In this document: piece by piece, positions 1 to 60,000 of the stretch
Layout of the letters: each line of letters starts with the position of its first letter
How positions within the stretch are numbered: position 1 is the stretch's first letter
Assembly (NCBI GenBank): GCA_964187785.1
Contig: OZ076409.1
Location: forward strand, 9,922,001 to 9,982,000
Direction of reading: 5' to 3'
From: Amphiscolops sp. MND2022
Lineage: Eukaryota
DNA: 60,000 bases
Notes under the pieces: model-generated
Told to the model about the DNA's origin: nothing
The model's database searches: none
The model's input: the letters and a program-made list of their open reading frames with translations, nothing else
Position numbers and translations under genes: made by a program

Positions 1-3000
1 CAAGAAGTCCAGCAAATCAATCGAGAACAACCCACTTGACATCAAGAAGTCAGTTGATCAAGTGAAGACAGTATTTTGCTCGACTCCGAATATCGAAGCT
101 AAGTTTTCTGGCATTATTAAAAACTAGAATGTTCCTGAATCCAATGAACTTGCATGGGAAAAAGGAGCCCCTGATATACCTGAGTACACGTCTTTGTATC
201 ATTTAAATGATCGAAATCGAAAGTTGGATATTTTTGATCATGAAGAAGTGTCTGTACATGAAGTGTTGTCACATTTAGATGTTAATTCCTCTGACATAGT
301 GTCAATGCCCAGACTTGCAAAGTTTGACGCCGCAAATTCACGTCCTAGGACCCTCTTAGTCAAGTTTAGAATTGAAATCTCTGCCCGAAAAGTTTTGGTA
401 AAAGCTTCTCTCCTCAACTCTTATTTGGACAATACCAAGGTAGTTATACCGAAAGTTATCATGTATTTGTGAATAAGTCACTGAGCAAAGGCGAACGAGA
501 AAAAAAACGTAAATCCTTTGTCAAAAGACCCAAACTTATAAACAACGGAGTAAACCCAATCAACCTCATTACCCGAATTATTGAACTTTACTGCAATAAT
601 AAAACGTTCAATTCCAGGGACTATCAAACCCTGTGCGTCAAACCCTCTAAACTAATTGTATCTATAACGTCGGAATTCTACTGAACGACCAAAAAAATTC
701 TATCCATCTTTATGTTACTGAATTATCATCAAGTGATGTGCATTAGTGAAACTTGGCTTACCGACAAAATCGGAGACGGCGAACTATTTCTTCCTCAATT
801 TTACATCGTTCGTTCAAACCGCCCTTGTAACAGCAATTTCATGGTGGTGCTATGCTATGTATACATAACTCAATTGCATCAACAAAGCTCTATCTGCCTG
901 ACAAATATTCATACTGTCATACTGTGATACTGAATACTGTGATGCTGCGCTCATTGCTTGCCTTAACAAGACTATCTTGATTGCTTCACAGTATAAGCCA
1001 TCAACGGATAGTAGCTACCGCCTACCAATGAGTGAAATCATTGAACTGACTAAATTGCTGCACTCACTTTTTTACTACGTAATATTAGTGGAAGATCTGA
1101 AACTTCATTCTTTTAGCTAGAATACACTTACTTCACCTGACGGATATGAGAACGCTTTGCTGCAACTAATTGATGATCTGAATATCAAGCAACATTAATC
1201 GTTTTTAGGTGATAACCTAGACCTAGTACAGGCCTCCAATAAAATATACCTCGTAGATGCTGCTCCCATTTCTCCAAATCAGCTCCCAACTTCCATACAC
1301 TTGCCCATATCATGCACACTTGCCATCGAAGACGAATTGAAACTACGCCAGTTCGCGACTGACTCCTAACTGAGTTATTGTTAAACTGACTACGTTATGC
1401 TGAACAATTGTTTAGAACAGGACGCTTTCTACTCTATTTGCTGGTCGAATGTCTCGGTCGTGGTAAGCAACTGGTATGAATGGCTTTGGCCAAAGATTAG
1501 AGCTTACACTCTTAGAAGGTCCAAACACCGGCTTGCCCCGTGGATTTCTCCTGAAACATCGAACCTGTTACACTGCAAATGGCATGTCAAATATCTCCAA
1601 GCAAACAATGAGCTTTGTGCCGCCTTCAACCGCAACAATTCTGATTACGAATCTAGACTTTCAGAGAAGCGAAACACAAGTTTCCTACTCAATTAAAACA
1701 AGTCTTTTAACAAGACACCTTACCCTGCAATAATGTATCTTGTTAAAGCCAAAGTTGAGTCCGATCTAGACAAAGCAAACCTGTTTGCTAACTTTTTTCC
1801 AATGTCTATGTTGAATCAAACAGTTTTTTATATGGTAAACTTGCAGCCGACTGTGCATTTCCTATTCTTGAAGAACTGTTCTTCAACGAAAGCGTTGTCC
1901 TAGAACTATGTACAACACCCGACGCTAACAAATCAAAAGGACCTCATGACCTTCCGGCAATATTCCACAAGAAATGTGCTCGTTCATTGTCGCATTCCCT
2001 CAGCCAAATCTCAAGAAAATTTGTCAAACCTCGACATATCCACCGAGGTGGAAGCGGTCCATAGTCGTCTCTATTCATTTGAAAGGCAGCTCACAAGATA
2101 TCTCCAACTACAGACCGATTTCAATCCTTGACTTGATTTCCAGAATTTTTGAATACTGTGTCTTCTCAGCACTTTATAATCACCTCTATCCTTTCTCCCT
2201 ATGATGCCCAGTACGGTTTTAGAAAAGACCGCTCTTGTATGTTACAACTACGTAAACATCTACATCTCAAATACAAAGCTATCGAACCTATCAAACCAGT
2301 TGACGTCATCTATACTGATTTTGAAAAAGCGTTCGAAAGAGTGGATCACAATATTTTACTACGAAAGCTTAATTTCTATGGAATTAGAGGCAAGCCTCCG
2401 ATCCTCATTGAATCATACTTGCGAAATTTACACCAGAGAGTAAAATTTAATAAAACGCTCTCGCATTGCTTTCTTCCAAGTAAAGGAGTTCCTCAAGGAG
2501 CCGTTCCAGCTGCTCTCTTTTACTTGGTTTTCAATATTGATCAACCGAAAGTATACATATCCAGTGAATCATTATTAATTGCAGATGATGCAAAATTTCT
2601 GAACTATGCCGTTGACATTGGCCCTTTCCAAAGTGACTTGAACGATATATTCTCATATATGGTTTGTAATCCCACCTCATTCAACACAGATAAATGGTAC
2701 TATATGCCATTTGAAAGAACAACATCTCCGCAATTATGCTTCACTGAAAACATTTTATGGAAAAGATAAAGCATAAAGACCTTGGACTTTTTAACAGCAG
2801 CAACTTATCGTGGAAACTACATTACGAAAAGGCAGTAATCAAAGCAAACAAAGTTTTATATGTGCTTTAACGCAATTCTCCTAACGTTCCTGCCTACACC
2901 AAATTGAATCTATTCAAAAGTGTGCTCCTTCCACTTTTAACCTACGCACCTCCCTGTATTGATCTGATTATGGAATGCAAGAAAATGCTCAAACCAGTAC

Positions 3001-3450
3001 AAACAAGACTTTTCCGCTGGATTTTTCCTGACCTCGATTATCGAAAGGTACATATAAAACTTAACGTTCTTCCTTTGCCATACTACTTTTAAGTATTAGA
3101 ATTGATCACCTTCTCTGAAGCCCTTAACATTTTTTTGGTGCCGACATGACAGAACATTTTTCGACGAACCCTCTACACCACTCAAACCGGTTAATATTTT
3201 CAAATGCGTTTCAGTGCGAAAGTCCCTGGAACAAGAAATGTGCAGATTTTCTGATTTCGAACTGCTAGATTGGAAAACTTATGTCCACCCTCTGTCAACA
3301 TCAGATGTTTTGCTGGCTTGAAACACCGCTCACTGAAATGGCTCATAGACATATATGGTGGAAGCTACCAAGGACATATAACCTCATATGGCGGCACATT
3401 GTGACTGTACAATAAACAACTGCAGAAACTTCATCAGGACAATTACTAAT
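1..3450 (+). mobile_element. Decayed non-LTR retrotransposon (LINE, CR1/L2/Jockey-like): ORF1 remnant, APE endonuclease and RT, many stops/frameshifts
   Basis: ORF1-like RPRTLLVKF / NKSLSKGEREKKRK (194-684); endonuclease CISETWL (~740); RT motifs NYRPISIL, QYGFRKDRSC, YTDFEKAFERVDH, GVPQGAV, IADDAKF (2100-2770). Confidence 0.9.
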
Positions 3451-3469
3451 GATTTATGACAAAACTCTG

Positions 3470-3710
3470 GCCGCTTAGTGCGAAAAAAAGTGTATTGGGA
3501 ACCTTAGGGTGTTTTCCAGGTTCTGGACGTCTATTTTGTTTTTTCTTTTTTCGTTTTGGACAATCGTTTGAGGTTCGAGAATTTTGAACCTTCGTAGTTC
3601 AAGTTGTTGATCAAAGAACTAAAAAGTGGACCTTACGCGTCTAAATAAGAACAAAAAACTACACACTGTAAGAGTCGGGCACATTTTCTACTGAAACGCG
3701 CCGTCTAAAA
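3470..3710 (+). repeat. Partial (3') copy of a dispersed non-autonomous element (Helentron/HINE-like)
   Basis: Ends actgtaagagtcgggc...gaaacgcgccgtctaaaaa, matching the ends of the copies at 4272-4760 and 47375-47960. Confidence 0.5.
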
Positions 3711-3719
3711 AGATTTGGC

Positions 3720-4080
3720 ATTAAATATGATCTGAGAAACATCTAGATGTTCGAAAATGTGTGAAAAATTCAAGTCCTGGGTCTCATGAGTTTGTGAGTT
3801 TTTCAATCATTCATAGAGACCCGATACTTTTCGACTTAATATATTTGTGATATTGATAACAGTTAACAACAGAATGATTTCGAAATCTAAATTCTTTTAA
3901 TTGCTTTATAGACATCAATGCAGAGCATGAACCGGACGGACTACTTCAGGAAATTGCCTCAGTCCTCTCCCTGCTGGTGTACTTACTGCCAACACGGTGT
4001 ACACATGCAACCAAAAGGGAAAGGACACGGACGTATGAATGCCATTTAAGTCAGTATAAATTTTACATTGCAGGTATTTA
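3720..4080 (+). pseudogene. Fragment of an unidentified decayed gene, paralogous to 43250-43570
   Basis: Shared DNA (agacatcaatgcaga; tgatattg..aacag.taac) and shared translation YRHQCR in both copies. Confidence 0.4.
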
Positions 4081-4271
4081 ATTCGTAAAAGACTTTAATC
4101 TACAACCGTTGACGAAGCCACGTTGTAGAATTTGAAGTTTGCAAAATTGTAAACCGAAACTTCCGGCCTAACATTTTTTACGCGTGATCATTTTTGCTTT
4201 CGGTTTCGTATGATTTTAAAATAAAAATTAGTTCTTTTTCTTCTACATTGAAATGAAACATTAACACGCCG

Positions 4272-4760
4272 CAAACAGTCCAAAATGGCTTCAATTCTAA
4301 AGCTCAAAAATATTCAAGGAACAACAATTGAAAACATTTGGAAAATGTTTTTTTTTTCGAAAAAATCATTTTTTTTCAAAAAAAAAGTATTTACAAAAAC
4401 TGCGTATTTCCGAAAAACCCAAAAAGGACCCGTTAGGCTCAATAAATATTTTTTACAAACCGAAAACTTCAAAAAACTGAAGGAAATTTCAAAAATTTTT
4501 GAAAAATTGTCTGTCGCATAGTCTCGAAAAAAACCGCAAAGGGGGGACCCTTTGGTTTCGACTATACTTTTGGAAACATAAAAGTTTTGTGGTTTAGTTG
4601 GAGAATCGAACCGACGCTCTCCTGCTTCTCAGACACCAAAAAAGTATCCGGCCAAGATGTTCAACAAATGAACAAAAAAAGTGAACCGATCGCGTTGAGC
4701 TGACCAAAAAAACTAGCCACTGTAAGAGTTGTTCTTTTTCTTCGAAAACGCCAACCGAAA
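4272..4760 (+). repeat. Dispersed non-autonomous element (Helentron/HINE-like), diverged copy
   Basis: Colinear similarity to the reverse complement of 47375-47960 (ttctaa.gctc...tattcaa; ctagccactgtaagagt...ttcgaaaacgcc). Confidence 0.6.
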
Positions 4761-6187
4761 GTAGTAAATAATTCTGCAATCCGAATGAAGCTCATACAAT
4801 ATAAAAATCTAAATTGAAATAAACACACGAAATAGTTTAGTGAACTGGTTTCAGTACTGTACCGAAGTAGTTGTCAAAGTTCACTTAAAATATAAAGTAA
4901 TTTTTACAAATAAATACCACGTTATGGCAGCGTCACTCAACAGGATTAGCAACCGGTGTTTCTTTTCTATGGACCAGTTGGGTCGTCTCTTGGTTGAGTT
5001 ATTTGCGCTCAAGCCAATACAAACGGTCCTATGACGTTTTAACTAGTATTTAGGAATGATTTTCACCAATGACTGACGTAGTCTCTACGTCACGTCGCCA
5101 GTCGAAGATGACTGCTCTTAATAGGTGCGTCAACACTACGTCGCACTTTGAGGTTGCTACTAAGAGGAAAATATGTTTTCTACTAACTGCAAAGGGAATG
5201 GTTCCCGGTAGAGTAGTGATTAAAACAAGATAAATTTGCAATAAGCAATTTGCAAAGGAAAGGTGAACTGTCGAGTGAGGTTTAGACTAAACCTAATTCG
5301 TCAAGATACTGAAGTGCTCATGAAAAGTGTTCAAATTTTCATGAAAAGCTTTAATTGAACGTCTTCTTTATGGTTTACTATATCAAGTTGTTATAATGAT
5401 ATGATTAGTGTAAAAATTCCTGTAACATGAAAATTGTGACGTAAGGTCAACGCTACCTCAAACTATTCTGTGTGTTCCGAAATTTCTCATTCAAAACAAG
5501 CGCGTTTTCATATGGTTGCCAGTGCGTGATAGTCCTTCTATACGCCAGTTTGAATTTCATTGTCATGACATGTATGAAACATGGAGTTTAAAATGGTACA
5601 TTAACCATAATTGTATGTAATGCGCAGAGTTTGCGCTGTGTTTTTTGTTGGCGTAGTTTCACATGAAGTTTAGTTAAACAGTAGTATTGACATCATTTGT
5701 CCCTCTTCTTATCGAGAAGCTAGTGTTATCAGATTCCAATAGTTAGTTTTTCCGTTATAGTCACGTCACCATATTTGTGTCGTACTTTTATTGCGAGCAT
5801 CTTAAAATTCCCAACTTGGAAGGAAATTGACTAATCCGTCATACCGGCGTGTTTGCTTCGTTGCAATCGTAGCACGGACTTTTTTGCCGCCATTTTGGAA
5901 GACAAAAAGGAAATTTACTTGTCTGAACAAAATGATTGCAATAAAAATGACGCCGATATTGAGCAGATATTGTTTTTAAATCCTGATTTTATGATCCAGG
6001 GCTGAAATGAAATGAATAAACTAGGTTTTTTTAAACAAACTGGACTCGCATGAGACCTAGGACGTTTTAGGTGTGGAACGAATGATGCTAAGGAAGTATG
6101 AATATGTAGTAACATGTAAAAATTTTCAATCAACTGTTTTACCATCTTGCTTGACGTTGCTCAAACGAAAAACAATTTTTCTTTGAC

Positions 6188-6782
6188 GAATTCATCCATT
6201 CCAAAGATCTTCACTTTTCAATCTAGAATAACTATTTGAAACCAAAAAGGAAAGTTAGCTGAAAAGCTGACTTCAGCAAACCTCTAAACACTTGTACTTG
6301 AAAATAATCAGGTTGAAAGCCTCAACATACTAGCCGCAAAGCAAAAAGAGATGTTGGAACTGATAGTCCATCTAGTAAAAAGCCTGTTAACCTCCAAAAC
6401 TTGGAAAATACTGACATTGAAGCTCAAAATGATTTCCCTACGAACACATCAACACCTATAAGACCTCAAGCGACAACTCAAAAAACAATTCTGGCGAATA
6501 GTCGTAACGGAAATAGCACGAATTTCCGTAAAAAACGCTCTCGGCGGACTTGGCACACTCATCATTTTCAAGGAGCTGGAAGGTGTAACATGCCAATTGT
6601 CGGCAATCTCTAAGTTGCATATTGAAGACGAACAGCTGGAGCACCATCTATGGCTAAAAAAGAGCAAAAGTATTTCAAATCGTCGAGAACTTTTTCTTAA
6701 ACCTCAATCTCCTTGTGCCGAATGGCGATCTTTCAATTAATGTGTAGTTTTCTGGCGTTTGCCATGAAATGGTCACTTTGAC
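6188..6782 (+). repeat. Direct repeat copy 1; contains a Gypsy LTR 3' end carrying gag N-terminal coding sequence
   Basis: Colinear with 7941-8614; translates QKEMLELI...LENTD...FPTNTS; LTR-end-like aatagtcgtaac at ~6498-6509. Confidence 0.7.
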
Positions 6783-7907
6783 CAACTTGACGAAAAAAAC
6801 GGCGAAAGGCTCCGACTGAAAAATTGAAGCTTACCACGTACGGATACTGAAACCCATGTAATAAGAAGCCTGTTAATCTCCAAAACCTCCATAATGGAGC
6901 GATCTACGGAAAGTGCCGGACCATGTCATGTAGTTCCTCAATCGCGCATACCTAGCAGAGAAAAGGTATAACGACCTGGTCCTTTATCTCGAAAAAGTGT
7001 TGCACCTCAATCGAATGAGCGCACCAGATGAAACCACTCTGGTATCGCTGAATACGGTTGACATAGCCCCTACGGAACCCAAAAAAGTACAAAACGAACG
7101 AGGGGTAACTGTTTCCACTGTGGCAGATATGGTCACTACAAGGCCCAATATCGCGAACTGAAAAAAGACAGGTACTATAAAACCAAAGCCCAAAACGGAG
7201 TCACAAACCCCACAGACGCCCCAAAACCTAAATGCGACACTTGCGTTGCGGAAAACAAGGCCACAAGACCGAAAACTGCTGTGACGGAGCGAATGCGGCA
7301 ATAACCTAGGAAAAAGGAACGAGAGTTTGCGATCCATACAAGCAAAATCAGCAAGCACCCTTTTCCCACTTTCGAGATCCAGCCAAACAACTGAATGTGC
7401 CGGGCCTACGCTTCGTGGTAAAATAGACGCCAAGGAGTACACAATAGAAGACCCCCCAAATCGCCGCGAGGACGATTTGCACACTGAATGTAACGAAGAG
7501 CCTACACAGGACCGGCAAAGATGTTGGAATGTGGCCATCGCAAGATATCACGACAATCCAAAACCATTTACCACTTCCTGAATGGATAAAAGAGTCGCCT
7601 GACAACTATGCCACTTTAAAACGCCCATTGCCAGAATCCAAGACGGACAGAAATTACGTCAATGACATGAACTATCGTTGTGACCCTTGTGAGAAGCAAG
7701 ATATTTTCCACACGAATTCTTTCTCATTCAAAATCCACCTGCAAAACCCCCCACAGAACCAGAAGAACAAATAACAAACCTACCATTGCCAGTCTCGCCA
7801 AATTTGAAAAAGTCAAAACCACCTCCGGTGACGCCGTCACAGTAACGTCCACACCAATTAATGCAGACGACATAATCTGCATTGAGGATAAAACGCTTTG
7901 GTCAGGA

Positions 7908-7910
<3 letters not shown>

Positions 7911-7937
<27 letters not shown>
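7911..7937 (+). repeat. (CAA)9 microsatellite
   Basis: caacaacaa... run read directly. Confidence 0.95.
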
Positions 7938-7938
<1 letters not shown>

Positions 7939-7940
7939 CA

Positions 7941-8614
7941 CGATTCACCGATTCCGAAGATCTTCACTTTTAATCTATAATAACTACTAGAAGCCAAAAC
8001 AGAAAATTAGCAGCAAGCCTCTAAACCCTTGTACTTGACAATAATCAGGCTGAAAGCCTTATAGCAGGCCTTTGCAAAAATCTAAGAATTCAATCTAAAA
8101 ATCTGGGCAAAATTATGTTGACACTTAGGAAGGAATTCATGTGCGACCTTACCAACATTCTAGCCGCAAACCAAAAAGAGATGTTGGAACTGATAGCCCC
8201 ATCTAGTAAAAAGCCTGTTCACCTCCAAAGTTTGGAAAATACTGACTCTGAACCTGCAAATGTTTTCCCTACGAGTACATCATAAACACATATAAAACCT
8301 AAGACGACTACTCAAAAAAACTCTGGTGAATAGTTGTAACAGAAATAACACGAAGTTCCGTAAAAACGCTCTCAGCGGATATGGTACACTGATCAAGTTC
8401 AAGGCGCTGGAAGGTGTAACATGCCAATTGTCCGCAATCTCTGCGTTGCATAGTGAAGCCTAACAGCTGGAGCATCGTCTAAGACTCAAAAAGAGCAAAA
8501 AAATTTCAAAGCGTCGATAACATTTTCTCAAACCTCAATCTAATTGTGCCGAATGGGGTTCATTCGTTTAATTTTGTAGTTTTTTGGCATTTGCTGTGAA
8601 ATGGTCAGTTTGAC
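7941..8614 (+). repeat. Direct repeat copy 2 (has ~95 bp extra at ~8059-8152)
   Basis: Colinear with 6188-6782; translates LTNILAANQKEMLELIAPSSKKP; ends gaaatggtcagtttgac. Confidence 0.7.
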
Positions 8615-8619
8615 ACATA

Positions 8620-9130
8620 TTTAATCGAAAACCAATTGTTGATTCCCTACATAAAAATAAAACTTCTAGCAGATTTATAAATTAGATTTTCCCTTCTTTT
8701 AGCAGCTGCTACAAGACTCTCAATTGTTATCCTGAAAGTATTCTCAAACTGTCGCTTGAACGAGCAATTATTGATTTGAATTTGTTCAAAGCCACACAAA
8801 AAAGAGAAGTGACGTTTCTGTTAATTTTAATTTCTGTAACAACTGTCGTGATTTCACAAACTTCCGCACAATGACATGAAGGAATCAACCACTTCCTGAG
8901 CTTCAAGTACACTAAATTTGTTGCTTGAATGAGCGATTCATTATTTATATTTGTTCAAAGCCAAATAAAAGAGTGACGTTTCTGGTAACTTCATTTTCTG
9001 TAACATCTGTCGTGGTCAACTCCACCAACAAACTTCAAATCGCCCTGTTGGTATGACATGACATAATCAAGCGTTTGAAGTCTTTTGTCATTTTGAGCAA
9101 AAACGATGAGATCTCTGAAACAAAAAATTT
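8620..9130 (+). promoter_or_regulatory. Conserved upstream block of lectin gene 1, with a pyrimidine-tract/AG acceptor-like site and an internally duplicated ~170-bp module
   Basis: Homologous to 43710-44050 upstream of lectin gene 2 (ttttcccttcttttag|cagctgc vs tttttctctccttcag|cagctgc); module ttgttcaaagcc...gacgtttctg...ctgtcgtg appears twice. Confidence 0.5.
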
Positions 9131-9337
9131 CTTCGAACACTTTGTTCCTTGTTTTTTTTTCAAGAGACAAAAGGCTTTTGCTTTTGCCGCTGTCCCTACC
9201 TCATTTCTTTGTTTTCAATACTCACCACAAAGGCAAACCTTAGACTCAGTTCAATTATTTATCATACTTCTACATTCGACATCAAAAAAGGTCCACTAAA
9301 TGAACAAAACCAGACTGCATCTTAATTGAAAAGAGTT

Positions 9338-10258
9338 ATGCTTGGGGTTATCAGTGTTTATGTAACATTAACACTGGTTGCAAAAACAGCGAATGGCAAT
9401 CCGAGAATATCTCGTTCCACGGCATTTGAAGACCCAATAAATGAGAAACGTTTGGACGCAGGAAAAGTTATTGAAACACAACAAGAATCATCGCGTACAA
9501 AATGCGCTCTTGCTTGTTCTAAAAATGATGACTGCCTTTCTTTTGGTTTTTGTGGAAAAACCTATTGCAAATTGTACAGCGAAGATATTTTTTCAACGGA
9601 GTATGGTGAGAACATTCTAGAAGAAGATGCAAACTGTAAGTACTATGGAATGAAAAGGGAATCGGAACCAATATGCCAGCAAGACGGCGTGTTTGCAGAC
9701 ATACAGAGTGATGATGGAAACAGTACCGGTTGTCTCATAGGTGGAAAGCGAGTTGATACAATGTGGGGCCAATGGGGAGGAAAAGAAATAGTAGATGACC
9801 CTCCTGATTGGAAAATAGTTAACAAGAGAGAGACTTTGGTTGATGCAGCTCACGGAGGAATTCATGACTTGGCAGATTCTGAGCGAGCTTTAGAATGGAT
9901 CAAGTTTGTAGATCGAGAGATGACATGGTTTGATGCAAAAGCAAATTGCGAAAAAGTAAATGGAACTTTGTTCTCCAGAGTAGATGGAACTCAGGAGCAA
10001 TTAGATTTCTTGCTACAGAAAATGAATGGAACGGCACACTGGTTGGGGATCTACACCGAGGATTACAAAGTGTGGAAATCAGTGACGGGTGACGTCTTTG
10101 GCCGAAATCCCATGTTTTGGAAATTTTGGCTGTTAAACGATCCAGAAAATCAGCAAAAATACGTCGCTAACTACCCTGCGTCGAATACTGTGGGATTTAC
10201 TGGTTTCGTTGTTGACGAAAACTCAAGAGCCAAGGGCTCAGTCTGTGACATGCTGTGA
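9338..10258 (+). CDS. Secreted PAN/Apple + C-type lectin domain protein (paralog 1), uninterrupted ORF, 306 aa
   Basis: Hydrophobic signal peptide MLGVISVYVTLTLVA; PAN-like CALACSKNDDCLSFGFC...CKLY; CTLD MTWFDAKANC...GTLFS, HWLGI, terminal SVCDML; first ATG at 9338. Confidence 0.85.
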   Translation: MLGVISVYVTLTLVAKTANGNPRISRSTAFEDPINEKRLDAGKVIETQQESSRTKCALACSKNDDCLSFGFCGKTYCKLYSEDIFSTEYGENILEEDANCKYYGMKRESEPICQQDGVFADIQSDDGNSTGCLIGGKRVDTMWGQWGGKEIVDDPPDWKIVNKRETLVDAAHGGIHDLADSERALEWIKFVDREMTWFDAKANCEKVNGTLFSRVDGTQEQLDFLLQKMNGTAHWLGIYTEDYKVWKSVTGDVFGRNPMFWKFWLLNDPENQQKYVANYPASNTVGFTGFVVDENSRAKGSVCDML

Positions 10259-11273
10259 CGTTTACACGAACTGCTTCAAATGCGGAAACTGGGAAAGCTA
10301 GAGACAAAAGCAATCATTACTGATAAAACAAGTAATCAGTTTCTCAATGCAACCTTTAAAAAATAAATTTTGAAGATTTGTTCTTGTTGTTTTTAAATCG
10401 CCGGTACTACTGACTTCTACCGCAAAATTGCTGGAACCTAGAAGACTGTTTTCACCTCCATTTCAAGAGCTCGTTCTTTAGACTGTTCAATTAAACAATA
10501 CGACGACGCCTCAAGTCAGAGACTCGTCCTAAAGCCTAAAAACCCATTTTCTCATAATTATTCTCAACACCTGGCTGTAAGCAAATGTTTATAAACTTCA
10601 GAGATCAAAAAAGTGGCCCTAGAATACGCTTTTCTCTGATTTCATCAATTTTGAATAACATTGAGTTTCAAATAACGACGGGAACTAATTCCAAAATTAT
10701 ACTTGCTTTCAAATGTAAGTGCTTTATTACATAACATTTTTACTGTTTACAAATGAAAAACTCCACGCTGTCCACTGATGTTTATAAAAAATTGTTGAAA
10801 ATCGTGGTTACAACACACTTTCGGAAGTTGAAATCTATCAAACATACAAAAACACGTGCAGAAGCAGGAAAACACCTTGTCACTGCTGCTGGAAAGTTGG
10901 AGTACTCTTCAAAACTATTCGTTAACGTTATCAATGGCAATTCATAGCCGCTAAGGTGCTTAGCACAACCCTTGTAAAGAATACACATTTGAGACCAATT
11001 GAAATCATAATTTAAGTTATCTGCATCGCAAATAGTCTCGAAGATAGGCATTCAAAAACTAGATTGGATAGCACTCTGAGTTGAACAATGATCAGTTTTG
11101 GTGAACGAAAAAAGACTTTCATGGAACCTGCTCCGATTCAATTTTACTGCACTAGAAAAGAGGCTTCACAAATTTCCGTTGAAAGAGGGTGTGACATTCG
11201 TTGCTATGACATGGAGGAATCAACCGCTTGAAGACTTCCTCCATTTTGAGTAAAATTCATAAAAACTAATTAA

Positions 11274-12210
11274 AATTGGAGCCAGTCAATTGCAAGACGA
11301 GCAACTGAATTTTGAACGTGACTGATGAAACTTGAAACTCAAAAAACTTTGAAAGTTTTAGTTGGAAAATTACAAGTTTCACCAGGAATAATGCATCCTC
11401 CCAAAAAGGGCCAACCTCCCCCTTTTTGAGAAGCACTCGTTCAATCACCGTGAAATTTGGCATGTATAGACTAAGGGTGCTAACCCAACTTTTGACTCGA
11501 AACACACAACCCCGTATCTCCCCTGGGTTCTGAGCAATTAACACCGAAAGTGACCTAGGTCAGACCACATGAAAACCCAATTTCGATAGACAAATTATTA
11601 TGTGATTTTCTCATATGACCTTGAAGGAAATTTAATTCTGTTGAAATTGGTGATTTTTTCATTGTGTAAACATACTTTCAAGCTCACCTAACCAACATAC
11701 CAAAACCACCACAAAGTTTGTTTCCTTAACCAACAACTTCATATTATGCTTTAAAAGTCATTCATTTATACGTTTGTATATTTGCATATACTTACTGAAG
11801 AATTGAAAACGATTGTTACGAGAAACAATATTATTAGATAGAGATTTTCACGACTGACAAGCTACAGTCATTTTGGGTCTCAGGACCGCGAGAATAATTA
11901 ACTTACCTCATCTTTAAAACTTTTCGCTAGAGTCAGAGCGAATAAGTAGCGACTCTCATTGTTGGAGAGCCGGAGCGCGTAAAGATACAAAGCGGGAAGT
12001 TTGTGCAGGATCACATCGGAACTAAGTCAGTGCAAAGAAGGACCAGGAGATTCCACGGGTCACAATGGACCCTCCAGCCAAAAGATAGAGTCCTTTAAAA
12101 CAAGCAAAACCAGGATTTGTTTAGTAACGGTCCACAGTACTAAGCAACGGATCAGGGCGGCGTAAAATTTGTCAAGCCTCAGAGCAGGATAACGGAAAGA
12201 AGACGTTACA
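11274..12210 (+). repeat. BEL 5' LTR (5' TG eroded)
   Basis: Colinear with 17599-18572; ends cgttaca. Confidence 0.85.
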
Positions 12211-12326
12211 TTTGGTCCGCCGACCCGGACTAGAAGAAGAAAACGAGGACGAAGACGACTCGTTGGTGGACAAATGAGAAGATTGCCCAAGAAGAACAGT
12301 TGTCTGAATCTTGGAGTCTTTGATTT

Positions 12327-12480
12327 TGTGTCTCTGGGAGTTTGGGCTATTGTGACTCGGGGTGTTTGGGCTACTGTATCTCTGGGAGATTGGGCTACTC
12401 TGTCTCTGGGAGATTGGGCTATGGTGTCTCTGGGAGATTGGGCTACTGTGTCTCTGGGATTTTGGGCTATTGTGTCTTTG
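12327..12480 (+). repeat. 24-bp tandem repeat, ~6.4 copies (tgtgtctctgggagattgggctac)
   Basis: Units start at 12327, 12351, 12375, 12399, 12423, 12447, 12471. Confidence 0.92.
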
Positions 12481-15400
12481 AACTAAACTCAATCGAAAAG
12501 TGAAGAGTTGGCAGAATTTAAACGATTCGATATCAACGAAACTGAAAATTTCCTGAAGAACTTTGCTTACAAAGACCAAACGTTGAGTTATTGGAATGCA
12601 GCTGTCGTGCATGGTAAGACTGTCGAAGAAATTGATGAGAACCTGGCTAGCAATGTTGACGACAAGCAGATAGCAGATTTACTGTTAAGACGGACAGATG
12701 CCATAAACAAGAGAGATCAGCTCATTAAAGCGGTCGAAAATGCAGTCAAAGTCAAGTACCAACCGTGGATACCCGAAAATTTCTCAGCATTGAACAAAGC
12801 GAAGCACGGTCAACTTGATGAGTGGCAGCAACAAAACTCCAGCATTGGAAGATTGAAACTACTGATGACAGCATTGCAAGATGAAAAGCAGATAGTAAAC
12901 TATTTGGATCTTTAGGAGAAGAAACGTGCTATTGATAAACTACTTGTTAGCAACGAAAAGTTGCGGGAATGTTCAATCGCAAATGGCAAAGACGCCAACG
13001 AAGAAGATTATGTTGCAGCATGTCAAAAATTGCTCCAGAAAAGGTCTGTTATCAAAACAAAAATTGAAGCTCTGCTGAAGTTAGGAGACGAGGGAGAATT
13101 TTTGCGAAAAGACTGGCAGACGCTCGTGCAGAATCGGTAGCAGACAAATCGAGTAAAAATGGTACCTCACTATAATGGTACCGGAAGCAGACGACAAGCA
13201 AAAAGACCTCGACGCGTCAAAACGCAGACGACAGACAAAATCAAAGAAATGGAGCTAAATTGCTGCAAATAGAAGAAATGAGTATACATTCGCAAGGTGA
13301 CAAAACAAGAAGAAACAAAACCTCCGTGTTCTGGAAAACGTCATACGTAAGACGAGTTCTTGATTAGGAGCTAAAAGTTTTGAAAAAGCAAGAGGATCTG
13401 CAAACCCGCCCGGAGAAAATCAGACGCGAAGAAGTCAGAAGAAGCTGGAAACGTAGCTCAGTCCATTGACGTGCCATCTGTATACCCGCAAACCTCCGTC
13501 CCAACACCAGTGAGAACTGTACGACCAGGACATGGCAGAAAATGCACCGCGCAAGTGAGGGACTTGACACCCTAAGTGAAGCCGACCATACCCGCAGAAG
13601 CCGGTAATAGAGGTATTGGAATGGACAGAACAAAGACTGTCATAGGTGCTGGCAGTCAAAGAGCAAAAGCACAACCAGAAGTGAAAGTCGCCACATCGAA
13701 GCCGTCAATGACCGTTATGGCAGGCCAAAGTTGGGTACCGCCTACAAATGGAGGAAACCCAAGGCATGCATTTGATGTACCACAGTTCGCGAACACGCAG
13801 ACGCAGTATTTGGCAAGTCAACGGACAAACACAGCGTCAAAGGCAAGAGATGACCACTTCATCAGATCCAGCTTGCCAAAACTGAAGCTGGCAAAGTTTT
13901 CTGGTGACTCATCTGATGGGCCAGAGCTAACTATTCCAAGCAACAGTCCATGCAGCGAACATGGACGACAGTGTAAAGATGAATCATCATCTGAAAACCG
14001 TGGTCACAGGCAAGGCCAAGGAGGCGATTGCTGGATTGGGGTACACCGCTGAGATTTACAATGTAAGAGAATATACTCCGTTCTCCGTTCCCCCGAGAAA
14101 ACCTTATGACGGAGACGCTTTGATCAAGTTTGCCAGAATAGTGTCGATTTGTGTGAAGGTTCTGACACAATTCAATTACGTGGGAGGATTCGTATAGAAT
14201 GACGTCGGACACAGTTCAACGCTGGACATGAAAACGAAGTGGCTCACTTATGTCAAATTAATGAACCTGTATCAAACTGGACTTGCTGTGTTCAGTGAAT
14301 ACCCGAATGCTGATCGCGCCAAGTCGAGCTACAAGGAAAAGAACAAAGGCTCCATGTTTGCCACTTCAGCAACAAACACAGCAAAGGACAATCCGAAGAA
14401 CCAGAGAGAGTGTGTGTTGAAAGACGACAAACATCCAGTATGGAATTGCGGGAAGTTCAAGAAGATGAACCTCGAAGAAAGAGGACATTGGGCAAAAGAA
14501 ATGAGATTGTGCTCCAAATGTTTATCACAACGCGCATCAGAGGAAAATTTGCTCCGACAGACTCGGCGACGCGAGTGGTTGCGGAAAATCTTTTCACAGG
14601 TTGCTATATCGACCATGCAAGAACTTGGAACTAAAGCAACATGTTGAAAATGTCGATGAGGTCTCTAACCTGTCCTCAATGAGAAGTAGTGGAGTGCTTC
14701 CAGTCATTCCAGTTACAATAGGGAGTGGAAGCAGAACTCCGAAAACGTTTGCTTGGTGCGACTCTGGAGATAGTCTGTTGTTTGTGGACGAGAGTCACTG
14801 ATGAAAACGCTGAAACTGACGGGACAGTCAGTGGATTTGAATGTTGCAGGGATTCATGGAACGTCAGATATTAGCAGCAAACGACTTAGAGTCACGATTG
14901 GTGATCAAAACTGAAAGGTCAAGGAAAAAACATCACTGTCTATAGTCATCCCAACGTAAATGCGGGAAATCGAACGTACAACCTCAAGAAATTGAAAGAA
15001 ACATACCCTCACTTGTCAGTTTTGAAAAACTCTACCGTCTACGTGACATTGGGCCAAGATTATTATCACTTGCACACAGAGCAACAGAATATAAAAATTG
15101 TGGAAACGAAGCTGGGATGGATGATCAGCGGACCCTTGCCCCAACAAGAGACTGCTAAGCTTGCAATTGAACGCCTAGTTGCTGCAGAAGTTGACCCATT
15201 AGCGGATCAAGTGAAGAGCTTGTGCAAGTCCTTAGTCGATCGTGGACTCCAACTAACGAAATGGATTTGCAACTCCAAGAAAGTAATGAACCTTCGGCAC
15301 TGTCTATCTTGGGACTCCAGTTGAATGTGAAGTCGGACAGTCTTGAGATCTGCCGCTGTATGGAAAAAGAGGTGCCTGTCAAGGTCACTCAGCGGGTAGT

Positions 15401-17598
15401 TTTATCCCAAGTGGCTTCTGTGTTTGATCCGTTGGGATTGTTTTCCCCTTTCACAAGGAGGATGAGATTGCTGCTCAGAGGAATTTGGAAAAAGCATGGA
15501 CAATCGTGGGAGGAAAAAGTATCTCCAGAAGACGGGATAGCTTTCAAGGATTGGTCATCAGAGTTGAGTCACATGAATAAGATGACTCTCGAAAGAAATT
15601 ATTTATCAAACAATGCTGAAGTAGTGGACTTGCATGTTTTCGCTGATGTGCATAAAAGCGTTTTTTTTTCGAGATCATCAATCTAGAGAGCTTGCCTATG
15701 TAGTAGGAAAATGCAGAGTTGCGCCAATGAAGCAGCAATCAATTCCCCGACTAGAGCTACAAGCAGCTATGTATGGGACTCGATTGAAACAACTGATCGT
15801 AGACGAACACCATGTTGAAATTGAACGAACTTTCTTTCGGAGGGATTGGACAACTGTTTTGCAATGATTGCATGGAGCTAACAAGAAACAACCGGTGTTT
15901 GTAGCAGACAGAGTCGCTGAAATACTTGACAGCTCAACCATTGATCAGTGGAGACATGTCGAAGGAACCTTAAACCCTGCCGACACTGGAACAAGAAGAG
16001 AACCTGTTCTTGAGCTGGAAAGTAGCGAAAAGTTCACAGGGATGGCATGACTTCAAGAGAAAGAAGATGCTTTGTGACAAACTTTACCACAGTGGTTTAG
16101 CAAAAAACAGAAGACATAGAACAAGTATTTGGAGTGGTGTCAGAAGAAAAAGACATAAAATGGGACAATTTCGGAAAGCATGAAACGGAACATTGCCTGG
16201 CGCTTTCAGTTCCAATCAAAAATCAAAGGAAAAGTAGTCATAACAGAAGAATTGCAGCAAGTGATCCAAATGCTGCTGCGGAAAAGCCAGATGTAAAGCT
16301 TCGATCCAACTTACCAAGCATTGGCTTCAGGTAAACCCATGGCTGCATCTGATCTGTTGAACAAATTATCACCATTTATGGACAATCAAAACGTAATGCG
16401 AATAAAAGGACTACTACGTCATGGTGATGCAAGATATGAAATGAAACATCCAATTTTGCTATCTGCGAAGCATCCGATAGTGAGAAAATTGATTGATGCT
16501 CGTGAAAATAACTATCAAGAAACGGATTATGCTTGCAGTTTTTTGCAGCAAAATTACTGGATAATTAGACTTCGAAACGCGCTCAGAAATGTGAAATTGA
16601 AGTGTGTTAAGTGCAGAAAATAGTTTGAAGAGTTCAACCTTTCATGGCAGACCTGCCTAAAGAAAGATTAGAAGAGAGAGTTTTCCCTTTTGCCAACACT
16701 GGAGTAGATTACTTTGGACCATTCGAAGTGAGATTCATGAGGAAATCAACGAAACGCTGGTGTTGTCCCTTCACATGTTTGACAACAAGAGCTGTGCATG
16801 TTGAAGCCGTGCCAAGCCTGGAAGCCGATGCAAGTCTGGCTGCTATAACGAGATTCATCGCACGAAGAGGGAAACCCAATATCATTCTAAGTGATAGTGG
16901 AACCAATTTTGTGGTTGCAGCTAGAGAAATGCGAGAATGGATAGATGCTTGGAATCAATCATATTTTGAGAAATCTTTGGCTCAAAAGCAAATAAAATGG
17001 AAGTTGCGCCGCATTTCGGAGGTGTTTGGGAGCGAATGGTTAGAAGCTGCAAGAAAGCTATGATGGCGATAGTGGGAAACAGAACACTGACAGATGATGT
17101 ATTATCCACAACAATGTGTCTAGTTGAGCAGATATTGAATTCGAGACTTCTGACCAGTGTCAGTGACGATCCCGAGGATTTGGAAGCTTTGACTCCAAAT
17201 CACTTCCTGCTAGGACGCGCAAGTCCAGCAACCCTATTCATTACTGACGCTCAAGGCTATACAGATCGGCGAAGAGTATTCACAGTATCTCAAGCATATG
17301 CGGATATGATCTGGAGCAGATGGAACAGAGACTTTTTTCCACAACGTAATGAGAGTTCTAAATGGAATAGAGAAGAAGTTAAACAACTGGAAGTCAATGA
17401 TTTGGCTTGGGTAGTGGATGAGAATGCGAAAAGAGCTCACTAAAAGATGGTTAGATTGTTGGACGTCTATCATGGAAGCGATCGGCGAGTGAGATCAGCG
17501 CTGGTGAAAACTGAAGATGGGAAACTCAAAAGACCAGTAGTGAAACTGGCACCATTGTTCCACTAAAGTGTTTTACAGGAGAAAACCAGGCCCGGCAA

Positions 17599-18572
17599 TG
17601 CTCGCGACAGTCAATTGCAAGACGAGCAATTGATTTTTGAACTAGACTGATGAAACTTATAACTCAAAAGAAAATTTGCCAAGATTTAAGTTGGAAAATT
17701 ACACGTTTCACCAGAAATAATGCATCCGCAAAAAGGGTCATCCTCCGCTTTTTTTGAGAAGCGCTCGTTCAATCACCGTGAAACTTGGCATGTATAGACT
17801 AAAGGTGCTAACTCAACTTTTGACTCGAAATACACAACCCCGTATCTTCCCTGGTTTCTGAGTAATTAACACCCAAAGTGACCTAGGTCAGACCACATGA
17901 AAACCCAAATTTGATAGACAAATTAATATGTGATTTTCTCATATGACCTTGAAGGAAATTTAATTCTGTTGAAATTAGTGATTTTATATTTTGTAAACTT
18001 TTACTTTATTTTGTAAACCTAAACTTATACCTAATACTTTCTAGCTCACCTAACCAACATACCAAATCCATCAGAAAGTTGTTTACTTAAGCAAAAACTT
18101 CATATTATGCTTTAAATGTCATTTATTTATACATACGTGTATTTGCTTATACTTACTGAAGAAATGTAAACGATTGTTACGAGAAAGATATTATTAGATA
18201 GAGATTTTCAAGACTGAATAGCTATAGTCAATATGGGTCTCAGGGCCGCGAGAATAATTAACTTTCCTCATCTTTACAACTTTTCGCTAGAGTCATAGCG
18301 AATAAGTAGCGACTCTCTTAGTTGGAGAGCCGGAGCGCGCAAAGATACAGAGCGGGAAGTTTTTGCAGGATCACATCGGATCAAAGCCAGTGTAAAGCGT
18401 GATCACCAGGAGATTCCACGGGTCACATCGGACCCACCAGCCAGAAGATACAGTCCTTTAAAACAAGAAAACCAGGATTTGTTTATTAACGGTCCGCAGT
18501 ACTAAGCAATAGATCAGAGCGGCGTAAAGCTTGTCAAGCCTTAGCGCAGGATAAGGGCAAGCAGCCGTTACA
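17599..18572 (+). repeat. BEL 3' LTR
   Basis: Starts tg after purine-rich ggagaaaaccagg; ends cgttaca; moderately diverged from the 5' LTR. Confidence 0.88.
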
Positions 18573-19371
18573 GAAAGTACGACCACAATTGCCCGACAAA
18601 AAACATTGACAGAGCCTGCTCTGATTCACATTTCATGCACTGGAACGGCACAATTTGAAAAGTTTCTTTATCAGTGGACAAATTTTTATGGCATCAGGAA
18701 TAGCCTCGAATTTATTACCCATGTAAAACTGAAAAGGCTAGAAAGTCCCCTTTGATCCTTGAACGTGTATTTTAAGAAAAAAATAGGTTTCTTAGCGATT
18801 TAAAAGTAGGTGTACAAGAGGTCCCTCAAGAGTGCATCTTGAAAGGTAATGAAAGGTAACAATTTCGGAGATAGTATTGGCAAATCTGGTAGGAAATGTG
18901 ATTATGTGCTCAACCTACCATATTGTTTTCACACCAAAAGAAAAGGATAGAGAAGCTTGCACTGGGTCAATTATTTAAAACTAGAATATAGATCAATGCC
19001 CGGTATTTTTTCACAAGAAAAAGTTTCTTTGCATCACAAACATGATATAGACCTTAGAAAACCAGATAGGCTAAGAACTCGCATTTGATCAAAGAAACTT
19101 GTTTGTCGAAAATTGCATTAAGGTGCAACATTAGGGGCCTAAAAGTTGTTCCACGAGAAATGCGTTGGAGTGCATCATGTAAAATGTATCATTCATTGTG
19201 CCAGTTGCTCGATTGGTTTCGATGTTATCAGTAACCAACTGGCTAAAAACTAGTTTTCAATTTTAATTCATCAAGTTTCTCACGAAATAAGATTTTGATG
19301 AAGCCTGTTCTGGCTGAACAGTCGATCACAGGAACTTCGCACGGGCATCGTTCAAAGGTGAAATTAATAAC

Positions 19372-20105
19372 TGTAGCGATTACCTATCGAGTACACGATT
19401 TCGAAAATTTTGATGAAAATTTCGTTCAAGGGACTATATCCCCTGTACTGAAAAGTCATATTCCGCTGGACGGCAGCGTGTCTTCATCCAAGTACCTGCC
19501 CACAGAATTGAAGAGAATTGGAGCAAAAGACTCAAGAGAGACCCCAACCGAACGAGAAGACTGCAGAAAAACACGGCCGCTGTCAGAAAAAGACTCAAAT
19601 TTCTGTCAAAACGGACTGAACTTTGTTCTAGCCAGTGCTTTCTTCAGCGAAGCGTTACAAGACGCTGTGATTACCGAAAATGAGTCAATTGGCTTGACCA
19701 AGCATCCGTGCTTGTGTCCCCGGCTAATTGCTGCCTCAAAAGTGCTAATTATGTAGTAATTTTCGTATTTTCTTGTTGTAACAGCTCGTGAGCTACTCAC
19801 TTCGATCTCCTGTGCAATTTCGAAAAAACTTGATTTTTCCTTTCCACAACTTGCATTTTTTAAAGGCTGTCTAAGTGTTGGTTTCGAAGAAAAAGCGTAA
19901 TGCGCACTACTGATAGCAATTACAGACTGGATCAGGCCGGCGAGCACTTCTTAAGAAGCGGAATCCTCCTCTGACGGGACATTTCTTACCCGAAGGAGGC
20001 AAAATGGACTCATGGCCATGGGCGCCTGTCCCGGGCAAATACCCATGCCATGTGTTCCTCCTGCTCTTATGGTTACGGCGACAATGGTGAGAGCTTGTCG
20101 TTACA
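19372..20105 (+). repeat. Gypsy 5' LTR (734 bp)
   Basis: tgtagcga...tcgttaca inverted termini; distal ~565 bp differ from the 3' copy at only ~2 positions seen by eye. Confidence 0.9.
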
Positions 20106-20121
20106 TGGAGAACACATTTTA

Positions 20122-20138
20122 TGGCGACCACAGAGGGA
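20122..20138 (+). promoter_or_regulatory. Primer-binding site, tRNA-Arg-like (tggcgaccacagaggga)
   Basis: TGGCGACCAC is complementary to the ...GTGGTCGCCA 3' end of eukaryotic tRNA-Arg(TCG)-type tRNAs; lies 16 nt after the LTR. Confidence 0.6.
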
Positions 20139-22484
20139 TCGCTTCGAAGTGCTTCCCTTAATGGTTTTAAAATAGCCGACCCTCTGGTGATTGACGCCAA
20201 GTACGACCCGACTCTGATGGAAAGGAGAGAGAAGCAGAGTTTTTCCACGTTTTTACCCTGTGTGTTATTGAAGACTTCAAGCCCGGTGGATAAAGGTAAA
20301 TCTTGTAAAAAAGCGCTATATGTTGTGATTTTCATGCTTTTTTAGTAGTTGACAGGTAACGATCGAAATAGTCTACCCTCTTAACGGGTCACTCATAAAA
20401 GTGGTCTAGCAAGCCGTTGGAAGGCTGCTAGAAGTGTTAACAGGTGTTTTCTAGCCTTTTTCAGCTTTTTATGACCAATGAAGTGAGTGTTGAGAAGAGG
20501 ACGACCCTTGCTCAGACGAATCTTACAATCTGCCGAAACGAGTTATACGACTCACCGATCCCATTTCCCGTACAGGCAACCTAGAGAAATGAAATTTGGT
20601 GGAGACGTACTACAAATGCTGACGTGTCCAATGGTGCAACCCGTTTGTCTCTAGCTGTTCTGGATGATAAGCAAAAAGAACGAGAAGACACGACTCGTCA
20701 GTCCGGGTTGTATGATATTTTTGAGTCAGGTTGAAAAAAATTTTTGGGTTGCCCAAAATTTTGTGTACGACCATTTGCCAATGTTTTTACGAGCCTTCTG
20801 TAACTAGGTGTGTGCTTTTGCACCTGTTTTGTGCGAAAAAAGTGCGTTTTTTCATGTATTTTCGACGAAAAGTGCCAAACTTGGCCATTTTGAGGCGAAA
20901 CACCTACATGAGCGCGAGCGCTCTTGGTGCTAGCCACACACCTGCAGAAATTAAATAAAAGTAGCTCAGGACTCTAATGAGTTCGCAAAAAACGCGACGA
21001 ACTACTCAAAGTTGCCCGAAAAGGCACTTAGTATAAATTTTGTGAGGAAAAAACCCCGTTTTTGGAAGACTGAACATTTTTAGCACTTTGAATTTGTGGG
21101 GGAACTTGTACGGAAGCATTTAAACACCCCCGCATGGTTGAAATTAGGTTGGGGTACACCTGCCGGTACCCAACAATACTCATTTTGGTAATTATAACCA
21201 CTACTTCTTGAAAAAAGTTACGAGAACTGTGATTTTGAGGTTTTTCTATGGTACTCTTAGAAGAAACCCAACTTGACTTTTGACGAACACTTTTACGCTT
21301 AGAACAGCCCCCGGGCTATTATTTTCAGTTTATTCAGTAAATTTAACGATCCATAGTGAAGACCGCATCCCAAAATTCCTTTTCAGTGCTGAGAAAAGTA
21401 GAAAGATGCACTGAAAAACCTCCATTTTCCTAAAATCCGGACTGTCTCTGAGCTAAGGTCGGGTCATTGATTCTTGGACCTTAGCCAAAAGGTGGTTGCA
21501 TTTTCATAACCACCACTAAAAATAACGCTAGTGCCGAAAATTTGGTGAACGTAACTTTCACCAAAGTCAAAAAAAAGTTCTCTAACGTTTCAACTTCAGA
21601 GAACTATAAAACTACCGAAACAATCCAAAACTGAAGGACTGTAGGTGCCTCGTGTTTAACGGGCACACCTAATCAAGGGTTTATCCTAGTACTACGAGTA
21701 GTGGGGCAACACGTAGGTCCCCTTTTTTTTAGCCCTACCACTGTTGAGGTAACCCACTTAGCCAATTTGTGAAAAAAGTAGTCCAAAATTTTGAGTGTTA
21801 TCCAAGTAAGGTCGGAATCTCAAATAAGCGTCCGCGCTTTCATTTGATGGTTTCACCGGCATTGTACACGCTCATCGACTGTAGCTACAAAGTTTCGTGT
21901 CAATCCAACCGGTACTTGGTGAGAAAATAAAAAAAACGTACCACTCGAAAAGTTGGGCATGGAGGGTAATTTTTCAAAGTTTTCCTGAGTGATTCGAGTA
22001 CCTTGATTGAAAAACGAAGTTGAATTGCCGTTCATTTCTATCATTTGTACCAGATACTACGTTGTTTTGCAAATTTTGAACCCGCTAGCTTTTTTCAGTA
22101 AAGCATAAGCTTGAAATAAGCATGAAAATTAATGTGTCTTGGTGACTAGGGGTACCGAACGTCCGAATCAGCCTGAATCTTGAAATAAGAACCTTAGCTT
22201 AGATTTGATTTTGCTATCGTGTAGTACACCTACCACAAGGTCAGGTGGCCAATTTTCAAGTGTCTCCGACGATTAGACGTTGCGCTCGAGGCATCTTAGT
22301 CATTTATAAAGAAATCTGAAAAACTCAAAAATTGTCTAAAAACTCAATTGTTTGCGAATTAGCTGTTCCGCAAGCCCCAAACGCACGGTTTCCGGCCCCA
22401 CACCACGGTATTAACGCGCTGTGCAAGTTTCACGCCGGTACGACCCCTAGATCGATTTTTGACTTTTTCGAGACGTGTGAAATC

Positions 22485-25400
22485 ATGAAGACTAACAGTT
22501 TGCGTAACCTTTGGAATTCTATAACGAGAACATTAAACCGCACGAACACCCGGCGATGCTCTAATCTTTCAAAAGGGGGGAGGAAGGACACCTCGCGATG
22601 CACTGAAGCATCGAAAACACCAGACCCAACAGGGTGCGAGACAAATCTCAGTGCAATATCAGACCTGACCTCAGACCCCAGGGAGGAAGATTGGCCAACT
22701 GATGACAGTTTCGTTATGGAATCCGATTTTTCAGACCCTATGTCAGACGACGCATCGGAGAAGTATCAGGCTAAGCCAATCGCCAGGACTACCGATGATA
22801 TCGGAGGTTCAGCAGACGAAACAGGAAGTCAGGCGCACACGTCCAAATGGTTACAAGAACTGACTAAAGTAGCCGTCACACCTTTCGGTACTGACGAAGC
22901 AGGAACATGGCCCAACTCCAACAGGACAAACGCTGAGGAAGAAGCTGAAATGAGTTGCTTGAATGCCACCGGACAACTCAAGGCTCCCAGCATGGCAAGC
23001 GAGAGCACTGCGAACACGGCAGAGATATTGCAACAAATGTCTTATGTCGGGGGTATGAATTATGCCAGGGCACGTCTTCAAGAAGCTACGGCCCCCCGAG
23101 CATCTGGGAAGGGTAAGCAAGTACGGCCTCCAGCTCTACTAGCACAGACTGGCACTACAGGACCTCATGGCGACTCGCGCTCATCCTCACCCTCATCAAA
23201 GGCTGCATCTGCCCGATCTTCGGCATATCGAGCCGTACATGAAGCAGCGAAAGCGCGCAAAGCTCTATTAGATGCTCAGATAGGCGTGAAGCAAGCTGCT
23301 TCACAACTGTCTGAGCGTAAAGCAAGGTGCGATAGAGAGCACCAATCAATAATGGAGGAAATAGAAGCCGTGCAAACTGAACTGCGAACATCAACTGAGC
23401 GACAAGCGCAAGGGCATGAAATTCAGGCAGCCCGAATGGATGCCATGGGTTATCGAATGGCCGAAATAAAGGACATGGTGACCGAAAGAGAGGTGCGCAT
23501 GGAAGCTCAACTACAAGAGGTATGTTCACAGATACAAGCAATGGGCACTATGTTGAAAAATATCCAACCTCAACCCGCACCAGCAAGCAACACCATCAAA
23601 GAGTTGCTGCAAGACACTGATATATCACTGCCAAAACCCATAAAAAGCGTCTCCCTCAAACCAAAAGAGAGTGTGACGACTGCAACAAACCCATCTGGCT
23701 CTAAACAACACTTGGCTAGGTACGCGCCTTTGTCACAAACTCTGGTCTCAAATGAAGAGGCCGCATCAACCTCGACGAAATTTATCCCGTCTGCGGTATC
23801 AACAAAATATATTCCACCCACGACCAAAACTCACAAGAGAGAACCAACGTGTGAGGTGATAACTATCGACACTTCAAGCATGGGCATCACCGGCCTGCGA
23901 GAGCCCACACGCACAAACGAGCTAACTGAAGTCACCAGCACCTTCCAAACAGCAAATGCAACTTTGGGAGAATCAACTGCAGAATTCCAAACAGCGAACG
24001 ACGAATTGCCCCCGGGCAACCCATGCGCCAGCAGCACTAGACGCCGAGAAGTGACCCTCCCCGAAAACACCGATGACTCTGTCAACTCGACGCGAGGCAG
24101 CAGTATCCCGCCACCAGCTGTCAGTGAAGAAGCGCCTATATCAGCGGAGCAACTCAGGTTTACCGAGGCAATATCCAAGGCCATGTCCAAGGAACTAGCG
24201 CCACTAATTGCTAATCGAGATCAAACTAGGGTCCGCCCTACGATATACAAAGGCACTAAAGATGGTTCTGTCGATGGATGGCTCCCAGTAATGAAGCGAT
24301 TTCTCGAAAGAGTGCATGCAAAATCCCCAAAGATCGACAGAGCCTGGGCTATCATCGACCACCTAGAAGGGGAGGCGAGAAATTATATAATTAACAAATC
24401 TGAACCTGAACGAGACGAGCCCGACAAGGTATTCTCTCTCTTAGCCAGCAGATTTGGAACCGGTGGAAACCGCATGCACGTCAGGCAAACCTTCATGTCT
24501 CGTGTCCAACAGGAAAAAGAGGATTGGATGCAATTCTTGGACGCATTGGAAGGTCTGCGCACCCAAGGTTTCCCAGACGAGCCTATCACTACACGTCGTT
24601 ATGAGATCCTGCAACGTTTCATAGATGGCGTCAATGACCCGACGCTGCGACAAGAGTTGGCCGTGGTGTACGCTGCGGAAGCGTATTTGACCGAGCCACC
24701 AACTGTAGAATCCCTAAGGTTCACCACGAGACAATTGCAACGGCATCGCCCAAACACGTCAAAACCTTATGACCCAAGGTATGCAATGAGATCGAGGCCT
24801 CACCCTTTCGTGCCAGGGAAATTGGTTCATCCAGCACCAGGCCTACCGCAAAACGTGCTACCTCCAAACCAAGGACAGCGAGAGGCGAAACCCCAGATGG
24901 CTCCACCAGGCCCTGCATCGGTAAAACAGGCTCCTGTACAGCAGCAACCAGCGAGAGTGATTCCCCAAGGAGCATGCTTCAACTGTGGACTACCAGGTCA
25001 CTTTGCAAGGGAATGCCCAAGTCGAGACCTAGCAAGGAAACCCGCGGCTCGCGCTGCACCCGAGGAGCGAGTGAACCTGTGTGAGAACAATGTGGCCTCT
25101 GCATGTTCTGGCCCCGTATTCTGTGTTAACTGTGGCATGACCGAACACTCTGCATCACAATGCCAAAATGTTCCAGTACATGAGGATTTGGCCTACAGCC
25201 TCTGGGCTGAACAGCCATCTGCTTCTCAAACAATGAGTGACAACGAAATGGTACTCATGCTTCGCCCTGCTGAAGCCGCTCACGTGACGACGCCCCTTAC
25301 CGTCACATGTGGCAAGATCCAAATCCAGACGAGCCCAGAGCCAACTACTTTTGATCCCTCGGGACGCACTATCATGTCTGTCCGATTACTGTTGGCGATT

Positions 25401-28400
25401 GAGAGAGAAACCCGCCCAGAACTCACCATAGACGCTCTGATAGAAGAGATAACCACAAACGAGAATTGCCGACAATTGACTCTGCCCCAACCGGAAGAGT
25501 GGCAAGTAAAAGGTGTCACTTCGACGTATCATGCCTATTCTCCGATTCCAGTCAAAGTCTGCATAGATGGTGTTGACATGCGTTTTGGTGCAACTATTAT
25601 TACTGACGCATTTCCTCCTGGAATCTGCTTGGGACCGCAGGAGCTGCGCTGCTATAACATTGATGCTCAAGAACCAACTGGTGAAGCGAGAATCGATGAG
25701 CGTGCGTCGCTCGTAGTTTCATTCGTGGTTCCCGATGCTGCTCCCGTGCCATTACGTGGTCTAATAGACACTGGATCAGGAGTGTCCATCCTCACCTTCT
25801 CAGCCTACAATCGAGTCGCCGTGCGCACTGGGACACTCTTACGACCTTATGGTATTGACTTATATGCCGCGAATGGGAAGACGATTAAAACTTTTGGTCT
25901 AGCGGAGAAAGTCAAATTCCAATTGGGAGGCTATGAATTAGAAACTAACTTCGTGGTAGTCGATGACGCTATGGGAGTGGAAGATTTCCTCCTGGGAAGA
26001 AACTTCCTAAGAGCCTATCAAGTCCTGGTAGATTTAACCGCGATGAAGGTCATTGTCCGAGCTCCCTCTGAACCAGTGTGGTACCATGCCCACACACAAG
26101 TAAGTAACGAATTACTCAATTCGTCGGTAGCGATTGCACAGGACGTAGTGTTGCAACCTTTTGAACGCGCGATACTACGCGCTAGATTGCTTGTAGACAA
26201 CTTAGAACCTTTCATGTTTCGAACCGTGCTAATCAATTTTCAAACACCTAACCGAATGTTAAAAAACGCCATCTTTTTAGAGGACACCGTGGCGACCGTG
26301 GGGGAAACTGGCTTCCTTTACGTCAGTTTAGGTAATCTTACCAGCAACGTACAGCGAATCAAAAAGGGCACCCTTTTAGGAACCGCGGTACCCGTGACGA
26401 TGGTTCATAAAGCCATCCCCCAAATTGTCCCCGGACAATCAAACGAAACTCTGCAATTAAATGCAAATTATGTTTATAAAGTTTATGAACAGATGAACCT
26501 TGATTCTTCTTCTGAATATAGTTCTTCATCTGAATTTGAGTTTTTGTCCTCTACCGAACCGTCAGAACTAGGCTTGTCCGAGCGCGAAGTAAAAAAACGA
26601 ACCGATCCGGCGCTAATGGCTCCGATACCGGGCCCGGAAGCACAACTCGACGAGGTGCGCGGTTTGTGGGGATCGACCGCCAGCGACACGCTTAGTAAAC
26701 TTTTGAACGAATTTGATGATTTGTTTATGAAATTCAAAGCCGACATTGGCAAGTGTAAAATCGCTAAGCACCCGGTGGAAGTAGAGCCAGGGGCTGTACC
26801 CCACCGCGAAGGTGCAAGACGAATGTCGCCTGACAAGGCAGAGCGTGCTAACCAAGAAGTCCGTGACTTGCTAGCTTTGGGAATGATACAACCTTCCCTA
26901 TCCCCTTGGGCGAGTGGAATTGTTATGGTCAAAAAGAAGAGTGGTGAATTGCGATTCTGTTGTGACTTTCGACCACTTAATGAAGTGACCATCAAAGACG
27001 CTTATCCCTTGCCACGTATCGATGAGAGTCTATCCCGATTGGGCAAGGCCAAAATCTATACTAGTATTGACTTGGCGTGGGCGTTCTGGCAAATTCCTGT
27101 CCGAAAAGCCGATCGTCAAAAGACTGCCTTCGCTTGTGAACTTGGGTTATTTGAGTGGCGGCGTATGCCTTTTGGTATGTGTAACGCATCAGCAACATTT
27201 CAACGGGCAATAGCGCGAGCGCTACAAAGAATAGTGAACCGTGAAGGAAGCATGGTTATGGCCTATATCGATGACATTGTGATTGCTACCGAGACCATCG
27301 AGGATCACATGGATAGACTACGCGAAGTATTCCAGTGCCTGCGTGAGGCCGGGTTCAAAATGAGAGTCTCCAAGTGTGACTTCATGAAATCGGAGATCAA
27401 ATATTTGGGCCGGGTCGTATCCGCAGATGGTATCAAGCCAGATCCAAAAGCTGTCACCAAGCTGAAAGAATGGGATATCCCGCGAACCAAGACTGAATTG
27501 CAAAGTTTCTTGGGTTTTGCCAACTACTATCGGGATTTTATCCCGTGGCATGCAAAACTAGTTGCCCCTTTACACGCGATAACAGGCGCAGCCTCTTCAT
27601 TTTTATGGGGGGAGGAGCAGCAGCGAGCCTTTAACAGCATCAAAGTGGCACTAATGGAAGCCACTGCTCTGGCGCAACCTGACACTGAAGGCAAATTTGT
27701 TCTCGACACAGATGCTAGTGGTGTAGCTATATCAGGTATTCTGCACCAATGGCAAGGACCACCTGAGAGTCGCAAACTGCGACCGATTGTATTCGGAAAC
27801 AAAAAGTTAACCGCTACGCAAGCAAAGTATGGAGCCCCAAAATTGGAAATGTATGCTGCAAACTATTTCATCTTGAAAAACCACAGTTATCTCTGTCCAC
27901 GAAAATTCACACTGAGGGTAGATAATCAGGCCCTGTCCTGGCTAAAAACATATTCGATGGATCAGGCGATTATCGGTCGATGGATTATGGCTCTTGAAAA
28001 ATATCACTTCAGTATTGAGCACCGACCCAGAACGCAACATCGAAATGCTGACGGTCTTAGCAAACGAACAAATGATTACAAAAAACACGAAAAGCAACTA
28101 AAGAGTTTACCCGCAATTGCAGACAAATGGGACTTCCTATCACAGGAGGAATACGACAAACTCCCGCTAGCCCCATGGTTCGATGTCCACGGACGTGTGA
28201 TACCAAATCACCCAGAATTGCCTGCACACTTGCAGAGGTTGGCTAGCCAAAGTTCACCCGAGACCACAGTTGCCGCTCCCACGCGAAGGAGCGGACAAAG
28301 CAAACGAAGTGCAATCATGCGCGACGAAGCCATGAGAGCGCCCCTGCCTACATTGCCAAAACCAGAATTGACACTGCCTGCCGAACTTTATCCAGAGTAT

Positions 28401-31400
28401 CCTGAGGATTGGTTGGAACTGACCGAGGAATATCAAAGAGACTATTTACTCCCCACGCATGCTGCTAACGTACCATCAAGAACCACTTATCCACTTACGG
28501 AAAAGCAAGCAACCAGCACTGCACCAGAGCACGTAAAACAAGCCGCGTTCGTGGTAAACAGCATATCGATGGAACTGCATGAACATGCTAACACAGTCCA
28601 CGGGTTGAAAGATCTACTACTAGCACAAAACCGTGACGTCCACATCTTGGCTGTCAAGAAATTGGTAATGCAAGAATCAATAGATCATGACATCTTTCCG
28701 GAAAATGTACGTGCCTTTGCCAAAAACTACCACAAACAGAAGAAGAACCTTCTACTGATAAACGCCAACGGGATTTTGTGTGTAAAGTACTCCAAAAGTC
28801 AAAGAGCTTTGCATGAACGCCCCTGCATGATAGTGATGCCACAATTGTATCAGCATGAGATACTATTCAAGGCCCACGACGCGATGGGACATCAGGGCAT
28901 CGCGAAAGTCTTGGCCAGAATTCAAGAGCGCCACACTTGGCCAGGCATCCGCCGCACCATTGGACAATACGTCAGCCAATGCATCACTTGTCAACAAGTA
29001 CGTGACAAGCCTGGTGATGTACGCTTCCACTTGAAAAATATCCAAAGCGGCTATTTCAACGAGCTAGTCCAATATGACCACATGAAAATTTGTCCCTCTG
29101 ATGATGGTAACACAGGGATATTGGTTATTATCGATCACTTCTCTAAGCTCGCAGAAGCTGTGCCGTGCAACCACGATGAGTATGATGCAGCGACCACTTC
29201 AAAATTGTTGTTGCAAAAGTGGTTTGCCCGCCATGGAACGCCAACAAGGATGCAGTCAGACAATGCTCCCAACTTCACCGCGGCAGTATCTGCTGAGTTT
29301 ATGAAAGCCGCCCAAGTGACCAAAGTAACCTCAACTGCTGGCCACCCCAGGACTCAAGGATTGGTAGAGCGACAAAACCGAACGTTACTCACCCTACTGC
29401 GTGTATTCTGCTCTAGACGAATGCGTGATTGGGACCAGTATCTAGATGAAGTCATGGGTGCATACAACTCCACGCGTCATGCCACTACTGGATTCTCCCC
29501 GTATATGCTGACTAGAGGCATGGAAAAAGCTATACCCCTGACTTTCTTGTATCCCGAATTTGCAACTCAGTCATTCGAATCACACGAAGCCTATGTGGAA
29601 CATGTGCTGGCTCGACAACAAGAGATTCATGACTTAGTCCGTCGCAACACGCATCAAGCCCAGCAGCGACAAAAGTTGAAGTACGACCGAGCAATTCGTG
29701 CTAAAGCCTATGAAGTGGGCGAACCTGTTTGGGTATTCTGCCGATACATTCCTCAAAAGGGATCTCCTAAATTGATGAGAGCATGGCGTGGTCCTCATAA
29801 AGTAGCACGAGTACTACAAGAGGGACGCGTCTACATACTTGACACTGGTCAGAAAGTACATTTCGAACGATTGAAACCGCACCATGGTGGTCCAACAGAA
29901 TGGGCAGCTGTTCCTGCGCATAACGGCGAGGTTGCTATCATCATGGACCCTGATCCAGAACAATCCCATGAGGAGGTGAGAGACGATGCTTCGCAACCTT
30001 CTTACCGTGCAGAGGAACCAATTTCAGAAGCCAGTAATGCCTCTTTGCCTTCTCGACAAAGACATTGGATGGACACGCGGTTACGCACACATATGCGCGC
30101 AGGTGGCAGCCGCCTACATTATCAACAATTTGGCTATTCTTCGACTGAGTCTGACGATGAACGTTCTGATGTACTCCTGTCGAGTGTTCAGGCTAGTCCT
30201 GATGAGAGTACTATCTTGTCATCACATGTAGATGAACCTGCGCCTATTCCCGAAATGCCAATATCACCACTGCCTGCTATGGAGGCTCTATTCTCAGAGA
30301 ATGAAGCAGTACCCGACGTATTGGACATCGCCCCGAATCCTACTATCCACGCACCCACCGAAAGTGCCGGCACCTCTCTGACCGGTACATCCGCCCCATT
30401 ATTGACAAATCCATCTCTTACAGATATGTTGAGTAACTTTCCCATTTGGCCCCTAATCGATGACAATGTTCTCAACCCAACCTTAGACGACAACGGTGCT
30501 GAAACACCAACGACCAATGACGAAAAGGGATCTATTCCCCCTGCGACAGTTCCCACCAACAACAACGCAGCTACTACCACGAAACTCTCCAACGCTCCTA
30601 GAGGGCATGGACCGCGGGGACGTCCGCCAGGCAGAGCGAGGCCGCGAGCCTCGCTGCCACGTGGTCACCAACGGAGAGGTGCTATTAGAGGCGCTCGCAA
30701 AAGAGGCCGTCCCAGAGGAAGACCTCCTCGTACAACACACGCCAGACCTAACATCTCTACCCGTGTTCGTAGCACTCCATCTATGGACACTGACTCTTCT
30801 GTCCCTAGCGCAGCGGTTACCTCAGATCAAGCAGCACCATCAAAATCAACCAACGCTCGCTATGGACTGCGACGCAATCGTATTCCCAGATATCGTTGCG
30901 GAACATGTGGCCTACGAGACTGCGGATGTAACTACATGGTCCACACGGGCTTCCCAATCAAACCCCAGGGAGTCCTGCTAGCACGTGAACAGGAGAGATC
31001 GCTTCCAAGTGGAACGGTTGACCGTTTGGTTATTCGAGCCGAGAAGACCTATACGGGGCTGCAACGCAGCGACACTCCATATCCTGTGGACTATATCCTA
31101 TCCAGAATGAAAGATTCTACGATAGCAAAGGCCCCCTGCCCAAGGTTCAAGGAGTGGACCTATGATCTTGTTGGTTTGGAGTTCACTTTACCTATCACTG
31201 TTCCCCCTTTGCCTACAAATATTGCTTTTGGTCCTTTCAACTATGAACGGGAGCCTATCCAAATGGTACGCTGTATTCCTGCTGACCTCTTATATGACAA
31301 GTATAACGTCACAGCAAAACCAGGAGACGTTTATCAGCCTACAAGCAACTGGTGGCTACTAATTACGGCCAAACAAGCATCCGACCTGGTTCATCCCACT

Positions 31401-31949
31401 AACTTGAACACCTGTCTGGAGAGTTTGCGGACGATGGCCTCTCCTGATAGAATCACTTGTTTCCACACCGTAGACCTATATCGTGGTAAAATTAAGTTTG
31501 AATGGTGGCTGGAACTTATCATAGCAGTCTTATCGAACTTCTCACGAATCAGATTCCTGGACGAATGGACACACTCATTTCCTAGTCCTGTATCACTCCA
31601 ATCAGCCCTGCACGCACTGGATACATGGTCCAGGGCTAACATTGATAATCAATCGTTGCCGCGATCTGTGTGGCAAGACTTGGGCGCCATTAAAGGCCTC
31701 CTCCCGAACACCTGTAACGATGCTCTCTCCAAAGACCCCAACCGAACGAGAAGACTGCAGAAAAACACGGCCGCTGTCAGAAAAAGACTCAAATTTCTGT
31801 CAAAACGGACTGAACTTTGTTCTAGCCAGTGCTTTCTTCAGCGAAGCGTTACAAGACGTGTGATTACCGAAAATGAGTCAATTGGCTTGACCAAGCATCC
31901 GTGCTTGTGTCCCCGGCTAATTGCTGCCTCAAAAGTGCTAATTATGTAG
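22485..31949 (+). CDS. Single-ORF Gag-Pol polyprotein (3154 aa from first ATG): Gag, 2 CCHC knuckles, protease, RT, RNase H, integrase, long C-terminal extension
   Basis: CFNCGLPGHFAREC and CVNCGMTEHSASQC; LIDTGSG; RFCCDFRPLN, MPFGMCNA, YIDD (27264-27275); TDASG; HDAMGH..CITC, QSDN, GLVER; WRGPH. Confidence 0.96.
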   Translation: MKTNSLRNLWNSITRTLNRTNTRRCSNLSKGGRKDTSRCTEASKTPDPTGCETNLSAISDLTSDPREEDWPTDDSFVMESDFSDPMSDDASEKYQAKPIARTTDDIGGSADETGSQAHTSKWLQELTKVAVTPFGTDEAGTWPNSNRTNAEEEAEMSCLNATGQLKAPSMASESTANTAEILQQMSYVGGMNYARARLQEATAPRASGKGKQVRPPALLAQTGTTGPHGDSRSSSPSSKAASARSSAYRAVHEAAKARKALLDAQIGVKQAASQLSERKARCDREHQSIMEEIEAVQTELRTSTERQAQGHEIQAARMDAMGYRMAEIKDMVTEREVRMEAQLQEVCSQIQAMGTMLKNIQPQPAPASNTIKELLQDTDISLPKPIKSVSLKPKESVTTATNPSGSKQHLARYAPLSQTLVSNEEAASTSTKFIPSAVSTKYIPPTTKTHKREPTCEVITIDTSSMGITGLREPTRTNELTEVTSTFQTANATLGESTAEFQTANDELPPGNPCASSTRRREVTLPENTDDSVNSTRGSSIPPPAVSEEAPISAEQLRFTEAISKAMSKELAPLIANRDQTRVRPTIYKGTKDGSVDGWLPVMKRFLERVHAKSPKIDRAWAIIDHLEGEARNYIINKSEPERDEPDKVFSLLASRFGTGGNRMHVRQTFMSRVQQEKEDWMQFLDALEGLRTQGFPDEPITTRRYEILQRFIDGVNDPTLRQELAVVYAAEAYLTEPPTVESLRFTTRQLQRHRPNTSKPYDPRYAMRSRPHPFVPGKLVHPAPGLPQNVLPPNQGQREAKPQMAPPGPASVKQAPVQQQPARVIPQGACFNCGLPGHFARECPSRDLARKPAARAAPEERVNLCENNVASACSGPVFCVNCGMTEHSASQCQNVPVHEDLAYSLWAEQPSASQTMSDNEMVLMLRPAEAAHVTTPLTVTCGKIQIQTSPEPTTFDPSGRTIMSVRLLLAIERETRPELTIDALIEEITTNENCRQLTLPQPEEWQVKGVTSTYHAYSPIPVKVCIDGVDMRFGATIITDAFPPGICLGPQELRCYNIDAQEPTGEARIDERASLVVSFVVPDAAPVPLRGLIDTGSGVSILTFSAYNRVAVRTGTLLRPYGIDLYAANGKTIKTFGLAEKVKFQLGGYELETNFVVVDDAMGVEDFLLGRNFLRAYQVLVDLTAMKVIVRAPSEPVWYHAHTQVSNELLNSSVAIAQDVVLQPFERAILRARLLVDNLEPFMFRTVLINFQTPNRMLKNAIFLEDTVATVGETGFLYVSLGNLTSNVQRIKKGTLLGTAVPVTMVHKAIPQIVPGQSNETLQLNANYVYKVYEQMNLDSSSEYSSSSEFEFLSSTEPSELGLSEREVKKRTDPALMAPIPGPEAQLDEVRGLWGSTASDTLSKLLNEFDDLFMKFKADIGKCKIAKHPVEVEPGAVPHREGARRMSPDKAERANQEVRDLLALGMIQPSLSPWASGIVMVKKKSGELRFCCDFRPLNEVTIKDAYPLPRIDESLSRLGKAKIYTSIDLAWAFWQIPVRKADRQKTAFACELGLFEWRRMPFGMCNASATFQRAIARALQRIVNREGSMVMAYIDDIVIATETIEDHMDRLREVFQCLREAGFKMRVSKCDFMKSEIKYLGRVVSADGIKPDPKAVTKLKEWDIPRTKTELQSFLGFANYYRDFIPWHAKLVAPLHAITGAASSFLWGEEQQRAFNSIKVALMEATALAQPDTEGKFVLDTDASGVAISGILHQWQGPPESRKLRPIVFGNKKLTATQAKYGAPKLEMYAANYFILKNHSYLCPRKFTLRVDNQALSWLKTYSMDQAIIGRWIMALEKYHFSIEHRPRTQHRNADGLSKRTNDYKKHEKQLKSLPAIADKWDFLSQEEYDKLPLAPWFDVHGRVIPNHPELPAHLQRLASQSSPETTVAAPTRRSGQSKRSAIMRDEAMRAPLPTLPKPELTLPAELYPEYPEDWLELTEEYQRDYLLPTHAANVPSRTTYPLTEKQATSTAPEHVKQAAFVVNSISMELHEHANTVHGLKDLLLAQNRDVHILAVKKLVMQESIDHDIFPENVRAFAKNYHKQKKNLLLINANGILCVKYSKSQRALHERPCMIVMPQLYQHEILFKAHDAMGHQGIAKVLARIQERHTWPGIRRTIGQYVSQCITCQQVRDKPGDVRFHLKNIQSGYFNELVQYDHMKICPSDDGNTGILVIIDHFSKLAEAVPCNHDEYDAATTSKLLLQKWFARHGTPTRMQSDNAPNFTAAVSAEFMKAAQVTKVTSTAGHPRTQGLVERQNRTLLTLLRVFCSRRMRDWDQYLDEVMGAYNSTRHATTGFSPYMLTRGMEKAIPLTFLYPEFATQSFESHEAYVEHVLARQQEIHDLVRRNTHQAQQRQKLKYDRAIRAKAYEVGEPVWVFCRYIPQKGSPKLMRAWRGPHKVARVLQEGRVYILDTGQKVHFERLKPHHGGPTEWAAVPAHNGEVAIIMDPDPEQSHEEVRDDASQPSYRAEEPISEASNASLPSRQRHWMDTRLRTHMRAGGSRLHYQQFGYSSTESDDERSDVLLSSVQASPDESTILSSHVDEPAPIPEMPISPLPAMEALFSENEAVPDVLDIAPNPTIHAPTESAGTSLTGTSAPLLTNPSLTDMLSNFPIWPLIDDNVLNPTLDDNGAETPTTNDEKGSIPPATVPTNNNAATTTKLSNAPRGHGPRGRPPGRARPRASLPRGHQRRGAIRGARKRGRPRGRPPRTTHARPNISTRVRSTPSMDTDSSVPSAAVTSDQAAPSKSTNARYGLRRNRIPRYRCGTCGLRDCGCNYMVHTGFPIKPQGVLLAREQERSLPSGTVDRLVIRAEKTYTGLQRSDTPYPVDYILSRMKDSTIAKAPCPRFKEWTYDLVGLEFTLPITVPPLPTNIAFGPFNYEREPIQMVRCIPADLLYDKYNVTAKPGDVYQPTSNWWLLITAKQASDLVHPTNLNTCLESLRTMASPDRITCFHTVDLYRGKIKFEWWLELIIAVLSNFSRIRFLDEWTHSFPSPVSLQSALHALDTWSRANIDNQSLPRSVWQDLGAIKGLLPNTCNDALSKDPNRTRRLQKNTAAVRKRLKFLSKRTELCSSQCFLQRSVTRRVITENESIGLTKHPCLCPRLIAASKVLIM

Positions 31950-32298
31950 TAATTTTCGTATTTTCTTGTTGTAACAGCTCGTGAGCTACTCACTTCGATC
32001 TCCTGTGCAATTTCGAAAAAACTTGATTTTTCCTTTCCACCACTTGCATTTTTTAAAGGCTGTCTAAGTGTTGGTTTCGAAGAAAAAGCGTAATGCGCAC
32101 TACTGATAGCAATTACAGACTGGATCAGGCCGGCGAGCACTTCTTAAGAAGCGGAATCCTCCTCTGACGGGACATTTCTTACCCGAAGGAGGCAAAATGG
32201 ACTCATGGCCATGGGCGCCTGTCCCGGGCAAATACCCATGCCATGTGTTCCTCCTGCTCTTATGGTTACGGCGACAATGGTGAGAGCTTGTCGTTACA
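31733..32298 (+). repeat. Gypsy 3' LTR, missing the first ~167 bp present in the 5' LTR
   Basis: Matches the 5' LTR from agaccccaaccgaacg to tcgttaca; no purine-rich PPT upstream. Confidence 0.88.
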
Positions 32299-33147
32299 AA
32301 CTGCTTCACAAATAATCTCGATAACACGGGTCTTCTGAAACCAAATAAATTGAAAAGTGGCCTTCGATCAAAAACCACTCGCTGTAAAAAACTGCACCAA
32401 GGTGAAACATCAATAAGATGAAAGTTGTTCCACAAGGAATGCCCTGAGTGCTCCATGACAACGTTTTAACTATCATGCCAGTCCATTGAATGATTGCGGA
32501 CATATTATAGTAAAGTGGCTAAAGATGAGATTTCAGTCTAAACCGACCAAATTGTCTATAAAATACATTCATTGCGAAACATCAGGCCGAAACAAGTTAT
32601 CCTGCGTCACAAATGCTACTGAATAACATCTCTCTGAATGAAGAAAGAGACTTCAGAAAACGAAATGTACTAAAATGTGGCTTTTCATCAGGGACCATTT
32701 TACTTCTAAAATTGTACCAAGGAACAACGTTACCGGGATGAAAGGTAATCGTAAAAATGAGAAGACCCGTGAGTGTACTATTAGAAAACTTTGACCCATG
32801 ATGCCAGTACTTCGACATGTTCCGAAATGAAAAATCGTGAAATGATTAGAAACTGGTGTTCAGAAGCAACCTTACAAGGCTTATAATGAGAGAAGTTCAT
32901 GTCGGAAGATCCGTCGACTAAACGTTTTCTACTCGAAGGAAGTCCAGAGTCGTTCCAAGTTTCTGAAAAAAAAACAAAACATTTATTCATCATAGAGGAC
33001 AAAAAACAAGGGCCCAAAGTGAAACAACTGGTCATTGGCAATCTTTTTCGATCAAATTTAGTAGTATTTGCCCCTGAAAATCAAATGCAAAAGTGCGTAT
33101 GATATACCTATCATATTTTAACCGGTCAAAACCCCCACTTCGTACAG

Positions 33148-36100
33148 TGTTCGGTTATTCCCCCATCACCCATTTATTGAATGAATGTATAGAACTAATT
33201 TATGTATCTTGAATACTAATGTAACTAATTTATATTCAATACCATACTTTCTATTGTAAAGCACTTATTTGATTTATATCGAACACAACGCTAAGAACGT
33301 CTTCGCCATCAAGTTGTCTCCGCCCTAAGACCTAATACTGCAGCTCTGTAAGCTTCTTCCAGTTTTTCTTGAAATACTCCATTCAAAGAAAATAACCATC
33401 TCAACCGTACCTAAAATCAGGTATTTTAACTGCGGCAACCATTGATTTCCCTTCTTTCCTTCCCCTTTTTTCTACAACCTTTCTGCACTAACCATTTCTT
33501 TGGTTCAATATTTCCATATAGATACAAAATCAACTCTTCTGTACTAATCACAAAAAGTGATTCGACTCTTTGTCGGTCCAATAAAAAACCTTCCACTGTA
33601 CTAATCACAAAAAAGTGGTTCGACCCCGTAGTCGGTACGTCCTTTTCTTGTGTACTAATCACATCAAAGTGATTCAGCTACGTGCTGGTACACATTTTCT
33701 GTACTAATTATATCAAAGTGATTCAGCTTTGAGCTGATGCAACATTTCTGTACTAAACAAGTTGGTTCGAGTTTCGTCGGTACATTTTGTGCAAATCACT
33801 TGTTTCGACATTTTGGCAGTACACCTTTTTCTGTACTAACCAAAAACTCCTTTTTGATTCAACCTTTCTGTTGGTACAACTCAATTTTTTTAAATTTTTT
33901 TTTGCCTTCTTTAAATAATTCTGCTTGTTTTTAATTGACTTTATTGTATCTTTTTCGTCTGCTTGCAATCGTTTTTCTCGTCGTCGACAAATTTATGATT
34001 GATTTCCCAATAATTTTTTTCACCTAATGCTCAAAGTTTTTAACTAAAACTCTTGCAACAATGTTTCTTTTTGTCTCCTACATTTTTGCTGTCCTTGTTC
34101 TTCCGATGCTTCTTGTTGAAAAAATATTCATCACTGCTTTCAACTGAGTTGTTCCTATTCACCTAAACTCTTCCCCTTCTCCCCATTCTAAAGTTCCTAC
34201 AATTTCCAATACTCCATCGTTTTACCTTTAACCTCTCCTGATTTGACCACTTCTGCATCCGATATTTTACCTATCTCTTTTCAAATGTTTATGTTTCTCT
34301 TTCGCTTAAGCTCTACCTCTTTCTGGTTCTTCCACAACTCATTCTCATTGCTACCATATTTGTATATAAATGAATATTTAATATTCTCATCTCGTACCAT
34401 ATTCAATCAAGTTACCACCACCTCCGTCAAAACCTTTATCTCCATTTTCATCCACTTCCTCCTGAACCACGTATAGATCCTGAAGTTCTCCTAGACCTTT
34501 TCAGGAGTTTTTAGCCCGCATCGCCATTCATGTTGACTGATCACCCTCCTACTTTACTCCCACTTCCTCTTGTTTTTCCAGATTTTCATTCTCGCATTTC
34601 ATGCGACACCAGCCAAATTTTAACTAGTCTCCCCAGAAAACCTATCCACAACTTAACAGTTCGTCTTTGTTTTGAAACCGACCCGGAAGTTTTTTACACT
34701 ATACCACTCATACGTGAACACCACGACTCCTATCTTTATTATATTGACATCATTCTCTAGTAGAAACTACTGATGTACCTCCTTTCAATTCAACTGAAAA
34801 ATTTCGTAATAATAAATACCCACCAAATTTTACATTCCTATGGCTCATGTTTTCAACCCATTTCTCAAAATCGTCTCAGAAAAAAAACAACGTTTTACCT
34901 AAAAATGCTCTCACCCATCTGCTATCAAAGCACTCCTTCAAAAGGAATCTTTTTTCGATCTTCCCAATATTGAACAACTTTGCTCTATTGAAAACAACCC
35001 CCATCACTGGTTTTCCACTGATCGCCTCTAAACTCCACATTTCTAATACCAATTTGTTTCAAAATCTTACTCAAAACGCACGAACTAAAGAACAAATAAG
35101 TCGAATGTAGTCTCTTTTTCTGCGGAAGTTTTTAACCCTAATTCCATTCATTTGGGATTCTAAATTCCAAGACGCTTGCGGTAACTTCACCTCTCAATTG
35201 TTTGAAGATGAACTCCTCTTTTTTATTGCTACCTCTGAAAAAAAATCCTTGTTTCTATGATCTCCATGATTTTCTTGTCACTTATTTTGACTAACTCACA
35301 TAACAATCTTAGTTTCAACAAAAGTCCTGATATTCCTTCTGCTGTTAGACCATTTGCAAAATATACTCCTCAAACAGTTTCTTTAGATACCACTTCTGAT
35401 ATTTCTCTCGAAACCATTCCCTCTACTTCTAATATTTCTCTCCAAACCATCCCTTCTGCCTCTAACGTTTTGGTCCAAACTCACAATATTGGTTATCCTC
35501 CTCCAAATCTTGATCCACCTCCAGCGCCTTCTTTAACCAACCGCATAACAACTCAATCCTCAACCTCTCACTCGCCATACCGATAAAACACTTCTTCTAA
35601 TTCTCCCCACCACCTAATATCATTACTGCTCAACCATCAACTTCTCAAATGCATCCAAATCTTCCTCCATTCCCTCTTTCTTTTCCTCATGTAATCAATA
35701 CTCAACCTCAAGCTCTCGCTCTTCAAACACACTTACCCACTTCTCATTCTTATCACCCTAAACCTTCATCATCATTGCCTATCACTCAAAACCCTTCTTC
35801 AACACTTCAAACTTCTTCTTTCCCTGCTCCTAACTTTTATGATCCTTACGCTTCACTTCATCCCAGTTTTCAAAAATACACTTCCTACTCTCTTCAACCA
35901 CCTTCGCTTCCTCCTAACCCCTATCACCACCTCATGCTACCTACCCTTTTAATCCACATTCTTCTCAATCTCCTCAACCTGTTTTCTCAATGACCCCTTC
36001 TGTTCCATTTGCTACTCTCTCTGACCCTATTAAACTTTTTGATGTCTTGGATCAAACGTATCCTCCCAAAAAGTTTTTAGATCACCTCAGTGCAAGTTGC

Positions 36101-37210
36101 GCGTGTAATATTTCAACTTGGACCTCAACCTCTTGATATACAATCATATATAACCTGGCACTCAAGTCGACTGTCTCTCATTTAATGTACCCTTACTGGA
36201 ACTGCCTCTAATTGGTATGATCGAGGCCCTCAAAAAAGATGACGAGAATGTTAAACACCTTGCTTTAAAAGCTGAAACTCTCGTTAAACAAAGTTGGTAC
36301 AATGAATAACCAACCACAATAAACCTCATATTTAATGAAAGTTATACTCTTGGTCTTCCAAAAAACTAAACACCTTGCCAATAAACGTCAAGTCAAACAT
36401 TTTTCTAGTTTACTTTAACCTTCAATTCCTTTCCACTCTCTTGTTAATATGGTTGACTCTGAAGATATCACACGTTAAAAACTTAAAATACAAGAATTTT
36501 CTGTCGAAATTAACACTCTCCCAGACACTTTTAGCAAAAATGCCACTGTGACAGATAACTCCATTGAACCTCCACAAATACAAGTTGTAGATCCTAAAAA
36601 ATCAAACTAAATCTCAATTTAAAAAATCTTGCTCTTTTTGCCATAAAAAGAATCATTCGGTCTTCACTTGATATCGTAGACTCAATATGCTTAGAGAATC
36701 TGAAACCCAATCTAAATCACCTACTCATCTACCTTTTACAAACATTTCGAAACACCATTCAATAAATATAACAACCAAAGTCCTCGTTATTGTAGTAGAA
36801 GTAATATTAACCACAATCGCAAACTCTCGTTCAAACTCTCGCTCAAAGTATTCTCATAACCACTCCTCTCATAACCATCCTCCATATTATAATCGTAATC
36901 GATCTCGTTATGATCAATATTATAGAAAATCTCCTTCCCCAAAATATTTTGTATCTCACTCATACTACAATTCAACATCTTCCCGTAGCTCAAAAAGTTT
37001 TATTCTGATTATCGCGAACGCTCCGCGAGTTATAATAACTACTCTTTCCGACGCAAAAATTACCATATCGCTCTCCTTCAAACCACGTTTTGATCACTAC
37101 TGAAGTCGATCTCGCTCTAGTTCACAAAATTATCTTAATCACCAATACAAACCCGCAGTTAATTTCACTCAACAACCCCCTCACTTATTCATCAATCTGC
37201 TATCACATAA
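33148..37210 (+). mobile_element. Decayed 5' half of a pyrimidine-rich LTR retroelement (short putative LTR, leader, gag remnants)
   Basis: Putative 138-bp LTR tgttcg...cgaaca (33148-33285); gag-like LSDPIKLFD..YPPKKFL, LTGTASNWYDR (~36000-36225); Ser/Arg-rich RSNSRSK tail; same C/T-rich sense strand as the 52.5-60 kb element. Confidence 0.65.
33480..33845 (+). repeat. Cluster of ~7 short tgtactaa(t/c) repeats in the element leader
   Basis: tgtactaatcaca-like motifs spaced ~50-80 bp apart. Confidence 0.7.
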
Positions 37211-38348
37211 GATATCTCAGACACGGAGACACCAGTATTCCCAAGGAAGAGAGCCTCTGCCTTCGACAGCAACATTGTATCGCAAATTGATGAAGGACGT
37301 TACAATACATATGCCGCAATGGACTAGCAAGATGTTGCTAGTTCGATTAACAGCCAATAAAAGCGCGTTCTTTTTTCTGATACGCGTTACGAGTTTTGCT
37401 CGGTACACTGTGTGATTTGGCGTTACGCGTAGTGATCAAACTACTTTACAGTCTCTACAAATACGTACATTGACTGGTTTCCACTTCACACACGAAGACG
37501 GAAGTTGATTATTTTACACATCCTTCTGGTACATATTTTGAATCGAATTAACTTTTAGAGTGAAAAACAATCAAAGTGTGTAAGTTAGTGATAAATTTGA
37601 CTGTTTTCCACTCTGAAACATTCGTCATTTTCTTTCAAACTTGGTACAGATTTTGACTGGAATCCACTTTGGCAAAATGTGTAAGTTAATGATTTTATTA
37701 GGATATATGATTATCGCATTAAATAGCACAAAACAAGTCTACTTGTCTCAATTCTACACCCGAGGAAAAACATGATTCGAGGAGAAACGACTGTTATACA
37801 AAACCTTTTTCTATTAGGAGTTATCAGCAATTAATGATTTGATTATATCTATTTTGAGTTGCGGGAGTAGTAATGGTGTAACAAAAATTGACTAATTTAC
37901 GTGGTAGATATTTCTAAGTACTCGGAAAGTGAATTTTAGGCAAAGATTGACTAATTTACGCTTTATACACGATACGGAAATGCGCCAGATATAGGTTGAA
38001 ATTTTTGACTGGTTTCCACTTTTCTCTAATTACGCTCAATGACCACAATCCGCGACTTCTGATTACACTGTGCATCAAATTTCACGATGAAGACATTGCA
38101 CTGCTTGACTAGAATACGGTTCGCTTCGCTCTCGTTTTTTCGGAAAATGCACTCTACACTTGATGATATATTCCACTTTTGCGGCATATGTATCGTAATG
38201 GAGAAGCCGCTAGAGGACATATGCGGCACAGCTCCATTGAATAACCAAGCAGTATTCTCGAGCGTTCGCGCTCTTTAGGACTTGGACTGTGCTGAAACAA
38301 GCATTCTAAACTTTGATGCCACAAAGCTGTTGTCATTCACCATATGTG

Positions 38349-40824
38349 TTAACAAAGCAGGCGAAGAGCTAGTGGCTTCAGCTGTGTCATGACGAGCTCC
38401 GATTGCTGAATTGGGCCTTTTTCTAAGTCCAGACCACAAAAATAGTCGATGAATCGCATCACAGAAGCTGTTGACCTCTGAAGCCTGTCCAAGTTTGAGA
38501 AACGGTCAACGTCAATCACCGGTCGATGACTTTTGGGTTGCACATGAAAAATGCCAGCCGCACGCTTGCTTCGCTCTGGAGGTGCATCAGTTGGAAGAAT
38601 CGGTTGTTTAGGCCATAGTGTTTCATCATGCGCTAGCCATTCGGGACTTTTCAACCACAGGTTGAAATCCAGAAGGTCTGTCGCGGTTTTCCCTCGTGGG
38701 TTCTGTTCTGAAGGAACATGCTTCCATTGTGAAGGGGCAACCTGTTCTTGAATTAGAGACACCCGATTAGCAACAAAACAACCCCAGGTTCCTCGGTGAT
38801 TCGATAACCAAGATAACACTAATGTGGAATCCGTCCAGGCAATGACACGAGAAAAGTTGACGCTGAGCTTAGATAGGGCTAAGGTAGTTGACTGCACCAA
38901 CTTTGCAGCTAGAACTGCACCGGAGAGCTCCAGGCGAGGTAGGCTGAGAGTCTTGATGGGAACCACCCGTGACTTGGCAGTAAGTAGACTGACAAAGTAG
39001 GAGTTGTCTGTGGATGAAACACGAGAGTAGATAAACGCACTGAATGCCGTCTGAGAGACATCGCAGAACACATGCAGCTCCACTGTAGAGTGTGCAGTGA
39101 ATGAGAAAAACAAACATCTGGGTAAAGAAACGCTTCAGATGGCGTGAAGATCCTTTGGAGCTGAGAGCCAAGTTTTGAGGATTGCTGCGGGAACCTCGTC
39201 CTCCCATTCCACTCCAGTTATCCAAGTCCGTTGCACCAAGACCTTGAAAGTGATTACAAGAGGAGAAAGTCATCCCAGTGGATCATATAGCTTAGCAATG
39301 TCCGAAAGCATTTGACGTTTAGTCTTGATTGATTCGGGATCGACGTCGTTCACACATCCTGCAGAGGAAGTCATCGAACCCCCAGACCTTTCGTTTGGTA
39401 GTTGCCGTCATGAAATTTGTGCGCCTTGAGTGCTTCCTGGAGGTCAAGAGGTAGATGCTGGATCGCTGCCGGAATATTGGAAGACCATTTGCGAAAGCAG
39501 AAGCCAGCAGATTATAGGGTTTTTTGAAGAGCGTCCTGAAGTTGGATTGCGTCTTCGAGTGAGGAGGTGACAGAAATCATGTCATCTACCTCGAAGTCAC
39601 GCAGGATCACTGGGCTTGCTAGCGGATGATGATGATCATGGGCAGGAGATAGAAGAGCCTTGACTACTTGGTGAGCAGAAGGTTGAATGCCGAACGTGAC
39701 GCGGGTCATGACCTCAATTGGTTCACCAGGCTGATCGCGCCATAGAAGTCGATGGTAGTCCCTGCTGCTTCGCTTCAAACACACTTGACGGTACATCCTT
39801 TCCACATCAGCGCAGAGAGCTATTGTGTGAAAACGAAACCTAGGCAAAATATCAGTTAAATTGTCTTGAAGTGTATGACTAGTCAGAAGTGAGGCTTTGA
39901 GGGACCAGCCAGACGAAGCCCTTTCGGAGCCGTCGAAGACTATGCGAAGCTTCTGAGTTGAACTATCCTTCATCGCATTGTGATGGGGAAGGTAGAAAAC
40001 ATGATGTGGTGGTTTGTCCAGATCCTCAAATGGGACTCGTTCCATGTGACCAGCATCCTTGTATCCATTGATGTAGTCAGTGTAGTCTTGCTTGAGACCA
40101 GTAGACTAGAGTCGTCTGGCCAGTGCCAGAAAGCGTCGCTTCGCCTGATTGAAGCTTTCACGAATTGGAGGTGCATCTGAGTTGATGCGCCCATCAGCTG
40201 TCCTATACGTCGTCCGAGTGAAGAAGTCCTCACAACGCCGCTCTTCAGGGGTGAATTGGTTGGACCCAGTACCAGGGACTTCCTCGATTTCCCAGAAGCG
40301 AGTCAGAAGCTGATCGACGGAGGAGAAATCACTTGTTGAATGTAGCGCGATGTGAAGTGATTGCTCAGAGCGAGAGTCAGAAGTTGTAGGTGGGTGGCCT
40401 GATTGAACCAATTTGGGGTTGAGTGTACCGCAGAGAACCGAACCGCATATGGTTTCCTAGGCTGAAACTTGTTAGAAAGAACAATTGATTCTTATAGATC
40501 AATACCAATGAGGAGATCGTTTGGACCAGGTGTGTGGAACATCGGATCGACCATTTGCAAGCCATCTAATTGAGTGAGTTCAGCAGAACTGATGGGCTGG
40601 AAAGGGAGATCATAGGTGATCGTTTTGAGAACCAGAGCAGTTGTACTAAGTAGTTGCTCGTTTTAGGGGCAGTAGAGGTCCAGGGTGACCACGGCTGAGG
40701 GACGAGGCATGCGCGTGCCCGCTATCCCGGTGTAGGTCACAGCTGTCTGCTTTGTGAGCAGACCGAGCCGCTGGGCTGCCTGGGTGGTCATGACGTTCAC
40801 CGTTGAGCAAGAATCAAGAAGTGC
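38349..40824 (-). mobile_element. BEL/Pao pol remnant (protease, RT, RNase H), truncated before integrase
   Basis: ALLDSCS; FYLPHH, KLRIVFDGS, ADVERMYRQV, RVTFG, EVDDMIS; LHVFCD, SLPRLELSGA, WTDST, WKHVPSEQNP. Confidence 0.92.
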
Positions 40825-42062
40825 TTCTTTCTTGAAAGCAACCAATATGTCTCGGAGCGTTGTTTCCGTATTGGTTTTGAATGTCTGCCAAAATTTAATT
40901 GCGTCGTCTCTCAAGAGAAAATAGTTCAGCTTCTTGTCTTCAGTGAGTTTGTGAGAGTGTGGCCTGAGGTGATTTAGTAGCAGATGTTGAAATTCGTTGT
41001 AATTGTCTCTATTTCTTTTGAACAGCGGTACTTGTGTTCGGAGAAATTTCGGTTGGGTGATCGTGTTGCTCATCGTGTTGCAAAGGTGATGGATTTCGAT
41101 CATCACGTCAGTCAGTAGTGGGGCGTCGACATCGCTTCTGGGAAATTCATTTGGTGGAGTTGTTCGTGAGCCTGATGGTTGTTGGTTCTAGGCTCCTGTC
41201 ACCAAGTCAGAATGGGTGTCAGTATCATTTGACAACATATTTACTCCGTTCCCTTCTCTCAGATTAGAGGATTTACTATCGGTAAGGGTTAAATACAAAA
41301 GTGGTCAGTTCATTAATTTGTCGGTTCATCTCTGAAAACCTCCGTTCTATAGCATCGTTTTTCATGTTTTATTTCTACTCAATATGTCGCTGTTGTCGAA
41401 TTCGAACATTTGTGCCCTTGATAAGACTTCTGGCACACTTTGGTCATTTTCGCTATCACTCATTGCTTCAGGTACTATTAGAATATTTCTATTAGCTTGA
41501 GATCTGATTACTACCCTATGAACGAAACGATAGAGTATTGAAGGTTTTTTTGTCATACAGCAGATGAAAATGGAATAATCGCGAAGTTTAATATTGACAA
41601 TTGTCAAGGTATGATTGCAACTGTCAGGTATGGTTTACTAAATCGTACTGGTGGTCAATCTATCACCAACGCTTTTCTGGTTCCAGCGTCTTAGCACCTG
41701 TTGATACTGAACAATGGTATCGCTTATTTTAATTGGTGTTAATTAGCGCACTTAGCTTCAAAGTGAAAGGTATATGACCGTGAGTTACAGTCATCAAGGC
41801 AATCGATGAACGCAATTTTTAGCACAAGACGGAGTGAATGACTGTGTGTCTCAGTCGCTAAGGCAATCGATCATTGTAATTATCGCCATTATGTGTGAAA
41901 CATTTCTATACTTTCTGGTCGTCAAGGCAACCTCATGTTCAAAATGTTCCTTCTGATAAGCATCATGACTGTAAATACCGGCAATGAAACGAAAATGTGC
42001 AGGTTGATATCTAGGAACTACATGGTAATACGATGAAGGTTGAACAGATGTTTATGATTACT
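40825..42062 (-). mobile_element. Gypsy LTR + PBS + gag 5' fragment, running up to the assembly gap
   Basis: PBS-like tggtgacagg at ~41204-41195 (minus); gag TQVPLFKRNRDNYNEFQHLLLNHLRPH...LNYFLLRDDAIKFWQT. Confidence 0.72.
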
Positions 42063-42262
42063 NNNNNNNNNNNNNNNNNNNNNNNNNNNNNNNNNNNNNN
42101 NNNNNNNNNNNNNNNNNNNNNNNNNNNNNNNNNNNNNNNNNNNNNNNNNNNNNNNNNNNNNNNNNNNNNNNNNNNNNNNNNNNNNNNNNNNNNNNNNNNN
42201 NNNNNNNNNNNNNNNNNNNNNNNNNNNNNNNNNNNNNNNNNNNNNNNNNNNNNNNNNNNNNN
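42063..42262. other. Assembly gap (200 N)
   Basis: Run of n. Confidence 1.
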
Positions 42263-42299
42263 TATCCGGTTGAAAATGCGATGACAATTATGAATACTG

Positions 42300-43600
42300 G
42301 AGAAATCATGTTATTGGTGACTATTAATTTTGGTTGTTTTATATGTATGTATATTTAGATAAAACTAGAGAAATGAAAGCACTATTTACAATACTGATAT
42401 ATCTAATCGGGTGTATACTTCATTTAAGTAGTTTTCGGAGTTTATGGTTTATCCATGATGGTATTCGGGCATGACACCAAGTTTCCACCAATTACCAAAA
42501 CTACGCCAGCAAACCATGTTCTCGAAATACAACAAAAACAGCAGTTTATCAACACCTCCACCAACCCAGACGCTGGCCACATGTTTGAATACATCAATTG
42601 GGCAGACGCGTCTCTCAAAGTTGAAAAACTACTTCTGCAAAGTTCGAGTGAAATAGATAAATTATTGTATGACCCCAGACGCCAAAATTACCGTGATGGG
42701 GACAAGCTTTCCTGCTCAAAAATTTTGAGTGATGGAGACTTTCAACTGACTGATCTTTGGTCAGCAAAATACTTGTTGAGGAAGGCCAAAAGTGCAATGC
42801 ATTGTTTCTTAGAAGCTCCGGAAATATTTTCCCGGAAAAATCCGTACCGAAAATCTTTGAACATCTGTAAGGATCCTTGCAGAACTGAAGTTGTTCTTAC
42901 GTGGAAGTGACACGATCTTTACTGATCCTCAAGGAAAAAAAGGCTCACAGATCTGTACAGATTCTGGAGGAAAGCTCAACATGGGAAATCGCATCGTATT
43001 GGATGCTCACAAGATTGTTCAGGGAAAGAAAACACTTGGAAACGGCTGACTAAGCAATAGAGAATTACAAAAAGTACGATGGAACATCCCTGACATGAAA
43101 AGATTTTGCTGCCATTAGTTGCTGTCAATAGGCAATCAATAGATTTGGAATACTTTCTCCATTCAAAAAACGTTGATTGTTGTTTTGCTATAACTGTCAT
43201 CAGACTGTGAAGCATTATTTTAAGCAGTTTGAAACAAATCATTTCTACGAGGGAACCTGGATGTTTCAGAAAGAAGGGAACATTTCAGTGCTGAGACTTC
43301 TTAAGTGTACTAATTCATCGTGATTCATGAAGACCCAATTTTTTGACCATTTTTATTTTATGATATTGGCAACAGATAACGTGGGATAGAATCCCAAATC
43401 TCATTTTCATTGATTGTATTACAGACATCAATGCAGAACGTAATCCAGGGGGAGGTGTCCAAAAAATAGCACGAATCACCAAAAAGCTCTCAATGATTGA
43501 CATATTCGTCAAAATCAAAGAGCAGGAAGACGTTGCACACCATTTTTAAGGACTTTCAAATGTTCGGAGTGTATTCGGGAAAAACTTGAGCGTTTGAGAA
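42300..43600 (+). pseudogene. Decayed gene of unknown family (151-aa open segment at 42455-42910, then broken frames)
   Basis: Protein-like ORF followed by frameshifted segments; 3' part homologous to 3720-4080. Confidence 0.4.
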
Positions 43601-43709
43601 AAAAACTGATTTACATAAATGTTTTCCAACTTTCATCCATTGATCAACTCTCCATGGAGCTGCCTGGTTACGGTTGATATGGTTTCTGTTGGTCAGAGGA
43701 AAACAACTA

Positions 43710-44124
43710 AAGCCGAAAACGTTCATTCGAATAAATTGGATAAAATTTTTGTAGCAAAATTATTAATGAGATTTTTCTCTCCTTCAGCAGCTGCAACAAA
43801 ATTTTCAATTGTGATCTATAAGTATACTCAAATTATTGCTTGAATGAGCAAGTAATTATTTATATTTGGTCAAAGCCACAGAAAATTGAGAACCGGTGTT
43901 TCTGTTAACTTTAGTATCTGTAAAATCTGTCGTGATTTCCCAAATTCAACTCTGCTTGTTATCATGACACAAAGAAACCAACCGCTTGAACTCTTCTGCC
44001 GCTTTGGGCCAAAAGGATAAGATTTCTGAAACGAAATTTCTTCAAACACTACAAGTTCAGTTTCTCCATACACTGTAGGTGGTTCACTGTAGGTGGCATC
44101 ATTTTCCTTCTGTAACTCTCCCAA
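43710..44124 (+). promoter_or_regulatory. Conserved upstream block of lectin gene 2, displaced by a solo LTR
   Basis: Homologous to 8620-9130. Confidence 0.5.
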
Positions 44125-44129
44125 CCTGC

Positions 44130-46039
44130 TGTGTTGACCGTGATTCGGGAGTAAATCACTTGGTCCAACTAGTCTATACCTATATTCCGTGTTTTCCGCA
44201 TCCTCGTCGTCGGGACCATGACGCACGTTGTTAGACGGTCTCTCTGTCAGTGTATCGATTTTAGAAGTCAGGTTCTCTATCATCTTCAGAATTTCGCGCT
44301 GTCCGACTTCCGCGTCTTTGATTCTTTTACTCACAGATTTTTCTATCTTTTCAGATAATTCCGTAAAATCCTTATCAGACAAACTAGCAGCGTTTTCAGA
44401 TCTCATGCTAGAAGATTCAGGTTCGTCTAAAGAGTTCACAGGAGAATCCCTTCTGGCTTTTCTTTTGGAGCTACGTTCTGGCATCTTACTTAGGCTTGAT
44501 AATTCTTGATTTTCTTTTTAAGGGAATTAGAGCGAGTTCTCAAGTGACAAAGTGTGACGTTTCAAGATTTTTAATTATCGTTGAACGAAAGACAATTGTT
44601 TCGCAAAATAACAAAATTCAACTAAAAATGGCTTCTAGCTCGCATTGTATTTATACTTTTCATCCCGGAAATCAGGGAAAAGACACGAACATACTTCACA
44701 TTTTGTTCAGTCCGGCGTCCGTCCGAGGCAAGGAAACAGGAAGTTCAGTTCCGCTTTGTCGAACTCAGGCTTTCAGCTTGTTCATGCTTTCCGAAGAAAG
44801 GCACGCGTCCACTTCCGGCCTGAGTTGCGACTCCGCTTCCCTTCGCCTCCAATTTCCCGCCTCTTCAGGAGGCCGAACTGAAAAAAATTATCAGCGGCAC
44901 GCGCAATGAGTCACTGAATAAGATTGATTAACTGCACAAATTTGAGAAAAAATGATGACAACCAATTTTCCTTTACAAATATTTCCCTAAATTAAATAAA
45001 TCAGCAACAATTTGAATGAAATTTAACACAGATTACACATTAGGCTTCAAATGAAAGAGTAGAATTGCTTCTACAGTATTTGTAGCTCTGATTTTGGTTA
45101 ATAACACAAAGCCTGGTCCCAGGCCATAGTCCGGGACGGACAAACATGTTCAGTGGGTAGAGCAACTATTAATTATAAACAGCATCAGATATATTGTTCG
45201 GGAAGGTATTTAATGCAATTGAACGACAACAGATTCAGGGAACAGGATATACATGTTATTAACACTTGGTTTAATATTCGGTACTAAATCTTTGGTTCAG
45301 GTCGCGGTTCAGGCCTGTTTATAGATTAATCAACATTTACATGTAAAAGAACGTTATATGTAATATTTTAAACTACAATATAGTTTAAGATCATAGATAA
45401 TAATCTCTAGATTCATTTTGAGACAAAGTTACATGGTAGCATCATCATCTTTCACTTTCGTGATTGATTTATTGTAATTAATTCTCAGGCCGCATCCCAG
45501 GCCGTGGTACGTGATGTTCTATTAAGTTAGCACAGTAATCTCAATTGTTGGTATATTTGCATTCGTATTGTTAATAAATCACTGCACTAGACATTAGTTC
45601 ATTTACATGTATTCACTATAGCGCGCGCTTGCATATTAATCCGCTGAGGTTACAATTCTCAGGCTGCCTGCCAGGCCGCCGCTTCAGTGCGAGTATTTGA
45701 GGCCGGCTGCCAGGCCTCAGTTCCGCCTTCGATTTCTCAGTTCATTCACTGAGCGGTGCTATTCGATTATTATTATTACATAGTATTGTATTATTATTAA
45801 CTGCACAAATAGCTCCGTTATTCCGTAAGTACGTATTTATATAAGTGTACAATATTATGATAATAATACTAGTATGCATATATTTATTAATTTAACTTCA
45901 AATTTATATTGTTTAGCTCCTTTGTTTCTGATTGTTTGTCCGCTGTCTATTTCCTCTTCTTTTGTTCTTTTTCCAATTTATTCTTCGAAGACTGGGTTGT
46001 GTTTGTTGCAATACTCGCAGCTCAGTCGGGGCTGTGACA
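44130..46039 (-). mobile_element. Solo LTR (1910 bp, Gypsy type) with 5-bp TSD cctgc
   Basis: TG...CA termini on both strands; cctgc at 44125-44129 and 46040-46044; gag-like N-terminal ORF MPERSSKRKARR...QREILKMIENL inside. Confidence 0.88.
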
Positions 46040-46178
46040 CCTGCTCAATTGTTTGTGTACAATAATTACCAGCGAAAACGAACTTTACATTCATCTCCAA
46101 CGATTGTTCTACCTCAATTGTTACAATAAAAACTCAAAATATTGGAAAACCAGATATTTTCTTCAGAAGACGGATATT

Positions 46179-47096
46179 ATGATTGGGATTTTCATCGTTT
46201 GTGTATCATTCACACTTCTCGCAGAAACAGCGGCTGGAAATTCCAATACGTTTCGTTCCACCGCATTCGAAGACCCAATAAATGAGAAACGTTTGGACGC
46301 AGGAAAAGTTATTGGAACACGGCAAGAATCATCGCGTACAAAATGCGCACTTGCTTGTTCTAAAAATGATGACTGCCTTTCTTTCGCTTTCTGCGGGGAG
46401 AACTCCTGCGAATTGTACAACGAAGACATTTTTTCAACGGAGTATGGAGAGAACATTATAGAAGAAGATTTAAGCTGCAAATATTTTGGGATGAAGAAGA
46501 AATCTAAGCCAATATGCCAGCAAGATGGTTTGTTTGCAGACATACAGAGTGACGATGGAAACAGTGAGTTTTGTCCAATAAGTGGGAAGCGAGTTGATAC
46601 AGAGTGGGGCCAATGGGGAGGGGAAGAAACAGTATACAACCCTCCTGATTGGAAGTTAGTAAACAGGAGAGAGATTGTTATTGAAGCAGCCCATGGGGGA
46701 CTTCTTGACTTGGGAGATTCTGAGCGAGCTTTAGAATGGATCAAGTTTGTAGATCAAGAGATGACATGGGAGGATGCAAAAGCAAATTGCGAAACTTTGG
46801 GTGGAACTTTGTTCTCCAGAGTAGATGGAACTGAGGAACAGTTAGATTTCTTGCTACAGAAAATGAATGGAAAGAGACACTGGTTGGGGATCTACACTGA
46901 GGATCACGAGGTCTGGAAATCAGTGACAGGTGACGTCGTTGAACCAACTTCACTGTATTGGAAAAGTGGTCAACCAAATAATTTTTCAGGTGATCAAAAG
47001 TATGTTGCTAACCGTACATGGAAAACCGAATTGATCATTGGTTTGGCAGATGACGAAAGTTCGAGTGTCAAGGGATCAGTGTGCGACATGCTGTGA
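46179..47096 (+). CDS. Secreted PAN/Apple + C-type lectin domain protein (paralog 2), uninterrupted ORF, 305 aa
   Basis: Signal peptide MIGIFIVCVSFTLLA; same PAN and CTLD motifs as paralog 1; WKSGQPNN loop. Confidence 0.87.
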   Translation: MIGIFIVCVSFTLLAETAAGNSNTFRSTAFEDPINEKRLDAGKVIGTRQESSRTKCALACSKNDDCLSFAFCGENSCELYNEDIFSTEYGENIIEEDLSCKYFGMKKKSKPICQQDGLFADIQSDDGNSEFCPISGKRVDTEWGQWGGEETVYNPPDWKLVNRREIVIEAAHGGLLDLGDSERALEWIKFVDQEMTWEDAKANCETLGGTLFSRVDGTEEQLDFLLQKMNGKRHWLGIYTEDHEVWKSVTGDVVEPTSLYWKSGQPNNFSGDQKYVANRTWKTELIIGLADDESSSVKGSVCDML

Positions 47097-47374
47097 CGGG
47101 CTGCAGGATTAACCAAAAAGTATTAAACTTGACAATACAAAAACTTCAGGATACTAATATTAAAACTGTTCTCCGTCGTTCAACTTAATCGTTACTAATC
47201 TTCATGACCCATGCTGAATATGTTTTTTGCACGCTCATCAAAGTTACCACCAACTTTTACTATGAATTTGTAAATATTTTAGAAGGAGTTTATTGCTAAA
47301 ATGTTCCTTTTTACCGTCGAAAATTACCAAGCTGCTTGACAAAAGTATCCAGATTCAATTAGGAAGCAGTTTTA

Positions 47375-47960
47375 TTTTTAGTCGGCGTTTTCGAAGAAAT
47401 TCCACGACTCTTACAGTGGCTAATTTTTTTCGTCAGTTCAACGCGATCCGTCCACTTTTTTGTTCATTTGTTCAACTTCTTCGACAAATAAATTTCAGGC
47501 TTTCAGAAGCAGGAGAGCGTGGGTTCGAGTCTCGCACTAAATCACAACTTTTTTATTGCTTTCGAATGTAGAGGGGAGACCAAACTTTGGGTGTTTTCAG
47601 GACTTTGTGACTTTTTTCCGAAAAAATTTTGAATTCTATCAAAAGGTACCCCTTAAATTGTTTGAAGTTGTCGGTTTATAAAAAAGTTTATTGAGCCTAA
47701 AGGGTCTGATTTAGGGTTTTCGGCATTGTGCAACTTTTTTATCAAATACTTTTTTGAAACATTTAATTTTTTTGAAAAGTCAATTAGTTTTTTTGATGCT
47801 TCCAGTGCCAGAAAAAAGCTGTCTTCGAGTTTCGGGGAAATCTCTTTCAGGATTTTTTGGCACTGTGTGATAAATAAAAAAAATCTTAATTGCTTGAGTT
47901 TCTCTTTGAATAGTATCGAGCCTTAGAAATGACGCCGACTTGGGTCGTTCCCGGCTTGTT
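47375..47960 (-). repeat. Dispersed non-autonomous element with asymmetric subterminal inverted repeats (Helentron/HINE-like)
   Basis: agtcggcg (47380-47387) / cgccgact (47933-47940) inverted pair, 3' hairpin potential, T-rich flanks, other copies in the window. Confidence 0.55.
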
Positions 47961-49990
47961 ATATGATCTAAGATGATATTTTTTTCACCGCCATTGCAAT
48001 GCGAATTCAATTCGTATACAGCACCTAATCACAAAACAATTCCTCGAAACTGATGCTTGAAAAGCCTCACTGCTCTGAAAATCACAGGCAAAACATATAC
48101 TCTGTGTTGTACAAAACCAAAGATAATTGTTTCAATAAATAAAATATTCATTTATTGTCAATATATTTTTTCAATTGTCAATATCATATATGACATAAGG
48201 TTGATAAAGTTCTCACGCTACTGAGAAGAAAACACTGAATCGAAGGATTTACATTACGTTTTAAGTTGTTTTGAAATTTTGTTGACACTTATTTGCACTT
48301 TTAAGACTTCTAATGTTTTATGCTATCAGTTGTTTGATTCATTCAAAAATTTGAATGAATCAAATGCCATTACAATTCCACTTATGTATGACGTAATGTC
48401 TCCTTTCGCTTCGTATAGACAATTATGTGTATTGAATGAAGTCAACTATCAACATAAAGTGTGTCGTCGCCTTTTTTACGTGGACCTACTTTTAGTCGTG
48501 TTGTAACCCAAAATGATTCTAATATGATGCTAATTTTAGAAACAAAACACCCATGTTTTTGAGTGTCATGCCCTGTGGAGTATATATACACAGACTAAAC
48601 TCAAAACGACACCCTCTAATGATAACCTTTGTATCATTCTTTTGGTATTTAGCTGTGACTATTGTTTTCACGTTTCAATAAAAAACCTGTGAACTCCCGA
48701 CGTTTTTCTTATGTTGGAAGCCCAATTTCTCAACGACAATTTTGTTCTTTAAATGCCCTCAACTACAAAGCAGAAAGCTAGAGAACAAGATCACGTCAAT
48801 CAGACTCGTTGACAGATTTGAAAGATATGAACATACAACGGTCTAGAAAAAGACTCACAAGCGGACCTAATATCCAATGGGCGCCGAGAAAGCAATAGCT
48901 GAAACATTAGAAAATAGATCTATGATGAACTTTAAATTTATTGCTTGAGTTTCTCTTTGAATAATATCGAGCCTTAGAAATGACGCCGACTTGGGTCGTT
49001 CCCGGCTTGTTATATGATCTAAGATGATATTTTTTTCACCGCCATTGCAATCCGAATTCAATTCGTATACAGCACCTAATCACAAAACAATTCCTCGAAA
49101 CTGATGCTTGAAAAGCCTCACTGCTCTGAAAATCACAGGCAAAACATATACTCTGTGTTGTACAAAACCAAAGATAATTGTTTCAATAAATAAAATATTC
49201 ATTTATTGTCAATATATTTTTTCAATTGTCAATATCATATATCACATGAGGTTGTTAAAGTTCTCCCGCTACAGAGAAGAAAACACTGAATCGAAGGATT
49301 TACATTACGTTTTAGGTTGTTTTGAATTTTTGTTGACACTTATTTGCACTTTTAAGACTTCTAATGTTTTATGCTATCAGTTGTTTGATTCATTCAAAAA
49401 TTTGAATGAATCAAATGCCATTACAATTCCACTTATGTATGACGTAATGTCTCCTTTCGCTTCGTATAGACAATTATGTGTATTGAATGAAGTCAACTAT
49501 CAACATAAAGTGTGTCGTCGCCTTTTTTACGTGGACCTACTTTTAGTCGTGTTGTAACCCAAAATGATTCTAATATGATGCTAATTTTAGAAACAAAACA
49601 CCCATGTTTTTGAGTGTCATGCCCTGTGGAGTATATATACACAGACTAAACTCAAAACGACACCCTCTAATGATAACCTTTGTATCATTCTTTTGGTATT
49701 TAGCTGTGACTATTGTTTTCACGTTTCAATAAATAACCTGTGAACTCCCGACGTTTTTCTTATGTTGGAAGCCCAATTTCTCAACGACAATTTTGTTCTT
49801 TAAAGGCCCTCAACTACAAAGCAGAAAGCTAGAGAACAAGATCACGTCAATCAGACTCGTTGACAGATTTGAAAGATATGAACATACAACGGTCTAGAAA
49901 AAGACTCACAAGCGGACCTAATATCCAATGGGCGCCGAGAAAGCAATAGCTGAAACATTAGAAAATAGATCTATGATGAACTTTAAATTT
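47889..49990 (+). repeat. Head-to-tail tandem duplication, 2 x 1051 bp, near-identical
   Basis: 47889-48939 matches 48940-49990 with few substitutions. Confidence 0.95.
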
Positions 49991-50285
49991 ATAGAAAATA
50001 GTTCAAAACGCTGAAAAATTTTATGAACTTGAATATGAGGGCAATAGACTCTGCATTTGTAGTGAAAATAATTCCACAGATTCAAGTTAGCCTGGAAGGC
50101 ACCAACGAGGGATTAAACAATGAAGTGGACCTATAGTCGAAGGACTAGAGAGGAAACCGGAAATTGAGTTAGACCACGAAAGCGCCAAAACCATGAAAGG
50201 AGGAATTTCATTCAATGTAACTCTGCTAGATAGGTGAGCGAGACCCTTGTATTATCGGAAGCAGAGTTATGACTTTGCGACAGTA

Positions 50286-50596
50286 CCCGTACTGACAAAA
50301 ATTTGAATTCCAGGACTGCCAAGGATTCCCAAGGACTGGTAACGACTTGTCAAGTTCTGGACCAGTCCTTACATGTGCCACTTTTAGCCTTACAAGTCCT
50401 GGACCAGTCCTTACCAGTCCTGGGGATTTCTCCAGGACTGCTAAGGACTGGACCAGGACTGGTAAGAACTTGTGAATTTTCCGAAAACTGGGGGAATCCT
50501 TGGCAGTCCTTGGAATCCTTGAGTTATCCTGGCAAGGACTTGGAATCCTTGAATTATCCTGGCAAGGACTTAAGTCCACTGGAGTGTCAGTACGGG
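50286..50596. mobile_element. MITE with 12-bp TIRs (cccgtactgaca) and TA target-site duplication
   Basis: ta|cccgtactgaca ... tgtcagtacggg|ta; interior rich in ccaggact/agtcctgg and caaggact/agtccttg in both orientations. Confidence 0.88.
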
Positions 50597-51701
50597 TAGC
50601 AAAATACATCCCTCATGTTGTTTCTTGAGTTCCTGACATGATCCCACAAGGCCACGGCTAAGAAAGTTGCGAATTTATGCTATTCTGCGAATTCTCATTG
50701 ATTATTTTTAAGCATCTTGATAATAATAACTTCATCAGTGACTCGTACCACCCATCAGTGGACTAAAACGTCATACAAACAAAATCAAACAATTTTATAA
50801 CTGTTTTGTTTAATTTCAGTGCTGGTAAGTTGAGATTTCAATAAATAAACGCTTACGTCAGCATGACACCAACAGCGAAATTTGCTCGCGCCTAATTGCG
50901 CTAAATTTAATGAATTCGAAACGAAGTGGATCATTTGTCATTCCGACGGCAGCTGGAAAGATAGTGCGCTTGGAATGAAACTGTGGACCTTTTGTCCACG
51001 GAAGTACAACAAAACAATTCAAACTCAGATGAAGATTTCTAAAATCGTGCTAGTTTTATATTTAAACGAGTTAGCGTGGGACCACTCACACGCGGATGTG
51101 ATTGAACTAAATTGGGCATTACGTAAATTTTGTGCTATTGAATAAGGTCAACGAAATGCACATTTTTGTACTCTGTTAATTTGATATTTTTTGACAATTA
51201 CATCTATTCTTTAAATCATAGTTCGTCATTTTTTTTCTCTTTTATCATGTTAATCAAGAATGTTGCATACTCATTTAATTTTGCTAACTCATTAGAAGTT
51301 AAACATAAATTTGATGTTAAACACTCATCGAGTCGAGTGCGAATCGAGATTTAATTGTAGCAAAGGTTTTTATGCTGGCGGCCTCTGTTTTTTTTCAGTT
51401 TTAAAGGGACAGTCGGAGCCTCCTGCGAATTATATTAGTAAGAAAAAAACAGCACAATCACTGCGGAATAGCTCACCAGTGTTCTTCCTGGCGTCAACGG
51501 GCAAATAGTACGTGTGTTGGGCTCTCAAGAAGACGATGTCTTATTCGAGCTTTTAATTTGATATAGAACAAACGATGGACATTGTTGTCGGCTCTGTAAA
51601 TGGACTTAGAGTCAATACATTGCTGCACTCTTTTTTTTGATTTTTGTAGTTTTGTATACGATTTTACTACATGTATTTAATGTACAAACTTATATAGTAC
51701 G

Positions 51702-52451
51702 CAGGGACCGTAGTTTTATGCGCAACATTTTGCCAAATTATAGGCTCAGTTATGCGCTAAATTATGGCAGAATATGCGGCAAAGTATGCAATTTTAGAGG
51801 CTCTTGCTCACTTTCTGGAAAACATGCGCCCGTTCGCAATAATGTAGTTTGGTTCTTTTTAACAAAAGAAACTGGCATTTATGTACAGAAACATCAACTC
51901 TTTAATTGTCTTTAGGCCTAAATTATGTCTGTCGTCGGTCAAAAGTTTATGGAAGTAACTAAACACTCTTTCTACTGCGGCAGAAGAGCAGACTGCAAAG
52001 CCATAAGTTTCAGCAATTTTTGCCAAGATGGGCAGCTTGTTAGACATTGAAACCCAAAAGTCACGAACTTGCTGTAGCTCTTCTTGTATGGACAAATCTG
52101 CACTGTAGTTTAATTGGAATTCTCTGACGAGAATACGGTAACCAAATTTTTCTGCTGTAGGTACTGTGTCGAAGTCAGGAACATGCTTGAGGTCCGCATT
52201 GTCGGGAAAACTGAGGCTCTTGACAGGATGATTCAATATCTTTGAGAAAATTTCGAGCAGGGTGGGAACCATGATTTTCCGAGAAGTATTTCTTGATTTT
52301 TTTGTAGGCATTTGTTGACGCCCGATTAACCTGCTGGGCTAACTTCTGCATGTGGTCGCTGGAAAAAGTCTGTCATAATTTCTGTGATCTGGGTTACAGA
52401 ATCTGTGGAAAGGGACATCTGGGCAGTAGGACGAATCCCGTTATAATGAGC
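51702..52451 (-). mobile_element. hAT DNA transposon 3' remnant (transposase dimerization domain plus terminus), cut by an LTR element
   Basis: FW....LPILAKIA......SSAAVERVFS (hATC motif); caggg terminus at 51702 with tatgc subterminal repeats. Confidence 0.8.
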
Positions 52452-52632
52452 TGTTAAAGACTTGTTGGATGTGTGACTTTATTTCATTTAGGGAATACAT
52501 AAGAAGTTCTTACTAAGTCTTAACAGAATACCGTCTAGCTAGCTATACTTATTTCAATGAACTGAGTAGGACTATTCAGACTGAGATCTCAGAATTCTTT
52601 CTCTTCGAGGATGAGAGTACTGGTTGATTACA
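52452..52632 (-). repeat. Putative 3' LTR (181 bp)
   Basis: Minus strand tgtaatc...tttaaca with aataaa ~25 nt before the end; abuts the interrupted hAT coding sequence; partner LTR not in window. Confidence 0.55.
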
Positions 52633-53958
52633 ACATTCGAGTTACTCTGATTATACAGATTTAGTTAGTACATCAATCAATAATGAGATTAAATAGACTT
52701 CAAATAATTATAGGATGAAGTACAAGAGATTACATTTATAATGAAATATCAGCATCTCGATAATGAGGTATTAACTTCTGAGTAGAGTGACATCTGTCAT
52801 GCTATTAAGTCATGAAGTTTATTTATATTTTTACAAATTTAAGATTCTTGATGTCATGCATCACGACATCACAATCGACCGGGTTTTTGAAAAATTAAAA
52901 TAAATCCATATGTTCTGAAGGTTTGGGTTTTTTACTAAAGGTGTTCAATGGTTCATGTTATATTCGAGTACCATACATAAGGAGTGAGAACAACCTAAGA
53001 CGGTTTGAACTTCTTAGTAATTTGACGGTTCACATTGGTGCAACGTTTTTCAGTCAAGAAATTTTGATTCACAGTGTTGTTCAAGTTATTGTTTGACAAC
53101 CTTGTGGTAAGCTCCATCGGCTTTGATCAAAAAAATACATGAGTTCTCCAAATGAGTAGTCGCATGAAAACTTTTTGGATTGAAGAACATTTGTAAAAGT
53201 TGTCAATGAGGTGTGAACAAACATTGGCGGGTTGTGAACAAAGTGTGAAGAAGTCTAGAAGTGGCAAAGGTTGAGTTCATTTTTCACTCAAAAGAAAGAT
53301 TGGATGATTGAAAAAGGATTCAAACTTCAAATTTTTGTTCAAATTCCTAGAGTAAAACATTTGTTCTATAAGAACAGGTCTTGTACTATGAAAAACGAAG
53401 AAGGACAAGAATATATTCAGTAAAATAATATGTAATATATGGTGAATTTTCGTATTTTGCACAAAGTGTTGGTATTATATGATTATATAGCAACAACGAA
53501 TATAGGGTTTCGATGAATTAAGCACTAAATGAAGTATAGTGGGCTAATTTTGACTAAAATATTAAGAATTATAATAGAGTATACATTGGTTATAATTAGT
53601 TAATAGATTATTAACAGGGAATATTTTGAATATAAGTATTTTTGAGAGTATAGATTGAGATTATACAGTGATGAAATAAGATTATAGATTAAGAATATAC
53701 AGTGATGAAGTTTTGTAAAAGTTTGAAGTTTGAAGTAAAGTGAAGTGGTGTAGTCATCTGACGAAGAAGCAGAGAGGACCACGAAGTGACGATGTCTGGA
53801 GAGACAGCGAAGAAGAGTAGCAGCGACGCAAGAGAAGAAGTGGCGATGTGGAGAGGTTGAGAAGCAGGAAGTGAGAGATGCATGTTGACAATGATGACAT
53901 CTATGAAGCCATGAAAGAAAGCAACAGCATCAGAGTGATGAGAAGTGAAGAGAATAGG

Positions 53959-54435
53959 TTAGTTGGAATTATCAGAAGTGTAATTTTTTGGCCAAAATGT
54001 GTGTTTTGACGGAGGGTGGACTTGGTGGGTCTCAAGATTGTAGCGCTGCAATTGTTGTGTGTACCCAAAGTCTAAGAGTACAGCATTGAAGGCGTCAATA
54101 GCGTCATCCAATGCTACTTGAAAACAGTTGTCCTTCGTAGTAAACGCGGAGTTGAGGACGAACACAGTGTCAGAAGTAATTTCACAAATGGCGATTTTTG
54201 GTCCATTAACATGAACTCGATAATACTGTTCAAAGGTGATCTGCTTTTTCTTGATCTGGCAGACATTGTAGAGAACCTTAAGAAAGGAACGACGAGTAGG
54301 GAGAGTGACGTTTCCTTTATTTATTTCCAGAGACATTTTGTAGGCCATAGTATGAAAAATGGCAGCTTTTAGGCTATGGACTTTAGATTCAGTTGAAGTA
54401 ACGAGTTGTTTTATTTCAGACTTTTGCGGAGCCAT
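53959..54435 (-). CDS. Accessory ORF of the env element, 158 aa, unknown function
   Basis: ATG-initiated intact ORF (MAPQKSEIKQ...) with globular-looking composition. Confidence 0.65.
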   Translation of the reverse strand: MAPQKSEIKQLVTSTESKVHSLKAAIFHTMAYKMSLEINKGNVTLPTRRSFLKVLYNVCQIKKKQITFEQYYRVHVNGPKIAICEITSDTVFVLNSAFTTKDNCFQVALDDAIDAFNAVLLDFGYTQQLQRYNLETHQVHPPSKHTFWPKNYTSDNSN

Positions 54436-55059
54436 TGGATGAAGAATGAAAAGTGAAGTCTTGATAGAGTTTTCTGGAATTGGCAGAGACTGAAAGGAGT
54501 CCAGAAGGAGGAAGAAGAATAGAAGTTTCTAAAACAAAAGGAGTCTGAGATTTGAAGACCAAATGCCAAACGTTTTTGTTACATAACTTGGTGCTATAAT
54601 ATGGATGTTGTTTTTGTATTATAGTTGAAAAGAGATTCTGAAAAAGTGCTAGAAGTGAACAAGAGTACAATAGATGAATGAGTTTTTGTGCTACAGATGT
54701 TGTCAAAATTTTATGAAAAATAAATTAGGGATGCTACCTGTAGTTTGGAATGAAAATGTTCAAGAGAGAAAGGTGTCCAAAAATGTCCAATATCGGAGGA
54801 AAACTAAAGAAATTTGTATTACCTGAGAGACGATTTAGTGGATATTAAGAGTATTAAAAAGAGTATTCATAGATTCAAGCGCAGATTGGATTGCTTGAGA
54901 GGATTGTGTTATGCGCTGAGAATCGAGATCTAGAGTCTTAAGGAGTTGTGAAGTCCTGTTATGGCAATGTATGAGATGATTAAGAGTGGTGATTGGAGAA
55001 TCGGACGGATTGCGTATATGGATCTAGCTTTTGGGTGAGATCCTTAAGAGTACGATTAT

Positions 55060-56259
55060 TTAATATAGTCGCAAGTTTTTCACTGGTAGTTTGTTTGATG
55101 GGAGATTTCGTAGGAGTTTTATGATCATTATAAGAACGTTGTTCATTTTGAACTGCGAGTTGTTGTTCAGCTTGAACCATTGAACCATGTATGAGATGAC
55201 TTTCGCGGCTATGAACAAAAGTTCGTTGTAAGAATAGGATTGTTTATAGAGAGCGGTATAATGTGAGGTATCTTTGTCGTCTAATGGTGTAGAAACAAGA
55301 TGTTTGATGACTGTCAAAGGTTTGACAATCTGAGTGGGAGTGTTGCAGGGCAACAGGAAGTCATCAAAATGAATAAGGTACTCTTGAGGTACAATGAGAG
55401 GACGAGAAGTATCATTATGAGGAAGCAAACAAAAATATTGTTTGATTGGGTCAAAGTTTCGAAGGTAGCCGGTTATTTTGGAGCGATCAATAGTGTACAA
55501 ATTTGTCATGGTGAAAGGAGAAGTATATTTATAGTTTGCAAATATGTAGTTTTTAGGTTTTGAGTGTTGAAGAAAGCGGGTATACGTTAAATGATGAGTG
55601 GCTTTTTGTGCTGTAGATAGAAAAGATGGATCGTTTTCATCCGTTTTTAGATCATAGATCGATGGGCGAAGGAAATTGAATTGGAGAGAAAGTATTTTGA
55701 TTCCATTTTCAAGCCAATATTGATAGGGTGCCATAATTTTAGAAGCAATGGACGTGAAGAAATCTTGATTTTTATCATACAATTTGCAGGTGTAGTCAGT
55801 AGGATGCATATATAGAGAAGTCAGTTGTGATTTGAAGGAGAAGCGGTTTGTAGAAAGTATTGGTACAAGATAGTCATCACGGGTCGTAGAGAGTTGTAGT
55901 TTTGTAGGTATTATTGGTGGATAGATTGGTGATGAAAGAAATGCAGGATCTTTCATGATTTCATATTTCCTTTTTGTTGGTGGAGGAGTATCAGGAGATT
56001 GATCATGATCCGAAGGTGTTTTACTTTTTAAAGGAAGATTTTGGTGTTCCATTTGATCAGGATTGGGATCATCAGATGTTTCTTCAGTATCAAGAAAGAA
56101 AACAGGAGAGCCATTTGAAAGAGGTTTAGTAATAAGATCAGCAGTGTGCACTTCAAGTTGATTTTGAAGATCAATTTGTTCTTGAGTTACTTGAGAAGTC
56201 ATGTTGTGAAACTCTAGTTGTGCTTGGGTCATATTAGGAAGCGATTTTTGGAAGTACAA
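55060..56259 (-). CDS. Accessory ORF of the env element, ~390 aa, probably continuing after a frameshift (54980-55180 frame); unknown function
   Basis: Long open frame directly after env; acidic/Pro-rich N-terminus with PPPTKRK (NLS-like), then aromatic-rich globular region. Confidence 0.6.
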   Translation of the reverse strand: MYFQKSLPNMTQAQLEFHNMTSQVTQEQIDLQNQLEVHTADLITKPLSNGSPVFFLDTEETSDDPNPDQMEHQNLPLKSKTPSDHDQSPDTPPPTKRKYEIMKDPAFLSSPIYPPIIPTKLQLSTTRDDYLVPILSTNRFSFKSQLTSLYMHPTDYTCKLYDKNQDFFTSIASKIMAPYQYWLENGIKILSLQFNFLRPSIYDLKTDENDPSFLSTAQKATHHLTYTRFLQHSKPKNYIFANYKYTSPFTMTNLYTIDRSKITGYLRNFDPIKQYFCLLPHNDTSRPLIVPQEYLIHFDDFLLPCNTPTQIVKPLTVIKHLVSTPLDDKDTSHYTALYKQSYSYNELLFIAAKVISYMVQWFKLNNNSQFKMNNVLIMIIKLLRNLPSNKLPVKNLRLY

Positions 56260-56475
56260 TATGGAAACAAAACACTAACGTGTGGCTTTATCAGAAGTTT
56301 TTGGAGTAGAAATGTTGACACGAATGTTTAGGTTAATTTCGATTTTCGATTCAATTGTTGAAATATGTAGAGTTTTTCAGAGAAATAGATATTTAGAAGA
56401 TTGATTGAAAGTTTGCAAAGAATTTTTTGTGAGGAGAGAGTCGAGAGCGATGAAGTTAGATCGAAGAGTGGCCAG

Positions 56476-59214
56476 CTATGTTGGAGGAGTGAAAAAGTCA
56501 GAGTGATCAGTGTTAAAAGATGGCGGAGGAAAAAAGTAATTAGTTTTTGAATATATGAGGACAGGAGTGTCCATCTCACAACTGACAGGTGATGTAGTGT
56601 AATCATTAGGATTTGTGGTGACAGGAGAATAGTGTGGTAAGGATGATTGAATATTAGTTTTGGAGTGAACATTATGAGGTGTTTGATTGGAATATTGCTT
56701 TCGTTTTGGAAGGAATTTAAAATGAGTCACTTTGGAAATCCGATTGGGTCGTTTTGTATAAAAAGGTGGTAGTGAAGTAATACCAGTTGAATTTGAAGAA
56801 ATACCAGTTGTATCATTAGGATTATAGGAAGATTCATCTAATGGGTTGTCAGTAATGTTTGACATTTGATGTGAACTTTTAGAGGATGATTCAGAACGAA
56901 CATTTTTTAAGTCATGTATCATGTCAGCTGTAAGAATATTGAGAAAACCATGTGCAATAGATTTGAGAATTGTAATATTTTGTTTAAGGTTGTACTTTAT
57001 GGAAATGGTTTTGTATAATTCAACAATGAGAGTTAACATTGTTTGTATAAAAAGATATGTGGAAAAGTAAATTCCACATTGTGTCAAAATGTAACATGGG
57101 TATCCAAATAAAGCAATAAAGGCATCAGAGAACCATGTAGGAGTAAAAAGGGGAGTAAGGGTAATTATTCGATCATGAAGTCCAATTCGAAGTGTAATAT
57201 ATGGGTTACCATGTGGAGAATCTGCATCATAATCAGGTGTATTAGAGGAAATAAAGGAATAACTAAGAGCTTTTCCTAAAAGTTGAAAAGTAGTATCAGA
57301 GTGTTTAGAAAATAAGATTCTGTTCCAAAATTGATTTAGTTCAGCATTGGAGTATTTACTAGCATCTTGAGCTGTAAAAGTATTAGGTCGTATTGTAGTT
57401 TTAATTTGGGAAGGAGTAAACATAAGTGGAGGTTTTCGTTTAATAGGTTCAGGGCCAAGAATATAAAAGTCTTGGTCATCAGAATCAGGGTCAAGTTCGA
57501 TAATGTTGTTTGGGTTATTATCACATGTAATAGGAGTAGCATAGTCATATGTTTGTCTTGTAATAGGATCAACGTACATAAGGGTGTCTTTAAAATGAAT
57601 AGGAATTCGATCGAAACAACGATCGGCAATGTATAAAGGAGACAAAAAGGGAAAGTCATATAGCCAAGCAGTAGATCCTTCAACATAGAGAAAGTTACTG
57701 CGATTTCCTGTTAAAAGGAAGCCAGCAAGTTGAGGATTTTGTACTGACATTGTAAGTATTGTAAGGAGTTGGTTTCGTTCTAATTCACATACTGTATGAG
57801 GAGTATTAAGTTCTTGGACAGTCATAGAGCGAAATACATGATTGATGGTGTAATCTATTTTAGTATTTATATGGGCATCATAGTCTATTGTAGCGAAGTT
57901 GTTAGAAACGTTCAATGCAGGAAAGATGTATTTGTTATTAGAGTTGTTTAGTACAATTTTTCCAGAAATATATTCATTGATTATAGAAGTGGGATTTCGT
58001 TGTCCTGCATGCATGTTGAATCCTTCAGTATAAGTAACAAAAAGGTCAGAATATTGAATGGAATATAGAAGTTCAGGTTTTCTGCAAAAGGTATGTGCAT
58101 TAGGAAAGACTTCAAAACGAGAAAGGTTTGGGTGATGTGGAGTTTCAGTATGAGGAGCACGGATATAAGGATAATAAGTACCCTTGATACCATCAAAGGA
58201 GGAAGATTTTTTTGGGGTTGCAGAATGTACAAAGGAATCTGTTTCTATCCAATAACGGTCGTCTATTTTAGTCATGCGTCCAATAAAGTCTTGTAATGTA
58301 AAAATAAGACAAAAGTCGTCACTAAACCATACAAGTGTGAAAGGAGTTTTCGTAGTAGGTTTACAAAAACCATCAGCAAAGTAACATGGGCGAGTATGAC
58401 CATCAATGATCACAACGTTTTGTGTATCATCATATGTAAGTTCGATTTCAGAAATAGCAAGACGCCAACTAACTAAGTTTACTTCAAATTGGTGATGAGC
58501 TGGACAGTTATGATGAGGGTTTCGAAGTGGGTCATATATCCATGTTTTGTCAGCAGGCATATAGGTAAATGTACCTGTATACATTTTGTTGAATTGATAA
58601 ACAGTGAAAGGGGTTTGAAATCGGTTTAATTGTTTTTGAAAGTAGTGGTCTTCTAGAAGTGTAAAAGTTTTGTTATAATTAAGGTTGTTTAATATTTTGT
58701 TATCAGTTCCATTAAGGTGTCTATTAAGATTTTTACATTCAAGAGGATCAAGTGTAATAGGAAGTGGCATTGTATTATGATTTCAAACAGTTCTGTCAAC
58801 ACGTCTAAATTTAACATTACCTTGGAAGCAAACATTTCGTTCTTTTTTAGCATATGCCTCGCATTTTAAAGCGCGAATACGTTTAGCTTTTGCTCTAACG
58901 TAGACTCGGGCTTGGATATTTGCGTGTTGTATGTTGGAAGGAGCTTCAGTACATTGTTTAACATTAAGAAGGGTAAATTGGCGAAGGTTATGTTGTTTTT
59001 CACAATCATAATGAGAGACCATAAGATTTGTTATATTTGGATCATCAGATGGGAGATATTTGTCATCATCAGTTGGGTTAATAGGAATAGAGGATGTAAA
59101 ATAAGAGTTTATGGAAAAGAGGAGGAAGTGAGTTATGAAGAGTATAATGTGTGTATTAAAAGGAAGTTTAATATTTGAGACCAGAGAAAGGATTATAGAA
59201 AACAATTTTGCCAT
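56476..59214 (-). pseudogene. env: Envelope glycoprotein, class III (herpes gB / chuvirus G-like), ~912 codons with one in-frame TGA at 58783-58785
   Basis: Signal peptide; VSHYDC..LLNVKQC; CELERNQLLTILTMSVQNPQLAGFLL; CFDRIPI..YVDPITR..PITC; N-glycosylation sequons; TM ..YILTQCGIYFSTYLFIQTMLTLIV; ORFs 58783-59214 and 56476-58770 are in the same frame (DRTV*NHNTMP). Confidence 0.8.
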
Positions 59215-60000
59215 AAGCTAAATCGTGTAATTCAGGATCACGGTTGAAATCGACTAATATTATTTCAAATGGAGCAGGAGTTGTTTTGTGTTCAATCTTT
59301 GCGACGTGAAATATAGGATGAGGATTAAGACCTTGAAATTTAACTTTGACTTCAAATTTCAATTTTAGATTAGGAGTTTGAAGGCGTTTAAGTTCAGTTT
59401 CTTTTCGTTTATTTGAAAGAGAGTTATTTGTGGTAATGAATCGTTCTGCAAGAATTGGAAAACGAGGATCGTTTTGAGGATCGTATATAGTGATTCCGTC
59501 TACACGTATAGGGTAATCTGCAAAATTAGGAGTGGGTGGTCTTGATTGGTCAAAAGTATAATATTCAGGAATTCGTTTGTGAGGAGCAACAGGTGTAGGT
59601 ACTAAGACTTCAGAGAAAAGATTGCCAGATAAATATGCAGTTTGGACGTCAGAAGAGAGTAGGGAAGCTGTGTCTAGTCCAGAAGTAAGATAGGATTGTG
59701 GAACAAAGTCTGAAGAGTGTGCTGTATCAGAGGATAGAGGTTGAGCGTGTTGTCTAAGAAGACGTAATGCAGAATTGCTAGAAAGTGCTGAAAAATTAAG
59801 AGTTGATGAATCAGTTGCACTTAGACGTCTATTTGGAAGAGGTCTAAGGTTGTATCTGTGTTGAGGTATAATTTCAGAACCGGAAGTATCTGATTGTGGT
59901 TGATATTCTGAAGCAGAGTCTATCAAGTTAGAAAGAGAAGTAGAAGGATGTCTGAGTGGTTTAGAAGGAGGGTAAATTTGAGATCGACTAGAAGATTCAG
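59168..60000 (-). CDS. C-terminal part of the ORF upstream of env (probably a Pol tail after integrase); overlaps the env start
   Basis: Ser-rich region with HRYNLRP (the RYxLR motif common in retroelement Pol tails); 47-nt overlap with env. Confidence 0.55.
   Translation of the reverse strand, partial: ESSSRSQIYPPSKPLRHPSTSLSNLIDSASEYQPQSDTSGSEIIPQHRYNLRPLPNRRLSATDSSTLNFSALSSNSALRLLRQHAQPLSSDTAHSSDFVPQSYLTSGLDTASLLSSDVQTAYLSGNLFSEVLVPTPVAPHKRIPEYYTFDQSRPPTPNFADYPIRVDGITIYDPQNDPRFPILAERFITTNNSLSNKRKETELKRLQTPNLKLKFEVKVKFQGLNPHPIFHVAKIEHKTTPAPFEIILVDFNRDPELHDLAYGKIVFYNPFSGLKY

Follow-up and report, generated by a model that had tools for sequence, protein, structure and literature searches.

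The region between the envelope gene (env) and the putative 3' long terminal repeat (LTR) of an env-bearing LTR retroelement carries two ORFs, ORF-A and ORF-B, which are very probably real accessory genes of the element. Both encode soluble proteins that are conserved at the protein level across the element family and linked to env. The original prediction for this DNA had described several unrecognized accessory proteins between env and LTR; that description holds for ORF-A and ORF-B, while a third frame lacks support as a gene, so that the count falls to two. The window, a stretch of 60,000 nt, contains the following features of the element and its flank.
59168..59998, minus strand: upstream frame that enters at the end of the window and is probably the C-terminal, low-complexity tail of pol
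56476..59214, minus strand: env, a class III (gB/chuvirus-type) glycoprotein matching PF24664
54835..56232, minus strand: ORF-A of about 465 codons, encoding a soluble orphan protein, with two frameshifts in the window copy
55960..55983, minus strand: basic motif PPxKK[RK]YE in ORF-A, proline-preceded and NLS-like by consensus
55654..55770, minus strand: ORF-A residues 155-193, weak Hfq (Sm-like fold) likeness noted post hoc with hhalign
54525..54536, minus strand: conserved non-coding motif TGTTTTAG/AAAC, 3' splice-acceptor-like
53959..54435, minus strand: ORF-B, an intact frame for a soluble orphan protein of 158 aa that is basic (pI about 9)
52875..53958, minus strand: 3' region of about 1.1 kb, apparently non-coding, containing the third frame
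52452..52874, minus strand: putative 3' LTR read from the sequence, with candidate TG start at 52874, AATAAA at 52483 and ...ACA end at 52452
51859..52440, minus strand: remnant of a hAT transposase that flanks the element without belonging to it (PF05699, E 3.5e-9)
We lean slightly towards a wider reading in which an env-bearing family of LTR retroelements, present in high copy number, has this region as its fixed accessory module at the 3' end, with the order pol, env (gB type), ORF-A, ORF-B, long 3' UTR and LTR, and in which both ORFs would be expressed from subgenomic RNAs as proposed regulators.

The env gene of the window copy is broken by one in-frame stop at 58783-58785, and its two pieces match the Pfam family PF24664 with E values of 9e-12 and 1e-3. 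An intact relative of 911 aa (P0483), 89.5% identical to the window env over its whole length, matches the same family at E 3e-22 and has moderately hydrophobic stretches (KD 1.45-1.65) at residues 15-40 and around residue 718; the env cluster comprises 603 members. With PF24664 above the cut-off and hydrophobic N-terminal and C-terminal segments, env is of the gB type. Retroviridae are characterized by a retroviral reverse transcriptase (RT) with tether domain and a class I env; the env described here is class III and the RT lies beyond the window. Bel/Pao elements also bear gB-type env genes according to the accessible part of PMC13524379. The upstream frame, whose last 276 codons lie in the window and have no Pfam match, shares 47 nt with the start of env, and env ends at 56476, upstream of ORF-A on the minus strand.

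The putative 3' end of the element is marked by a single candidate LTR end with AATAAA and ...ACA at 52452 that abuts the hAT remnant, and the element probably ends there. G+C content climbs from about 0.31 to 0.42 across the junction with the remnant, and the strand skew is unbroken from env to about 53300. No partner LTR is present within the 60-kb window. A purine run at 52606 represents another candidate PPT for the LTR start, and the candidate starts leave 3.6-3.9 kb between env and LTR, a range that includes the spacing of about 3.8 kb originally estimated for this putative LTR. The 626 nt ahead of the putative LTR fold no better than shuffled sequences (z -1.0) and thus give no indication of a response-element-like structure.

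As predicted, the 390-aa and 158-aa ORFs are co-oriented, with ATG-initiated frames at 56232-55060 and 54435-53959 on the minus strand. When the 3.6-kb region was Markov-shuffled 2000 times, no shuffle contained an ORF of at least 390 aa and only 0.1% contained a second ORF of at least 158 aa. Seven further ORFs that are shorter or overlap others (114, 66, 64, 48, 47, 40 and 34 aa), and one of 25 aa, are absent as exact sequences from the protein collection. The third frame, a supposed further broken gene (53474-52998, 159 codons with 2 stops), is at chance level, as its like arises in 47% of 2000 shuffled versions of the 1.1-kb tail, and none of 10 candidates was a relative when it was searched with X at its stops (one frame, lengths 87-279 only). 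The other two frames over the same region contain 9 stops in 218 codons and 11 stops in 191 codons.

ORF-A had been described as frameshift-extended, and its relatives bear this out. The 390-aa ATG call stops at 55060 and its last 39 residues are out of frame; relatives match window codons 1-351, continue in another frame at 55180-55007 and return to the first frame up to 54838, placing the two frameshifts of the window copy near 55180 and 55010. Since intact relatives of 462-468 aa continue past these frameshifts, the true ORF-A has about 465 codons. Among the matches listed, 47 relatives are at least 430 aa long and most share the same C-terminus. Between the subfamilies of P0002 and P0019/P0025 the core (residues 121-320) is 75-90% identical and residues 1-80 are 35-45% identical. 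The basic motif keeps at least three K/R residues in 76 of 88 relatives. An AF2 model of an intact natural relative has a pLDDT of 34.7 and suggests C-terminal helices at low confidence. No 19-residue window exceeds KD 1.4 in the three ORF-A and three ORF-B proteins measured.

The intact 158-aa frame of the original prediction corresponds to ORF-B, which has no detectable relatedness to ORF-A. Relatives of 145-161 aa mostly begin with MAP (99/125), and the ORF-B profile comprises 225 representatives at 50% identity. The AF2 model is weak (pLDDT 63.8, pTM 0.42), with residues 81-97 unresolved.

Homologous protein clusters account for 440 of 1287 candidates for ORF-A and 613 of 620 for ORF-B, and family clusters range from hundreds to a thousand members. 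Both ORFs are kept in hundreds of family copies, the outcome sought by the conservation check proposed with the prediction, and starts, ends and cores persist down to 59% identity for ORF-A and 33% for ORF-B. Substitutions shared by at least four sequences are more conservative than singletons in both ORF-A (mean BLOSUM 0.07 vs -0.54, p 2e-7) and ORF-B (-0.22 vs -0.53, p 0.009), a comparison that is a proxy for constraint distinct from dN/dS and in which frameshifted stretches may lower singleton scores; in the ORF-B core alone the excess is not significant (p 0.065). One identical ORF-A sequence occurs on 11 contigs and identical ORF-B sequences on 45 and 23 contigs, which points to recent spread with intact ORFs. 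With the ORF-B alignment as query, none of the 260 and 244 pattern matches in IMG/VR and JGI metagenome contigs was confirmed.

Linkage to env is evident from chimeric gene calls, found in 5 of 481 stored proteins (two env-B, two A-B and one B-env). In these deleted copies env is joined to ORF-B and ORF-A to ORF-B, which argues against a nested insertion, the alternative the prediction had itself raised; both ORFs travel with env and no repeats bracket them. Six of 14 env cluster members lie on contigs of the same size as one carrying an ORF-A or ORF-B relative; contigs of 27 and 45 kb are among these. Sharing of contigs by ORF-A and ORF-B shows little excess overall (28 vs a crude expectation of 7-24), with only the subset on contigs below 100 kb standing out (5 vs 0.4-1.3 expected).

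Searches of Pfam, NCBIfam, PHROGs and PDB sequences returned no function-bearing match for either protein. The ORF-B model has no match at Z of at least 5 among 48161 chains, and ORF-A residues 85-463 gave no usable match in the ESM Atlas. Residues 155-193 of ORF-A align with the helix and first strands of Hfq at scores of 20-22 and probabilities of 3-9%, scores reached by 1/200 and 0/200 shuffles and by 0/28 real-protein decoys. For the best score of 22.2 the count is 0 of 200 shuffles, but the reversed alignment scores 20.1. Sm/Hfq proteins have Sm1 and Sm2 motifs in a five-stranded barrel, and Sm2 is unaligned in ORF-A. The Hfq/Sm-like lead is borderline. A segment guessed by eye to be Sm-like (residues 226-300) scored at chance, and the guessed fragment has no match among plasmids. 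PF01423 matched none of 61 proteobacterial genomes. For ORF-B, ESM features pointed to a dsRBD at 0.83-0.86, below the 0.9 mark. This lead found no profile support: in hhalign the profile scored 9.4 against 51 RNase III dsRBDs, under the shuffle mean of 10.1, a test that comprised bacterial RNase III domains only and ran without a positive control for distant dsRBDs. The AF2 model likewise builds no dsRBD sheet, the fold sought being alpha-beta-beta-beta-alpha.

A conserved acceptor-like motif lies ahead of ORF-B. Its AG ends 93 nt upstream of the ORF-B ATG with no intervening ATG, and of 36 extensions upstream of ORF-B relatives, 21 show its translated traces, in three frames, as against none of 29 downstream tails; the pattern used to recover the motif from translations was drawn up once these had been viewed, and the 36 sequences are kin. 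Carriers are 36-90% identical in ORF-B, their traces fit both TAG and CAG, and one carrier has lost the AG. The position and conservation of the motif suggest a separate spliced mRNA, and ORF-B is probably expressed from its own spliced message with a predicted junction at 54529. No comparable motif was found ahead of ORF-A.

In the mechanism we propose, ORF-A and ORF-B would be translated from subgenomic RNAs, the ORF-B message being spliced or trans-spliced to the conserved AG. The element would need unspliced genomic RNA as well as spliced env and accessory messages, and because of this dual demand we guess that ORF-A may be a nuclear, oligomeric regulator of the element's RNA, acting in CERV/Rev-like export or splicing balance or in transactivation. 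We hold a nuclear role in RNA or transcription regulation for ORF-A tentatively, at somewhat short of even chances, and basic tripeptides and helical tails are common features that count against it. ORF-B could be a small basic RNA-binding helper, possibly directed against host small-RNA silencing, although we consider an RNA-binding or anti-silencing function doubtful. The roles of silencing suppressor, transactivator or export factor put forward in the prediction are candidate roles.

An alternative that we regard as unlikely is that both proteins are matrix- or nucleoprotein-like structural or assembly proteins, acquired from a negative-strand RNA virus along with the glycoprotein and serving budding or capsid-envelope contact instead of regulation. 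The env belongs to a Monjiviricetes fusion family, both ORFs lie directly behind it in the same orientation, ORF-B is basic, and sizes of about 465 and 150 aa suit N-like and M-like proteins. However, no nucleoprotein or matrix family is matched by 46 ORF-A members at E 10, by 74 ORF-B members at E 0.5 (Pfam) or by PDB sequence profiles, the weak ORF-B model finds nothing in BFVD at E 0.001 or better, and the NLS-like motif of ORF-A is better suited to a nuclear role. Moreover, an ancient presence of the gB-type env in Ty3/gypsy elements is argued for in PMC13524379, so that no co-captured block is needed.

Slightly less probable still is an origin as host-derived or selfish passenger genes of indirect benefit (anti-silencing or cell-state manipulation), expressed from an internal promoter, with the motif ahead of ORF-B acting as a promoter or start-site element instead of an acceptor. 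Oikopleura Tor3b/4b elements express env from an internal promoter (PMC4402516), rotifer LTR elements bear captured enzymatic ORF3s (PMC5408684, in part), and the lack of an acceptor-like motif for ORF-A would fit. In contrast, the motif can be read as a run of pyrimidines with YAG, no host homologue was found, and every sourced relative among the matches listed is an unnamed ENA protein. A separate nested element, or neutral DNA that was multiplied along with the family, for which the lack of a visible LTR pair or target-site duplication in the window could speak, is largely refuted and very improbable, given the persistence of open frames with their starts and ends at identities of 59% (A) and 33-45% (B), the variation of conservation along the proteins, the chimeric calls, the absence of bracketing repeats and the lack of any transposase or RT family match in the region.

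Complex retroviruses such as foamy viruses (tas/bel2) and deltaretroviruses (pX) carry regulatory ORFs between env and the 3' LTR. The window element shares this feature in its conserved ORFs, "non-structural" being inferred from the lack of membrane segments and family matches, and its layout thus resembles that of complex retroviruses, with the functions of both proteins predicted only. Complex retroviruses are vertebrate Retroviridae with a class I env, whereas the window env is of the class III type, and no sequence or family similarity was found between their accessory proteins and ORF-A or ORF-B. Foamy-like fish ERVs with accessory ORFs are also described in the accessible portions of PMC6431247 and PMC2774666. 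Closer in env are the ancient errantiviruses (Chary & Hayashi, eLife RP108449, PMC13524379), likewise metazoan LTR-type elements with a gB/chuvirus-like env after pol and many near-identical copies. These are described there with three ORFs only, and we found no accessory, fourth, spliced or post-env genes in the accessible parts of the text and 7 supplements; the window element adds two ORFs behind env. Ancient errantiviruses are Ty3/gypsy by Pol, whereas the window element is compared by env alone, RT and integrase lying outside the window.

Similar to ORF-A by description, with ORF-A function predicted, is CERV of the C. elegans Ty3/gypsy element Cer1, a 517-aa nuclear protein encoded on a spliced mRNA and required for genomic RNA export (PMC10309623, accessible part). 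Like ORF-A, CERV is a soluble orphan that measures about 500 aa, has a helical domain and a basic candidate NLS, and is encoded 3' of pol in an invertebrate element. CERV replaces env and shares exons with gag, whereas the window element keeps env followed by two ORFs, and splicing is predicted here for ORF-B. Family-wide accessory ORFs are likewise known, from portions of the respective papers, in Drosophila MDG1-group elements (nuclear sORF1 and membrane fusogen sORF2; PMC11952523), bdelloid rotifer elements (ORF3s that are recognisable enzymes; PMC5408684) and plant elements (aORFs; PMC7264820), but in these elements env is missing, or the additional ORF stands in place of env or before gag. 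Troyka elements, as far as PMC12440569 was accessible, have CG...CG termini and no envelope gene; the window element has an env. A review records captured ORFs downstream of env (PMC6431247, in part), and an ORF position behind env is therefore not new by itself. In the open-access literature, as far as accessible, no description of a two-gene module behind a gB-type env was found.

Regulatory genes behind env are a mark of complex vertebrate retroviruses, and the env-bearing LTR elements of invertebrates covered by one survey (PMC13524379) are reported there to have gag, pol and env. A family that keeps two orphan genes together with an acceptor-like signal is a candidate for a convergent complex-retrovirus design. 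In its strongest form, which we consider improbable, the element would have independently evolved a full regulatory module, with ORF-A a nuclear RNA regulator of the Rev/CERV kind on a highly diverged Sm/Hfq-like RNA-binding domain and ORF-B, translated from a spliced message of its own, a dsRBD-like protein that suppresses small-RNA silencing; if true, this suppressor would help account for the family's thousands of copies. ORF-A and ORF-B offer two new protein families, and the predicted junction at 54529 may bear on the balance of genomic and spliced RNA or on evasion of small-RNA silencing in such elements.

The region between env and the putative 3' LTR of the minus-strand, env-bearing retroelement carries a two-gene module. 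The element extends beyond the window end, and its features within the window are as follows.

59998-59168, minus strand: open frame overlapping the env start
59214-56476, minus strand: env, matching Pfam PF24664 (Monjiviricetes fusion glycoprotein)
56232-55060, minus strand: ORF-A as called from its ATG (390 aa), downstream of env
54536-54525, minus strand: motif TGTTTTAG/AAAC, 93 nt upstream of the ORF-B ATG with no intervening ATG
54435-53959, minus strand: ORF-B (158 aa), ATG ORF behind env

One stop breaks env into 144- and 768-codon pieces, each with its own match to PF24664, and the 911-aa representative of the env cluster (n = 603) is 89.5% identical across its full length. Three nucleotides upstream of the env ATG, within the frame of the probable pol tail (59214-59230, minus strand), an AG follows a T-rich run; this AG is a possible env splice acceptor.

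Several accessory ORFs had been proposed behind env, and two of them are genes conserved among family copies; the third frame is not supported as one. A 390-aa ORF was reached in 0 of 2000 shuffles of the region and a second ORF of 158 aa in 0.1%. The third frame (53474-52998; 159 codons, two stops) was equalled by 47% of shuffles and, searched in one frame, yielded no relative vs hundreds for ORF-A and ORF-B; it was rejected as a gene, with 3' UTR the preferred reading. The probable end of the element is 52452, 31 nt past AATAAA, where it abuts a hAT transposase remnant. Because no partner LTR was found within the window, two LTR start candidates remain, 52874 or after a purine run at 52606.

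ORF-A has 440 relatives from 1287 candidates (59-98% identity in the 120 matches listed). The largest clusters number 1036 and 502 proteins, of which many are fragmentary. The original prediction of a frameshift-extended ORF of ~390 aa was right about the gene and its frameshifting but not its length: comparison with intact 462-468-aa relatives shows two frame changes in this copy, one close to 55180 and the other close to 55010, and an end at 54838, placing the true gene at ~465 codons. Identity to two stored relatives, P0019 and P0025, is 35-45% over residues 1-80, 75-90% over 121-320, 42-45% over 361-400 and 74-78% in the tail. In a subfamily comprising P0025, P0403, P0412 and kin, at least nine stored proteins have an in-frame start ~18 codons further upstream. 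Across 46 ORF-A sequences, singleton substitutions are less conservative than those found in at least four members (p = 2e-7), a comparison serving as a proxy for dN/dS; this is the pattern expected if replication selects while inserted copies decay. The same test is weaker for ORF-B (p = 0.009 whole, 0.065 core).

ORF-B, already noted as intact, is related to 613 of 620 candidates, and a profile search returned 225 representatives at 50% identity. Its commonest length is 150-151 aa among the 120 matches listed, near-full-length relatives (n = 161) are 33-100% identical, and of the 125 proteins that are 145-161 aa long, 99 start with MAP. Each relative whose source is listed is an unnamed ENA protein. 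One identical sequence occurs on 45 contigs and a second one on 23, so intact ORF-B has spread recently; the distant subfamily is now at one or two copies in each of the 10 clusters checked.

Both genes are, on sequence grounds, part of the element, with no nested insert, as the original prediction required. Rearranged copies yield chimeric gene calls in 5 of 481 stored proteins (env to ORF-B twice, ORF-A to ORF-B twice, one of these in a distant subfamily, and ORF-B to env once), strand skew is unbroken from env to ~53300, and no repeat pair bracketing the env-LTR region was found. When contigs of equal length are taken to be the same, an ORF-A or ORF-B relative is co-located with 6 of 14 env cluster members, in two cases on contigs of 27 and 45 kb. 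ORF-A and ORF-B share 28 contigs vs 7-24 expected under a crude length model, a small excess overall; below 100 kb the same model expects 0.4-1.3 and 5 are shared.

The spacer before ORF-B was viewed through translated upstream extensions of 36 relatives. A common short stretch recurs in 21 of these, read in three different frames, so it cannot reflect conservation of a protein; none of 29 downstream tails carries the spacer pattern. Carriers have ORF-B identities of 36-90%, and the traces are compatible with TAG or CAG, with AG lost in one. The pattern was derived from translations and composed post hoc, and its carriers are related by kinship. It reads as a putative 3' splice or trans-splice acceptor; alternatively it may mark an internal start site, as described for Oikopleura Tor elements (PMC4402516). 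No comparable motif was found for ORF-A.

Elsewhere in the window, 33500-37300 (plus strand) is C-rich, decayed and gag-like; TGTACTAA motifs recur in it, some frames are rich in proline/serine and others in Arg-Ser, and its strand skew is that of the studied element. It may be the 5' portion of a related element; BLAST found no similarity to 52000-60000, and Pfam searches of two frames gave nothing informative. At 19539-32158 (plus strand), ~800 residues after the integrase core lack a Pfam match, the last 300 looking globular and, by eye, possibly resembling a macro domain. Judged by eye from their translations, 11283-18572 (terminal repeats 82-94% alike, ~6.3 kb apart) and 38349-41187 are putative decayed Bel/Pao-like elements. 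PAN and C-type lectin domains are encoded by two host-type genes, each in a single frame (9326-10258 and 46038-47096, plus strand), that are ~85% alike across 300 nt, and 47886-49557 is a near-perfect tandem duplication (1051-nt spacing), each copy with a 32-nt palindrome.

Neither ORF-A nor ORF-B was named by any library searched. ORF-B is basic and soluble; ESM features link it to dsRBDs below the 0.9 mark, its profile scores at chance level against 51 RNase III dsRBDs, and its AF2 model leaves the would-be sheet unresolved and matches nothing. The N-terminus of ORF-A is acidic, and 76 of 88 relatives retain a basic motif; we could find no membrane segment, and the tail is helical in a poor AF2 model. 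An Sm-like segment predicted beforehand for ORF-A failed. A gap-free alignment matches ORF-A residues 155-193 to Hfq over its N-terminal half; its score of 22.2 (9% probability) exceeds 200 shuffles and 28 real decoys, though the reversed alignment scores 20.1. A dsRBD in ORF-B and an Hfq-like segment in ORF-A are candidate leads.

The module is real and family-wide, and the open-access literature searched showed no such pair of genes downstream of a gB-type env. Elements with a gB-type env are found widely among metazoans (PMC13524379), LTR elements with extra ORFs occur in plants (PMC7264820), rotifers (PMC5408684) and flies (PMC11952523), and ORF capture downstream of env is noted in a review (PMC6431247). 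Searches by term through the text of PMC13524379 and 7 supplementary files turned up no accessory ORFs and none of the acoel-group names used as terms.

Functions are proposals, and a regulatory mechanism is the one favoured. An element requiring unspliced RNA and several spliced messages would gain from an export or splicing regulator of its own, a role shown for CERV, the nuclear protein of C. elegans Cer1 (PMC10309623). ORF-A is a tentative candidate for such a regulator on account of its size, its solubility, the basic motif and the helical tail. ORF-B would suit the role of a small RNA-binding helper, a somewhat doubtful reading. The chief alternative, that both proteins are structural and came from a negative-strand virus, seems unlikely.

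Follow-up and report, generated by a model that had tools for sequence, protein, structure and literature searches.

Genes and features at the locus

The 60,000-nt stretch of DNA analysed here (hereafter the window) contains just the 3′ part of an element on its minus strand, namely an upstream frame that is cut short, an env gene, two further open reading frames (ORF-A and ORF-B) and a candidate long terminal repeat (LTR) (Table 1). The env frame spans 912 codons and is broken once, by an in-frame TGA that leaves parts of 143 and 768 codons. Since about 54 stops would be expected over this length from base composition, the frame is not a product of chance. The encoded protein has 16 cysteines, a low-complexity tail and two hydrophobic segments with modest Kyte-Doolittle peaks (1.62 for residues 17-41 and 1.56 for residues 713-731), and predicted helices at residues 2-36 and 705-742. 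Seven N-glycosylation sequons lie ahead of the predicted membrane helix, and a motif scan of the env protein for the furin pattern R-x-K/R-R returned no site. We also located in the translation all of the YDC, CxLE and PxTR motifs that a preliminary description, made from the sequence alone, had pointed out.

Table 1 Features of the env-bearing element and its 3′ junction (window coordinates)
Feature	Position	Strand	Basis
Upstream open frame, continuing past the window edge and sharing 47 nt with the start of env; may be the C-terminal tail of pol or a separate gene	59168..60000	-	ORF list, homologs
env gene for a predicted class III (gB/chuvirus-G-like) fusogen, 912 codons, pseudogene here	56476..59214	-	Pfam PF24664, Foldseek, VIA
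In-frame stop (TGA) at env codon 144; the model places it in a loop of low confidence, flanked by predicted strands at 112-129 and 151-153	58783..58785	-	Translation and model
Accessory ORF-A, about 465 aa in relatives, three frames here (start at 56232)	54838..56232	-	Homology to 54838
Accessory ORF-B, 158 aa, open	53959..54435	-	Cluster
Candidate 3′ LTR (tentative) with TG...CA ends and an AATAAA 15 nt from its end	52463..52873	-	Ends and poly(A) signal
hAT transposase relic adjoining the 3′ end of the element	51859..52462	-	Pfam Dimer_Tnp_hAT, E 3.5e-09

No reverse transcriptase (RT) of the env-bearing element lies within the window, whose edge at 60000 cuts the upstream frame. This frame is 68% identical to one database protein (P0080) and 42% identical to another (P0152), both tied to other env families, and it has no match in Pfam. 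None of the pol fragments that we found extends into it, and a comparison with proteins of 484-2000 aa gave one match among 3021 candidates, a deletion chimera.

On the other side of env, and in the same orientation, ORF-A and ORF-B are conserved accessory genes. ORF-A, which carries two frameshifts in the window copy, belongs to a cluster of 12 members and shares about 59% identity with the corresponding stretch of P0043, a copy belonging to another family; it has no match in Pfam, in the atlas or in the loci of relatives. ORF-B matches no Pfam family, and its cluster comprises 55 members, with a length of 158-161 aa in 7 among the 15 listed. Splice acceptors ahead of the start codons found no support, with a strong site at one of the three ORFs (ORF-B) as against 21% of random 150-nt windows. 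The candidate LTR is tentative because the 20 nt upstream hold no purine-rich tract (9/20 purines) and no second repeat occurs in the 60,000-nt window. The frame of the neighbouring hAT relic runs right up to the junction with this candidate LTR, and the relic is likely the target into which the element inserted.

We also observed a variety of other elements in the window. A young ordinary gypsy element at 19539-32158 (+) has terminal repeats that are 100% identical over 126 and 300 nt, and a single frame of 3209 aa with a gag knuckle, PR, RT, RH, IN and a long C-terminal extension. Judging by their motifs, the stretches at 11283-18572 (+) and 38349-41187 (-) are presumably degraded BEL/Pao-like elements, the former with terminal repeats about 90% identical and 6.3 kb apart, while the stretch at 2137-2769 (+) is, on the same footing, presumably a LINE-like RT fragment. 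Two uninterrupted paralogous frames, at 9326-10258 (+) and 46038-47096 (+), are 85% identical over 300 nt, the second with matches to PAN and C-type lectin domains. A duplication of 99% identity and 1051-nt spacing occupies 47886-49236.

A predicted class III fusogen and its family

The sole Pfam family detected in env was Monjiviricetes_fusion (PF24664; E 6.4e-15, 54.6 bits vs. a cut-off of 27), to which relatives of env score 111-130 bits, and a search of the env sequence against the PDB gave one chance match and nothing else. We modelled the protein with AlphaFold2 as a monomer, using an alignment of 145 rows and replacing the stop with X, which yielded a model of mean pLDDT 66 and pTM 0.50 (pLDDT >=70 in 470 of the 912 residues) with long strands at residues 95-129 and 243-262, a helix at 445-489 and a low-confidence tail at 775-912. 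Foldseek searches with this model returned 91 PDB matches at E<=0.001, of which those listed were all herpesvirus gB, with HSV gB the best (E 4.2e-10), as well as 141 matches in BFVD, where the top rows were glycoproteins G of chu-like and other negative-strand RNA viruses and the best match was a chu-like virus G (E 1.5e-26). VIA-align, a method independent of Foldseek, was run against 48,161 chains and filled its nine top places with gB or rhabdovirus G, all at Z below 8 (4.9-7.3), the matched regions being gB domain IV (for PRV gB, Z 7.0 and rmsd 4.8 over 155 residues), the gB PH domain and the PH and fusion domains of rabies G. Whole-chain TM-scores were low (0.12-0.29), as we would expect when a monomer model is set against solved pre- and post-fusion chains that differ in domain arrangement.

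Because three methods agree, without any single strong superposition, the assignment of the env locus as a class III fusogen gene is supported by profile and predicted structure, with trimer formation and fusion activity remaining putative. The preliminary description had proposed just such a gB/chuvirus-like fusogen, distinct from the F-type Env of errantiviruses, and had suggested structure prediction followed by Foldseek as a check; this check placed gB and chu-like G at the top rather than a fold of another class, bearing out the fusogen call and supporting the distinction from F-type Env.

To place env among its homologs, we searched 3421 candidate proteins and obtained 59 matches, 56 of which are 49-93% identical and derive from ENA contigs measuring between 12 kb and 1 Mb. 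A profile search extended this to 3170 representatives at E<=0.001, indicating that this type of env is widespread. The env clusters comprise 603, 1758, 1585 and 424 members, and the window's own env fragment of 764 aa sits in the first of these, where 9 among the 15 members listed (not a random sample) have a length of 908-911 aa. These nine, all uninterrupted, share 97.7-99.7% identity with one another, compared with 90-91% for the window copy, which departs from them at 77 columns where all nine agree (40 of the 77 in residues 40-690, including a one-codon in-frame gap near residue 521). This disparity indicates that the family expanded recently and that the window copy is older and decaying. 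Rearranged copies also occur in the collection, such as one with an internal duplication (P0093, 1323 aa) and two deletion chimeras that join env to a neighbouring ORF (P0043 to ORF-A, P0152 to the upstream frame).

The single in-frame TGA that the preliminary description had given as the only break in the frame is confirmed, but it is accompanied by further damage, namely the 77 private differences, the one-codon gap among them, and the frameshifts in ORF-A. The window copy is thus a pseudogene, barring a mistaken stop. Reading the stop as an error of sequencing or assembly in an otherwise intact env draws on the presence of just one stop across 912 codons and on the fact that long-contig assemblies do carry errors. 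The private differences from nine agreeing relatives and the two frameshifts in ORF-A fit neutral decay of an older copy instead, and these other lesions make such an error unlikely. As for the intact copies that had been anticipated elsewhere in the genome, uninterrupted env genes of the same family do exist in the protein collection, where they may derive from the same genome or from related assemblies.

The carrier element and its reverse transcriptase

We judged the class of the carrier from relatives that are just 23-29% identical in env, as the window copy's own RT, gag and 5′ LTR lie outside the window. Among metagenome contigs, 10 of 103 pattern matches encode relatives of env, and two of these ten (L001 and L008) have a recognisable pol upstream of env in the same orientation. 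The order in L001 is gag, PR-RT-RH, IN with a GPY motif, env, two more ORFs and a PPT followed by TG, while L008 has RT-RH-IN, two ORFs of 295 and 1032 aa, env and one more ORF; in a weak env relative (L010, E 1e-7), gag follows env and no pol precedes it. The gag-pol that the preliminary description had called for upstream in the same orientation is therefore found in relatives, as pol in L001 and L008 and with gag also in L001.

Extra ORFs beside env were seen at 5815-9736 and 13404-15254 of L008, at 9651-12092 of L001, and in L003 and L004, those after env having coiled-coil ends; none of the extra ORFs of these four contigs resembles ORF-A or ORF-B or passes a Pfam cut-off. In viral contigs, none of 94, 38 and 78 pattern matches was confirmed. 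One of five matches in prokaryote genomes was an env fragment of 40% identity (L011) from a bacterial MAG contig of 704 bases, which is most likely mis-binned host DNA.

Using the pols of L001 and L008 as queries, we identified a clade of 33 close proteins scoring 408-1155 bits, separated by a gap from other gypsy-like RTs at 318 bits and below. At close range, the homolog search with this clade matched unnamed records alone, and pol of the clade is plentiful in ENA records of the kind that hold env, with clusters of 415, 303, 77 and 72 members. A contig of 10,639 bases is recorded both for an env relative (P0155) and for a pol of the clade (P0311), and env and pol records further coincide in four contigs of exactly equal size (4 among 110 x 93; 316-796 kb), which would reflect a shared assembly rather than adjacency and may arise by chance within one assembly. 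The window itself contains a heavily frameshifted relic of the same lineage at 34600-37100 (+), covering gag and the region upstream, with piecewise identities of 30-67% to P0315, P0316, P0496 and P0497. We also noted in this relic a strong negative GC skew that mirrors that of the env element.

The nearest solved RT to the clade is that of Ty3 (121 bits for P0327), followed by CaMV (90) and foamy virus (64), with similar results for L001; the ordinary gypsy RT of the same window scores 237 bits against Ty3, about twice as high. The gag of relatives matches Retrotrans_gag/Ty3_capsid, their integrase has a GPY-type end (matches to Integrase_p58_C and SH3_Tf2-1), and the RNase H acidic residues D362, E403 and D430 are invariant (alignment A7). 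We consider it probable, on this evidence, that the carrier is an envelope-carrying Ty3/gypsy (Metaviridae) retroelement, of which the window contains a decayed 3′ part with a predicted class III env and two accessory genes. By analogy with its relatives, the window copy's own pol would belong to the same divergent RT clade.

A rival reading, built on the divergence of the RT, is a separate deep lineage of LTR retroelements, comparable to Troyka or Odin and equipped with a class III env and accessory genes of its own. In a quick RT-RH tree, 10 lineage rows are separated from 18 other gypsy-like rows by about 1.9 changes per site, with SH-aLRT 100 for the branch; the drop in homolog scores from 408 to 318 and then 280 bits points the same way, as do Pfam RVT_1 scores of only 47-80 bits vs. 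125 for the ordinary gypsy element of the window. That tree, however, drew on 10 of the 18 lineage rows and 18 of the 29 others, left out a BEL fragment, was unrooted and held no retroviral, caulimoviral, Troyka or Odin rows, and support for the lineage group stood at 73 once the BEL fragment was included. The long branch may also reflect fast evolution. Among solved RTs, that of Ty3 remains closer to the clade than those of CaMV or foamy virus, and the gag matches, invariant RNase H residues and GPY-type integrase end given above likewise count against a separate lineage. We therefore regard a lineage outside Ty3/gypsy as improbable.

We also weighed whether env might be part of a BEL/Pao element in which Pao captured a chuvirus glycoprotein, a reading in line with the chu-like glycoproteins at the top of the BFVD matches and with the presumed BEL-like relics of the window (so labelled from their motifs). 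Anakin provides a published precedent for such a capture (PMC7642597), but the pol-bearing relatives combine Retrotrans_gag with a Ty3-like RT and have no BEL-type Pfam families, and env forms an ORF of its own with further ORFs behind it, making membership of this kind very unlikely. Scarcely credible either is the view that env, as an RNA-virus glycoprotein endogenised on its own or as a domesticated host gene, happens to sit near transposon debris. This view would fit the lack of an RT beside env in the window and the solo chuvirus glycoproteins reported in PMC7642597, but not the hundreds of near-identical env members, the flanking ORFs that travel with env (as in the deletion chimeras P0043, with ORF-A, and P0152, with the upstream frame) or the absence of relatives from viral contigs (0/94 and 0/38 stretches).

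Proposed working and comparison with known systems

If the carrier is such an envelope-carrying Ty3/gypsy element, Gag and Pol of working copies would package the RNA, reverse-transcribe it and integrate the DNA, and a gB-like Env trimer in the membrane of budding particles would drive fusion with a neighbouring cell. Drosophila errantiviruses move from the soma into the germ line, and by analogy a transfer from soma to germ line seems the most plausible route here. With its env stopped at codon 144, the window copy would make no full Env, and ORF-A in this copy is broken by frameshifts. A model of budding and fusion for env-bearing Ty3/gypsy elements is presented in the discussion of PMC13524379, and Tor Env is described as a membrane glycoprotein in the available part of PMC4402516.

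Possible functions of the extra genes were also examined. Language-model (atlas) matches link ORF-B to dsrm families at 0.83-0.86, with 123-133 of 256 features shared, which is below the tool's own marks. Pfam gave no dsrm match, a PDB profile search and two fold searches (with a poor model of pLDDT 46) gave no support for a dsRBD, and hhalign against 28 RNase III dsRBDs scored no better than shuffles (31/60 as high). We accordingly treat dsRNA binding by ORF-B as a weak lead that is doubtful at best. A Pol of the divergent RT clade that lies outside the window (P0309, from the 415-member cluster) carries a TARG1/OARD1-type macrodomain at residues 179-319, just upstream of the RT, which Pfam overlooked and which matches human C6orf130 at E 2.6e-22.

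Taken at their widest, these observations could describe an unnamed, deep-branching and "complex" lineage of enveloped retroelements in aquatic invertebrates with counter-defence accessory genes, in which ORF-B would act as a dsRNA-binding silencing suppressor, the macrodomain in the Pol of a sister family would reverse ADP-ribosylation, and hundreds of young copies would spread between cells by means of the gB-like envelope. We rate this combined picture as improbable. A narrow literature search found no report of silencing suppressors encoded by LTR elements. If the extra genes did counter small-RNA or ADP-ribosylation defences, invertebrate retroelements would have arrived independently at the design of a complex retrovirus, with a class III fusogen, and would offer a high-copy system for asking whether elements with gB-type env move between cells.

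Several known systems share features with this lineage. The best structural and profile match of env is glycoprotein G of Jingchuvirales/Monjiviricetes (PF24664), although identity in structural alignments is 11-14% and the gene is encoded here by a retroelement rather than by a negative-strand RNA virus. Anakin, described in the available text of Dezordi et al. 2020 (PMC7642597) as a mosquito BEL/Pao element with a chuvirus glycoprotein, likewise houses a chuvirus-like protein of gB fold within an LTR element, but differs from the relatives studied here in its class and its mosquito hosts; membership in Anakin was rejected for these relatives, which match Retrotrans_gag/Ty3_capsid and the Ty3 RT. 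Bdelloid LTR retrotransposons have also captured ORFs beyond gag-pol, according to the part of Rodriguez et al. 2017 (PMC5408684) available to us, but pair a paramyxovirus F-like env with GDSL esterase or DEDDy exonuclease ORFs, whereas ORF-A and ORF-B match no Pfam family.

Troyka and Odin resemble the lineage in being deep-branching by RT among LTR retroelements of aquatic animals, and the available texts (Kojima, PMC12440569, for Troyka; PMC9040795 for Odin) separate both from gypsy on the RT phylogeny. Troyka is described there as having no env, CG termini, no GPY motif and a longer zinc knuckle (CX2CX8-10HX4C), and Odin as having no env, a degenerate tether and a second RNase H. Troyka had been raised by a CG near 52439 and was rejected, since env is present and L001 has a GPY motif and a CX2CX4HX4C knuckle. 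With respect to Odin, the first RNase H of relatives keeps its acidic residues, and a Pfam scan found no second RNase H.

The closest comparison is with the Ty3/gypsy elements carrying an HSV/gB-type ENV (termed "ancient errantiviruses") that Chary and Hayashi (eLife 2026, PMC13524379) describe across animals, in a survey whose available text treats movement between cells as inferred, not tested. A literature search found no env-bearing elements from acoels, a phylum that does not appear in the available text of this survey, and 12 short motifs of our lineage were not found in its supplements (1512 elements), where cells over 400 characters were covered in part and absence is not implied. Intact gag, pol and env ORFs, by which gB-type errantiviruses are recognised, are not what the window copy retains (stop in env, two frameshifts in ORF-A), which says nothing of its family.

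As far as the available text goes, the survey's elements share with our env relatives the order gag-pol-env, with the env family described here a multi-copy, recently expanded state, and with env itself a predicted gB-like ectodomain of class III, set between a hydrophobic segment at the N-terminus and a putative transmembrane helix; the furin site, absent from env here, is not always kept in them either. They differ in that one or two conserved ORFs follow env here and extra frames lie between pol and env in L008 (a term search of the survey's available text gave no mention of accessory ORFs), and in that our RT sits on a very long branch. The pairing of gypsy with a gB-type env is thus already known, and the window copy is mostly one more example of it. 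What is less ordinary is the divergent RT clade and the conserved accessory genes, neither of which the preliminary description had brought out, and the TARG1 macrodomain of a sister family. The value of the lineage lies in at least four env families, each with hundreds of database members, in its RT clade and in the conserved extra genes around env.
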